Virus record (IMG/VR): IMGVR_UViG_3300009548_000002
Direction: 5' to 3' (one strand)
DNA length: 64,000 bases
Source: a virus
Positions 1 through 64,000 of the stretch are shown here, in pieces (the first letter of the stretch is position 1; each line of letters starts with the position of its first letter). Below the pieces are notes generated by a model, which worked only from the letters and a program-made list of their open reading frames with translations, made no database searches and was not told where the DNA came from. A program made the translations under genes and the position numbers.

Positions 1-22
1 GTGCGGCGTCCATGATTCGTAA

Positions 23-79
23 TGTAGCCACGTTAGGGCAACAGGCAACGGGTTGACGCCTGACCCTAACGTGGCTACA
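23..79. repeat. Perfect inverted repeat TGTAGCCACGTTAGGG / CCCTAACGTGGCTACA, arms about 16 bp with a roughly 25-nt spacer containing TTGACG; candidate operator or binding site upstream of the RHH gene
   Basis: Read directly: arms at about 23-38 and 64-79 are exact reverse complements. Confidence 0.6.
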
Positions 80-80
80 A

Positions 81-275
81 GTGCCCATGGCCGCGAGAAA
101 GCCGAAGGAGCGAAGGAAGGACGTCACCAAGGACATCAGCATCCACCTCCGGGTTACGGAGGAGCAGAAGCGGACGCTCTCGGAGGCCGCCGAGTCGCTC
201 GGCATCGGCTTGTCCGCGTTCCTCCTCTCGACGAGCCTCAAGGAGGCGAAGCGTCTACGAGGCGAGCGCGCCTAA
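81..275 (+). CDS. Ribbon-helix-helix (DUF1778/TacA-like) small DNA-binding protein, 64 aa
   Basis: ISIHLRVTEEQKRTLSEAAESLGIGLSAFLLS matches the DUF1778/RHH antitoxin pattern (beta-strand, then two helices); no GNAT partner downstream. Confidence 0.5.
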   Translation: MPMAARKPKERRKDVTKDISIHLRVTEEQKRTLSEAAESLGIGLSAFLLSTSLKEAKRLRGERA

Positions 276-503
276 ATCAGTGACATGGAAGGGCTTTCGC
301 CGCCCATCGACGCAGTTTGGCGACGATCGGCGCGACGAAGCCCGCGAGCAAGGACGGCATGGTTGCCTCCGTTGGTTCACGCAGACAAAACGGGACCCTT
401 GCGCGTCATCGCGGGCCGATGGATACTTCCCATCGACGCGTCGGGAACGAAGCGCCACCAAGACGTGCAGAAGTGAGAGCCTCAGCGATACGGACGGCTA
501 TCC

Positions 504-998
504 GTGCTGAGGCTTCTTGCTATTTGCGACTCATGGTGGGGTGCCTCATACCGGGTCACGATCGTCCGTTCCGACTTACGTGTAGACGACGATCGACCGC
601 CGCGTGGCAGACACACCCATTGCCTGTACGCGCCAGCACAGAGAGCTTCCTGCTGTCGTAGTTGGTTGTCAAAATTTTTCGGCGGATCGTCGGGCAGAGA
701 TCCTATTCGTCGGGCATCGCGCCTTCATCGGGCAAAGCCCCTCGGCTCCTTCTTCGCGCCGGGTCACGACAAGCGTGCCGAATCGAAGCTCATCGCGGAA
801 GTCTTCGGCGACGTCGCGCACTTCCTCGCCGCCTTCGGCCGCGCACCGGTGGACGCGAAGCCCGCGCCGCCGGAGCACGTGGACGCGGCCCGCGCCGCGA
901 AGCTCGAGATCGCGCTCGTGCGGCTCGACGAGCTTCGACACATTTTGCTCGCGGAGGCGGAGGTGGAGAAGGAGAAAAAGACCGGAGGCGCTTCGTAA
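504..998 (+). CDS. Hypothetical protein (start uncertain; C-terminal half well supported)
   Basis: High GC3 from about 720 onward; N-terminal part of the ORF looks non-coding; no ATG near the well-coded part, so GTG/TTG start likely. Confidence 0.35.
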   Translation: MLRLLAICDSWWGASYRVTIVRSDLRVDDDRPPRGRHTHCLYAPAQRASCCRSWLSKFFGGSSGRDPIRRASRLHRAKPLGSFFAPGHDKRAESKLIAEVFGDVAHFLAAFGRAPVDAKPAPPEHVDAARAAKLEIALVRLDELRHILLAEAEVEKEKKTGGAS

Positions 999-1037
999 TG
1001 CGAAATGACGTATCCGCGCGCGACGGACTGATCTAGG

Positions 1038-1619
1038 ATGCGCGTCATGAACAGCGACGGCATGGGCGACGGTGTGGGCGAAGGCGAGATCACCAGCGGC
1101 TCGAACGGCGCCGCGAACGGCAGCGCGAACGGAAGCGTCCCCTTCGTGCGCGGTTCCGAGACGAGCGAGGAAGCGGCCGTCGCGAAGAAGCCCACGAAAG
1201 CCCGCGACGAGGCCAAGGTCCTCGGCTTCATCCATGGACGGAAAGGACGCGGCGCGACCGACGACGAGATCGAGGTCGGCACCGGGCTCTGCCACCAGAG
1301 CGCGAGCGCCCGGCGCAACGGGCTCGTCTTGAAGGGGCTCCTTCACGACAGCGGGGACAAGAGGCTGACGCGGAGAAAGAGGCGCGCGATCGTCTGGATC
1401 GAGGGTCCCGGCAAAGCTGCGCCGAAGTCCCCGAAAAAGAGCGCAGCGCATTCCTCGTCCGAAGAAACTCTCTCGCTCGAAGGCGTTCCCTCGTCCAAGG
1501 AAATCCGCGCCGCTTCCGAGAACATCGGACGGCTCGTCGCGTACGCCAAGAGCGAAGGCATCGGGCCGGGCAAGGAGCTGCAAAAGCTTCTCGCGTGGCT
1601 CGAGAAGATCGGAAGCTAA
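1038..1619 (+). CDS. Hypothetical protein, 193 aa, G/S/N-rich N-terminus and possible winged-helix core
   Basis: Strong GC3 bias in this frame; antisense ORF 669-1583 rejected. Confidence 0.6.
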   Translation: MRVMNSDGMGDGVGEGEITSGSNGAANGSANGSVPFVRGSETSEEAAVAKKPTKARDEAKVLGFIHGRKGRGATDDEIEVGTGLCHQSASARRNGLVLKGLLHDSGDKRLTRRKRRAIVWIEGPGKAAPKSPKKSAAHSSSEETLSLEGVPSSKEIRAASENIGRLVAYAKSEGIGPGKELQKLLAWLEKIGS

Positions 1620-2173
1620 CGAGAGCGATCTTGTCCATCAAGCGCCGCACCATCGACCCACACCGTCGCGTCATCGGGCACCAGCAAAACGAGACGTGCC
1701 CGGCCTGCGGTCGCACGTTCTTCTGCGACGACTGCGGCATCTGCAGCGAGTGCAGCTTCGCGTCACCGAGCTTCCTCGAGCCGCCCTATCCGAAGTGGCC
1801 CTTGCCGATGCTGGCGTGCAGCGAATGCAGTGGCACGCCGAGCCACAGACGCGATTGCTCCGTCACGAAGCGCGCGGCCGCCGCTTGGGATGGACCCGCG
1901 AAGGCCAAGGCGAAAAAGGCCGAGACGATGAGCGCCTTCGATCGCGTCTGGTCGGCGATGGAGTCGCCGCACGCGGTCGCCGTCTACAAGAGGCCGGGCG
2001 CCGAGCCTTGGGAGTGCTGGGTGAAGCACTTCTTCACGAGCGAAGGCGACGTGGCAGCGTGGAAGGCGGAGAAGAAAATCCCGCCGGACGAGGTCCACTG
2101 GTTCAAGACGACCGAAGAGGCGTGCGCGTTCGCGGCCGAGATGGAATCGGAAGTCGATCCCGATTTGAACTAG
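1595..2173 (+). CDS. Multi-CxxC zinc-finger protein, 192 aa
   Basis: ETCPACGRTFFCDDCGICSECSF and a second CSECSG motif; high GC3; competing ORF 1696-3300 rejected. Confidence 0.55.
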   Translation: MAREDRKLTRAILSIKRRTIDPHRRVIGHQQNETCPACGRTFFCDDCGICSECSFASPSFLEPPYPKWPLPMLACSECSGTPSHRRDCSVTKRAAAAWDGPAKAKAKKAETMSAFDRVWSAMESPHAVAVYKRPGAEPWECWVKHFFTSEGDVAAWKAEKKIPPDEVHWFKTTEEACAFAAEMESEVDPDLN

Positions 2174-3012
2174 AGCTTGTCGTCGTCGCCGTCGCCTGCG
2201 TTGCCATCGTCGCCGTCGTCCTCGGGCCTCTTCTTGAGATCGTGCTCCGCCATGATGCACGCGAACTGCTCGAGCGCGCTCCGCGGCGCGAGCTTCCAGT
2301 CCGAGAGGGCGCATTTGCCGAGGGTCGCGAGGATGACGGAAAAGTTCGCGAAGTTCTCGAGCCCGGCGAAGAAGCGCTCGTCGTCCGTGCCGAACGTCTC
2401 CAGGCTCGGCACGTTCTTGAACGCCAAATCGGCGATGTCGCTGCCCATGGCAAGGATGATCGTGTAGTCGAGCGCGCGGATGTCGAACCTCGGGAAGTCC
2501 GGCCCGAAAGGGATGCGGCTCTTCGTGGGGATGGGCTTCATGAACCGGAGGTCGGCGCGAAACGGCGGGAAACCGAGGCTCGGCCCGAAGAACGTCTGGG
2601 CGTGTGGGATCTCGAGGGTGCAGACCTTCGAGCGGGCGAGATTAATCGCGCGCCGCGCCTCGGCCTCCGCCTTGCCGTCGATGGTCTCAATTGCTTTCGG
2701 ATGATCGAGCAAACCCTTGATGAGCTTCTCCTTCAACGCGAGGAAATTGAAGCGCACGGCCGAGAGCACGCCGAGAGTGAACGTGACGCGCGCGAGGTAC
2801 GGATCCTCTTCCGCGCTCGCCCGTATCGCGCACGACGCGAGGATCGTGGCGACGCGTTCGCCGAGAACGCTCTCGCTGTCGTCCAAGCCGAACCTTCGCT
2901 TCTGGCGTTCCGCGACCCGCGCAGCGCGGTCCTTCGCGCGGCGCGCGCGATCCGCACTCCTGCCCGTGCCGCTGTCGTCCTTGCCGTCACTGCCGTCCAT
3001 GGGACGAACGTA
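2170..3012 (-). CDS. Hypothetical protein with acidic D/G-rich C-terminal tail (DDGDDGNAGDGDDDKL)
   Basis: Minus-strand third positions strongly G/C over the whole ORF; start set at MDGSDGKDD (upstream part lower GC and overlaps a + gene). Confidence 0.6.
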   Translation of the reverse strand, partial: YVRPMDGSDGKDDSGTGRSADRARRAKDRAARVAERQKRRFGLDDSESVLGERVATILASCAIRASAEEDPYLARVTFTLGVLSAVRFNFLALKEKLIKGLLDHPKAIETIDGKAEAEARRAINLARSKVCTLEIPHAQTFFGPSLGFPPFRADLRFMKPIPTKSRIPFGPDFPRFDIRALDYTIILAMGSDIADLAFKNVPSLETFGTDDERFFAGLENFANFSVILATLGKCALSDWKLAPRSALEQFACIMAEHDLKKRPEDDGDDGNAGDGDDDKL

Positions 3013-3091
3013 ACGCAAAATTTGATGTACTGCCAAACGTCGTACGACTTTGTTTCGCAAGGTCGTAGAAGCGCGGTATCTTCGGCTCTTG

Positions 3092-3418
3092 ATGAAGGGC
3101 GACAACGTCATTCGCTTTCCGAAGAAGAGCGACAAGGACAAGAAGAAATCTGCATCGTCTCTGCCGTCTTCGCCGCAAGACTATCCGGATGCGCCCTTCC
3201 GGACGTGGTGCCCGACGTGCAAGCATCCCCTCTGGATAAAAGACGAGGAGGGCTATCCCGAATGGAAGGTACCCTCGATCCCGCGTGCATGCCGCGGTAG
3301 CTCCTGGTGGAAAAGGACCTTTGGAGGCGGATGCCCGGTCCAAGGCACGCATCTTCACCAGCGCTGTTTCCTTTGCCGCGACGAATGGGTCTGCCTTCCT
3401 CCGAAGAAGAACACGTGA
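3092..3418 (+). CDS. Small zinc-ribbon protein
   Basis: CPTCKHPLW...CPVQGTHLHQRCFLC; good GC3 from MKGDNVIRF. Confidence 0.45.
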   Translation: MKGDNVIRFPKKSDKDKKKSASSLPSSPQDYPDAPFRTWCPTCKHPLWIKDEEGYPEWKVPSIPRACRGSSWWKRTFGGGCPVQGTHLHQRCFLCRDEWVCLPPKKNT

Positions 3419-3648
3419 TGACCGTCCACACTGCTTCCTCTGTCGTGATGGTTTGGCGTAGATGGGGTCAGTGGTCTGCGCATCTTTTCGAAAACGACAG
3501 GCAGGTCTGCGCGACAGCGCATGGATCGTTCAAGTCGTTCGAAAAATCGGACGCGCTGCCGCCTGAAGCTCCACTTGCATCATCGGGCACGCCGTTCGGA
3601 AAAGTCTGTCATCGCTGCCTCCGGTTTTGGAACAAGAACGCGCGATGA
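3415..3648 (+). CDS. Small CxxC protein (GTG/ATG start about 3415)
   Basis: VMTVHT...CHRCLRFW; moderate GC3. Confidence 0.3.
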   Translation: MMTVHTASSVVMVWRRWGQWSAHLFENDRQVCATAHGSFKSFEKSDALPPEAPLASSGTPFGKVCHRCLRFWNKNAR

Positions 3649-4421
3649 GTACGAAGGGCGACAAGTTCGGTCCGCTCCGATTCTCCGATGACGACGATGG
3701 TGACGACGAGAGACAAATTTCAGAAGCGCTCGGGAGCAAGATTTCCCCGCCCGATCTCTCCGCACGCGAGTGGCATCACTGGCTCGGGTACCTGAAGAAC
3801 CAGCGCCAGGAGATCGCGATCTGGATCACCACTGTCGGCCGCACGAACCTCCTCATCGGGAGTAAGCGCGCGTGGCTTGAAGCCTACGCGCTCGCGCGCG
3901 GCCACTACCAGCGGGAGCTGCTCTTCGGCTTCCGGAGGTGGGATGGCGCGGGCGCGGGCGGAAAGGAGTGGCTCATGAAGGGCGGCAAGAAGCTCGATCT
4001 GCGGGCCCTGCGCAAGATCTCCATCGCCGCGTTCGATGCGCGCCTCAAGACCATGGGCATCATCAAGGAGAACGAAGGCCGGCAACGCGCACTCGGCTGC
4101 CGCCGCACGCTCACGCACGTTCCGGAGGAGCTGAACCGGATCATCCGCATGCTCGAGCGGAGTCCCACCGCCGAGACGCTCGGCTACGCCCTCGGTAAGC
4201 TCTGGACGATCCGCGAGGAAGCCGGCATCGATCGGACGATCCGGCTCGTGCCCGAACCTCGGTGGCTGCTCGAGGGCGAGAAGAACCGCCGCGAGCGCCG
4301 CAAGATGCAGAAGCGGCAGTGGAAAAAGAGGCGTCAAGAATCCCTCTCAATTAGGAACGAGACACCGGACGGTTCGGATGGCTCAGACGATCCGGGCGAC
4401 GGGAATCCTATCCGTAGTTAG
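3627..4421 (+). CDS. Hypothetical protein, 264 aa, acidic N-terminus and basic C-terminus
   Basis: Consistent GC3; true start may be ATG about 3646 (MSTKGDKF). Confidence 0.6.
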   Translation: MEQERAMSTKGDKFGPLRFSDDDDGDDERQISEALGSKISPPDLSAREWHHWLGYLKNQRQEIAIWITTVGRTNLLIGSKRAWLEAYALARGHYQRELLFGFRRWDGAGAGGKEWLMKGGKKLDLRALRKISIAAFDARLKTMGIIKENEGRQRALGCRRTLTHVPEELNRIIRMLERSPTAETLGYALGKLWTIREEAGIDRTIRLVPEPRWLLEGEKNRRERRKMQKRQWKKRRQESLSIRNETPDGSDGSDDPGDGNPIRS

Positions 4422-4486
4422 GATTGGGACACGCCGAGGAATCAGGCGACGTGTTCCGAGACAGGGTAGTAGAACTTGGACACCGA

Positions 4487-5167
4487 ATGGCTCGCATCGT
4501 TTGCATCAGCGACACGCACGGGTTTCATCGGAGCCTCGACGTTCCCGAGGGCGACGTCCTCGTTCACGCGGGCGACATCACCTCTTCGGGCGAGATTTCG
4601 ACCATCATCGACTTCGGGCTCTGGCTCCGAGAGCTGCCGCATCCGCACAAGGTGATCGTCCCCGGCAACCACGATTTTTGCTTCGACATTTCGCACGCCA
4701 AATTCAGGCCGGAGGCGCGCCTACTCCTCGAAGAGGTACCGGACGTCCACTTCCTCTTCGACGTGTCGCGCGTCGTCGCGGGCCTCAAGTTTTACGGCTC
4801 GCCTTGGGTCCCGAACCTCCAGGGCTGGGCGTTTTTCGACCGCGGCGTGGATCGGTTCGAGCGCGCGCCGCGCGACATCGACGTGCTCGTCACGCACGGG
4901 CCGCCCGCGAACGTCCGCGACCGGGGCAGGGACCACGACACGCAACGGGAGCACCACTTCGGATCGCAATCGCTCCTCCGCTACCAGCGGCGGTGCTTCT
5001 CGCTGAAGCTCCACGTCTTCGGGCACGTGCACGAGGCGTACGGGCGCGAAGGCGAGTCGCCGATCATCGTCAACGCGGCGAGCTGCACGCCCGCGCCGTA
5101 TCGGCCCGAGCATCCACCGATCATCGTTGATCTCGGGCCGACGCTCAAGCCGGAGACGCCTTCCTGA
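4487..5167 (+). CDS. Calcineurin-like metallophosphoesterase
   Basis: IVCISDTHG...VLVHAGDI...VPGNHD...VTHGPP...GHVH motif series; start refined to MARIVCISD inside track ORF 4424-5167. Confidence 0.8.
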   Translation: MARIVCISDTHGFHRSLDVPEGDVLVHAGDITSSGEISTIIDFGLWLRELPHPHKVIVPGNHDFCFDISHAKFRPEARLLLEEVPDVHFLFDVSRVVAGLKFYGSPWVPNLQGWAFFDRGVDRFERAPRDIDVLVTHGPPANVRDRGRDHDTQREHHFGSQSLLRYQRRCFSLKLHVFGHVHEAYGREGESPIIVNAASCTPAPYRPEHPPIIVDLGPTLKPETPS

Positions 5168-5254
5168 TGAGACTTGGTATGCAGTGACATCTCTTGGGAT
5201 GACAGCGACGATGGCGCGCTTGCGTCCTACGCCAGATCGCAGTATCGTCCGGCC

Positions 5255-5557
5255 ATGTCGACGAAAGACATCGTGACCGAAGAGTTCAAGATCCCTGGCC
5301 ACGACGTCCGCATCCCGATGCCGAACGACGACGATTACGACAAGCGTGTCGAATGGCAGATCGACCATGGCCCCGAGCCGAAGCCGGGTGAGAAAAGAAC
5401 CGCGACGCGGATCTTCTACACGGAGTCCGACGTGCGACAGTACCTCTGCTGGCGGATGCTCATGACGAGCTTCGCAGAATCGACGCACGTCGCCATTTAC
5501 GTGAGACGCGTCGAGCGATTCGTCCCGAAAGAGAAAGCCGAGAAGGTGTCCGAATGA
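5255..5557 (+). CDS. Hypothetical protein
   Basis: First gene of a long overlapping-codon operon; start MSTKDIV. Confidence 0.45.
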   Translation: MSTKDIVTEEFKIPGHDVRIPMPNDDDYDKRVEWQIDHGPEPKPGEKRTATRIFYTESDVRQYLCWRMLMTSFAESTHVAIYVRRVERFVPKEKAEKVSE

Positions 5558-5769
5558 CCGACCGCGTTCATGCCCTCACCGTCGTGCTCGACAAGGACAT
5601 CCGCGACGACGACGTCCAGGTCATCATCCAAGCCATCCAGATGATCCGGCACGTCGCGGACGTCAGCGCCCACGTCGCAGACCTCGAGACCTACGCAGCT
5701 CGCGCCCGCGTCCGCGAAGATCTTCGCGACCGGATGTTCAAGCTCTGGAAGGATCTGAGCGATCCATGA
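5554..5769 (+). CDS. Hypothetical small protein
   Basis: ATGA start/stop overlap with upstream gene. Confidence 0.45.
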   Translation: MTDRVHALTVVLDKDIRDDDVQVIIQAIQMIRHVADVSAHVADLETYAARARVREDLRDRMFKLWKDLSDP

Positions 5770-6044
5770 CGCCCGTGCTCGAGTTGACCGCCTCCCAGTG
5801 GGAACTGCTCAGCATCGCGAACAGGGCTCGCGGGCTCGACTACTGGGGCACGTGCGACGACGTGGAGAAGCTCGCGTCGCTACGTTTGATCTTCATGGTG
5901 CGAGAGATGTTCGGCTGGGTACGCAAATGGAAGACGACGAACGCGGGCCGGATCGCCTACGTCGCGCACTGCAACGCGATCGAGGAGATGCGGCAGCTCG
6001 TCGCCCAGCACGATGTCCGCGTGAAGGCAGGGGGCTTCCGATGA
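5766..6044 (+). CDS. Hypothetical small protein
   Basis: ATGA overlap; GC3. Confidence 0.45.
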   Translation: MTPVLELTASQWELLSIANRARGLDYWGTCDDVEKLASLRLIFMVREMFGWVRKWKTTNAGRIAYVAHCNAIEEMRQLVAQHDVRVKAGGFR

Positions 6045-6364
6045 CGCGGCTCGCGACCGAGTGGGAGCCGACGTCGCTTCATCGCCTGCGCGATGGTTTT
6101 TACCTGCTCGTCGCTCGCGCGGCGAACGGTCCGCGGTGGCGCTACACCGTGACGCCCGTCGAGTACACGCAGCGAGGCGCGAGCCTCGCCTCCATGAGGA
6201 TGGGCCACAAGGCCGTCCAGTTCGCGCAAGCTCGGGGCTACATGCGCTCGCGCGAGCGCGCGATGCGTGCGGCGGAGGTCGCGTGCGACGGCTTGCTCAA
6301 GGCGCTCGCCGCCGAACGCAAAAAGAAACGCCCCATCGCAGGCGTGACGCTGAACGATCTGTGA
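6041..6364 (+). CDS. Hypothetical small basic protein
   Basis: ATGA overlap with upstream stop; start MTRLATEWEP inside track ORF 5798-6364. Confidence 0.45.
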   Translation: MTRLATEWEPTSLHRLRDGFYLLVARAANGPRWRYTVTPVEYTQRGASLASMRMGHKAVQFAQARGYMRSRERAMRAAEVACDGLLKALAAERKKKRPIAGVTLNDL

Positions 6365-6370
6365 GGAGAA

Positions 6371-6574
6371 ATGACAACTGTCAAAGAAGCAGCGCCGCGC
6401 TGCCGATGCGGCAAGCACTGGTACAACGAGATGTTCGACTTCTGGATGCTGGACACCGCGCCTCCCGAACCGGCGACCATCGTCAGCGTCAAGCCGCACG
6501 ACACGCTCGAATGCGTTCGAGGCCTCATCGTCGCGAAACCAAAGTCACGACGACCGAAGCGAACCTACAAGTGA
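6371..6574 (+). CDS. Hypothetical small protein (CRCGKHW)
   Basis: Track ORF; coding bias. Confidence 0.4.
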   Translation: MTTVKEAAPRCRCGKHWYNEMFDFWMLDTAPPEPATIVSVKPHDTLECVRGLIVAKPKSRRPKRTYK

Positions 6575-6597
6575 ACTGCGTGAAGGAGCAAACGCGC

Positions 6598-6798
6598 ATG
6601 AAGCCTGGAGAACGCATCGTCCTCGTCTACGACGGCGACCTTTGGTTCGCGCGGCACCTGCGTGTCATCGAGCACGACCTCGATCGCGACGAGAAGGTCT
6701 ACCGATGCGACATGCCGATCGGCACCGGACACCCGTCGCTCGAGAGCCTCGTCAAAAGTCTCGAAGCGAGCGGTGCACACGTGTGGGAAAAATCGTGA
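6598..6798 (+). CDS. Hypothetical small protein
   Basis: Start MKPGERIVLVYDGD inside track ORF 6061-6798; good GC3. Confidence 0.4.
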   Translation: MKPGERIVLVYDGDLWFARHLRVIEHDLDRDEKVYRCDMPIGTGHPSLESLVKSLEASGAHVWEKS

Positions 6799-7229
6799 CT
6801 CGTCCACTCCCAGGCGCTCCCGACAACGTCGTCAACGCCCTCGCGCAGAAACTCTACGCGCAGTTCCAGATCTACGTAGAGAACAAGCCAGTGCCGCCGG
6901 ATGAAGCTTGGGAAAAGCAGCTCCGAGAGCACTTCGCTTCGACGTATCAGCCCGAAGAATTCGAGATCATCGTTCAACAAGAACGTGCGAAGCAGGAAGA
7001 GATCTGTCGCACGGCCCAGATGCGCTGCCAGACCGAGTGGACCCACATCGCTTGGGAGGACCTCGAGCTGTTCGAACAGGTGGTCTTCATCGTGATGGCC
7101 GGCAGTGCCCTCGGCTTCGTGAGGGACAACCTCGTCGAGACCCTCGACCACATCGAGAGGGGCAACGCGCTCAAGCAAAAACTCCTCGAGAAGCTCGGCA
7201 AAGATCCATCGAAGTCCCGTCCCGATTAG
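6795..7229 (+). CDS. Hypothetical protein, about 144 aa
   Basis: GTGA overlap start; good GC3 across VTRPLPGAPD...SKSRPD. Confidence 0.45.
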   Translation: MTRPLPGAPDNVVNALAQKLYAQFQIYVENKPVPPDEAWEKQLREHFASTYQPEEFEIIVQQERAKQEEICRTAQMRCQTEWTHIAWEDLELFEQVVFIVMAGSALGFVRDNLVETLDHIERGNALKQKLLEKLGKDPSKSRPD

Positions 7230-7238
7230 GAAAACCGA

Positions 7239-7520
7239 ATGCCCATCACCGTGAACGTCGGCGAAGTGTTTTTCGACAAGCTCGAGGACGGCCGCTACGA
7301 GCGCTGCATCCTCCAGGCGATGACAGACGACGAGCCCGACCGTCATGCAGCGGCGCGGGGAGGCACGGGCGAGTTCTACGAGGCCATCGGTGACGAAGGC
7401 ACCGCAGAGGAACGGCTCGAGGCGCTCGAGACGGCGGACCACGTCATCTTCGACGTGTCGAACGACGACGGCAGCGGCTTTCCCAAGATGGTCGTGCTCC
7501 GCCGAATCGGAAAATCATGA
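7239..7520 (+). CDS. Hypothetical acidic small protein
   Basis: Track ORF; coding bias. Confidence 0.45.
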   Translation: MPITVNVGEVFFDKLEDGRYERCILQAMTDDEPDRHAAARGGTGEFYEAIGDEGTAEERLEALETADHVIFDVSNDDGSGFPKMVVLRRIGKS

Positions 7521-7723
7521 GCAACGAGCTGACAAAATTCGAGAACGATGAGCCGCCGACAGATCACGTCTATCTTTATTGGGACAACGACGAAAAAGAA
7601 TGGTGCATCTGGTTCGCCGATCCGAATGAAACCGGCGAACCTGAATTTCCGATGTTCAAAAACGGCGACTACGATCGATTCGACCACAAGCTCCACCGAT
7701 ACAAACTCGTGAGGAAATCATGA
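7517..7723 (+). CDS. Hypothetical small protein
   Basis: ATGA overlap. Confidence 0.45.
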   Translation: MSNELTKFENDEPPTDHVYLYWDNDEKEWCIWFADPNETGEPEFPMFKNGDYDRFDHKLHRYKLVRKS

Positions 7724-8019
7724 CGAACGAGAGATTCCCGAAATCCATAAAGGCGCTCCGCGCGAAGTTCTCACGCGGCACGCTCGTCCAGGCGCGCTTC
7801 GTCTTGGGCGATGGCGACGTCGTCGAATTCCAGGGGCTCCTCGAAGGTGGCTACTTCGACAAGGTCGTCACGAGCGTGCGGACGTTCGCGAACCCCGAGC
7901 CGAAGCACGGGGACTACGTGGCCAACTGCACGCATCCCGACTGCGTCGCCATGAAGGCTGAGCCCGGCTACGTGCCGACGAACCACGGACACGCCCGACC
8001 TCGTCAGAAAACCGGGTGA
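7720..8019 (+). CDS. Hypothetical small protein
   Basis: ATGA overlap. Confidence 0.45.
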   Translation: MTNERFPKSIKALRAKFSRGTLVQARFVLGDGDVVEFQGLLEGGYFDKVVTSVRTFANPEPKHGDYVANCTHPDCVAMKAEPGYVPTNHGHARPRQKTG

Positions 8020-8032
8020 TCCACGTCGATGC

Positions 8033-8284
8033 TTGTCGATGCCACATCCCGAAAAAAGCCCGCTCGATCTTCCGACGCCAAAAACCGACCGACAGCGTGC
8101 GCGGATCTTGATGGACGCACTTGCCTGGATCGGGGAGAACGCTCGGTGCGTCGAGGCCCGTTGGCACGCGAGCCGCGCGCTTTCGATCTGCGAGACCGAG
8201 TCGACCGAGTCGACCGAGTTGCTGAAAGGACCGCAACGTGACCGAAGACGAGCTTCAAAGCGCGCACGATCGAGCGTTCCGTAA
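8033..8284 (+). CDS. Hypothetical small protein carrying a 9-bp tandem repeat (GACCGAGTC x3, ESTESTE)
   Basis: Better GC3 than the overlapping frame 8029-8241. Confidence 0.3.
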   Translation: MSMPHPEKSPLDLPTPKTDRQRARILMDALAWIGENARCVEARWHASRALSICETESTESTELLKGPQRDRRRASKRARSSVP

Positions 8285-8558
8285 CAAGCCAAACGTCATG
8301 GCGTCTACGGTCTGCGGTTGCTTCTACTGTCGAAAAACGTGTGCACCGAGCGACGTTCGAGAGTGGGTGCGAGAAGTCGAGGGTGAAAACACTGCCCTCT
8401 GTCCGCATTGCGGCATCGACGCGCTCATCGGCGATGCTTCGGGTTTGCCGGTGACCGACGCGGCGTTTCTCTTGGAGATGCATGCGCATTGGTTCAAGAA
8501 GGCAACGACGTTCACTGCCGCGGAACTCGCCGCAATCGCTGGAAGGAACGAAGTGTGA
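8238..8558 (+). CDS. Zinc-finger small protein
   Basis: CGCFYCRKTC...CPHCG. Confidence 0.45.
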   Translation: MTEDELQSAHDRAFRNKPNVMASTVCGCFYCRKTCAPSDVREWVREVEGENTALCPHCGIDALIGDASGLPVTDAAFLLEMHAHWFKKATTFTAAELAAIAGRNEV

Positions 8559-9130
8559 GCGTCGAAGCTTCCGCCCCGCTCCGCGTGCAGCTCCGCACGA
8601 AGAGGTATTTCTCGTGCCCGTCGTGCGGTAAGCACGAGTTCGAGGTCGAGCACCTGTTCGAAGACGAAATTTCCGGCGAGCGTGAGGTCGGGCCGTGGCA
8701 ATGCGACGAATGCGATGCGACGTGGATGGTGCGCGTCCGTCCGGGCCACGGGACCCTCGACGTCGTCCCCGCGCCGCAGCGGTCGTGGCACAACTGGGAC
8801 ATCCTCGAACTCACCGGCGCCGGCAAGACGATCATCCGCCTCGTCGTTCCCGGGCTCTCGTTCGAGAAGGACCGGAAGCTCGACGAAGAACTCGAGCAGA
8901 AGCGCTTCTACTACGAGGAGAACACGTGTCCGACGAACTACCTCCGTCGGGCGACCCTCGTCGCGTCGGGCGACCATGAGCATTGGGGTGACGACGACCC
9001 GCACGGGCTCTTCCGCTTCGCCACGACGTTCGAACACCCCCTGCGTCCGCATCAAGTCTGGAGCAGCAACGAGATGAACACCCTCGGCGAAATCGCGTGG
9101 AAGACGCTCGCGAAGTTGGGGCGATCGTGA
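8556..9130 (+). CDS. Zinc-ribbon protein, about 191 aa
   Basis: CPSCGKHEF...CDECDATW; GTG start overlapping upstream stop; strong GC3. Confidence 0.5.
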
Positions 9131-9327
9131 GTCGGTCCATTCGCCCTGAGAAGAGTCGGCGGATGCCCGAGGGCCGCGCCGAGTCGCCCGAGATCAAGGA
9201 AGCCGTCGTCAAGCGCCACACGTTCGGCCGCACGGAGAAGATTCGACGCCGGAACAGGAAGACGTGGACGCGGCTCGCAAATAAGCGACGCAGGCGACTC
9301 GATAAGAAGTCGGAGACCGCGTCGTGA
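9127..9327 (+). CDS. Small basic protein
   Basis: GTGA overlap; R/K-rich. Confidence 0.35.
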   Translation: MSRSIRPEKSRRMPEGRAESPEIKEAVVKRHTFGRTEKIRRRNRKTWTRLANKRRRRLDKKSETAS

Positions 9328-9611
9328 TCCCGAAGATGGATCAGAGCAAGCTGCCGAGTGCGGGCGAGATGCGTGAGCGCATCGCCAAGCTCGAAAAGGA
9401 TCGTGAAGACAAACGCACGCTCCGCGGAAAGCACGCGCCGAAACCAGGGACATGCCGCGTCTGCGGCGGCAGCGTCGTGGGTAACGTCGCTTACCCGCAT
9501 TCAGACAGAATCGGTGGCCCGCCGCTCCAGGCCTACGTCCAGGATTGGCACTGCGAGGGCTGCGGCATCGTCTACAAATTCCCGCCGATGGAAAAGAAGC
9601 GAGCGAAGTGA
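9324..9611 (+). CDS. Zinc-ribbon small protein
   Basis: CRVCGG...CEGCG; GTGA overlap. Confidence 0.45.
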   Translation: MIPKMDQSKLPSAGEMRERIAKLEKDREDKRTLRGKHAPKPGTCRVCGGSVVGNVAYPHSDRIGGPPLQAYVQDWHCEGCGIVYKFPPMEKKRAK

Positions 9612-10801
9612 TGAGTGACGAACGAGAAAAATATTTCGTCCCTGAGAACGAGGTCGCTGGGAGCCGGCGCGAACACCTCTCGCCGTCGGGAAAATACAAA
9701 CTCGTCGTGTCGTCCTTCTCGACGCGCGAAGGCGGATGGAGCTACACGCGCGGCAAAGCCTTCAAGATCGGCTCGGATGAACCCATCGCTGTCGTCGATC
9801 GCAATTACTCGGCGTTCCCGTTCTCGTGGATCGAAGATCATCCGAACGGACACGCCTTCCTCATCGCGGGTGAGGATTACCAAGGACAGACCGTCGTCGA
9901 GCTGGATACCGGCAAGCGCCGCGACCACCTCGGCGAAGAGGCCGAGCAGGGTATCGAGTTCTGCTGGTCCGAGCACCGGTTCGATCCGAAGAGCATGCTG
10001 CTCGTCGTGTGCGGCTGCTACTGGGCATGCCCGTACGAGTTCCGCGTCTTCGACTTCATGAACCCGATGGCGGGATGGCCCGAACTCGAGATGTTCGGAC
10101 CGAGCGCCGAGAAAGACGATCGCGAATGGGTCGAGGAAGATCGCAAGTGGCCCGAGATCGTCGCTCCTGATTTGGCAACGCTTGGCCCGACCTTCGTTCG
10201 CACTTTCCAGACGGCGAATTACGACGAAGACGAAGACGAGAGCGACAAGGACGACGAAAGCAACAAGAGCGAGAAGGCGAAGAAGAACCCGGCAGAGATC
10301 CGCGCGATCAAGACTTTCAAACGCGTGGGTCCGAGGCTCATCTTGCAAGACGAATGGGTCTCGGAAGCCGAGAAGAAGTCGCGCCACGAGCGCGAAGAGG
10401 GTCGCAAGAAATACGAGGCCGAGGTCGCCGCCTTCCGCGCGAGCGACCCGCTCTACCTCGCGTACATGAACGAGCTGAACGCGTTCAGGCTCACATGCGA
10501 CGCGGACCATGAGCCCGAAGAACACGATTGGCACGGCATCACACACGACACTTGGTGTCCCGACTTCAAGAAGAAAGAGCGCCGGTGGGGTCGCCGCATT
10601 TACCAGCGAAAACGCAACGAGGCCGGCGTTCTCGAGTCCAGTAACCCCACGATCGAACTCGAATGGGCCGTAGAGACAGGCCCCGTCAAGCTCACGGTGT
10701 GGCACGGCGACGACGGCCCGAAGGTCGAACTCTTCTACGAGCACTCTGTAGATGGAATTCAGAAAGCGTTCGCGCGAGCGCGTGAAGAGATCGCGCGTTG
10801 A
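9611..10801 (+). CDS. Hypothetical protein, about 396 aa, acidic central linker
   Basis: Start MSDEREKYF overlaps the upstream stop; strong GC3 throughout. Confidence 0.6.
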   Translation: MSDEREKYFVPENEVAGSRREHLSPSGKYKLVVSSFSTREGGWSYTRGKAFKIGSDEPIAVVDRNYSAFPFSWIEDHPNGHAFLIAGEDYQGQTVVELDTGKRRDHLGEEAEQGIEFCWSEHRFDPKSMLLVVCGCYWACPYEFRVFDFMNPMAGWPELEMFGPSAEKDDREWVEEDRKWPEIVAPDLATLGPTFVRTFQTANYDEDEDESDKDDESNKSEKAKKNPAEIRAIKTFKRVGPRLILQDEWVSEAEKKSRHEREEGRKKYEAEVAAFRASDPLYLAYMNELNAFRLTCDADHEPEEHDWHGITHDTWCPDFKKKERRWGRRIYQRKRNEAGVLESSNPTIELEWAVETGPVKLTVWHGDDGPKVELFYEHSVDGIQKAFARAREEIAR

Positions 10802-12333
10802 GCTTTCCCTTCCTTCACCGCGAGACGCCCTCGGTCGTGCGCGTCCTTCATCCGGACATCGACATCAAGCTTTTCGCGAACGAGTCGGTCTCCGTGGAGG
10901 CCGACGCATTCGAGCAGCTCATCGAGTTCGCCGACGTGGCCCGCGCGATCCGAGAAGTTCGTGAGCGGGACACGCGCGGCGCCGGCGATCCGTTCTTCGG
11001 CGACGCCGCGCCCGCGATCGAACGCGTCGTGCTCACGCCGGACTTTCACAAAGGCTCGGGCATTCCCGTCGGCACGGTGGTTCAGGCAAAGAACGTCGTC
11101 ATCCCGCAAGCGATTGGCAACGACGTCTGCTGCGGGATGCGGCTCCTCGCGACCGATCTGCCGGCCGAGTCCCTCGAGCCGCACTGGCCCGCGATCCAGA
11201 AGCGTCTCCGCGCGATCTTCTTCGAGGGCGAACGCGACATCCCGATGTCGCCGCGGCAGCGCGAAGCGGTCCTCCGTCATGGCCTACCAGGTCTTGTGGA
11301 CACGTCGGACGACAATCTCACGCGAGGGATCTGGCAGCGCTTCGATCCGAAGTCGCAGCGGGATGACGTCCACCACGTGCACGGCGGCGGGATCCTTCCG
11401 ACAAGGAGACTCTTCGGGTTCGAGAACTTCATCCGCTCGTCGGGCAACATCGACGGCCGCGACCCGCAGATCGGATGCGTCGGCGGCGGCAATCACTTCG
11501 TCGAGATCCAGCGCATCGACGCGCTCTACGAGGGCCACGCGGCTCGCGCGTGGAACCTCGTCCGCGGCAACGTCGCCATCATGGTGCACTCGGGCTCCGT
11601 CGGGATCGGGCACGCTGTCGGTGGGCACTTTATGGATCGCGCGCGCGAGATCTTCCCGAGCGACATCGCGTCGCCGAAAGGCGGCTTCTTCCCACTGCCG
11701 ACGGAAGGACCGAGATGCGAAGAGGGACTCTTCTATCTCGACGGGATGGGGAACGCTGCGAACTTCGCCTTCGCGAACCGGCTCTTTTTGGGTCTCATGG
11801 CTCTTCGCGCCATCGAAGAGGCGACAGGGCTCAGTATCGATGCGCGGCTCGTTTACGACGCGCCCCACAACCTCGTCTTCAAGGACAACGAGTCGTGCCT
11901 CCATCGCAAAGGCGTAACCCCGGCGCACGGGCCAACGGACGACGGCCAAGGTTCCGAGTGGCTCGGCAAGCCTGTCATCATCCCGGGGTCCATGGGCGCG
12001 CCGAGCTACCTTCTCGCGGGCGAGGAGAACGATGAAGCACTCTCAAGCGCGTGTCACGGCGCCGGCCGGAGTCTCTCACGCGGAAAAGCGGCACATGTTC
12101 CGCGCTCCGAGTACCTCGAATCCGTGGAGCGCCTCCGCATCGTCGGGCCCGTCGATCCGAAGTCGCCGATGATGCGAATGAGGAAAGACATTCTCGATAA
12201 ATACGAGAAGCGCATGATGGAGGAGGCGCCTTACGCCTATAAACCCATCGAGCCCGTCATCGACTCTGTCGTGGACGCGCACGTTGCGCAGCGTGTGGCG
12301 AAGCTCTTCCCGCTCTGCACCGTGAAAGGGTGA
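10798..12333 (+). CDS. rtcB: RtcB-family RNA ligase (joins 3'-phosphate/2',3'-cyclic phosphate to 5'-OH)
   Basis: RtcB metal/GMP motif series: DVCCGMR, GGGNHFVEIQ, HSGSVGIGH, LHRKG, CHGAGR; TTG start overlapping the upstream TGA. Confidence 0.9.
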   Translation: MSFPFLHRETPSVVRVLHPDIDIKLFANESVSVEADAFEQLIEFADVARAIREVRERDTRGAGDPFFGDAAPAIERVVLTPDFHKGSGIPVGTVVQAKNVVIPQAIGNDVCCGMRLLATDLPAESLEPHWPAIQKRLRAIFFEGERDIPMSPRQREAVLRHGLPGLVDTSDDNLTRGIWQRFDPKSQRDDVHHVHGGGILPTRRLFGFENFIRSSGNIDGRDPQIGCVGGGNHFVEIQRIDALYEGHAARAWNLVRGNVAIMVHSGSVGIGHAVGGHFMDRAREIFPSDIASPKGGFFPLPTEGPRCEEGLFYLDGMGNAANFAFANRLFLGLMALRAIEEATGLSIDARLVYDAPHNLVFKDNESCLHRKGVTPAHGPTDDGQGSEWLGKPVIIPGSMGAPSYLLAGEENDEALSSACHGAGRSLSRGKAAHVPRSEYLESVERLRIVGPVDPKSPMMRMRKDILDKYEKRMMEEAPYAYKPIEPVIDSVVDAHVAQRVAKLFPLCTVKG

Positions 12334-12366
12334 AGGGGTGAGGAAGCAGTCAGCATATAACGTTAC

Positions 12367-12615
12367 TTGATGTATCGTGGGATGCATGTCATACTGAACT
12401 GCATGGGTACGAAAAGGATCTACTGCGACGTTCGCGAGGCCTACCCCGTCTTCTCCGTGTCGGAAAAAGAAGAGTGGTCAGGCCAACCTTCCAGCGAAGT
12501 CGACGAAGAGACGCTCGAGCACTGGCACAAAGCGATGGCAGATTGGGCGGAAGTCCAAGAAGAGATCCGATCCGCCTTCGCGGCGGTCGATCCAGACTTC
12601 AGAAGGCACATGTGA
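12367..12615 (+). CDS. Hypothetical small acidic protein (start possibly 12403)
   Basis: Track ORF; coding bias. Confidence 0.4.
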   Translation: MMYRGMHVILNCMGTKRIYCDVREAYPVFSVSEKEEWSGQPSSEVDEETLEHWHKAMADWAEVQEEIRSAFAAVDPDFRRHM

Positions 12616-12833
12616 TGCTCTGGCTCGTCGAAGACTACGAACGCTGGGGCTACAGCCTGAACGTCGTTCGCGCCGCGACCGCGGAAGAAGCGTACAGACT
12701 CGTGAACCCCCACGACGAACGCGACATGAAACTCTTGGAACGCGTCCACATCTGGCCGCTTGCCGTGGACGGCGAGCCCGCAATCTTGTGGTGCCGCGAC
12801 GAATCTCCCGACACGCCCAACAGGGGTGATTGA
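12612..12833 (+). CDS. Hypothetical small protein
   Basis: ATGA overlap; start MLWLVEDYERW. Confidence 0.4.
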   Translation: MMLWLVEDYERWGYSLNVVRAATAEEAYRLVNPHDERDMKLLERVHIWPLAVDGEPAILWCRDESPDTPNRGD

Positions 12834-12887
12834 GGAACCTCGGTACCCGTCTCGCCATGATCTTGGGATGCTGATAAGCTTTCCCCT

Positions 12888-13418
12888 ATGGCCTTCCTCG
12901 ACAAGGAGCTGCTCATTTCTGCCGGCCTCGGCGGCGTCGTCGGTCTCGGGATCGGTGCCGCATTCCTCAGCGAAGAAGACGAGTCATCGTCGTCGAAGCT
13001 CCTCTGGTTTCTCTTGGGTGGGGCGGTCCTCGCGGGTGGCGCCGTCAAGTTCGCGGGCCCGAAGACGCGGCACCTCGTCGGCTACGAGGGCCTCTTCTTC
13101 GCCGGGGCCGGAGCGAGCTTCGAGGACGCGTGGTCGCACGCCGCGCAGAAGTACGACCCCAGCAGCGGCCACGTGCCCGACCTCACCGCCGACCAGCTCG
13201 CGCGGCCTTTCGCCGGCGGTGCGTTCTTGAACGCGTGCGGCGCGCCGGAAGACATGGGCGTGACGATCAAAGCCGCGGTCCAGAACGGCCACGCCGTCGG
13301 TGTGACCGTGACGACCTCGCCGCCGAACCCCCGCATCGCAGCCTGCATCGACGCTGCCGTCCGACGCATGGCGTTCCCGCCGAACCCGAACCTCGACGCC
13401 GTGACGCAAACGTTCTGA
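12888..13418 (+). CDS. Membrane protein, two predicted TM helices
   Basis: MAFLDKELLISAGLGGVVGLGIGAAF and LLWFLLGGAVLAGGAV hydrophobic segments. Confidence 0.5.
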   Translation: MAFLDKELLISAGLGGVVGLGIGAAFLSEEDESSSSKLLWFLLGGAVLAGGAVKFAGPKTRHLVGYEGLFFAGAGASFEDAWSHAAQKYDPSSGHVPDLTADQLARPFAGGAFLNACGAPEDMGVTIKAAVQNGHAVGVTVTTSPPNPRIAACIDAAVRRMAFPPNPNLDAVTQTF

Positions 13419-13431
13419 GGAGATCCTTGCC

Positions 13432-13737
13432 ATGGCCTTTTTCGACAAAGAGCTGCTCGTCTCGGCCGGGATTGGCGGTCTCGTGGGCCTCGCGGTCGGC
13501 GCAACCTCTTCGAAGAAGCCGTCCTCGGATCTCTATTGGTTCTTCGGTCTCGGGGCCGTCGTCGCGGGTGCGGCCGTGAAGTGGGCGGAGACGAAACGTG
13601 CCCCCGGCCACCTCGTGGGCCACTACCCAAACTTCGACCGACCTGGCTGGCCCTCGTACGAGCATGATTGGGATCCCTCGGGCTTCCCCGAGTACGAGCA
13701 GCATTTGGATCCCGCAGGATGGCCGCGCTATGGGTGA
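13432..13737 (+). CDS. Membrane protein, paralogue of the N-terminal half of the upstream gene
   Basis: MAFFDKELLVSAGIGGLVGLAVGA... is nearly identical to the start of 12888-13418. Confidence 0.5.
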   Translation: MAFFDKELLVSAGIGGLVGLAVGATSSKKPSSDLYWFFGLGAVVAGAAVKWAETKRAPGHLVGHYPNFDRPGWPSYEHDWDPSGFPEYEQHLDPAGWPRYG

Positions 13738-13969
13738 TTCCACGATCGAGAGCGTCGAACACCTCCACGAAGAGGCCGACGAGCGTTTTGCCGCGCTCGT
13801 CGAGGAGCTGAAGGCCGAGTGCCGAGGTATGGACGAAGTGACCTTCGCGGGCACGATCTCGGCCATCCTCTTCAAGACGGGCATCAAGCTCGCCGCCCAT
13901 CACGGCGCCCCGAAAGACGTCGTGCAGCTCGCCGTGGCCCAGACGATCGACGAGTGCTTCGGGTCCTAA
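13730..13969 (+). CDS. Hypothetical small protein
   Basis: Start MGDSTIESV inside track ORF 13598-13969. Confidence 0.4.
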   Translation: MGDSTIESVEHLHEEADERFAALVEELKAECRGMDEVTFAGTISAILFKTGIKLAAHHGAPKDVVQLAVAQTIDECFGS

Positions 13970-13974
13970 ACGAC

Positions 13975-14265
13975 CTAGCGACTCGCCGCGGCCACGCTCG
14001 GGCTATGGGCGACCCACTTCCTCACGATCGCGCTCTGGCCGCCGGTGGTGACGACGGCCGAGTGAAGCTCTCCAAGACCCACGAGGTCGCGAAGAGCCTG
14101 ATCGAATTCTTCGAAAGAAAGTGCCACGGGCCGCTCGACGCGGAGCGGGCATCCTGGAGAGCGATCGTCCTTCACGGCGGCGTCTTCTTCACCTTCTTCA
14201 TACGTCTGGGTTTTTGCCTCAACCCGCTTTGAAATGGAAGCGGAAGCTGCATGCATTTCGTGCAA
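13975..14265 (-). CDS. Hypothetical acidic protein (start uncertain)
   Basis: Minus-strand GC3 about 70%; overlaps a promoter-like ATGCATT motif at its 5' end. Confidence 0.35.
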   Translation of the reverse strand: MHEMHAASASISKRVEAKTQTYEEGEEDAAVKDDRSPGCPLRVERPVALSFEEFDQALRDLVGLGELHSAVVTTGGQSAIVRKWVAHSPSVAAASR

Positions 14266-14327
14266 TAGCGCTCGCCTTTCTTGCGAGGCCGATTACTGCA
14301 TCCCGGACAGAGCCGCTTCGTCATCGC

Positions 14328-14738
14328 TCACGGCTGCTTAGACTTGAGCTTGCGGATGCGTTCCGCGGAATCATCGCCGCGCTCGCTCGTGACCGCGGCC
14401 TCTTCGAGAGCGTCATCTCGGACGTCGCGGAACGCGAGCGCGAGCGCGCGGCCATCGAACTCGTGACCGCTCGCGTGGAACGTCTTGTCTTGCCAAGCCC
14501 TCGCGCGCTCGAGGAGATTCCGAGGAACGCGTTCGAGCTTGCACCACTCCTCGTCGGTCAATGACATATCTTTCGCCCCAAGCAGCACTCTTTCCAATTC
14601 TTCTTTCGTGGGAGGCTTACCGATAATTCGGCTCAACTCCGCGCTTAGTTCGGGATCGAATTTGTCCGTGTCAAGCGCTCGCGCGATCTTCTCAGCAATC
14701 AATGGCACGTGACCCGCTTTTTCGTCGGTCATGGTCAC
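14328..14738 (-). CDS. Hypothetical protein, 136 aa
   Basis: Track ORF; protein-like composition. Confidence 0.45.
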   Translation of the reverse strand: MTMTDEKAGHVPLIAEKIARALDTDKFDPELSAELSRIIGKPPTKEELERVLLGAKDMSLTDEEWCKLERVPRNLLERARAWQDKTFHASGHEFDGRALALAFRDVRDDALEEAAVTSERGDDSAERIRKLKSKQP

Positions 14739-14768
14739 GCCTGTTCTTTGAATTCCATCGCGGCTTCC

Positions 14769-15083
14769 TTAGCTGGTGATGAAGCACTTCGGACAGAGGG
14801 GTCCATCGGGCACTTCGGCATGCGTGAGGTTTTCGCCACACGACGTTTCCGTGCTGTTCACATTGCGGAAGACGTGGCGCTTGCCGTCCCCGGCCATCGT
14901 CGCGCACACCGCAGGCGTGGACGAATCCACGAGCCACGCAGTGAGAACACGTGCCTGATGAGCATGCTCGTCGTCCCCAAAACGCACGATGTAGAAGGGC
15001 TTGTCCTTATCAAACCCTTCGACGCGGCCGTCAAACACTTTCACGTCTTCGATCATGGGCTTCATTTTCCCATCTTCGATCAT
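14769..15083 (-). CDS. Hypothetical protein with CPKC motif
   Basis: Well-coded C-terminal part of ORF 14769-15215. Confidence 0.4.
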   Translation of the reverse strand: MIEDGKMKPMIEDVKVFDGRVEGFDKDKPFYIVRFGDDEHAHQARVLTAWLVDSSTPAVCATMAGDGKRHVFRNVNSTETSCGENLTHAEVPDGPLCPKCFITS

Positions 15084-15286
15084 GAGGCCCCCTTCGCGCG
15101 GGAGGCTTTGATCGCCGCGACGAAGTCGTGAAGGAAGCGTGTCGCCTCTTGTGCGCTGTCCGCTTCCGCGATGACGACGCCACCGACTGCATCGCGACCG
15201 AGGGCGACGAGCCACTTACCGGGCTCACCGATCTGTTCGCCCGAAAAGACACCGACGTCGAAGGGCCGAATTCGAATCATGGTCAA
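15080..15286 (-). CDS. Hypothetical small protein
   Basis: Track ORF overlapping the downstream start. Confidence 0.35.
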   Translation of the reverse strand: MTMIRIRPFDVGVFSGEQIGEPGKWLVALGRDAVGGVVIAEADSAQEATRFLHDFVAAIKASRAKGAS

Positions 15287-15307
15287 TCTCGTTTCATCGC
15301 TTTCATT

Positions 15308-17062
15308 TTACTGAAGTTCGGGCGAAAGGCTGTAGGCCTTCGCAGACCCGTCGATGAGTCCGAGCGCGCGGAGATCCGCGAGCGTCTGCCCGTACGACCC
15401 CGACGTGTTCGAACGTTTGATCGCCGAGGCGATGTCCTCGCGCGACATCGGGCCGGCGCGCCAGAGAGCGCGCAGGACGAGCCCGTCGCTGGCCGGGCGC
15501 TTACCGATCCACCACTCGAGGAGCGCTTCTCCCTTCGGGAGCTTCTCGACGTAGCCGGCGACCTTCGCATGTCCTTCGGTCGTGATCGCAAACTCCTTGG
15601 ACGACCCGACGATGTCTCCCGCCGCCCGCAGATCCGCAAGCGCTTGACCGAATGATCCGCTCGTGTGCGAGTAACCGGTCCAGATCGCAAGCTTCTTCCG
15701 GTTCATCGCACCACCCGCGGCGAGGGTGCAGAGGATCTTCTTCTCGATCGGGCTCATCCCGGCGATCGAAGATTCAGCCTTCGCCGGTTTCACCGGATAA
15801 ACGACTTCATACTCCTTGGCGAACTTCTTCTTCGCGGCGCCGTTCGCGTGCTCCATTTGAGCGGACGTCGGGCCGCCCTCGAGCCAACGCTTGAGCGCCT
15901 TGAGCAGGTAGGTGTTGGTCTCGAGGATCTTGTTGTGGATCTCCTCGGCGCTGTTGAAGACCTCGATTCGCATTTTCTCGAGCGTCTCGAGTTGCTCTTT
16001 TGCCCATTCTGCCTCGGTGCGACTGAGGAGCGGCTTCTCGGGCGGCGGCGCGAGCTTCACCTCGGCGACGCGGCTCGCGAGCTGCCGCTCGAGCTGCGCG
16101 ATCCGCGTGCGAAGCACCTTCGGATCCTCGGCGCTCGCCTTCTCGATCGCGTCCGCCATCTTCTTTTTGAGCGCGTCGAGGTCCACGTGCGCGAGCGTCG
16201 TGGGAGTCACGCGCTTCTCGCCGGCCTTCGGCGTCGCCGACGAGTCGAAGGTCCGGCGCTCGCGGACGGGCACCTCTTTGAAGATGTCGAGCCAACCGGG
16301 CGACCAGCACCACGCGACGCCGCGGGCGAGTTCCGGTAAGCGCGCCAAGAACGTCTCTTTCTGGTCGGCCGTGTCGTGCTGCTCGATCCACCCTTCGAGC
16401 GCTTTGCGATCTTGCGGCGAGCTTGTGCGGTGGCAGATGAGAAGCTCGAGTTGTGTCAAAATATCTTTGTTGACCGACGCCGCGCGCTGGTCGATGACGG
16501 CGACCCCGATGCCGCTCGTCCGTCCTTGGCGAACAAGTTTCTGGATCGCGCCGACCATCTGCGCTTCCGCCCCGGTCACCCGCTGCGGGACGAAAAGATG
16601 TCCCTCGTCGATGGCGAGCAGCATCGGCGTGTCGCGGCCCTCCTCGCCCTTCCTGTGGTAGAGCCTCCGCGCGAAATCCGTCACGAAGCGACGCATGTCG
16701 CCCTGCGACTCGAAGTGCCGGAGCGACAGGATCGCCGGCAGGCGCTCCTCGACGATGAAGTCCGCGACCGTCGCACCATCGGCCGCCGTGAGCGGGACGT
16801 CGCCGTGCCTGCCGCCGAAGACGATGACGGGGTAACCGGCCTCCTTGCCGTTCTTCGATGACTTGAGCCCCCACCAGACGTCGGTTGGGTCGATGATGAC
16901 GACCTGCTGCCCGGCGTCGAGCAGCTCCTCGGTGAGGACGACACACGTGTTCGTTTTGCCCGAACCGCGGATGCCGAGAATCGCGATGGTCTCCGTGATC
17001 GCCTCGAGTGGGAGCGACAGGGCCGTGGAGATGTGGAGCTTTTTCATTCTTTTTTCACCCAT
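15308..17062 (-). CDS. HerA/FtsK-superfamily P-loop ATPase (DUF87-like) with two C-terminal winged-helix repeats
   Basis: Walker A GIRGSGKT; Walker B LLAIDEGHLF; VIDQRAAS...LLICHRT; two homologous wHTH segments (MSPIEKKILCTLAAGG... and LVLRALWRAGPMSREDIASAIKR...). Confidence 0.8.
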   Translation of the reverse strand: MGEKRMKKLHISTALSLPLEAITETIAILGIRGSGKTNTCVVLTEELLDAGQQVVIIDPTDVWWGLKSSKNGKEAGYPVIVFGGRHGDVPLTAADGATVADFIVEERLPAILSLRHFESQGDMRRFVTDFARRLYHRKGEEGRDTPMLLAIDEGHLFVPQRVTGAEAQMVGAIQKLVRQGRTSGIGVAVIDQRAASVNKDILTQLELLICHRTSSPQDRKALEGWIEQHDTADQKETFLARLPELARGVAWCWSPGWLDIFKEVPVRERRTFDSSATPKAGEKRVTPTTLAHVDLDALKKKMADAIEKASAEDPKVLRTRIAQLERQLASRVAEVKLAPPPEKPLLSRTEAEWAKEQLETLEKMRIEVFNSAEEIHNKILETNTYLLKALKRWLEGGPTSAQMEHANGAAKKKFAKEYEVVYPVKPAKAESSIAGMSPIEKKILCTLAAGGAMNRKKLAIWTGYSHTSGSFGQALADLRAAGDIVGSSKEFAITTEGHAKVAGYVEKLPKGEALLEWWIGKRPASDGLVLRALWRAGPMSREDIASAIKRSNTSGSYGQTLADLRALGLIDGSAKAYSLSPELQ

Positions 17063-17349
17063 CGCTCACGACGATGACAGGATGGGCACACGATGTAGAA
17101 GCCGCGCTCATCTTCGATCATCGACCAGCCACCGACCGCGGCGTTCGCAGCGATCGTCCTCGTGATGTACTCGACATCCCTCGCAACCATGCGTCCGTCG
17201 GACTCGAGAACCTCGTTGCCGCGGCGCGCGAGATCATATTCGAGCTGCTTGCCGCACGGGCCGCCCTCGCGCCGCGCGGCCTCGCAACGAAGCATCCCGT
17301 TCGAACGGGTTTCGACGTGGATGCGATCGTTGAAATTCACTCCTCCCAC
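17044..17349 (-). CDS. Zinc-ribbon small protein
   Basis: CGKQ...CPSCHRRERW. Confidence 0.45.
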   Translation of the reverse strand: MGGVNFNDRIHVETRSNGMLRCEAARREGGPCGKQLEYDLARRGNEVLESDGRMVARDVEYITRTIAANAAVGGWSMIEDERGFYIVCPSCHRRERWVKKE

Positions 17350-18524
17350 TCCCCTTTTCGCGCGTCCCGTTCGGCCATCATCGCGAAAAGCGCCTCCCGA
17401 TCGGCTTCGTCTTTGGCCTGGGCCGCTTCGGCTTCTTCGTCGGTCATGCCGTCGACAGGCATGTTTCGCGCGTCGTCACCGTCGTCCCAGATCGTTCGCG
17501 CGTCGTATCGGAGAAACGCCGTCGCGACGGCGTTGTCGTATTCTTGCTGCTTGCCCCATGTAAGCCAATCGTTCACGAGGCGAGCGATTTCATCATGACC
17601 GGGGCGAAAGCTCAGCGGGATGCGATGGGACGCCCAACTTTTTGCGGGCTGAGGCCGTGCGAGCGAGATTCGTGCAAGCTCACGAGCGGCATGACCACCG
17701 TGTTTCTTCGACATGAGGAGCGGGAAGAGCGTCGAGATCGCGATGGCAGCGTCTTCCTCGGACGAGACGACGGGGCTATTGCCTCCGCGGAATTCGGCGA
17801 GCAGCTCGAGGCCCCTCTTCGATCGCGCGGCCCACGTGAGGGGCTCGCGTCCCGGGATCTCGATCGTCGTCCCCCGGCTGACGAACGCGTCGCGGAGATG
17901 GCGCGAGCAGAGCCAGCGCTTGCTGTAGGGCCAGTCGCTGTTCTCGTAGAGGAGGCGCCCCGCACCCTCACGCATGCAATATTCCTTCAGAGCGTTGCCG
18001 TTCTTACTCGCGGGGTCCTTGTCGTGGTCCGCGCAGCGGGCCTCGCCGTAGAGCTTGAAGAACTCCGCCTTGCTCGCCTCATTCTCCTCGTCCGCTTTCT
18101 TCCGCGCCGCCGCTTCCTCTTCGTACTGCTCGTCCGTCGCGACGTCGTCGCCACCCGCCACGCCGATCATGTAGTCGCTGATCTTCGGTTTCACCGCGAA
18201 TCCGTCGAAGATTTTCCGGAGGCACGCCTCGCAGATCGAGAACGCATAGTTCGTGCAGTCCGAGAGCGCCGGCGAGCTGTAACCGCCCGAGACCTTGGCC
18301 TCGACGAGCCCGTGCGGGCTCTCATGGTCGGCTGAATCGCCGGGGCAAAGGCACCCGCCGCACGCGTTGCAGACCCAGCTCTCGCGCGTGCGCAGGATGC
18401 CCGTGCCCTTGCACGAGCGGCACGAGACAGCCTCTTCGAAGTCGCCCTTCGCCCGCGCGACGCTGCACGCGACGCAAGGCTCGTACATCTTCGCCGTCTC
18501 TGCCACCCTCTGCTCCTCAACCAT
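17337..18524 (-). CDS. Hypothetical protein, 395 aa, with an N-terminal multi-Cys zinc-binding region
   Basis: CVACS...CRSCKGTG...CNACGGCLC; long ORF with good coding bias. Confidence 0.55.
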   Translation of the reverse strand: MVEEQRVAETAKMYEPCVACSVARAKGDFEEAVSCRSCKGTGILRTRESWVCNACGGCLCPGDSADHESPHGLVEAKVSGGYSSPALSDCTNYAFSICEACLRKIFDGFAVKPKISDYMIGVAGGDDVATDEQYEEEAAARKKADEENEASKAEFFKLYGEARCADHDKDPASKNGNALKEYCMREGAGRLLYENSDWPYSKRWLCSRHLRDAFVSRGTTIEIPGREPLTWAARSKRGLELLAEFRGGNSPVVSSEEDAAIAISTLFPLLMSKKHGGHAARELARISLARPQPAKSWASHRIPLSFRPGHDEIARLVNDWLTWGKQQEYDNAVATAFLRYDARTIWDDGDDARNMPVDGMTDEEAEAAQAKDEADREALFAMMAERDARKGEWEE

Positions 18525-27326: not shown

Positions 27327-27727
27327 CGAGCATCCTTCTTCAGGCGACGAAGCTTCTCGAACACGGTGTAGTCGGGCGCCGCTCCCAATTCGATCCAGCG
27401 CCCGACCGTGCGATCCGGATCCTCTTCGACCCGATCGCCGAACGGGATCGAATCCATTTCCCAGTCCGCGGGCAAGTACGAGAGGCTCCTCACGGCGGTC
27501 TCCGGTTCGCCGCGTTCGATGGACTCGGTGTTCGAGATCCTCTCCGCCGACGCAGCGTCGTCCGCGACGATCACGACCTCGTACGTGAGCTGGACGATGA
27601 AGAGCTGCTTCACGTCAGATGTTCCTTCTCTCGAAGCAGGATCGGCATGGCTACCTCGTCTTCCTTTTTCGGGCCACGACCCTACCACGATTGTCGTCCG
27701 GTGCCGATGCTGCAATGATACGACCAT
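27323..27727 (-). CDS. Hypothetical protein
   Basis: Track ORF (start uncertain). Confidence 0.35.
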   Translation of the reverse strand: MVVSLQHRHRTTIVVGSWPEKGRRGSHADPASREGTSDVKQLFIVQLTYEVVIVADDAASAERISNTESIERGEPETAVRSLSYLPADWEMDSIPFGDRVEEDPDRTVGRWIELGAAPDYTVFEKLRRLKKDAR

Positions 27728-27739
27728 CGCGCGCGGCGC

Positions 27740-27943
27740 TTGACCTCGCGGTGCAAAGAAGTTAGGTACAGTTACGTGATGAAATACTTCGTGATGCTCG
27801 TCGGCCCGGACGGCAAACCCCTCCCGATGGTGGACGAAGACGGGAGCGTCACGCTCTTCGACTCCGAGGACGACGCCGAGAAGGCCGGCGCCGAGAACAT
27901 CCTTGGCGGCGGGCGCGGCTACGAGGTCTACCCATGGGACTGA
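27740..27943 (+). CDS. Hypothetical small protein (start likely MKYFVMLVG about 27779)
   Basis: Track ORF. Confidence 0.4.
   Translation: MTSRCKEVRYSYVMKYFVMLVGPDGKPLPMVDEDGSVTLFDSEDDAEKAGAENILGGGRGYEVYPWD
27745..27775 (+). promoter_or_regulatory. Sigma70-like promoter candidate: TTGACC, 17-nt spacer, TAGGTA
   Basis: Read directly, upstream of + operon start about 27779; CAGTTAC element shared with other candidates. Confidence 0.35.
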
Positions 27944-28113
27944 AGGCCAGGATCGTCTTCGAAGACGGCGATCGCTCCTCCTCGGATCGCCATTACGTGG
28001 CCATCTTCCTCGGCAGAGACAAGATCGCCGAGAGCCGCTCGATGAGCGAGAAGGACTGCGAGAAGCTCTGCAAGCGCATCAACGACGCCATCGCCAAGGA
28101 ACGCGAGGCCTGA
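27934..28113 (+). CDS. Small protein, about 59 aa (below track cut-off)
   Basis: Hand translation: MGLKARIVFEDGDRSSSDRHYVAIFLGRDKIAESRSMSEKDCEKLCKRINDAIAKEREA; ATGA overlaps on both sides. Confidence 0.35.
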   Translation: MGLKARIVFEDGDRSSSDRHYVAIFLGRDKIAESRSMSEKDCEKLCKRINDAIAKEREA

Positions 28114-29288
28114 TGCTGAGCGATCTGCGCGCCTTTGAAGTCGTGCTCGCGCGCGCCACGTGTCCCGAGGACGTGTTCGGCGTGGCCCTGAACCTCGCCG
28201 CGCTGAAGAAGTCCTTCCACCACATCGCCGTCGTCGTGCATCCGGACAAGTACGCCACCGATGCCGCCACGTCCCGACTCGCGCAAGACCTCTTCGCCAA
28301 GCTCGTCGTCTGGATGAACAGCGCCGAGCACAAAATGGAGCGCGGGACCTACGGCGACCGCGCGCCGCACGAGCCTGCCCCGCCCCCGAAGCCGAAGACC
28401 GCTCTGCAGATCATCGAGACCCCGAAGCGCCGCTACGTCGTCAAGGACCTCCTCGCGCAGGGCGACGTCGCCGACGTCTACGCCTGCACGTACGTGGACA
28501 AGGGCCGGAGCGGCGACGGCGATCACCCCGCCGCGTTCAAGATCGCCCAGAGCGCCGCGGACAACGACCTCATGGAGAACGAGTCGCGCACGCTCTCGGC
28601 GATGTACCCGCCCGCACAAAAAGAAGAACGCTTCTACCGCTACCTCCCGAAGCCGGTCGACTCGTTCCTCCTGAAGTCGGGTGGCGGCGCCGCGCGACGC
28701 GTGAACGTGATGCAGCTCGCGGAGGGTTACGTCTCGCTCGCCGAGGTCATGGCGGCGTACCCGCACGGCCTTGACTACAAAGATGTCGTCTGGATGCTGA
28801 AGCGAAATTTGGCGGCCCTATGGTACTGCCACAGGCAGAAGCTTGTCGTCCACGGCTGCATTATTCCTACAAACCTATTGGTCCATCCGACCGGACACGG
28901 CGCAAAGGTTGTTGACTGGTGCTACGCCGTTCGCGACTGGCCGAACGACAAGGACCACGTCAAAGCGATCAGCAAGGCGTGGAGGGCATACTACGCGCCC
29001 GAGATCCTCGCGAAAAAGCCGCCGACGCCGTCGGCCGACCTCTACATGCTCGCGAAGATCGTCGTGAAGCTCCTCGGCGGTGAAGTCGCGGAAAGCTCGC
29101 CCTCTTTCCTCATCCCCGATGCTGTTCCGAAACCGATTCGATCGTTTCTCTCGGGCATGCTCCTCATGAACCCAGCCCGTCGCCCCGACGACGGCGGCAA
29201 GCTCCACGAGGAGTTCGACGAGCTGCTCCTCAAGCTCGTGGGCAAGCCCAAGTACAGGCCGCTCGTCATGCCCGCGAGGACCGCGTGA
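28113..29288 (+). CDS. J-domain (DnaJ-like) fused to a protein-kinase-like domain with non-canonical catalytic motifs
   Basis: J-domain HHIAVVVHPDKYATDAA...LFAKLVVWMN; kinase-like AAFKIAQ, ENESRTL, VVHGCIIPTNLLVH (HRD replaced by HGC), VVDWCYA (DFG replaced by DWC), YYAPEIL, DLYMLAKIVVKLLGG. Confidence 0.65.
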   Translation: MLSDLRAFEVVLARATCPEDVFGVALNLAALKKSFHHIAVVVHPDKYATDAATSRLAQDLFAKLVVWMNSAEHKMERGTYGDRAPHEPAPPPKPKTALQIIETPKRRYVVKDLLAQGDVADVYACTYVDKGRSGDGDHPAAFKIAQSAADNDLMENESRTLSAMYPPAQKEERFYRYLPKPVDSFLLKSGGGAARRVNVMQLAEGYVSLAEVMAAYPHGLDYKDVVWMLKRNLAALWYCHRQKLVVHGCIIPTNLLVHPTGHGAKVVDWCYAVRDWPNDKDHVKAISKAWRAYYAPEILAKKPPTPSADLYMLAKIVVKLLGGEVAESSPSFLIPDAVPKPIRSFLSGMLLMNPARRPDDGGKLHEEFDELLLKLVGKPKYRPLVMPARTA

Positions 29289-29315
29289 CCGCTGAAGAAG
29301 CGCCAGGAGACAACA

Positions 29316-29666
29316 ATGTGTGATGACAGCCCGAGCAGTTACCGAACGAATGCGAAGGCTCCCGAGACAGAGCGCTTGTCTCGAAGACCTTGGCTTCTTC
29401 GACGGCGCTCTTGGCAGCTCTACACGCTCGGCAGCGTCATCGGCGTCGCGTTCGGCCTACTGCCGATGTATCTCGAGCATCGGTATTATCCGTCTTCGCC
29501 TCAGCCTTCACCGCTTCCAGCGAAGCCTGCACCCACGTGCAAGGATTCGTTCGAGTGGATCACCGATCGGTGCGACGAACCGTTGAAGCACACCTGCGAG
29601 CCTGGACAGAAGCTGGAAATGCCGAAGGAAGGCACCAGTACGTACATGATCTGCCGCTGCAAGTGA
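29316..29666 (+). CDS. Small Cys-rich membrane/secreted protein
   Basis: TM stretch LYTLGSVIGVAFGLLPMYL; six Cys in the C-terminal half. Confidence 0.4.
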   Translation: MCDDSPSSYRTNAKAPETERLSRRPWLLRRRSWQLYTLGSVIGVAFGLLPMYLEHRYYPSSPQPSPLPAKPAPTCKDSFEWITDRCDEPLKHTCEPGQKLEMPKEGTSTYMICRCK

Positions 29667-29680
29667 GATCGGAAAACACC

Positions 29681-29974
29681 ATGAACGGACTCACGCGTGA
29701 ACAACTCGAAGTGATGGCGGCGAGGCTCGCCGACGAAGCGATCCGTCGCGGCGCGCGCGGCGTCGTCGTCGCTGTGTCCTCTGAAGAAGGCGACCACTCG
29801 AACTACTGGGTCACGCACCGCGGTCCGTGCCTCGAGGTCGAGGGGCTCGCGTCCCGCATCGCCGCGTACATCGGCGGAATTTGGAACGGCAAGATCAAGA
29901 CACGGGCGTTCGGTGCAACCGCATCCGTGGATGAGGGAGGCGTCGTCAACGAGACGAGCGTGAGATCAAAATGA
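29681..29974 (+). CDS. Hypothetical small protein
   Basis: Start MNGLTREQLEV inside track ORF 29390-29974. Confidence 0.4.
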   Translation: MNGLTREQLEVMAARLADEAIRRGARGVVVAVSSEEGDHSNYWVTHRGPCLEVEGLASRIAAYIGGIWNGKIKTRAFGATASVDEGGVVNETSVRSK

Positions 29975-30156
29975 CCATCCTGGAAACGACAGAAGAAGAG
30001 CGCGAACACTTTCGCCGAACGAACGACTTCGTCGGAGGCATGTCCGCAAAAGCGCTCGCCGCCGATCTCGACAAGGCGCTCGAGTTCATCGAGGAGCTGA
30101 GCAAGCAGCCGTACCTGGATCGCTACGCTGCACGCTTCGAAGCGTTCAAGCGGTAG
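29971..30156 (+). CDS. Hypothetical small protein
   Basis: ATGA overlap. Confidence 0.35.
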   Translation: MTILETTEEEREHFRRTNDFVGGMSAKALAADLDKALEFIEELSKQPYLDRYAARFEAFKR

Positions 30157-30217
30157 AGGTCCTTGTTTCGGCAGAAAAAGTACTTATGACTCTTACGAGA
30201 GATTTCGCTTCGATTAG

Positions 30218-31243
30218 GTGACGAAGACAAAGAAGGAGACCGACCCCATGGGCTACAGCACGTACAGCGACGACTTCTACAAGGACCGTGTCGCGACCCG
30301 CGCCGCGACCGGGACCCCGACGTTCGTTCACGACGCGGACATCCGCGCGGGCAAGACGGCGGCGAAGGTCCACGAGTCCCTCAACATTCACGGCAAAATC
30401 CGTGAGGCGCGCGACTCCAAGGAGCATCCGAACTCAACGCCCATCGCCGTCATCTTCGACGAGACCGGTTCCATGGCCGGCGTGCCGAGGATCATGCAAC
30501 AGAAACTCCCGCAGCTCATGGGCCTGCTACTCCGGAAAGCGTACATCGAGGACCCGCAGGTGCTCTTCGGCGCGATCGGCGACTACACCTGCGGCGAAGT
30601 CGCGCCGCTCCAGATCGGGCAGTTCGAGAGCGGCATCGAGATGGATGACAACATCACCCACATTTTCCTCGAAGGCGGCGGCGGCGGGTCGTACGAGGAG
30701 TCGTACCAGAACGCGCTCTACTTCTTCGCGCACCGCACGAAGTGCGACGCGTTCGAGAAGCGCGGCAAGCGCGGCTACCTTTTTCTCATTGGAGATGAGA
30801 TGGCGTACGGCCTCTCCACGAAAGCGGAACTCCAAACGCTCATCGGCGACGGTGCGCAGGGCGACGTGTCGCTCGATGACATCATGACGGCCGTCAAAGA
30901 AAAGTGGGACGTCTTTTTCGTCATCCCGAAAGGCACGAACCACTTTGGTGACAAGAAGCTCGAAGACTTCTGGAAGAAGCACCTCGGCCAGAACGTCATC
31001 AAGCTCGAAGACCCCGAGGCGATCTGCGAAGTCATCGGCGCGGCCATCGGCATCTGCGAGGGCACGACGACGGCGGACGCGCTCTCCGCGGACCTCAAGG
31101 ACGTCGGCGCACGCGACTCGATCGTGCACGTCGCGACGTCAAGCGTCGACGCCATCGCGAAGGATCGCGCGCTCGCGGTGACGGGGAGTGGCGGGTCGCT
31201 TCCCGCGAAGACAGGACGCTCGGACAAAAACGAGCGTCTCTAG
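30218..31243 (+). CDS. von Willebrand factor A (vWA) domain protein
   Basis: MIDAS-like IAVIFDETGSM followed by a Rossmann-like hydrophobic/acidic pattern. Confidence 0.6.
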   Translation: MTKTKKETDPMGYSTYSDDFYKDRVATRAATGTPTFVHDADIRAGKTAAKVHESLNIHGKIREARDSKEHPNSTPIAVIFDETGSMAGVPRIMQQKLPQLMGLLLRKAYIEDPQVLFGAIGDYTCGEVAPLQIGQFESGIEMDDNITHIFLEGGGGGSYEESYQNALYFFAHRTKCDAFEKRGKRGYLFLIGDEMAYGLSTKAELQTLIGDGAQGDVSLDDIMTAVKEKWDVFFVIPKGTNHFGDKKLEDFWKKHLGQNVIKLEDPEAICEVIGAAIGICEGTTTADALSADLKDVGARDSIVHVATSSVDAIAKDRALAVTGSGGSLPAKTGRSDKNERL

Positions 31244-31366
31244 AAACGCGAAAATACGGAGGCGTGGTCGTCGGCGGGTTCACCGCAGCGCGCTTCCCAG
31301 AGGAGCGACCGGGAATTTGGGTTTCGTCCCGCCCGGCGCTCCTCGCTTTTCACGTGGAGCGAATAC

Positions 31367-31582
31367 ATGACGAAGCGAGCAAAGATGCCGGAGCGATCCG
31401 GCGGCGACGGTCGGATCGAGTGTAACCGTGAGGGCGAGCATCTTCTTCTGTCGTGCACGCAGAACGGCGAGACGACGACCGTCCGCATGAGCGACTACAA
31501 CGCGTGGCGCGCCTTCGGTCTCTTGGCGGTCATGCTCAAGATCCCGCTGCCCGACGCGCTCGGCAGGGAGATTAAGTTCTGA
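31367..31582 (+). CDS. Hypothetical small protein
   Basis: Track ORF. Confidence 0.35.
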   Translation: MTKRAKMPERSGGDGRIECNREGEHLLLSCTQNGETTTVRMSDYNAWRAFGLLAVMLKIPLPDALGREIKF

Positions 31583-31587
31583 GGTGA

Positions 31588-31806
31588 GTGATGCATGAAA
31601 AAAGCGAAGAGCTGACGGACGCGCAACTGCGTTTGCTCGGGCGAGCCGTTCGCGGACTCTGCTCCATCTCTCCGGACGAGCGAACAGATGCCGATCGTCT
31701 CGAAGCGCTCGGGTTCATCGTCATCGACGACATCGGGTGGGAAGCTCTTGCGGATCCGACCAATGCTGGCCGGGTTTTCTTGAGCGAGCACGACAAGAGA
31801 GGGTGA
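31588..31806 (+). CDS. Hypothetical small protein
   Basis: Track ORF. Confidence 0.35.
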   Translation: MMHEKSEELTDAQLRLLGRAVRGLCSISPDERTDADRLEALGFIVIDDIGWEALADPTNAGRVFLSEHDKRG

Positions 31807-31807
31807 G

Positions 31808-32008
31808 ATGTTTTTGGCGATGAAGTCCAGATCTCGATCTCGATCGCTCACGCAGGAGGAGCGAGAAGAGGCGCGTCGGCGCGAGCATGCGTACCGTGAG
31901 GCATGCAGGCTCGAGGACGAAGCGAACGTCGTCATCAAGCCGCTCACGTGGTGGAGACGCTTCTTCTTGTGGCTTGGCAAGACCTTCACCCGATGGGGAG
32001 CGACGTAA
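31808..32008 (+). CDS. Hypothetical small basic protein
   Basis: Track ORF. Confidence 0.3.
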   Translation: MFLAMKSRSRSRSLTQEEREEARRREHAYREACRLEDEANVVIKPLTWWRRFFLWLGKTFTRWGAT

Positions 32009-32011
32009 ACA

Positions 32012-33396
32012 TGGCGAACATCACCCTCGTCCTCGGTCTCGGATTTGGCGATGAAGGCAAAGGCGGCTGCGTAGATTTTTTGGCGCGTCACCACGACGCT
32101 CGGCTCGTCGTGCGGTTCAACGGTGGAGCGCAAGCGGGTCATAATGTCATCGACCCAAACGGACAGCACCACTGCTTCTCGCAGTGGGGATCGGGTACCT
32201 TCGCGGGCGCGCGGACGCTCCTGTCGCGGCACGTGCTCGTGAATCCGATCTTCGCCGAGAGCGAGGCGAGGCACCTCGAGTCCGCCGGCGTCCGGGATCC
32301 CTACGCGCTCCTCTCGGTCGAGCGACTCGCGCCCGTCACGACGCCGTTCCACGTCGCCGCGAACCGGTGCCGCGAGCTTTCGAGGCAAGCGGCGAGCGGC
32401 AGCGTGCACGGGAGCTGCGGCATGGGCGTCGGCGAGACGATGGAGGATCTCGTGGAGGGGAGAGAGACCGTTTGGGTGCGCGACTTCGAGGACGACACCC
32501 CGACGCTCAAGCGGAGACTCTTCCGCATCCAGGAGCGGAAGCGCTCCGAAGTCCTCCAGCTCGCGGCCCTCGATCGCCGCTCCCCGCGCGTCCTCCAAGA
32601 ACTCTTTGTGCTCGAGGACCCGAGCATCGTCGACGCCGTCTGCGCGTCGTACACGAAGTTCGCCCGTAAAGCGTCGATCGTGAATCAAGATTTCCTCGAG
32701 CGCGAGCTGGACGCTCCCGGCCACGTCGTTTTCGAGGGCGCGCAGGGCGTCCTCCTCGACGAGTGGTGGGGCTTCCACCCGCACACGACGTGGAGCACGT
32801 GCACCTTCGACAACGCGACGGAGATCCTCGGCGCCGAGCGCGCGGGCCGCGCTCGGCGCATCGGGGTGCTCCGCACGTTCCACACGAGGCACGGAGCCGG
32901 CCCCTTTCCGACGGAGAATAAGAGCATGGACGCGCTCTCGGCGGACGACCACAACAAGCGCGACCCTTGGCAACACGATTTCCGCACCGGAGCCTTCGAC
33001 CTCCTCCTCGCGCGGTACGCGCTCGACGTGTGCGGCGGGTGCGACGGCCTCGCCTTCACGCACCTCGACAAGCTCGAACGGCGCGCGAGCCTACCCGTCG
33101 CCATCGGGTACTACGTGGACGGCGCCAAGATGGTGCGCATCCCGCACCGGCGCCCGAACGATCTCCAATACCAAGAGCGACTCGGCCGGCAGCTCGCACA
33201 AGCGCAACCCATCTATGCCTCCGCGGATCTTGGCGGCGAGCGCATCGCCATGCTCCACGTGGAAGGACTCGCCGAAATGCTCGAGACTCCGCTTGCGATC
33301 ATCTCACGCGGCAAGACCGCTGCAGACAAGATCACTTTGGGTGAAGGCGCGCATGCTTCCCCGCGCCCGCAGTTCTCCACGCCGCCACCCAACTGA
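32012..33396 (+). CDS. Adenylosuccinate synthetase-family enzyme (PurA/PurZ-like), divergent in substrate-binding motifs
   Basis: GLGFGDEGKGG P-loop; GGAQAGHNV; FEGAQGVLLDEWWG; HTRHGAGPFPTE. The IMP loop reads GSCGMGVGE (canonical TTGRGIGP), the aspartate loop WQHDFRTG (canonical RRRRTG), and the guanine motif THLD (canonical TKLD). Start at MANITLVLG inside track ORF 31903-33396. Confidence 0.85.
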
Positions 33397-33406
33397 GAAG
33401 ACGAGC

Positions 33407-33745
33407 ATGAACAGCGCATGGGAACACGACACCACGTGCGACGCGCCCTGCTCCGTTTGCGGGCATCCGGATTGGGGGTGTCCGTACATGCGCATGGCTT
33501 GCGAGGTTCCGAGGACGCAGCACCTCTGTCCGGCATGCGAAAAGAAGCGCTCAGAACAGCTCGTGCTGGCGATGCTCGACGAGTGGTACTACGCACGCGC
33601 ACGAGCGATGTATCGCGAGTTCGCCGCGTACATCATCCGTCCCGATGTCGAACAAGCCCACCAGTGGCAACTCGCTCGCGCGTCCGTGAAGCGCGTCGGC
33701 GACGCGCGCCAAAAACATTTGCAGAAGCTCAGAGCATCGAAATGA
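33407..33745 (+). CDS. Zinc-finger protein
   Basis: CDAPCSVCGHPDWGCPY...CPACEKK. Confidence 0.45.
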   Translation: MNSAWEHDTTCDAPCSVCGHPDWGCPYMRMACEVPRTQHLCPACEKKRSEQLVLAMLDEWYYARARAMYREFAAYIIRPDVEQAHQWQLARASVKRVGDARQKHLQKLRASK

Positions 33746-33909
33746 AAACGAGGAGTGCCGATGCCTCGGCACCCCTCGGGGGCTTGCATGGTGAGGACCT
33801 CGAGTCGTCAAAGCGTCTCGAGGCTGTCCTCGCGGGTTCTACTGGAGACTCCAGCTTAAGATGAATCCGTCACTCGCGTCAACGGTCCCTTCGGACTTGA
33901 GGAGAAAAA

Positions 33910-34167
33910 GTGATGGCGAGGTCGATCGAACGCGAGCTACTCGAGAGCCTCTACGCACTCCTGCGACGGATGGAATCATGCCCCGGTCACGACGTTCCGC
34001 CGAGCGACACGGGCGTGCCCAAGCACCATCACTACGATCCCTCGCGCATCGGCAGGCCCGACACCGTGCAGAAGAACTGCACACTGAGCGAGGTCGAAGC
34101 CCGCGAGGCGGAGTATGCGCGGCTCATGGGACGCGTGAAGGCGCTCCTCTCGAACGCGCCGTCCTGA
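33910..34167 (+). CDS. Hypothetical small protein
   Basis: Track ORF. Confidence 0.35.
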   Translation: MMARSIERELLESLYALLRRMESCPGHDVPPSDTGVPKHHHYDPSRIGRPDTVQKNCTLSEVEAREAEYARLMGRVKALLSNAPS

Positions 34168-34450
34168 TCCGGAAAGACAGCATGCATCGAACGGGCCCCG
34201 AGCATTTCTGCTTGGCCGTGAGCGGCGCACCGCAAAACATGCAACCGCCCTCACACACCCAGTACGACGCCTTGAAGTCTTCGTCGGAAATATTCGGGTA
34301 CTGTGCACGGATCTCGGCGAGCTGCTTCGGCGTCCAATCCCAGTCACCGGGAAGTGCTCTTCCCGTTTTGTGCCGGAAAAGCACATCCGTGTATTCCGCA
34401 TGCGTGTAGCGAATCCAAGTCGCGGCTGGTGTACGAGTCTTGGCGATCAT
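34124..34450 (-). CDS. Hypothetical protein (CEGGCMFCG motif)
   Basis: Track ORF. Confidence 0.3.
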   Translation of the reverse strand: MIAKTRTPAATWIRYTHAEYTDVLFRHKTGRALPGDWDWTPKQLAEIRAQYPNISDEDFKASYWVCEGGCMFCGAPLTAKQKCSGPVRCMLSFRIRTARSRGAPSRVP

Positions 34451-34466
34451 GATCCGCTCCGCTCGT

Positions 34467-34733
34467 TTACTTCTTCTTGCACTTGCAGACGAGGTAGCCG
34501 TCCTTGACCTCGCTCGTCATGTCGTTCGAGCTGCACGACACAGCGCCGCGCGCGTTATCGATGCTCGCCACCTCGTCGCGACACTTCGGCGCTTGGCTAT
34601 CGTGCGCGGACGCGTACGCGCCGTGAGAGAACCAACCGGCCGCGATGCCCGCCGCGATGCCTACGGCCGTCCCGAGCGCGATTGCGCCGCGACTGTTTGC
34701 GAACCTTCGGAACGTCGTGAGCGGCAAGTTCAT
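34467..34733 (-). CDS. Small secreted/lipoprotein-like protein
   Basis: Start MNLPLTTFRRFANSRGAIALGTAVGIAAGIAAG (signal-like); ends KCKKK. Confidence 0.35.
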   Translation of the reverse strand: MNLPLTTFRRFANSRGAIALGTAVGIAAGIAAGWFSHGAYASAHDSQAPKCRDEVASIDNARGAVSCSSNDMTSEVKDGYLVCKCKKK

Positions 34734-34960
34734 TTTCGCACCTTCCACACCGCGGCCCAGCGACCAAGACGCGTCCGTTTCCTCTCGCCCGTCTTCTGGA
34801 TGCGACCCATGCGGTCCAACTCCCCGAATCGCGGGCTGCACGATTGGTGCGGCAGGCCCGTTCTCTCCTCGACGTCGTCGCACGTGCCGCGCGCGGCGTG
34901 GAGCGATCGATAGACGATACCCTGGAGCCGCGTGACGTTGCTCTCGTCCCTCGAAGTCAT
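34730..34960 (-). CDS. Hypothetical small protein
   Basis: Track ORF. Confidence 0.3.
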   Translation of the reverse strand: MTSRDESNVTRLQGIVYRSLHAARGTCDDVEERTGLPHQSCSPRFGELDRMGRIQKTGERKRTRLGRWAAVWKVRK

Positions 34961-35295
34961 TCGATCCGGTTCGTCTTGTGGTGCTTGCCGTCCGCGCCGA
35001 TGAATCCGCCTTGAAGGTCCGCGGGCGGCACAGGTGGCGTCTTGGGCTTCGATTCGGTTCGAGGCATCGCCGTGATCTCGTTCTCCTTCTTCACGGCCTC
35101 GGCATGCAGGCCACTCGCGACGAGCTTCATGACGCGTTCGAGTTGGTAATCGTGCGTACGCTTGGCCGCCTCCCAGATCGCGTCAGCAGCGCGACGAATG
35201 TCGATGGGTCCGAGCTGCCCGTGCTCGATGCATTCGATGAGGTCGCGGAAAGGCTTGTTCGACTCTCGATCGCTCATGGTTCCGTCATACGACAT
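34957..35295 (-). CDS. Hypothetical protein, about 112 aa
   Basis: Well-coded C-terminal part of ORF 34957-35634; start MSYDGTMSD. Confidence 0.4.
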   Translation of the reverse strand: MSYDGTMSDRESNKPFRDLIECIEHGQLGPIDIRRAADAIWEAAKRTHDYQLERVMKLVASGLHAEAVKKENEITAMPRTESKPKTPPVPPADLQGGFIGADGKHHKTNRIE

Positions 35296-35322
35296 ACCGT
35301 AGTACCGTCTGCATCGCAATCC

Positions 35323-35712
35323 ATGAGCCGGCTCTACAAACTCGAAGGCAAGAAAGCCGTACGCGTCACGGACGAACCGGGCTCGGAAGAGTGGCTCGGC
35401 GCTGCCTCGCGACTCGAATCCGGCGACAACTGCGTTGCCCAAGATTTCGTGGACGGCGTCAAGGACGAGTTCGGAACCGAGATCGAGATCCACGTCTCGA
35501 CGGTCTTTCTCGGCATCAACCACAACTTCAGGGGTGAAGGGCCGCCGATCGTTTTCGAAACCATGGTCTTCGGCGGAGCGTTCGACCGCCAGCAGCGCCG
35601 CTACGCGACGTGGGAAGAAGCCGAGTGGGGGCACATCGAGATCCTCACCGAGATCCTCGACTCCGAGAAAAGTGCCAAGCTTCGTCCGAAGGGCAAAAAC
35701 GGCGGGCTCTGA
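35323..35712 (+). CDS. Hypothetical protein, about 129 aa
   Basis: Excellent GC3 from MSRLYKLEGKK; upstream part of track ORF 34978-35712 rejected. Confidence 0.5.
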   Translation: MSRLYKLEGKKAVRVTDEPGSEEWLGAASRLESGDNCVAQDFVDGVKDEFGTEIEIHVSTVFLGINHNFRGEGPPIVFETMVFGGAFDRQQRRYATWEEAEWGHIEILTEILDSEKSAKLRPKGKNGGL

Positions 35713-35713
35713 C

Positions 35714-35950
35714 GTGAAAACGAATTTACCCGAAGGCTGGACATCGGAAAGCGTCTACGAGGGTCGCTACCTCCTTCTCCACTCCGCTCCTCCACAGCGC
35801 TACATGGCAACGATCGACTGGGAAAAACGATGCATCCGCTCGGGCTTCGTCACACGAGGCGTTGCGATCTCGGAAAAGAAATACAACGGTCGCGGTTGGA
35901 AAGACGCGCTCCTCCGAGACGCGGTTGAATGCTTGCGAGATATTCTGTGA
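35714..35950 (+). CDS. Hypothetical small protein
   Basis: GTG start; start/stop overlap. Confidence 0.4.
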   Translation: MKTNLPEGWTSESVYEGRYLLLHSAPPQRYMATIDWEKRCIRSGFVTRGVAISEKKYNGRGWKDALLRDAVECLRDIL

Positions 35951-36363
35951 CGAGTCGAGTTTCTGGCAATGCGCTCGCGTTCTTGATCTGCCTCGAGCGC
36001 CAGGCGACCCACGTCGCCGAATGCCAGGTCGTAGGCCCTTGCGAGCGCGGCGAGGCCATCACGAACGCGATGCTCCGCTCGCACGCGAGGCTCCATCCGC
36101 GCGAGAAGAGGCGCGTGAAAACGATCGTGCGCGAGCACACGAAACGCCTCCTCCAATCTCGCGCGGAGAAGTCGCGTCACGTCTCCGAGCCCTACGCTGG
36201 CACCTGCCCCGAGTGCGGCGAGGTCTCGCTCTGCCGCGACACGTACCACGGCGTGCAGTGCCCGCTTGGGCCGCAACACGAACGCTCGTGCTCGCTCTGG
36301 CGCGAACACGCGCCGGCGTGCTCCTGCGCCTACTGCAAGAAGCACCGGCCCGCCGAGGCATGA
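35947..36363 (+). CDS. Zinc-finger protein
   Basis: GTCPECGEVSLCRD...CPLGP...CSCAYCKKH; excellent GC3. Confidence 0.5.
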   Translation: MTSRVSGNALAFLICLERQATHVAECQVVGPCERGEAITNAMLRSHARLHPREKRRVKTIVREHTKRLLQSRAEKSRHVSEPYAGTCPECGEVSLCRDTYHGVQCPLGPQHERSCSLWREHAPACSCAYCKKHRPAEA

Positions 36364-36395
36364 CCATGCATGTTCGTCAGTTGGTATGTCTTGAC

Positions 36396-36425
36396 GTGCA
36401 TTCGTGTACAACATAGATTCTCCCG
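36396..36425 (+). promoter_or_regulatory. Promoter candidate TTGACG-N17-TAGATT within a conserved ~55-bp motif
   Basis: TTCGTCAGTTGGTATGTCTTGACGTGCATTCGTGTACAACATAGATTC, near-duplicate of 37355-37410. Confidence 0.45.
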
Positions 36426-44216: not shown

Positions 44217-45123
44217 TCACGTCTCGGCGCGCTTGCGCCGGACAAGCTCGGTGACGAGGCCCGCGGAAGGACCGTGCGCGCGAAAGTAGACGATGGATTT
44301 TCTTCCCGGCCTCGCGCAGAGTTGGCACTCGAGGCACGTGAGCTTATGCGTCTGCGCTGGGCACGAGACGAGCTTGCGGCCCTCGGGCGTCCGGTCCGGG
44401 ACCTCCGCGCGCTCGGGCACGACGACCACGACGGGCGCAATGCCGAGCCCAGCCGCGGCGTCCGCCTCTTCGATTGAATCGGTCGAGAGGTTCACGACGA
44501 ACCCTTGCCGCGTGGCCTCGGTGATCGCGCGCCGGTTCTTCTTCCGGACGAGCACCTGCCACACCTTCGGAAGGACCGGCTTGTGCGTGAACGTGAAGCC
44601 GCGTCGTCCCGCTTGGGCGCGTGCGAGCTGCTGGAGCCTGCCCATGTCGATGGCGTTGCCCTCGCCAGGGAGATCGCCTGCCTCGTTGAAGCGCCAGAGC
44701 GTTCCTTCCTCGAGCGCAGCGACCTCGCAGAGGAAGTCGTCCCACGGCATGCCGCGCTCGCGGACGCGATCCCAATGGTAGCGATCGAAACCGTTGTCGG
44801 CGTAGCAGCCGGCCTCGTAGAACATGCACGCGGGCGGGCACGTCCCGCGCTCGGAGTACGTCGTCGGGATGGGTCCGAGCTTACGATTCCCGCTCCGGGG
44901 GACGAAGGAGATGCGTCCGGCGCTCGCGGCATCTTTCCTCTTCGGTCTCGCGTCGAGCTTCTCCGCGGGAGTCTTCCGCTCCCAGTCGCCGTATCGCTTG
45001 TTGCGCTTGTCGCTGCATGCGTTGCAGAGCGCGTCATGCTCGCGTCCGCGCCGGACGAACGCCGCGCGGGGTTTGTTTCGGTGGCAGCGCGCGCAATTTT
45101 TGGCCGCCGTGGACCCCGCCCTC
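44217..45123 (-). CDS. Zinc-finger protein, about 302 aa, encoded immediately downstream of the HDAC-like gene
   Basis: CARCHRN...CNACSD at the N-terminus; GTCPPACMFYEAGCYADNGF; LTCLECQLC; N-terminal extension of track ORF 44217-45803 rejected. Confidence 0.5.
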
Positions 45124-46015
45124 ATGGCTCTTTTTCGCAGTAGACGCGCGCGCACTCGCGCATCGTGTTGTCGTGGACCTCGAGCACTTTCGGGATGCTT
45201 CCGTCCTTCTCTCGCTGGTAGCCGCCGGCGAGGTTCCACGCGACGGGGATCTCGGCGGCGGGGATCTCGGCGGCGGAGAGCGCGTCGAAGACGATCGCGT
45301 CGCGCCGCCGAAGTTGCTCGGTCGTGAGCCAGCCGCCGTACGGGTCGTCGATGTGCGGGTCGGCGCCGGCTTGGTAAAGGACGACGTCCACCTTGTCGAG
45401 GATCATGTGCGCGAGGACCTCGGGGAGTCCCTCGTCGAGGAACGCCTCCGCCTGATCGGGCCTCGTCCAGTTGAGGCCCGCGGTGAAGTGCGTGATCCAA
45501 TCCGCACCGAAGCGGTTCTTGATGTTCACGGTGCCGTTGCCGTAGTGCATGTCGAGGTCGAGGATGCCGACGCGCGGGATGCCGTCCGCCTTCAACGCGA
45601 AGGCGGCGACCATGAGGCCGTTGAACGTGCAAAAGCCCTCCGCGCTCGCGTAGCCCGCGTGGTGGAAACCCGAGCACGGCGCCGCGGCCGCGGCGCCGGT
45701 CGAGATCGCGAGGCGTGCCGCCTGGAGCATCGCGCCGGACGTGTACGGGAGCGCGGCGGCGACCTCGGGCGACTTGTTGCCGAAGCCGTTGGGCTTTTTG
45801 CATCTGAGGATGTCTTCAGCCCAGTCGACCGCATGCACACGCGCGTAATCGCTGAGCGTCACGGGCCGCGGTTCGAGGATCGTGATCGGGAATTTGTTCT
45901 GCCACGAGGCCACGACCTCCTTCGGCTTCTTCGCGCTCGGAGACTCGCAACCGGAATCGGCGACCATCTTCGGCGTGTAGAAGACCGGAATCTTGAAGAG
46001 CTTGCCTCTCGCCAT
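45122..46015 (-). CDS. Histone-deacetylase-family (HDAC/AcuC/acetylpolyamine amidohydrolase) zinc hydrolase
   Basis: HHAGYASAEGFCTFNGL; VGILDLDMHYGNGT (D-x-D-x-H metal site); VVLYQAGADPHIDDPYG; AGGYQ catalytic Tyr. Confidence 0.75.
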   Translation of the reverse strand: MARGKLFKIPVFYTPKMVADSGCESPSAKKPKEVVASWQNKFPITILEPRPVTLSDYARVHAVDWAEDILRCKKPNGFGNKSPEVAAALPYTSGAMLQAARLAISTGAAAAAPCSGFHHAGYASAEGFCTFNGLMVAAFALKADGIPRVGILDLDMHYGNGTVNIKNRFGADWITHFTAGLNWTRPDQAEAFLDEGLPEVLAHMILDKVDVVLYQAGADPHIDDPYGGWLTTEQLRRRDAIVFDALSAAEIPAAEIPVAWNLAGGYQREKDGSIPKVLEVHDNTMRECARVYCEKEP

Positions 46016-46210
46016 TTTTCACCCTCTTTCGGAACCGGTCGCCCGCAATTTTCGTCGCCATGCGCTTCCGGACGAGCCTTTCTCGGGATCCGGACGACCG
46101 GACGCGAAGGGCGGGACGCACCCACGCATTTGACATGCCCGAACCCGATTCGTCAAGGACAGTTGGTTGTGATCGGGCTTGCATCACACGCAGTTACTCG
46201 TTACAGTATG

Positions 46211-46417
46211 GGCATGACCAAGAAAGCGAAGCCCGCAGCCAGCCACGCCTCCACCATCCAGATCACGTTCCGGATTCCCGAGGAGTGGCTCGAGTGGGCC
46301 GACGAACTCGCGTCGAAGCACTCGGCGCCGGGCCTCGTCCTCACGAGGACGGATGGTTTCCGGACGGCCATGGCCGCGGGGTTCGAAAAATACGGCAAGA
46401 AGTCGGCGACGCGGTGA
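46211..46417 (+). CDS. Small ribbon-helix-helix-like protein
   Basis: STIQITFRIPEEWLEWADELASKH pattern; excellent GC3; divergent from the HDAC operon. Confidence 0.4.
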   Translation, partial: GMTKKAKPAASHASTIQITFRIPEEWLEWADELASKHSAPGLVLTRTDGFRTAMAAGFEKYGKKSATR

Positions 46418-46425
46418 CGCGCGAA

Positions 46426-46643
46426 TGCCCGTCACGTTGAGCGACGACGAGGTCCGAGAGATCCGCGCGCTTCTCCACGACCTCGCGTGCAATCCTTTCT
46501 CGGGAGGCGAGATCAATGCCATGGGCGGCCTCCGCTCCGTTCTCTCGCGTGGGCTGCTCTCCAAGCTCTGCGTTCAAATCCCCGAAAATAAAGCCGCCGA
46601 AGCGTTGCGAACAATCGACTCCTCAAGCGCCGACCAAAAGTGA
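46426..46643 (+). CDS. Hypothetical small protein
   Basis: Start MPVTLSDDEVREI inside track ORF 46353-46643. Confidence 0.4.
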
Positions 46644-46897
46644 TCCGCTTCATCACGCGCTGGGCGCTCACGAAAGGGATCCTCGAAGTCGACGGGGACT
46701 ACTCGCCCGACGGCAAGAAGTTCATGGCGAGGCCCCCGCACCACCTGGTCGTCGACCGCGACTACGCGTTCACGCTCCTCACGCAGGCCGAATCCGTCGC
46801 TCGGACCATGGCCAAGAGCGAGATCATCGAGCTGCAGAAAGAGATCAAGAGGCTCGAGTCCTTCAAGCCCAAGATCGTGCGCATGGAGAAGAAATGA
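46640..46897 (+). CDS. Hypothetical small protein
   Basis: GTGA/ATGA overlap. Confidence 0.4.
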   Translation: MIRFITRWALTKGILEVDGDYSPDGKKFMARPPHHLVVDRDYAFTLLTQAESVARTMAKSEIIELQKEIKRLESFKPKIVRMEKK

Positions 46898-47166
46898 AAA
46901 AGAAGAAGGCGACTCCTTCAGGCACGAAAAAACGCAGCTCCGCCAAGCGCGCGAAACGCATCGTGCACGTCCCGCTCGCCAAGCTCGACAAGGTCTGCCG
47001 CGAATGCGGCAAGGTGAAGGAGAGCACGGTCGTGCGCACCTACTACGCGAAGAATTACACGGGCCCGTGCGCGGACTCGTTCTGCTACGCGAGCTGCGAC
47101 AGCTCCTCGTGTCGGCCGGTCACGCGTGTCATCTGCAGCGACTGCGAGGAGAAGCTCAAGAAATGA
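46894..47166 (+). CDS. Zinc-finger small protein
   Basis: CRECGK...CADSFCYASCDSSSC...CSDCEEK. Confidence 0.45.
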   Translation: MKKKKATPSGTKKRSSAKRAKRIVHVPLAKLDKVCRECGKVKESTVVRTYYAKNYTGPCADSFCYASCDSSSCRPVTRVICSDCEEKLKK

Positions 47167-47234
47167 GCCAAGAAGAAACATGCTGAGGACCGCGGTGCAG
47201 CAGAGAGCGATCTGCGCATCTACTGCTGCGAAAC

Positions 47235-48173
47235 ATGCTGGGAGCACGAGCGCGTGCGCCAGATGCACATAAGCGATCGATCATGACCGAGAAGCGGCGT
47301 CCCGGCGTGCGTATCACTCAGGCCTCCTCACTCTATCCCTCCAATGATCGAAAACTATCCCGTGAGGAACTTGGTCCATGGCTCCCGAAGCCCTTGCCTC
47401 GACGCCGCCGCTCTCCATTTCCGCCCCGCCGCGTCTTCGGTTACTGCCGAGTCGATGGTGACTCGATTGCCGACCAGGAGGCCACCATCAACGCAGCAGC
47501 ACATGCACGAGGCCTGAGTCCTACCAGAATTCTCAAGGAGGCGAAGTCGGGCGTCGGTTGGAAGGCGGAGACACGCGACGAGATCCACGCCTTGCTCGCA
47601 GACATCCGCGAGGGTGACCTCGTCCTCGTCGACAAGCTCGCACGCTGGTCTCGCGATCCCGACTTCATGTACGAGACCGTGCGAGAGATCATTCAAGCGA
47701 AGGCTGACATCCACTTCATCAGCGAGGACATCGACCCCGCGACGGCGCGGGGAGCTGAAGAACTGTCGCTTCGCATCGCGTTCGCCCGACGGGCGCACGC
47801 GCATTTCCGGCAACGCACCAACCGCGGCCGCGAGCGCCTCCGCGACGCGGGCTACCGTGCTGAAGGGCTCCCGTCGTTCGGTTACAGGCGCGGTGAAGGG
47901 GCTACGCTAGTCGTGGTCGAAGAGAAAGCTGCGATTGTGGCGCGAGCGTTCGCGATGTGCATCTCAGGCAGTTCCGTGATCGAGATCTCTCGAGCACTCG
48001 GCCTTGGACGCAGCATCGTCAGTAAGATCCTTCACAACCGCATCTACATCGGTGAGCTGCGCGACTCCGACGGCAAATGGATCCGCGCGAAGCATGACCC
48101 GATCGTGGATCCCGACGTCTTCGCCACAGCGGCCGCCGCAATCGAGGCTCGCCGGTGCGCCAAGCCGCGATGA
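47235..48173 (+). CDS. Serine recombinase (resolvase/invertase catalytic domain plus recombinase domain); start uncertain, possibly TTG about 47388
   Basis: VFGYCRVDGDSIADQ catalytic motif; LPSFGYRRGEGATLVVVEEKAAIVARAF recombinase-domain motif; low GC3 in the first ~50 codons of the track ORF. Confidence 0.7.
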   Translation: MLGARARAPDAHKRSIMTEKRRPGVRITQASSLYPSNDRKLSREELGPWLPKPLPRRRRSPFPPRRVFGYCRVDGDSIADQEATINAAAHARGLSPTRILKEAKSGVGWKAETRDEIHALLADIREGDLVLVDKLARWSRDPDFMYETVREIIQAKADIHFISEDIDPATARGAEELSLRIAFARRAHAHFRQRTNRGRERLRDAGYRAEGLPSFGYRRGEGATLVVVEEKAAIVARAFAMCISGSSVIEISRALGLGRSIVSKILHNRIYIGELRDSDGKWIRAKHDPIVDPDVFATAAAAIEARRCAKPR

Positions 48174-48194
48174 ATTCGACGAACGATGAGACTT

Positions 48195-48515
48195 TTAGAA
48201 CCGCCTAATCTCCTGGGCACAATCAAGTGACCAGTCTCGGGGGAGTGGGATCGTAGGATCGTGCACGCGGATCCGCTCGTACTCGGCGGGCGTCACCTCC
48301 GCAATGGCGACGGGGAACGGGTCCGAGTCAGACGCCGCGAAGGTGTACACGTCGACGCGTCCCGTCGCAATCGTGGCCCCATTCACCTCGAGCAACTTGA
48401 TCGGCTCGCTCTCGTTCATCTCGTCGTCGCCGAGGAAACGGATCACGTGTGAAAGATCGGGCTCGTGATCGAAATGCCACGCGACGAGTGCGTGCGCCGC
48501 TTCGCCCTTCGTCAT
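48195..48515 (-). CDS. Hypothetical protein
   Basis: Track ORF. Confidence 0.4.
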   Translation of the reverse strand: MTKGEAAHALVAWHFDHEPDLSHVIRFLGDDEMNESEPIKLLEVNGATIATGRVDVYTFAASDSDPFPVAIAEVTPAEYERIRVHDPTIPLPRDWSLDCAQEIRRF

Positions 48516-48868
48516 CGGCTATCCGGCGCACGGTCATAGCTTCGGATCCCGGAAGGATCGAGCAACTCGTTCGCCCGTTCCCAGAACTCGTCGAGCTGCT
48601 CGCGTAGCGCGTCACCGGTACCTTCCGCTCGATACCGCTCGACGAGCTGCATCGCTCGAAACAGATTGCCGGACATCAAAGCCGCCCGCACCGCGCCGAC
48701 ACGCGAAACTTGGCCCGGCAATACGTTCGGGCTCGTCAACTTCGCGATCTCTTCCTCGAGATCCGCGACGACGGCGTACGCAGCTTGCGCTTCGCACGTG
48801 CCGGGTTGCTCGTGCTCCGCCACCCAAATTGCAGCGGTGACGCGCCGGTTGAGATCATCCAGTAACAC
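48512..48868 (-). CDS. Hypothetical protein
   Basis: ATGA overlap. Confidence 0.4.
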   Translation of the reverse strand: MLLDDLNRRVTAAIWVAEHEQPGTCEAQAAYAVVADLEEEIAKLTSPNVLPGQVSRVGAVRAALMSGNLFRAMQLVERYRAEGTGDALREQLDEFWERANELLDPSGIRSYDRAPDSR

Positions 48869-48873
48869 GAGTG

Positions 48874-49294
48874 CTACTCCACCTGCGGGAGGACCCGCTC
48901 CGTCATCGAATCGCGAACGATGATTTCGCCGAAGCGCGAACGCAGTTGGCCATCAGTGGCGCCCGTGAGCAGTTGGATGATCGGACGAAGCACGGAAAGG
49001 CGAACGTGCTCGTCGCTCACGCGCGTCTCATGCGCGATGAAGACGCGCGGGTGCGGGCACACCGCATCTCCCAGCATTTCCCGGACACGCGCGAGCGACC
49101 GCGGGGCGAGAGCGTACGTCTCGCCGTCTCGGCTAGCGCTGCGGTAGACCACCAAGGGTACGCTCGCTCCGCTTGCGGAGAGTTTCTCCTGCGCGAGGCG
49201 CTGGACCTCCCGGAGTTCGCCCGTCTCCTCGAAGAGAGACTCGAGCGGCGATCCGACGTTGGGATGGTTCGGGAGTTTCGGGAAGTTCTTCATG
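48874..49294 (-). CDS. Hypothetical protein, about 140 aa
   Basis: Start MKNFPKLPNH; C-terminal part of ORF 48874-49470. Confidence 0.4.
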
Positions 49295-50057
49295 GCCTTC
49301 TCTGCATGCTTTGCAAATCGATCGAGCTTGCCCGAACAAGTCGATTGCGAAGAAGTGGACGGTTCCGCCAGTGATCGTTGCGAACCTTGGCGTAGCCTTC
49401 CCGATGCGCCTTCATACGTCCAATGATGCCCTGGGCATCCTCCACGCGCACGTAGACGCCCTCCATCCAATCCGAATCGTCCGTCTCATCCATCGGCCGC
49501 GTGATCCCGACGCGTTTGGCTTCTTCAGCCAAAACGCTGCGCCACGCGGGCGTCTTGTAGAAACTCTTCCCGATGAACGAGCCGAACGCCGGCGCTTTCC
49601 CGAACGGGCCCGACCAAAGGCAAGACACGACGACCACGTCGCACGCGGCGAGCAGATCGTCACGATGAGCGACGCCCAGAAACCGTTCGCGTTCCCTGTC
49701 GAAGACGTCGTAGCCGAGCAGCCAGTCGGGGAGCGCGTCGTAATAGGCCTTGTGCTTCGCGAAACACCACTCGCCGTAAAGCACGTAACGACAGCCGAGC
49801 GCGTCGCGAAGGGCGTCCACGCGCTCCGCGGCCCACCCGTGAAAAGGTGCGAATTGCCGCTCTGAAAGTCCACCCCTCAAGATGTGACCACGACTCTGGA
49901 GCCGAATCTCGCCTTCCTCGAACCAGATGCCGACGTTGGCGCCGTCGACCTTCTCCTCCACGACGACGACGCGCGCGTGCTTCCACGCCTCATAGATGTC
50001 CTCGGTCGCGAGCGACGTGAGTCTGGGTGTCTTCGGGAATTTGATCGCGTCGCCCAT
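49290..50057 (-). CDS. ATP-dependent RNA/DNA ligase-family nucleotidyltransferase (probable RNA ligase)
   Basis: Motif I VVVEEKVDGANVGIW (KxDG lysine-adenylate site); YVLYGEWCFAKHKAY resembles motifs IV/V. Confidence 0.6.
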   Translation of the reverse strand: MGDAIKFPKTPRLTSLATEDIYEAWKHARVVVVEEKVDGANVGIWFEEGEIRLQSRGHILRGGLSERQFAPFHGWAAERVDALRDALGCRYVLYGEWCFAKHKAYYDALPDWLLGYDVFDRERERFLGVAHRDDLLAACDVVVVSCLWSGPFGKAPAFGSFIGKSFYKTPAWRSVLAEEAKRVGITRPMDETDDSDWMEGVYVRVEDAQGIIGRMKAHREGYAKVRNDHWRNRPLLRNRLVRASSIDLQSMQRRP

Positions 50058-50235
50058 GGCTCAAGTTCTCTCGTCTCTCGGTCCTCGATTACGCAAGAGC
50101 ACCTATCCAAACCACGGTCGCTGCAACCGCACCGCAGAAACTCCGTACAAAAATTCTCGAGAAAATCGGTCTAATCATGGGCTCTCGTTGATGGCACGAC
50201 AAAAATAATTTCTGTAAATCCGCCAAGATAAGTTT

Positions 50236-50940
50236 TTATCGGCGCCGATCCAACCTACCGTCCAGGGACAAAACCTTGATCCGGCATCGCTCGCATGCTT
50301 CGCGCTTGCGGGCGACATCACGTTCGAGCCGCTCGAGATCGCGCTCGTGGCGATAGAGAGCAGCCCTGGCCGATGACAAGCTACGCGCACGGGACGCCAC
50401 GATCTCTTTCTCGCGCAACTCGCGCTCCGTCTCGCTTCCATGCGTGAGCGGTCTTCCTTTCGCCGTCTTGCTTTTCCCGATGAGTTCCACGACCGTCTCG
50501 ACGGGTGCAAGCTCCCAACCTGATTTCGGCGGCAACTCGGGCATGCGTTCTTCGTAGAGCGTCGCCCGACGCTCGAGGACGGGGCGACCCGCTTCATCCC
50601 TCGAGAGCCACCAGCTCTGGTGGCTGTATGTTCGAAGGGATTTGATCAGGGGCACAGCTTCAAGCCGCTCGAGAGAAACGGGTCGCGCGAACACGCGGAA
50701 CGTGTCGTGCCATTGGTTCGAGCCGACGAAGAGGACCTGGGCACGACGGACGACGTACCGGGCGACGGGCGATCCGTGCGCGTCGACTCCTTCAGATTCG
50801 TAACCGGGACGGAGGAACCGCACTTCGCGACCGACCCATTGCGAATCTTCGAGCCGCGTCTTGCGAAGCACGTATCCGACGACGCTGCGGCCGGCGCGAT
50901 CGAGCAGGAGGCGTTTTTCGCCGGGCTGTTCCTTCATTCG
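50236..50940 (-). CDS. Hypothetical protein (start likely MKEQPGEKRLL)
   Basis: Track ORF 50236-51003. Confidence 0.4.
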   Translation of the reverse strand, partial: RMKEQPGEKRLLLDRAGRSVVGYVLRKTRLEDSQWVGREVRFLRPGYESEGVDAHGSPVARYVVRRAQVLFVGSNQWHDTFRVFARPVSLERLEAVPLIKSLRTYSHQSWWLSRDEAGRPVLERRATLYEERMPELPPKSGWELAPVETVVELIGKSKTAKGRPLTHGSETERELREKEIVASRARSLSSARAALYRHERDLERLERDVARKREACERCRIKVLSLDGRLDRRR

Positions 50941-51146
50941 CCAAAGTTCTTGCCGGTGATGGCTTCCTTCGCGAGCCCGGCGATGAAGTAATAGGACCCG
51001 CACTCCTCGCAGCTCTTGACGATCGCCCGGAGCTTCTGCTCCGCGAAGACGAAGTGCGCACGGACCTTCTCGACGGCATCGGGGTCCGCGCGCGTGCCGT
51101 GCACGCGTGCTTGGTCGAGATTCTCGAGGGCTTCTTCGATCGTCAT
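50934..51146 (-). CDS. Small CxxC protein
   Basis: MTIEEALENLD...CEECGSYYF; C-terminal part of ORF 50934-51761. Confidence 0.35.
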   Translation of the reverse strand: MTIEEALENLDQARVHGTRADPDAVEKVRAHFVFAEQKLRAIVKSCEECGSYYFIAGLAKEAITGKNFGE

Positions 51147-52036
51147 CGTCGGCTCTTCTTGGAAGTGATGACGTCGTACTCCTCCTTCGTGTCGGTGATG
51201 ATGAACGTCACGAGTGACCGCTCGCGCTCGTCGAGCTTCTTGTCCAGCTCGCCCCAGATAAGGTCTTGGCGCTCCGCGCCACCCATACCGGCGAACCGCG
51301 CGGAGAGCACCCGGCCGCCGATGCGCTCGGGACCCGTCTCCTCGAGCACGACCTCGACGTTCTCCGGTGAGCACGCCGCGACGAGCGCGTCGCGAATCTT
51401 CTGCTCCAGTACTTTGTCCGTTGGCGCGGCGCGCGACGTCGGAGAGCGTTGGGTTTTTGAAAACTCGCGCGCCTTCGGAATCTCTTCTCCGTTCTTCACC
51501 ATGTCGCAGAGCACGTCGAAGACGACTTCCTCGATTCCGAAAAGTGCTTCCTCTCTTCCCGCGGCGAGAAACGAGAGGCTCGGGAACTCGTCGCAGAGTC
51601 CAACGTATTCTTTGTCCTCTCGGGACCACATGATTCGATATCCGTATTTCAGCCACGAATCGAAAAGATCTAACGACATTTGTTCGAGACGCGAAACCGT
51701 CCCAAATTGTTCGAGATCGAATTTGTCTCCCAGCGCTGCCTTGAACCGCAGCGCCCACCAAATGACACGGCGATCGGGATCAAGGACGCGGCCGAGCATC
51801 CGGACGTCCGGATTCATATCGTCATTGGTTCTGTCGCTTCCCGCCCGCGCAACGCGCCGGACATGGCGCTCGCGGAGGGATACCACGGTCGTCGCGACGC
51901 CGAGCGCGACGAATGCCCAGATGCTCTGACTGAGCCATGTGCCGGAGTCGGCGATGGAGAGATGAATGCCGAGGGCGACGAGGATCGCCGCGGGCACGAA
52001 TGCGAGGACGGAGATGGTGGTTTCAGAGAGCTTCAT
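51143..52036 (-). CDS. Membrane protein (two N-terminal TM helices plus a cytoplasmic domain)
   Basis: ISVLAFVPAAILVALGIHL and IWAFVALGVATTVVSL. Confidence 0.5.
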   Translation of the reverse strand: MKLSETTISVLAFVPAAILVALGIHLSIADSGTWLSQSIWAFVALGVATTVVSLRERHVRRVARAGSDRTNDDMNPDVRMLGRVLDPDRRVIWWALRFKAALGDKFDLEQFGTVSRLEQMSLDLFDSWLKYGYRIMWSREDKEYVGLCDEFPSLSFLAAGREEALFGIEEVVFDVLCDMVKNGEEIPKAREFSKTQRSPTSRAAPTDKVLEQKIRDALVAACSPENVEVVLEETGPERIGGRVLSARFAGMGGAERQDLIWGELDKKLDERERSLVTFIITDTKEEYDVITSKKSRR

Positions 52037-52524
52037 GATCTGTGTGCGGCGGGTGGCAAAGGCCAGGATGCGAGTGAGGCGCGACCGATCTCACGTGACG
52101 TCTCCGCGTCCAGGAACACGGCGTTGCTGAACGTGAAGAAGAACTCGAGGAGGCGCGCGGAGAAGAGGCCGCCCACGAGGACGATGAGAACGGCTCCCGC
52201 CATGTGTTTCAAAGTCTCCTCGTAGGAGGCGCCATGCGTGTCGCAGGCGATGTAGACCTGGCGTACGGGCTCCGCGATGGCGCGGAGCTTCCGCGTGATC
52301 GCGGGCTCCGCGGCATCGCCGAGCTTCCGTACGATCGCGACCATCTCGTGCACGCGGCGCTTGCTCGCGGTGTCGAGGCTGAAGGTGACGCCATCCGCGC
52401 CCCGGTGCACGTGGACCACGAGCGTCTCCTTCATCTCGGCGAGCTGCCTCTTCGCCGTTGCCCGCACGTCGCGCTTCAGGGAACATGGGAGTTTCTTGCG
52501 GACGATCTTCCGCGAAGGCATCAC
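52033..52524 (-). CDS. Hypothetical protein
   Basis: ATGA overlap; C-terminal hydrophobic stretch. Confidence 0.4.
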   Translation of the reverse strand: MMPSRKIVRKKLPCSLKRDVRATAKRQLAEMKETLVVHVHRGADGVTFSLDTASKRRVHEMVAIVRKLGDAAEPAITRKLRAIAEPVRQVYIACDTHGASYEETLKHMAGAVLIVLVGGLFSARLLEFFFTFSNAVFLDAETSREIGRASLASWPLPPAAHRS

Positions 52525-52790
52525 TTCCTCACTTCTTTGGCATCGGCAATACGGTTAAGAAACTCGACGAGGGATCGATTCAGGCGTGGCATGGCAGCCA
52601 ATTTGAAGATAAAAATCGGATCCTTGTCCAGATAATCGAAAAAGTAGCGAGATATGTTGATGATAACCAATTTGAAATTCGGGTCGGCGCAAAACAGCTC
52701 CAAATCTTCCATTGGGGTCGAAGAAAGCTCTTCACCGATCGCAGAGAGCACCCGATCGAGAAGTCGCACGTCCAGCCCGGCAAACTCCAT
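52521..52790 (-). CDS. Hypothetical small protein (well-coded part of ORF 52521-52931)
   Basis: Start MEFAGLDVRLL; lower-GC region. Confidence 0.3.
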   Translation of the reverse strand: MEFAGLDVRLLDRVLSAIGEELSSTPMEDLELFCADPNFKLVIINISRYFFDYLDKDPIFIFKLAAMPRLNRSLVEFLNRIADAKEVRK

Positions 52791-52879
52791 AGACTCGCGA
52801 AGCCCGCGTTGGCCCGCGTCTCGCGCTTTACGGGGCTTGTAGTTCTCGGGAAGTTCCTGACCACCGGGGATCTTGAACA

Positions 52880-53116
52880 AAAAGCGCGAACAACCCGAAC
52901 CGCCTGGGCGTAGAGGTCGCGCTCGTCCCATTCCGTGACCTCGTATTCGTGACCCCTGTCATCGCGCCAGCGGAGCGACATGCGCACGATCTTATGGTCA
53001 TCACCGTCTTTCTTCGACAGCTTGTCGAGACCGAGATGATGGGCGCAGCCGACAGTAACTTCACGTCGTACTTCAACCGAAAATTCGTAGTTCATCAAAA
53101 TGCACTCCTCTTCCAA
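52880..53116 (-). CDS. Hypothetical small protein (N-terminal well-coded part of ORF 52580-53116; end uncertain)
   Basis: MEEECILMNYEFSVEVRREV...; the downstream in-frame continuation looks non-coding. Confidence 0.25.
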
Positions 53117-53199
53117 CGCACAATCTCTTCACGTAAGAAATAAACGTCCTCTTAGTTCGTGTTACAGAACTATTGTACCTCACACATCGATATCAAAAT

Positions 53200-53400
53200 A
53201 AGGAAGATAAAAATCGCCTGCCTTACCGAACCACAACAGGCCTGACCGTACCGTACCGTACCTACCTTGCCTGCCATGCCCTACCCAGCCGCACCAGACC
53301 GTACCTACCTAGCCTGCTATGCCCCACCGAACCGAACCCAGCCTTGTCGTACCGAACCCACCTTGCCTGCCTTGTCCTATGGGTAAAGAGAGAAATTTCC
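53200..53400. repeat. Repeat-dense non-coding spacer (ACCGTACC, TACCTTGCCTGCC, CCGAACC motifs, pyrimidine-rich)
   Basis: ccgtaccgtaccgtacctaccttgcctgccatgccctacc...taccttgcctgccttgtcc read directly; lower GC than flanks. Confidence 0.5.
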
Positions 53401-53436
53401 CTTCTTTGTGGACGCCCACTGCACGCGCCCAGAGTG

Positions 53437-53934
53437 CTATTTCAAACCCGCCGTCTGCTTCATTCTTGCCGGCGGAAGAAGCGACGTCACTCCTTCGCGA
53501 AGGCCATCGAGTTCAGAGATCCCCACGACCTTGTCGCACCATCGGCGAAGCTCGTCGACCAGCCGATGAATGTATTCTTGCCTATCGGCGTGCGACGAGA
53601 GGATCCTGGACGGAGGATCATAGCCGCGCCCCGGCTTGAGGTTGATGAGCGAGCGCTGGGGAATCTCCCGGAACTTCGGAGGCTCTGTTCCAGCGATGCG
53701 GAGCGATTGGAGCTGGATCTTCATCGCGATGAGCAGGCGAGCCTGGTAAAGCCGATGAGCTTCTCCAGCCTTCGCGTCGTCCCACTCGAAATACTGATGA
53801 AGAGGAGATTTCTTCGACTTCGCTGCCTCGAGAACGTCTTTGGCTTCGAGGTGCCCTCCGTGAGCTTTTTCGATCTTGGTCAGCTCGCGAGTAACGATCC
53901 GTTGCTTGGTCTCGATTTTAGCTTTCAACATTTT
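53437..53934 (-). CDS. Hypothetical protein (start likely MLKAKIETKQ)
   Basis: C-terminal part of ORF 53437-54180 is protein-like. Confidence 0.4.
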   Translation of the reverse strand, partial: KMLKAKIETKQRIVTRELTKIEKAHGGHLEAKDVLEAAKSKKSPLHQYFEWDDAKAGEAHRLYQARLLIAMKIQLQSLRIAGTEPPKFREIPQRSLINLKPGRGYDPPSRILSSHADRQEYIHRLVDELRRWCDKVVGISELDGLREGVTSLLPPARMKQTAGLK

Positions 53935-54685
53935 ATTTGGCGACTTTCTTTTTGACGTTCCGGAGACCCTCTTTGACACCGGCCTTCGACCCGTCGAACA
54001 TGCGATCGAGATCACCGATGTCGAAATCCATGTCGAGCGCCCACTTCGGGATTTCAGGCGTAGGCATCGGCACCTGACAAGCCTTGATGATCTCCGCGTA
54101 GTCTTTTTGCGGGACGATCTCGGCAGCGACCTGCCAAGTGCCGAACGTGCCGTCTCGCTCGGTACGCCACTCACCGACACCGACGCGGCCGGCCAACTGG
54201 ACGAGTTCGATCAATTGATCCTGGGTCATCAGATCAGGAAAGTACTGGATCGGAAGTTTGGCCGTCCACGTGTCGAACTGCGGGCGGAACCGAATGTCTG
54301 GTTTGCGGCCGATCCCGCTATTGCGAACGATGTCCATACGAGGAGTGTATTCCGCGCCGCCGGCGTTCACGTACTGGATCGGAATCCCGTGACCCATGAC
54401 GAAGAAGGAGAGCTTGAGCTTTTTCTTCTTCTCGAAGTCCTTGACCAGCTCAGAAGCGGTGAGCATCGCCTTCTTGAACGCGATGCTCGGCATCACGATG
54501 ACGCCTTTGGCGTTGCGCACGCACGCCGCTTCGAGGATCTCACGCGGTTTTTTGAATTCACGCTCGACGGTGCGGCCGCAGTGCTTGGCCAGCATCTGCT
54601 CAACGCTTTTCTTCGAGAAAGCGTTCTGGATCAGGGGCGCCGTGCCCTCGATGCACACGATGCTCAGTTGTTGATCCTGCTTCAT
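53933..54685 (-). CDS. Hypothetical protein, 250 aa
   Basis: Track ORF; protein-like. Confidence 0.5.
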   Translation of the reverse strand: MKQDQQLSIVCIEGTAPLIQNAFSKKSVEQMLAKHCGRTVEREFKKPREILEAACVRNAKGVIVMPSIAFKKAMLTASELVKDFEKKKKLKLSFFVMGHGIPIQYVNAGGAEYTPRMDIVRNSGIGRKPDIRFRPQFDTWTAKLPIQYFPDLMTQDQLIELVQLAGRVGVGEWRTERDGTFGTWQVAAEIVPQKDYAEIIKACQVPMPTPEIPKWALDMDFDIGDLDRMFDGSKAGVKEGLRNVKKKVAK

Positions 54686-54689
54686 GAAA

Positions 54690-54870
54690 CACGTCGTAGC
54701 AGATCCAGTTACAATTTGTCAAATGACTCGAAAATACTCACTTGGTAGTGTTTGACATCTGTACAGATGTCAACCACGCGGACGTTCTCGAAAAAATACG
54801 TCGTACGACGACGTGTTTATCACTCAACGGAGTGATGATTCAAAGTTATAATCCCATAAACCTATCAATC
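54690..54870. promoter_or_regulatory. AT-richer intergenic hub with three perfect palindromes: TTGACATCTGTACAGATGTCAA (22 bp), ACGTCGTACGACGACGT (core CGTCGTACGACG) and TCACTCAACGGAGTGA
   Basis: Read directly; lies between a - strand block and a + strand block. Confidence 0.5.
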
Positions 54871-54929
54871 TCGAATGGTTCCGAACCTCGATTTGAGTGA
54901 ATCCAACCTCGCGCCAAGTTTCGTTTTCT

Positions 54930-55060
54930 ACCCTCCAGCGGCTCACAACCCACCACTCGCCGCTCGACTGAGATCCGTGACCGCTGGAGCACCGCTAGGG
55001 TCCGCGACCGCCGCCTTGCGCACGAGGCTGGCCCTCGCCCGCCGCCCACCACTCGCTGCC
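54930..55060. repeat. Direct repeats CGCCCACCACTCGC(C/T)GC (x2) and CCGCTCGNC in an apparently non-coding GC-rich leader
   Basis: Read directly; overlapping ORFs 54875-55105(+) and 54846-55301(-) look non-coding. Confidence 0.35.
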
Positions 55061-55118
55061 ACCGCTCGCCGGCGCTCGCCGTTGACGCCGATACGTCAAA
55101 TGTGATGCACTGGGTCGC

Positions 55119-55442
55119 ATGCCCAGCCCCGACACCTGCGCCCACTGCCGCGGAGCCCTCCACCTCGCGACCGACGCCGTCTCGCGCCGGATCCCGCCGC
55201 CCGACGCCATGCGCGGCGCGATGCTTTTCGGGATCGCCGTCGGCGAAGCGCACCTCGACATCAAGGACGTCTGCACCGAGTGCCGGGAGCAGATCGAGCA
55301 CATCAAGGAAACCATCCTCGGTGCCCAGCCCTCGAGCGAAACGAAGCGCGCCGCTCCTGCGACGCCGCCCATCGTGACCCCGCCGAGCGGCGAGAAGGTG
55401 CCGGCGCAGATGGCGCCGGCCACGACGCCCAAGGCCACTTGA
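55119..55442 (+). CDS. Zinc-ribbon protein
   Basis: CAHCRG...CTECREQ; strong GC3. Confidence 0.5.
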   Translation: MPSPDTCAHCRGALHLATDAVSRRIPPPDAMRGAMLFGIAVGEAHLDIKDVCTECREQIEHIKETILGAQPSSETKRAAPATPPIVTPPSGEKVPAQMAPATTPKAT

Positions 55443-55708
55443 AAACGGTCGACGGTGATCGCGCCGAGGTCCTCAGCAGCGTCGCTCGGAAGATCCTCGA
55501 AGTGATGAACGCCGAGAAGCTCTCGGCCAATGAGGCGCTCATCGTTCTCGCACGCATCATGGGTCAGTGCGAGGGGCACGGTTTGCTCCACGGCGAACTA
55601 CACGGCAGCCTGGACGCGGTTCACGCGGAGATCTCGGGACGCGTCGCCGAGGAGCGCGACGCGTACATCGCGTACGCGCGCGAAAAAACCGAGATGACAT
55701 TCGGCTAA
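55439..55708 (+). CDS. Hypothetical small protein (TTG start overlapping TGA)
   Basis: Good GC3 from LKTVDGDRAEV. Confidence 0.4.
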   Translation: MKTVDGDRAEVLSSVARKILEVMNAEKLSANEALIVLARIMGQCEGHGLLHGELHGSLDAVHAEISGRVAEERDAYIAYAREKTEMTFG

Positions 55709-55718
55709 GATCGAACGC

Positions 55719-56243
55719 GTGTACTCCCCGTGCATGCTCTTCCGCGGCTTCGACGGCCTGGACGACAACGGTCGCATGATCGTCGTGCGGGCGCTGCTCG
55801 AGACGCTCACGCTGTCGAACTGGCAGTACATGAAGCGCCATCCGGAGACGCCGCTCCTCTACGAAGCGCGACCCCGGTACGTCGTCCATCCCGCGCGGGG
55901 CGGCGACGAATGGCGCGACATCGCCGAGACGTTCAAGCGCGGCGCCGGCACTTGCAAAGACTTCGCGTGCATCCGGGTCGCGGAGCTTCGGATGCAGGGC
56001 TACGAGGACGTCGTGCCGTTCATCAAGCTCATCACGTATCCCGATCCAAAGAAGCGACGACCGCCGCTCACGCTCTTCCACGTGCTCGTGCGAAACGGTG
56101 ACGAGTACGAAGATCCTTCGAGCATCCTCGGGATGCCCAAGAACCTAAGCTACGCCGAGCTTCGCGATCATCCAGACGCGGGAGGCATTCACGGCGCGCG
56201 CTGGGGCCTCGAGCAGTGGGCCTCGACGTCAGCGTCGCCGTGA
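55719..56243 (+). CDS. Possible transglutaminase-like cysteine peptidase
   Basis: GAGTCKDFACIRVAELRMQGYED (Cys motif), LTLFHVLV (His), EYEDPS (Asp) in transglutaminase-core order. Confidence 0.4.
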   Translation: MYSPCMLFRGFDGLDDNGRMIVVRALLETLTLSNWQYMKRHPETPLLYEARPRYVVHPARGGDEWRDIAETFKRGAGTCKDFACIRVAELRMQGYEDVVPFIKLITYPDPKKRRPPLTLFHVLVRNGDEYEDPSSILGMPKNLSYAELRDHPDAGGIHGARWGLEQWASTSASP

Positions 56244-58364
56244 AGATGAAGTTCGACGCTTACGAGTCCGAGGTGCCGCCTTCTTGTCCTTGTTCATCCC
56301 GAAGATGACGTACCCAGCGGCGAGGCCAACAAGAGCGCCGGCAAAGATCTTTTTCCACGGCATGCCCGTCTCGACGCTGCCCGCGACGAGGTAGTCGGCC
56401 TCGGGAAGTTCGTCCATCTCGCCATAGCGATCGAGGATCCCGACGTTGTGCGTGAGCGCGTTGTCGGGATCGAGAGCAAGCCTGGACTCGGGCTCGGGCT
56501 CAGGCCACCACGCTTCGGGCGCGAACTCCGGCCATCCTGCTTGCTGCCCTGACCACGGATAGTCGACGTCGTTCGCGGGAGGCAGAGATTCTTTTGCGAA
56601 GTATCCCGCCCAATCGCGCTCGTACGACCACGGAGGTTGTCGCTCGCGTGCGCGCGTCGTGGGACTGGAAGGCCAGCCACCGTGCGCAGGTTTGGACGAC
56701 GCTGGCCCTTGGGTCACTTCCGCGGGAGAAGCGACTTCGGCGGACGGGATGCCGGGCGGCTCGACGTTGCCTGACGCTTCGCCGGCCGCAACGCTCTCCG
56801 CGGACGGGATACCGGGAGGTTCGACAGAGGCCGAGATCTCGGGCGGTCCTGCGGCAGAAGCTGAAGGAATTCCTGGCGGAGAGATGCCCACGCGCGCATC
56901 GCCGGGCGCAACGATTTCTGGTGACGGCACGCCGGGCGGCGTGATCGCCGCCGAAAGCTCGCCGGCTCCGTGGCTACTGGCAGAAGGAATACCGGGTGAT
57001 CCGACGACGGCCGAGATTTCGGACGGCTGAACGATTTCAGGTGACGGGACGCCGGGCAACGCGAGCACGACGGAGACGTCACCGGTCGCGACGACGCCGG
57101 GTGACGGGACGCCGGGCGGAGCGACTCCTTGAGATGCGTCCCCGGGCGCGATGACTTCGGGAGACGGGATGCCTGGCGATCCGACGACCGCCGAGAGTTC
57201 GCCCGCTCCAGTGATCTGCGGCGACGGGACGCCGGGCGGAGCGAGCGCGAGAGAGACGTCGCCGGCCGCGACGACTCCGGGCGACGGGATGCCAGGCGAT
57301 CCGACGACGGCCGAGATGTCACCCGTCACGATGACTTCGGGTGATGGGATGCCGGGCGGCTCGAGCGCCGCCGACACGTCGCCCGCAGAAACGATTTGCG
57401 GTGATGGAACTCCGGGCGGCTCGATCGATCCGGAGAGATCGCCAGCAGCGACGGCTTGCGCGGACGGGATGCCAGGAACCGCGAGCGCGCTCGCGAACGA
57501 TCCCGTTCCGACCCCTTGCGGCGACGGGATGCCCGGAGGCTCCATCGACGTCGACACGTCACCCGCGCCCACGATTTGCGGCGACGGGATGCCCGGCGGC
57601 TCGATCGATCCAGAGAGTTCACCTGCAGAGGTGACTTGCGCAGACGGGATGCCAGGAACCGCGAGCGCGCTCGCGAACGATCCCGTTCCGACCCCTTGCG
57701 GCGACGGGATGCCCGGAGGCTCCATCGACGTCGACACGTCGCCTGCGCCTACGATTTGCGGCGACGGGATGCCCGGCGAACCGACGACGGCTGCCACGTC
57801 GCCTGCGGAGACGACTTGCGGACTCGGAATGCCCGGCGGCGTGATCGCTGCCGAGACATCCCCGGCGCTCACGACTTGCGGCGACGGGATGCCCGGCGGC
57901 GTGATCGCGGCAGCGACATCACCTGCAGTCGTGATCGACGCGGATGGAATACCCGGAGGCTGGATCCGCTCAGCAACGTCGCCCGCGCTCACACGTGCGA
58001 CGCTGACGATGCCCGGCGGCGTGATCGCGACGGCGACGTCTCCCGCATTCGCGATCGATGCGGATGGAATCCCCGGCGGCTGGATCCTCTCGGCGACGTC
58101 GCCCGGGCTCGCGGTCGCGACGCTAACGATGCCCGGCGCGTCGATGACGATCGCAAGCTCGGCAGGCTCGACGAGCATGACGCTCGAGATGCCGGGCGGC
58201 TCTACGAGAATCGCAACGAGGCTACTGCCCTGCACACCGCCACTCGGAACGCCGGGAGCCGCGACGATCTGTATGACTTGGCCCGCGCCGCTCGAAGCAG
58301 CCGACGGGATGCCAGGCGGCGAAAGTACGATCGTCTGGGAAAGGCGCGCGAGGAGAAGACTCAC
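56229..58364 (-). CDS. Repeat protein, 711 aa: about thirty tandem 17-residue units (PPGIPSxxxxxAGDVSxxx), then a W/P/E-rich domain, a C-terminal TM helix and a basic tail
   Basis: 51-bp DNA periodicity with a 180-bp higher-order duplication (57476-57655 vs 57656-57835); C-terminus IFAGALVGLAAGYVIFG + KKAAPRTRKRR; start is 12 nt after the upstream gene. Confidence 0.6.
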   Translation of the reverse strand: MSLLLARLSQTIVLSPPGIPSAASSGAGQVIQIVAAPGVPSGGVQGSSLVAILVEPPGISSVMLVEPAELAIVIDAPGIVSVATASPGDVAERIQPPGIPSASIANAGDVAVAITPPGIVSVARVSAGDVAERIQPPGIPSASITTAGDVAAAITPPGIPSPQVVSAGDVSAAITPPGIPSPQVVSAGDVAAVVGSPGIPSPQIVGAGDVSTSMEPPGIPSPQGVGTGSFASALAVPGIPSAQVTSAGELSGSIEPPGIPSPQIVGAGDVSTSMEPPGIPSPQGVGTGSFASALAVPGIPSAQAVAAGDLSGSIEPPGVPSPQIVSAGDVSAALEPPGIPSPEVIVTGDISAVVGSPGIPSPGVVAAGDVSLALAPPGVPSPQITGAGELSAVVGSPGIPSPEVIAPGDASQGVAPPGVPSPGVVATGDVSVVLALPGVPSPEIVQPSEISAVVGSPGIPSASSHGAGELSAAITPPGVPSPEIVAPGDARVGISPPGIPSASAAGPPEISASVEPPGIPSAESVAAGEASGNVEPPGIPSAEVASPAEVTQGPASSKPAHGGWPSSPTTRARERQPPWSYERDWAGYFAKESLPPANDVDYPWSGQQAGWPEFAPEAWWPEPEPESRLALDPDNALTHNVGILDRYGEMDELPEADYLVAGSVETGMPWKKIFAGALVGLAAGYVIFGMNKDKKAAPRTRKRRTSSSRRR

Positions 58365-58376
58365 GGCAGCGCCTTT

Positions 58377-59138
58377 CTAGAACTGCACCCAGTCCATCGA
58401 CGTGTACGCGAGATTGCCGGCTTGGGTCGCGACGGGATTTTCACGCATGATGACCAAGTTCGGACCCGTTACCGGGATCGGCGTCTCGTAATCGTGATCT
58501 TCGCTACCTCCCGCGAGGTGGAGGATGATGTCTCCGGCTTGGAGGATCGGATTCGTCGTACGAGGGTCTCCGGTCACGACCATGTACGATCGACCCGCGG
58601 CGAGCGTGCCCGCACCGGTGTGCTTGGTGATGTAACAAGTGACGCCGACGGGGACGTAGTGATGGGCATAGAACGTGGAGTTGTCGCCGATCGCGATCGC
58701 GGCCATGACGACGCCGCCGCCCGCGACAGCGGTCATCAGGTTGATGGTCCCGACGTTGGCCAAGTTCGAGCCGCACGACGCGATGACCATGCTCTCGATG
58801 AACTGGATGTCGTTGCCGACGGTGTTCACGGGCGTCACGCCGTTCAGCGCCACCGTCTCCGACTTGGGCTGCATCGCGTTGTTCAAGTAGTTGATCGTGA
58901 CGGAGATCGCACCCGTCCCGGCCCCCGCATCGCTCGCGCTCGTGGAGACGACGCTCCTCTGCCCCTGCGCGACCTGCTGCGCGAACGTCGTCGCGCGCAC
59001 GTTCGTCGGTACGTTGAGGGTGGGCGCCGAGACGTACCCCACGTTCCGGCCCGCGCTCGCGTTCGCATAGGAGCTTGGCGAGATGGCCAAGCAGAACTGG
59101 AACGGGATGACGGACGTATCGCCAAACGGATCAGGCAT
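58377..59138 (-). CDS. T/A/G/N-rich probable virion structural protein
   Basis: Track ORF; composition typical of beta-rich structural/fibre proteins. Confidence 0.45.
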   Translation of the reverse strand: MPDPFGDTSVIPFQFCLAISPSSYANASAGRNVGYVSAPTLNVPTNVRATTFAQQVAQGQRSVVSTSASDAGAGTGAISVTINYLNNAMQPKSETVALNGVTPVNTVGNDIQFIESMVIASCGSNLANVGTINLMTAVAGGGVVMAAIAIGDNSTFYAHHYVPVGVTCYITKHTGAGTLAAGRSYMVVTGDPRTTNPILQAGDIILHLAGGSEDHDYETPIPVTGPNLVIMRENPVATQAGNLAYTSMDWVQF

Positions 59139-59156
59139 CTAAAGACCTCACGTTGA

Positions 59157-60605
59157 TCACATCCAATAACCGTCGACCGACACCGTCCCGCGATTGATGC
59201 CCGGCGTTGCCGCGGCCGTCGTCACGAGCCACTTGAAGCCGATGTGCGTGAACAAACCAGGCAAACAGATGAGCGGCGTCTTCGGAGCCCACGTGGTCGC
59301 CCCCGTTGCGCTCCACAACGTGCCGATTGCCGGTGCGATCGTCGTCGTGTACTGGATACCGAGAGCCTGTCGCAAGCCGCCGCCCGTCGAAAGTAAGTTG
59401 GTGGTGGCGTTGACGCAGACGAACCACTCGATGAACGGCACTCCCGTGAGCGACATCGCCGTCGTGACCATCGGCGCGGGGATCTGGATGCTCTGGAGCA
59501 CGAGCGAATACGGCGTTGGATTCTGGAAAGTGAAGATCGGGGCGCCGGTCTCGATCGCCGCCACGCCCGCAACCGCGTACTCGCCACCGAGGAAAGCGTA
59601 GCCCGTCGTCGCGTTCGCAGGCGTCAACGTCGCGGGGATCGCATTGAACGGCGACGGCGTCTGCGCGCCGGTCAGCGGGTTCACGAGCGCCGATCGCATC
59701 GCAAGTGCCGACTGATCCGACCACGGCATGTTGTTGAGCGCGTCGAGGATCTGAACGGTGTGCGCCGACAGCTTGAGCTGCACTGCAGTGCCGCCGCCGA
59801 CACCGTCCACGTACACGCGTGCAAAACTCGGAACGTGGGAGACGGCGAACGAGTACGGGACGCTCAGGGAGAGCGGCATCTGCATGTCGACGATCGGTCG
59901 TTCACTCGAGTCCGACACGATGAAACGAGCGAAGTCGTCATCGACGATGACGTCGTAATAGTAATAGCTTGTGGTGGCGACGACTCCTTGCGCGAGCACC
60001 TGAGTGACTTGCTCGGTCCCATTGTATGAAAGGACCGCCGCAAGCGTTCCGTCGGCGCGCCAGCGGAAAAAGGCACCGTTTTGAACGATGGCCGTCGTGG
60101 TCGTCGGCGCACCAAAACCAAGCTCGGCGATCGTGTGATTGGCAGCGGGATTCGCTGACAAGAGTGCCCGGAAGCGGCAATAGAGGGGCTGGCGGGCATA
60201 CTTGGGAAATTGACGCTGACTCGTGATGATCGCATCCGTGTTGAGCGTCGTGATCCCGCCATTATTGAGCGTGAGAACACCCGTCACCTGCACGGCAGTC
60301 ATCGTGGCGAGCGATTGCGTCCAGAACGCGTTGATGTTCGCGCCCTCGAACGCGTCTTGCCAAAGGATCTGTTCGCTCGTCGTCCGCTGGCTCGAATACG
60401 TCCCTACACGAATGGCTCGAAGAACGGTGCCGGAGTCGAGTCCGGAGACGGGCAGATAACCCTGCGTCGCGGGGGCGACAGACTTGTCGGCAGGAACAAG
60501 AACGTTTCCGTTTGCATCGTAGAGAAGCGCGCGCCCGCTACCGAATGCGTCGACGTCGAGGATGTTCGAACCCGAACCCGCTCGTCCTTGTACCTGCCAC
60601 GGCAT
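59157..60605 (-). CDS. T/A/G-rich probable structural (fibre or capsid) protein, 482 aa
   Basis: Track ORF; long, low-charge, T/S/N/G-rich. Confidence 0.5.
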   Translation of the reverse strand: MPWQVQGRAGSGSNILDVDAFGSGRALLYDANGNVLVPADKSVAPATQGYLPVSGLDSGTVLRAIRVGTYSSQRTTSEQILWQDAFEGANINAFWTQSLATMTAVQVTGVLTLNNGGITTLNTDAIITSQRQFPKYARQPLYCRFRALLSANPAANHTIAELGFGAPTTTTAIVQNGAFFRWRADGTLAAVLSYNGTEQVTQVLAQGVVATTSYYYYDVIVDDDFARFIVSDSSERPIVDMQMPLSLSVPYSFAVSHVPSFARVYVDGVGGGTAVQLKLSAHTVQILDALNNMPWSDQSALAMRSALVNPLTGAQTPSPFNAIPATLTPANATTGYAFLGGEYAVAGVAAIETGAPIFTFQNPTPYSLVLQSIQIPAPMVTTAMSLTGVPFIEWFVCVNATTNLLSTGGGLRQALGIQYTTTIAPAIGTLWSATGATTWAPKTPLICLPGLFTHIGFKWLVTTAAATPGINRGTVSVDGYWM

Positions 60606-60613
60606 CGATCACC

Positions 60614-60916
60614 TCAGTTCCAGACCCACGCGACATTCCACTTCCCGATGACGGGACCCATGCTCGACGCGGCGACGATCGTAAACCCCGTCCCAGCGAC
60701 GATCGCTTGGCACGTGATCCCGATGCCGCCTGCAGCGGCCATCGAATGCTCGTCTGGAGAGTGATCGGGCGTTGCAGGTGCGGTCGCGTCGAGCCATGCC
60801 TCGGCGAGCGACGCGGGGTACGCCAAGATCCCGGCTTGTCCCGTCACAGGGACCGTCGTGCGATCGGATCCGGGCGACGGGCCGAAATCGACGATGGCGG
60901 TTCCTTCCGCGCCCAT
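60614..60916 (-). CDS. Hypothetical small protein
   Basis: Start MGAEGTAIVDF (ATGA overlap with upstream gene). Confidence 0.4.
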   Translation of the reverse strand: MGAEGTAIVDFGPSPGSDRTTVPVTGQAGILAYPASLAEAWLDATAPATPDHSPDEHSMAAAGGIGITCQAIVAGTGFTIVAASSMGPVIGKWNVAWVWN

Positions 60917-61815
60917 CAGATCGCCATGATGGCGGTGGGCAGACCCGGGTACCAGAGGATCGGCACCGTGAAGCTGATGTTGCCGCCGTTCGGCGCGAAA
61001 GGCAGACCCGCGACCGTCGCGATGACGTCGGCCTGATGGCCCGCGGGAATCGCGCCACCCAGCGCCGCGACCGTGATGGATCGATCGCCTTGGTTGGCCG
61101 CCACGGTGAGCGTCGCGCTCTGCCCGTTCGAGAACCAGAGCGTCGAGTTGTTCGGGATGCCAGCGATGAGCGGCTCGACGCGCACGACGACGTCGCCGCC
61201 GTTCGCGGTCGTGTTGCAAACCACTTGGAGCTTGCCGTCGTTGATCGCGATGAGCCGGTTCGTCCCGTCGGATCCGCCGGCCGCATCGTAGAAGATGATC
61301 GCGGCCGCGAGCTGTCCCGCATAACCCGGCGAGACTGCGAGCCATGAGAAGTTGTTCGCGCTGAGGACGCCACCGATGTCTGTCGTGCCCGCGAGCGGTC
61401 CAGAATCAACGCCGACGCGGCCATTGCCGACGATGATGTCGCTCACGAACGTGGCCTGCGTGAGGTCGACCGCCCATCCGCCGGCCGTATACGCGGCGGA
61501 ACCGGCGACGTTCATCCCCGCGCCCTCGAGCGTGAGCATCTGGAACGTGTTCGCCGCGACCGCTGTCGCGCGCCCGAGCTGGTTGGTCGAGAAGTTGCCG
61601 CCGATGGCCCCGGTCAAGATGATGTCGCCGTTCACGAAGCCGTGCGCCGCTGACGTGTAGACGGCGGGGTTCGCGTTCGTAACGTTCGTGATCTCCTTCG
61701 TCCACGTCGCGGGCTGCGTCGGATCGAAGAGCGCGGCCTTCTGGTTGTCGGCGACCCACCCGATCAGTTTCTCGCCGAAGCCGTGCCGGCCCGGGTCGAA
61801 CATGCGTCCGCTCAT
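60916..61815 (-). CDS. G/A/T/N-rich probable tail-fibre-like protein
   Basis: Track ORF; composition. Confidence 0.5.
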   Translation of the reverse strand: MSGRMFDPGRHGFGEKLIGWVADNQKAALFDPTQPATWTKEITNVTNANPAVYTSAAHGFVNGDIILTGAIGGNFSTNQLGRATAVAANTFQMLTLEGAGMNVAGSAAYTAGGWAVDLTQATFVSDIIVGNGRVGVDSGPLAGTTDIGGVLSANNFSWLAVSPGYAGQLAAAIIFYDAAGGSDGTNRLIAINDGKLQVVCNTTANGGDVVVRVEPLIAGIPNNSTLWFSNGQSATLTVAANQGDRSITVAALGGAIPAGHQADVIATVAGLPFAPNGGNISFTVPILWYPGLPTAIMAI

Positions 61816-61953
61816 GACAGCCCTCGCGCGTGTTCGCTCATCCCGCGGATCTTCTCATAGCTGCGGCTGAAACGCCATGACCGAGATCCAAGGAAAAGGG
61901 CTATATACGCAAGCCGTGATCCAAGGGAAGGACACCAACCTCACGGCGCATGC

Positions 61954-62436
61954 TCAGCCCTCGAGCTTGCGACGGTGGACGATCTTCGAGACGACGCGCG
62001 GGTTCTCGTCGATCTTGAACTTCTGCCCGCGGAACTCCTCCAGGCGGAACTTGTTCGCCGGGTCACCTTCCCACTCGGTCCCTTCCATGAAGGCGACGAA
62101 GATTTTCGGTTCGTCCGACGTGTTCGAGACGAGGAGATCGAGCGAGGAATTCGGAACGTTCGTGTCGAGGCCGAGACTCACGCCCTTCGCCCTCTCGCTG
62201 AAAGCGGGGCCCGGGATCGGGTTCGTCACGACCGCTTGCGAGGCGCCCGCGACCACGATGTCATGGACGAGGAAATGGATGCCGACGTTCTCCGGAATGA
62301 CGAGCCTTCGTCCAGCGAAGTGACGCGTCGTCACGATCTGAAAGACGACAAGCTCCTTGGGTCCCACGATCTCGGGTCCGAACCAATAGGGAGTGTCATA
62401 GGGATCGGCGAGTTGGACTTCGGCAGCGCTGGTCAT
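61954..62436 (-). CDS. Hypothetical (possible structural) protein
   Basis: Track ORF. Confidence 0.45.
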   Translation of the reverse strand: MTSAAEVQLADPYDTPYWFGPEIVGPKELVVFQIVTTRHFAGRRLVIPENVGIHFLVHDIVVAGASQAVVTNPIPGPAFSERAKGVSLGLDTNVPNSSLDLLVSNTSDEPKIFVAFMEGTEWEGDPANKFRLEEFRGQKFKIDENPRVVSKIVHRRKLEG

Positions 62437-62460
62437 GTTCTGATCTCCGCCTCTCTTCTT

Positions 62461-62856
62461 TCACATCCCCCACGTCGGGACCAAAATGATCCAACCGTCG
62501 ACGGTCACGAGGTTCGTCTTGTCGGGGTGCGGGTCGTGCACGATCTCGTGCCCCTTCGCGACGACCGCGTGCGGACGGCCTCGCGGCGAACGACCACCGA
62601 GGACGTAGTAGCTCCCGGGCAGCGTTCCCTCGAAGAAACGGATGGGCACCTCCGGCGTCGCGAAGTGGAGCGCGTAGAGCCCGAACTGCGAGAGCCACGC
62701 ATCGAGCCTCGATGCCCAGTCGAAGTGCGACGTGTCGCCAGGCTCGCTCAAGAAGAGCGGCACGGCATCGACGTTTGGGATCTCGAGGAGCGACGCCAAA
62801 CATGCGGAGAAGCAATTTCCGCGAGCCCCTGTGATCGATTGGTCGATGGGGATCAT
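62461..62856 (-). CDS. Possible CHAP/NlpC-P60-like cysteine peptidase (lysin candidate)
   Basis: GNCFSACLASLL (Cys) ... GRPHAVVAKGHEIVHDP (His); start MIPIDQSIT inside track ORF 62461-63171. Confidence 0.35.
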   Translation of the reverse strand: MIPIDQSITGARGNCFSACLASLLEIPNVDAVPLFLSEPGDTSHFDWASRLDAWLSQFGLYALHFATPEVPIRFFEGTLPGSYYVLGGRSPRGRPHAVVAKGHEIVHDPHPDKTNLVTVDGWIILVPTWGM

Positions 62857-63056
62857 CACCAAAAATTCCTGGCGTCCGCCGCGGGAGACTCCGCGTCTTC
62901 GCCCGCGTCGGCCCATGCGTCGCTTGCCGCATCGCTCTCGACGTGACGCTCGTTCTCGCGCCGCAGAAAGAGTCCCACGCCGACGGCGACAAGGATCCCC
63001 ACCGTGGCAAATAGGCGTTTGGCAACCTGGTGTTTTTGATTCAAATGCATGGGATT

Positions 63057-63506
63057 TTAGAACCCCGGCCCCCACTCGCCCGGCGTGGCTCGGGCCGGCG
63101 GCGCGAGCGGCGTCACGCCTCCCGGGACGCAGTACGCGACGGGTCTCTGTCCCGGCGCGCAAGAGAAGCATTGCTGACCGTCAGCACCGACGAGGTGATG
63201 GCCGCCGCGTTCTTCCCCTCGGACGTAGAGTGCCGCGAGCCCGAGCGCGCCGAGCACGACGGCGCCCGTGAACTTCGGACTCTTCTTGAAGGACTCGAGC
63301 GCGACGTGGGCGATGCCGATGTTGCCCACGAAACGACAGCTCGCGGCCGTACCGATGTCGGCGAGCTTTCGCCGCTCGTCCGGCTGCGACGCTGCCCGCT
63401 CGTCGAAACGACGCGCCGCCATGTGTCCGAGGACGCCAACGCCGAACGAGAACCACGAAAGGTCTTTGGAGATCTTGTCATCCATCGCTGCCCGCTCCTT
63501 CGTCAT
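63057..63506 (-). CDS. Membrane-associated protein
   Basis: Start MTKERAAMDD; hydrophobic WFSFGVGVLGHMAA and AVVLGALGLAALYV. Confidence 0.4.
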   Translation of the reverse strand: MTKERAAMDDKISKDLSWFSFGVGVLGHMAARRFDERAASQPDERRKLADIGTAASCRFVGNIGIAHVALESFKKSPKFTGAVVLGALGLAALYVRGEERGGHHLVGADGQQCFSCAPGQRPVAYCVPGGVTPLAPPARATPGEWGPGF

Positions 63507-63847
63507 TCCCACCAGTAGCGAGTTCGATCCTCTTCCGCGCCTTCCCCGCGCTCGCGCCCAAATCCGAGGCGCTGGGCAACCGCGTCGCCGAAGCCGTTCA
63601 GCGCGGCCTGTCTTCTCGCGCACGGCGTGCACGGCTTCATGCCCACGGCCTTCGTCACGCGCGCGATCGCGTTGCCGATGGGCAAGCGCCCAGCAGTCGT
63701 CTCCTTCGCGAACCGCTGCGTCAGCTCCGCCGCGTAGGGCGGGGCAAGCTCGTAACGCGCGCCCCTGTCGTCGATGCCGTAGGCAGGGGAGGAATTCATC
63801 CCATACCCGTCGTCGAAGATCTGGCCGCCCGCGGAAACGTAATACAT
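63503..63847 (-). CDS. Hypothetical protein; ATG preceded by AAGGAGG ribosome-binding site
   Basis: Start MYYVSAGGQIFDDGY; strong Shine-Dalgarno read directly. Confidence 0.5.
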   Translation of the reverse strand: MYYVSAGGQIFDDGYGMNSSPAYGIDDRGARYELAPPYAAELTQRFAKETTAGRLPIGNAIARVTKAVGMKPCTPCARRQAALNGFGDAVAQRLGFGRERGEGAEEDRTRYWWE

Positions 63848-63852
63848 CGCTC

Positions 63853-64000
63853 TCACTCCTCCTTGGGCGGTTCGGGCGGCCCGGAAAACCCGCCCGACTT
63901 CACGCCGAACTTCACGCCCCAGAAAACGGGCCAAACCGAGCCGACGCCCGACGCGATGACGAGAAGCACGCTGAAGATGAGGGCGACGATCGCCGCGTCC
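63853..64000 (-). CDS. Partial membrane protein (C-terminal end only; N-terminus beyond the window)
   Basis: ...AAIVALIFSVLLVIASGVGSVWPVFWGVKFG...PPEPPKEE. Confidence 0.3.
   Translation of the reverse strand, partial: DAAIVALIFSVLLVIASGVGSVWPVFWGVKFGVKSGGFSGPPEPPKEE

Follow-up and report, generated by a model that had tools for sequence, protein, structure and literature searches.

A candidate length-variable fibre or stalk protein with 27 twenty-residue repeats and a hydrophobic, polybasic C-terminus in an uncultured jumbo phage

The proteins of PHROG 13352, which include gp45 of Mycobacterium phage Wildcat, the minor tail proteins of M. abscessus prophages, and the gene 090 product of the jumbo virus Rctr197k, begin with a short N-terminal peptide followed by units of ~ 20 residues. 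The units follow the pattern G-[IV]-x-S-x-[EQ]-x-hydrophobic-G, with hydrophobic positions 15 and 19, and the genes lie at the end of a run of fibre-like genes. We found the same layout, unit pattern, and gene position for a 711-aa protein encoded in IMG/VR virus record IMGVR_UViG_3300009548_000002, of which a stretch of 64,000 nucleotides (the window) was analysed. The array of this protein appears to share its repeat class with the module that opens these actinophage 'minor tail proteins'. Its own match to PHROG 13352 (E 6.1e-9) covers only the 57 residues aa 492–548, against profile positions 34–93 of 702, and the globular region of the profile (positions of about 120–702) has no match in it. 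Distant repeat proteins match the same PHROG down to 4e-164. Matches were also observed to 41 mycobacteriophage records, annotated as 'minor tail protein', and to Rctr197k. A fibre or host-range protein is a plausible identity: minor-tail-type proteins of actinophages and jumbo phages have this type of repeat and of N-terminal peptide. We read the protein as a length-variable fibre or stalk with an atypical C-terminus that may engage a membrane or a polyanion, and we assign this reading a probability of roughly 0.45.

The gene and the competing antisense frame are located in the window as follows:

56229–58364, minus strand: whole ORF, 711 aa, GTG start, stop codon at 56229–56231
58372–58376, minus strand: Shine-Dalgarno-like AAAGG, read directly from the sequence, 7 nt 5' of the GTG and inside the 12-nt gap
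57151–58380, plus strand: antisense mirror ORF of 409 aa (GDGMPGG...), rejected as a gene

The ORF is a genuine gene of an uncultured jumbo phage, and its coding strand is the minus strand, which several independent lines of evidence support. It is the final member of a tightly packed operon, and the upstream gene ends in a TAG at 58377–58379, leaving the 12-nt gap and the clean start described in the initial annotation. The same gene was called on a 261.5-kb ENA contig. The initial annotation had preferred the minus strand while pointing out that the antisense GDGMPGG frame shares its wobble position and that GC3 cannot decide between the two, and each of these statements was confirmed (GC3 of 0.72 and 0.75). 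The shared wobble position, the indecisive GC3, and a plus frame that stays open for 409 codons would suit a real plus-strand product, non-coding repetitive DNA, or an assembly artefact, all of which we consider very improbable. The minus frame stays open through all 540 codons of the array, while the wobble-sharing plus frame is interrupted by two stops (57028 and 57130). The codon log-likelihood was +0.098 in the minus and -0.034 in the plus frame, and the synonymous-codon values were 0.238 and 0.146; for comparison, the real genes of the window scored 0.242 and 0.258, and their antisense frames -0.17 and 0.17. Between-unit variability by codon position follows the canonical order in the minus frame (2 < 1 < 3), an order that the plus frame does not have. 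Only the minus frame links non-repeat N- and C-termini that are conserved in divergent orthologues, while the plus-strand product has no conserved termini. Against an artefact, the identical 27-unit protein is present on four contigs, and an independent JGI assembly has the locus at 99.9% identity. A CRISPR-like or non-coding repeat was also rejected as the identity of the ORF.

The array and its higher-order structure occupy these positions:

56700–58319, minus strand: array of 27 units of 20 aa (60 bp), aa 16–555, consensus PPGIPSPQVVGAGDVSAAIE
58080–58319, minus strand: units 1–4, more hydrophobic (VIQIVA, VAILVE, LAIVID), with position-by-position conservation in orthologues
57600–57779, minus strand: units 10–12, first higher-order copy, with 93%, 100%, and 85% unit identity to units 13–15
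57420–57599, minus strand: units 13–15, second higher-order copy, partner of units 10–12
57561–57740, minus strand: 180 bp (three units) absent from JGI contig L012, whose allele has 24 units and 651 aa

The initial annotation had described about thirty 17-residue repeats of the form PPGIPS-x5-AGDVS-x3 with a 51-bp DNA periodicity. We instead observed 27 units of exactly 20 residues, PPGIPS-x5-AGDVS-x4, in perfect register and with no indels. P2, G3, and S6 never vary, positions 4, 9/10, 15, and 19 are recurrently hydrophobic, and glycine of the unit falls at positions 3 and 13 only. TRF returned periods of 60, 120, and 180 bp (scores up to 612), and the DNA autocorrelation at these lags was 0.58, 0.61, and 0.65, whereas other multiples of 3 gave 0.306 +/- 0.045. 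At lag 51 it was 0.275, which is background; the true period is 60 bp. A 180-bp duplication had been called near-perfect; it does exist, but it reaches only 154/180 identities (86%) in the register first proposed, and 168/180 (93%), with an exact run of 98 nt, in the best register (57419–57598 vs 57599–57778). Two-unit (120-bp) relations were found as well, with units 4 and 6 being 82% and units 5 and 7 being 83% identical. The fixed coding strand and the corrected repeat unit should be useful for annotation.

It had been anticipated that the repeat number might vary and that the array might be recombining, and the comparison with close and distant copies supports this. Contig L012 is 99.93% identical over 6.8 kb and differs only by one missing 180-bp block, giving the 24-unit allele, and orthologues carry ~ 4–20 units. 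Array length thus appears to change by whole-unit blocks, through a three-unit indel here and from about 4 to 27 units across orthologues, and such whole-unit changes would fit unequal recombination between the 60-, 120-, and 180-bp repeats. The difference between 24 and 27 units could instead reflect assembly collapse in the JGI contig. A three-unit length polymorphism between near-identical genomes would make the locus a good model for the evolution of phage appendage length via repeat recombination.

Relatives in metagenomes were identified by an exhaustive phmmer search. A word-indexed homology search with the full protein had yielded 8000 candidates, none of them significant, probably because it was swamped by repeat words, given that the exhaustive search did find relatives. 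The orthologues (P0001, P0002, P0007, P0009/L009, P0016, P0023, P0057, and P0151) are uncharacterised metagenomic proteins. They share with the 711-aa protein the N-terminal peptide, PPGIPS repeats, an (A/S)HGG(W)P motif, a W-rich linker, a Gly/Ala-rich helix, and a basic tail, and their C-terminal parts are 26–59% identical to its own. They differ in having only about 4–9 units, except that L009 has about 20, interrupted by a frame break, and their N-terminal peptides are of two alternative types (MSLLLAL... or MARIGNFDVTLNKQGWFD...). Among the relatives found in this analysis, the array of the 711-aa protein is the most expanded. A single-sequence search returned 232 representative proteins, and this 20-residue 'GIxSxE' repeat is widespread, occurring in many mycobacteriophage minor tail proteins. 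The membrane-anchored family itself was absent from 50,697 GenBank phage records searched by megablast and tblastn with the locus, the whole protein, the C-terminal domain, and orthologue P0001, and the C-terminal 156 aa had no match among GenBank phages. IMG/VR scans with both C-terminal alignments returned no orthologue, and nothing was found in two GTDB genome scans or in literature searches on motif strings and mycobacteriophage tail repeats.

The choice between a beta-solenoid and a disordered spacer had been left to AlphaFold. For a regular stacked-strand fold, as in beta-solenoid or triple beta-spiral fibre shafts, AlphaFold2 placed two short strands in each unit but gave no confident model, with a pLDDT of 38.8 for the full-length protein and 36.6 for six units modelled with a 7-row alignment of non-overlapping 6-unit blocks and orthologues. 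A Foldseek search with these low-confidence models gave nothing meaningful (TM at most 0.24, none at E <= 0.001). An array with no fixed fold, acting as an elastomer-like tether through length or entropy only, would be consistent with pLDDT values below 40 in both runs, with the composition (P 17%, A 15%, S 14%, G 14%, V 13%), and with the about six-fold range of array length among orthologues. Obligate oligomeric fibres, however, are also predicted poorly as monomers, and the strict 20-residue period over 27 units, the invariant and regularly hydrophobic positions, and the strands modelled in every unit argue for a defined structure. The unit pattern GIxSxExFG...L...I is kept even in very distant relatives, and we regard the disordered tether as improbable.

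The array is flanked by the following segments:

58320–58364, minus strand: N-terminal peptide MSLLLARLSQTIVLS, aa 1–15, a non-signal peptide with no lipobox
56349–56699, minus strand: non-repeat linker, aa 556–672, with an AHGGWP motif, a W/P/E-rich stretch, and an LPEADYLVAG motif
56295–56348, minus strand: hydrophobic Gly/Ala-rich segment IFAGALVGLAAGYVIFGM, aa 673–690, with GxxxGxxxG, predicted to be a single transmembrane helix
56232–56294, minus strand: polybasic tail NKDKKAAPRTRKRRTSSSRRR, 11 K/R in 21 aa, conserved in kind across orthologues

The N-terminal peptide type is common to P0016, P0057, the L009 orthologue, P0142, and Rctr197k_090. At the other end, aa 556–711 form a non-repeat, W/P/E-rich region with 8 Trp, and the reading of this region as a W/P/E-rich segment, one predicted membrane helix, and a basic tail was upheld. 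The hydrophobic segment has a summed Hessa scale of +0.42, no second segment of this kind occurs in the protein, and AlphaFold2 models a helix at residues 670–690. No cysteines are present in the 711 residues.

This C-terminus counts against a fibre, whose tip would not usually carry a hydrophobic helix and a +11 tail. The phage-encoded protein might instead stay out of the virion and sit in the membrane of an infected or lysogenic cell, with the helix in the cytoplasmic membrane, the polybasic tail inside, and the array as a variable-length spacer that projects from the membrane, perhaps into the cell wall. Superinfection exclusion and envelope remodelling would then be possible roles, or the transglutaminase-like protease encoded nearby might use the protein as a substrate. 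All orthologues keep the hydrophobic segment and the polybasic tail, and the more distant P0006, P0008, P0101, and P0116 join repeats, poly-Pro, a hydrophobic helix, and a basic tail. P0016 is encoded in an integrated island, surrounded by small ORFs that do not look structural. In addition, a convergent neighbouring gene encodes a 174-aa protein with a GxCxDFA...H...D motif and a weak LapG match (E 0.13), which is 76% conserved near the orthologue in L005. Nevertheless, the 711-aa protein has no signal peptide, lipobox, or Cys, so the positive-inside rule would demand signal-less export of about 670 N-terminal residues. No NCBIfam sorting-signal model matched at E <= 1, whether the whole protein or the C-terminal 163 aa were searched, and the N-terminal peptide and repeats are common to soluble, lectin-bearing minor-tail-type proteins. 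We consider a cellular membrane protein unlikely, if a serious alternative.

The neighbourhood offers further hints. The operon partner, a 253-aa protein encoded upstream, has fibre-like paralogous relatives on IMG/VR contigs, and these adjoin genes that weakly match 'minor tail' or 'collagen-like minor tail' proteins. The upstream 'structural' genes of the window have weak family matches or none, and the structural nature of this block is only weakly indicated. PDB sequence searches with two upstream neighbours and an IMG/VR scan for the 482-aa neighbour found nothing, and PHROG and Pfam scans of neighbouring genes in the window, L004, L005, L007, L009, and L014 were mostly empty. For the 174-aa neighbour, a PDB search returned only designed TIM barrels and RAGE, which we judged uninformative. 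A PurZ identity of the adenylosuccinate-synthase-like gene was unsupported by NCBIfam. Genes upstream of the orthologues are not conserved, being sugar-modifying enzymes in L005 and small unknown ORFs in L007. The island that carries P0016 has a GC content of 54–63% and lies beside an rpsF-ssb-rpsR-rplI-dnaB operon of 68–70% GC, whose DnaB falls into one cluster (>= 90% identity) with a Gaiellaceae protein. Since this low-GC island is part of a Gaiellaceae chromosome, the phage may itself have a host in the Actinomycetota.

The protein consists of four modules: the 15-residue N-terminal peptide, a 540-residue shaft of 27 beta-prone units of 20 residues, the W/P/E-rich linker, and a Gly-zipper hydrophobic helix with its polybasic tail. 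In a length-variable fibre or stalk, the N-terminal peptide and the conserved first units may dock onto a partner, presumably the tail in the non-membrane relatives, and how far the stalk reaches would depend on the expanded units. In place of a lectin-type distal domain, the hydrophobic, polybasic C-terminus could insert into a membrane or bind an anionic surface of the probably actinobacterial host cell. A bolder version, to which we give only a small chance, is a new kind of phage appendage: its 20-residue repeat would have an unsolved fold, its length would be tuned by unequal crossing-over of whole units, and its distal glycine-zipper helix and polybasic tail, not a receptor-binding lectin, would act as a membrane 'harpoon' or DNA-pilot-like tip at the Gram-positive (Actinomycetota) envelope. 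A shaft joined to such a helix and tail could mean an unrecognised form of envelope engagement or a phage-encoded envelope-spanning protein.

A Pfam scan gave no hit at E <= 0.1, and the repeat has no Pfam family or solved structure. The only PDB sequence match was DotG (IcmE; E 6e-11), whose 10-residue units align two per 20-residue unit via periodic Gly; this match appears to reflect periodicity and composition, with no demonstrable homology. Hydrophobic residues spaced about 5 apart would suit a 20-residue coil with four sides. A pentapeptide repeat protein (Rfr fold) was rejected, with no Pfam pentapeptide model, no A(D/N)LXX, and periods of 20 and 10 residues, as was a collagen-like phage fibre of G-X-Y triplets, given the 20-residue unit with Gly only at 3 and 13. 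The lack of cysteine, and hence of a lipobox, excluded a unimolecular spanin of the T1 gp11 type. C-terminal sorting signals (LPXTG/sortase, PEP-CTERM/exosortase) have the same order of motif region, hydrophobic helix, and basic cluster; a sortase or exosortase substrate was rejected because no signature motif directly precedes the helix and MSLLLARLSQTIVLS holds no N-terminal signal peptide. A shaft of this kind joined to a membrane helix and a polybasic tail has not been described for cultured phages. In PHROG 13352 proteins, about 5 units precede a distal domain that is large, globular, and often lectin-like, there is no membrane segment, and some relatives bear Laminin_G_3 or M23 domains after the repeats, whereas the 711-aa protein has 27 units and a distal part made up of the W/P/E linker, the hydrophobic helix, and the polybasic tail.

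The reading frame at 56229-58364 (-) is a real gene of 711 codons with a GTG start. The stop TAG of the upstream gene ends at 58377, leaving a 12-nt gap in which AAAGG lies seven nucleotides ahead of the GTG. The initial annotation had described about thirty 17-residue units with a 51-bp period; cutting the protein at its PG[IV] anchor instead gave 27 units (aa 16-555), each exactly 20 residues long and free of indels. Tandem Repeats Finder reported periods of 60, 120, and 180 bp, and DNA autocorrelation at these lags was 0.58, 0.61, and 0.65, while lag 51 (0.275) did not exceed the background at other multiples of three (0.306 +/- 0.045). The unit consensus is PPGIPSPQVVGAGDVSAAIE, with P2, G3, and S6 invariant and hydrophobic residues at positions 4, 9/10, 15, and 19. 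A 180-bp higher-order duplication, said to be near-perfect between 57476-57655 and 57656-57835, does exist, but identity in that register is 154/180. The best register pairs units 10-12, counted from the N-terminus, with units 13-15 (168/180 identical, with a 98-nt exact run). Two-unit relations were also observed, units 4/6 and 5/7 being 82-83% identical.

An antisense frame, 57151-58380 (+), shares its wobble position with the minus frame, as had been pointed out, and four lines of evidence were found to favor the minus strand. The minus frame is open across all 540 codons of the array, within which the + frame meets two stops, at 57028 and 57130. Codon usage was scored with a model for which 43 long window genes served as the training set, as shown below.

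Codon-usage scores of the array frames and of reference frames in the window
Minus frame of the array: codon log-likelihood +0.098; synonymous log-likelihood 0.238
Wobble-sharing + frame: codon log-likelihood -0.034; synonymous log-likelihood 0.146
True genes of the window: codon log-likelihood 0.242 +/- 0.107; synonymous log-likelihood 0.258
Antisense of true genes: codon log-likelihood -0.17; synonymous log-likelihood 0.17

Between-unit variability in the minus frame follows the canonical order of codon positions (2 < 1 < 3), while positions 1 and 2 are swapped in the + frame. Finally, only the minus-strand product has non-repeat termini that are conserved in divergent relatives. The coding strand is minus, and a + strand product or an artefact is very unlikely.

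Four assembled contigs encode the identical protein. In the longest, a 261.5-kb ENA metagenome contig (ERZ27250124, k141_837401), gene calling places it on the same strand. The JGI contig Ga0116127_1003761 differs from window 55677-62655 by 5 mismatches over 6.8 kb and, in structure, only by lacking exactly 180 bp, window 57561-57740, which is one higher-order block. The resulting allele has 24 units and 651 aa. Such a loss is the expected product of unequal recombination between two 93% identical blocks, although assembly collapse in this contig may also lie behind it. Together with orthologues carrying other unit counts, this allele bears out the proposal that repeat number varies; the array is variable in length.

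Among 1.84 billion representatives, searched exhaustively with phmmer, 232 proteins matched at E<=0.001, and a small set of these are true orthologues (P0001, P0002, P0007, P0009, P0016, P0023, P0057, and P0151). The orthologues have a short N-terminal peptide of two types (MSLLLAL... or MARIGNFDVTLNKQGWFD...) and PPGIPS repeats; the (A/S)HGG(W)P motif, a linker rich in W, a hydrophobic helix rich in Gly/Ala, and a basic tail complete the shared architecture. They typically carry only about 4-9 units, while the orthologue in locus L009 has about 20. Units 1-4 of the window protein match the orthologues position for position, and the units beyond look like a lineage-specific expansion. In the L009 gene (3740-5276), a frame break near 4168, inside the array, leaves two ORFs of 202 and 399 aa; misassembly, pseudogene formation, or frameshifting could account for it.

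The switch at the C-terminus that had been noted was recovered in all its parts. The last 156 residues are non-repeat, with an AHGGWP motif, a stretch rich in W/P/E, a single hydrophobic segment rich in Gly/Ala (IFAGALVGLAAGYVIFGM) with GxxxGxxxG spacing, predicted as a helix by AlphaFold2, and a tail with 11 K/R in 21 residues. The protein has no cysteines, and its N-terminus lacks signal-peptide-like features. This membrane-helix family was not found in GenBank phages, IMG/VR, or GTDB species genomes, within the reach of our scans.

The repeat gene is the last of a tight operon encoding 299-, 100-, 482-, 253-, and 711-aa products, its genes spaced -1 to 18 nt apart (coordinates of contig L004). 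The 299-aa protein has a weak PHROG match to 'major tail protein' (6e-8). The 253-aa protein (58377-59138, -) carries a domain, RATTY..QRSLVSTSA.D..AG.GAR.I.I.Y, for which no family annotation was found beyond PHROG 8198 (function unknown); in IMG/VR contigs it occurs in tandem paralogues near weak 'minor tail' or 'collagen-like minor tail' matches. One such contig (L003, 6753-10654) encodes three, of 704, 324, and 269 aa. No annotation could be obtained for the other operon neighbors, and upstream genes are not conserved among orthologue loci. Features downstream of the repeat gene and elsewhere in the window were as follows.

55719-56243 (+): convergent 174-aa protein, its gene sharing 15 nt with the 3' end of the repeat gene; Cys-protease motif of transglutaminase-like type (GAGTCKDFA...H...D) and weak LapG match (E 0.13); 76% identical homologue 2.3 kb downstream of orthologue P0002 in locus L005
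55119-55442 (+): 107-aa zinc-ribbon-like protein, also downstream of the repeat gene in the otherwise non-syntenic loci L007 (13076-13516) and L009 (5273-5572)
10798-12333: RtcB RNA ligase
15308-17062: HerA/FtsK-like ATPase
22081-22659: RelA/SpoT-type HD-domain protein
27903-29288: protein-kinase-like gene
45122-46015: histone-deacetylase-like gene
31903-33396 (+): 497-aa adenylosuccinate-synthase-like gene
42341-42501 (+): tRNA-like gene of 85 nt whose anticodon has 4 bases (actc; ARAGORN), followed directly by tRNA-Tyr(gta); Rfam supports only tRNA-Tyr

RtcB, the ATPase, the kinase, and the adenylosuccinate-synthase-like gene are phage-type, and the auxiliary set from RtcB to the histone-deacetylase-like gene is typical of large phages. 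The 497-aa product matches PHROG 1211 (PurZ-type label) at 1e-72 but scores 36.8 bits with the NCBIfam PurZ model (cut-off 300) and 168 bits with PurA models (cut-off 402); it is a divergent PurA/PurZ-like enzyme. No close relative of the window was found among GenBank phages. Orthologue P0016 is encoded in an island of 54-63% GC (L007, 7000-16939) beside a 68-70% GC rpsF-ssb-rpsR-rplI-dnaB operon (1-6000), whose DnaB fragment shares a >=90% identity cluster with a Gaiellaceae protein (Actinomycetota, Thermoleophilia). Two further window genes have homologues in the island, which resembles an element integrated into the chromosome of an actinobacterium. This setting and the actinophage distribution of the repeat suggest an actinobacterial host, by way of a relative rather than the window itself.

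More distant matches share the 20-residue unit (e.g., TGIASAEAFGTAQLNQNIVC), and all match PHROG 13352 ('minor tail protein') at positions of about 14-115; the window protein matches this repeat module at 6e-9. With P0013, one of these distant matches, as the tblastn query, 41 mycobacteriophage or prophage records were matched, at genes annotated 'minor tail protein' in the listed records, as was the 197-kb Virus Rctr197k. Neither Pfam nor NCBIfam has a family for the repeat.

The full-length AlphaFold2 model reached a pLDDT of 38.8, and a six-unit model built from a 7-row alignment reached 36.6; two short strands appear in every unit of each. Foldseek with these low-confidence models returned nothing meaningful. 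The strict period and hydrophobic pattern favor a regular, beta-rich repeat that may be oligomeric, and a purely disordered tether seems improbable. The suggestion of a fibre or surface protein is plausible, the repeat being of minor-tail type; the fibre role is the best-supported reading, at a probability of roughly 45%. We infer virion location, fold, and topology for a modular, length-variable fibre or stalk. The N-terminal peptide and first conserved units would attach to a partner, stalk length would be set by the expanded units, and the hydrophobic, polybasic end would stand in for the usual receptor-binding domain, engaging a membrane or anionic envelope polymers. The main rival, less likely, is a protein that is not part of the virion but is anchored in a membrane of the infected or lysogenic cell; the lack of any export signal for the 670-residue N-terminal part speaks against it.

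No solved relative of the repeat was identified by sequence, the sole PDB match being the 10-residue repeat region of DotG, where the alignment runs through periodic glycines. Wildcat gp45 and Rctr197k_090 have a short peptide at the start, five 20-residue units, and then a globular domain, and the Rctr197k peptide MSRLLFDAAEAILVS is similar to MSLLLARLSQTIVLS of the window protein. In other relatives the repeats are followed by a lectin-like Laminin_G_3 or an M23 peptidase domain, and P0006, P0008, P0101, and P0116 from the homology search combine poly-Pro with a hydrophobic helix and a basic tail, like the window protein. The repeat module is already catalogued in phage minor tail proteins, though structurally uncharacterized; the extreme unit expansion and the membrane-helix/polybasic C-terminus are not previously described.
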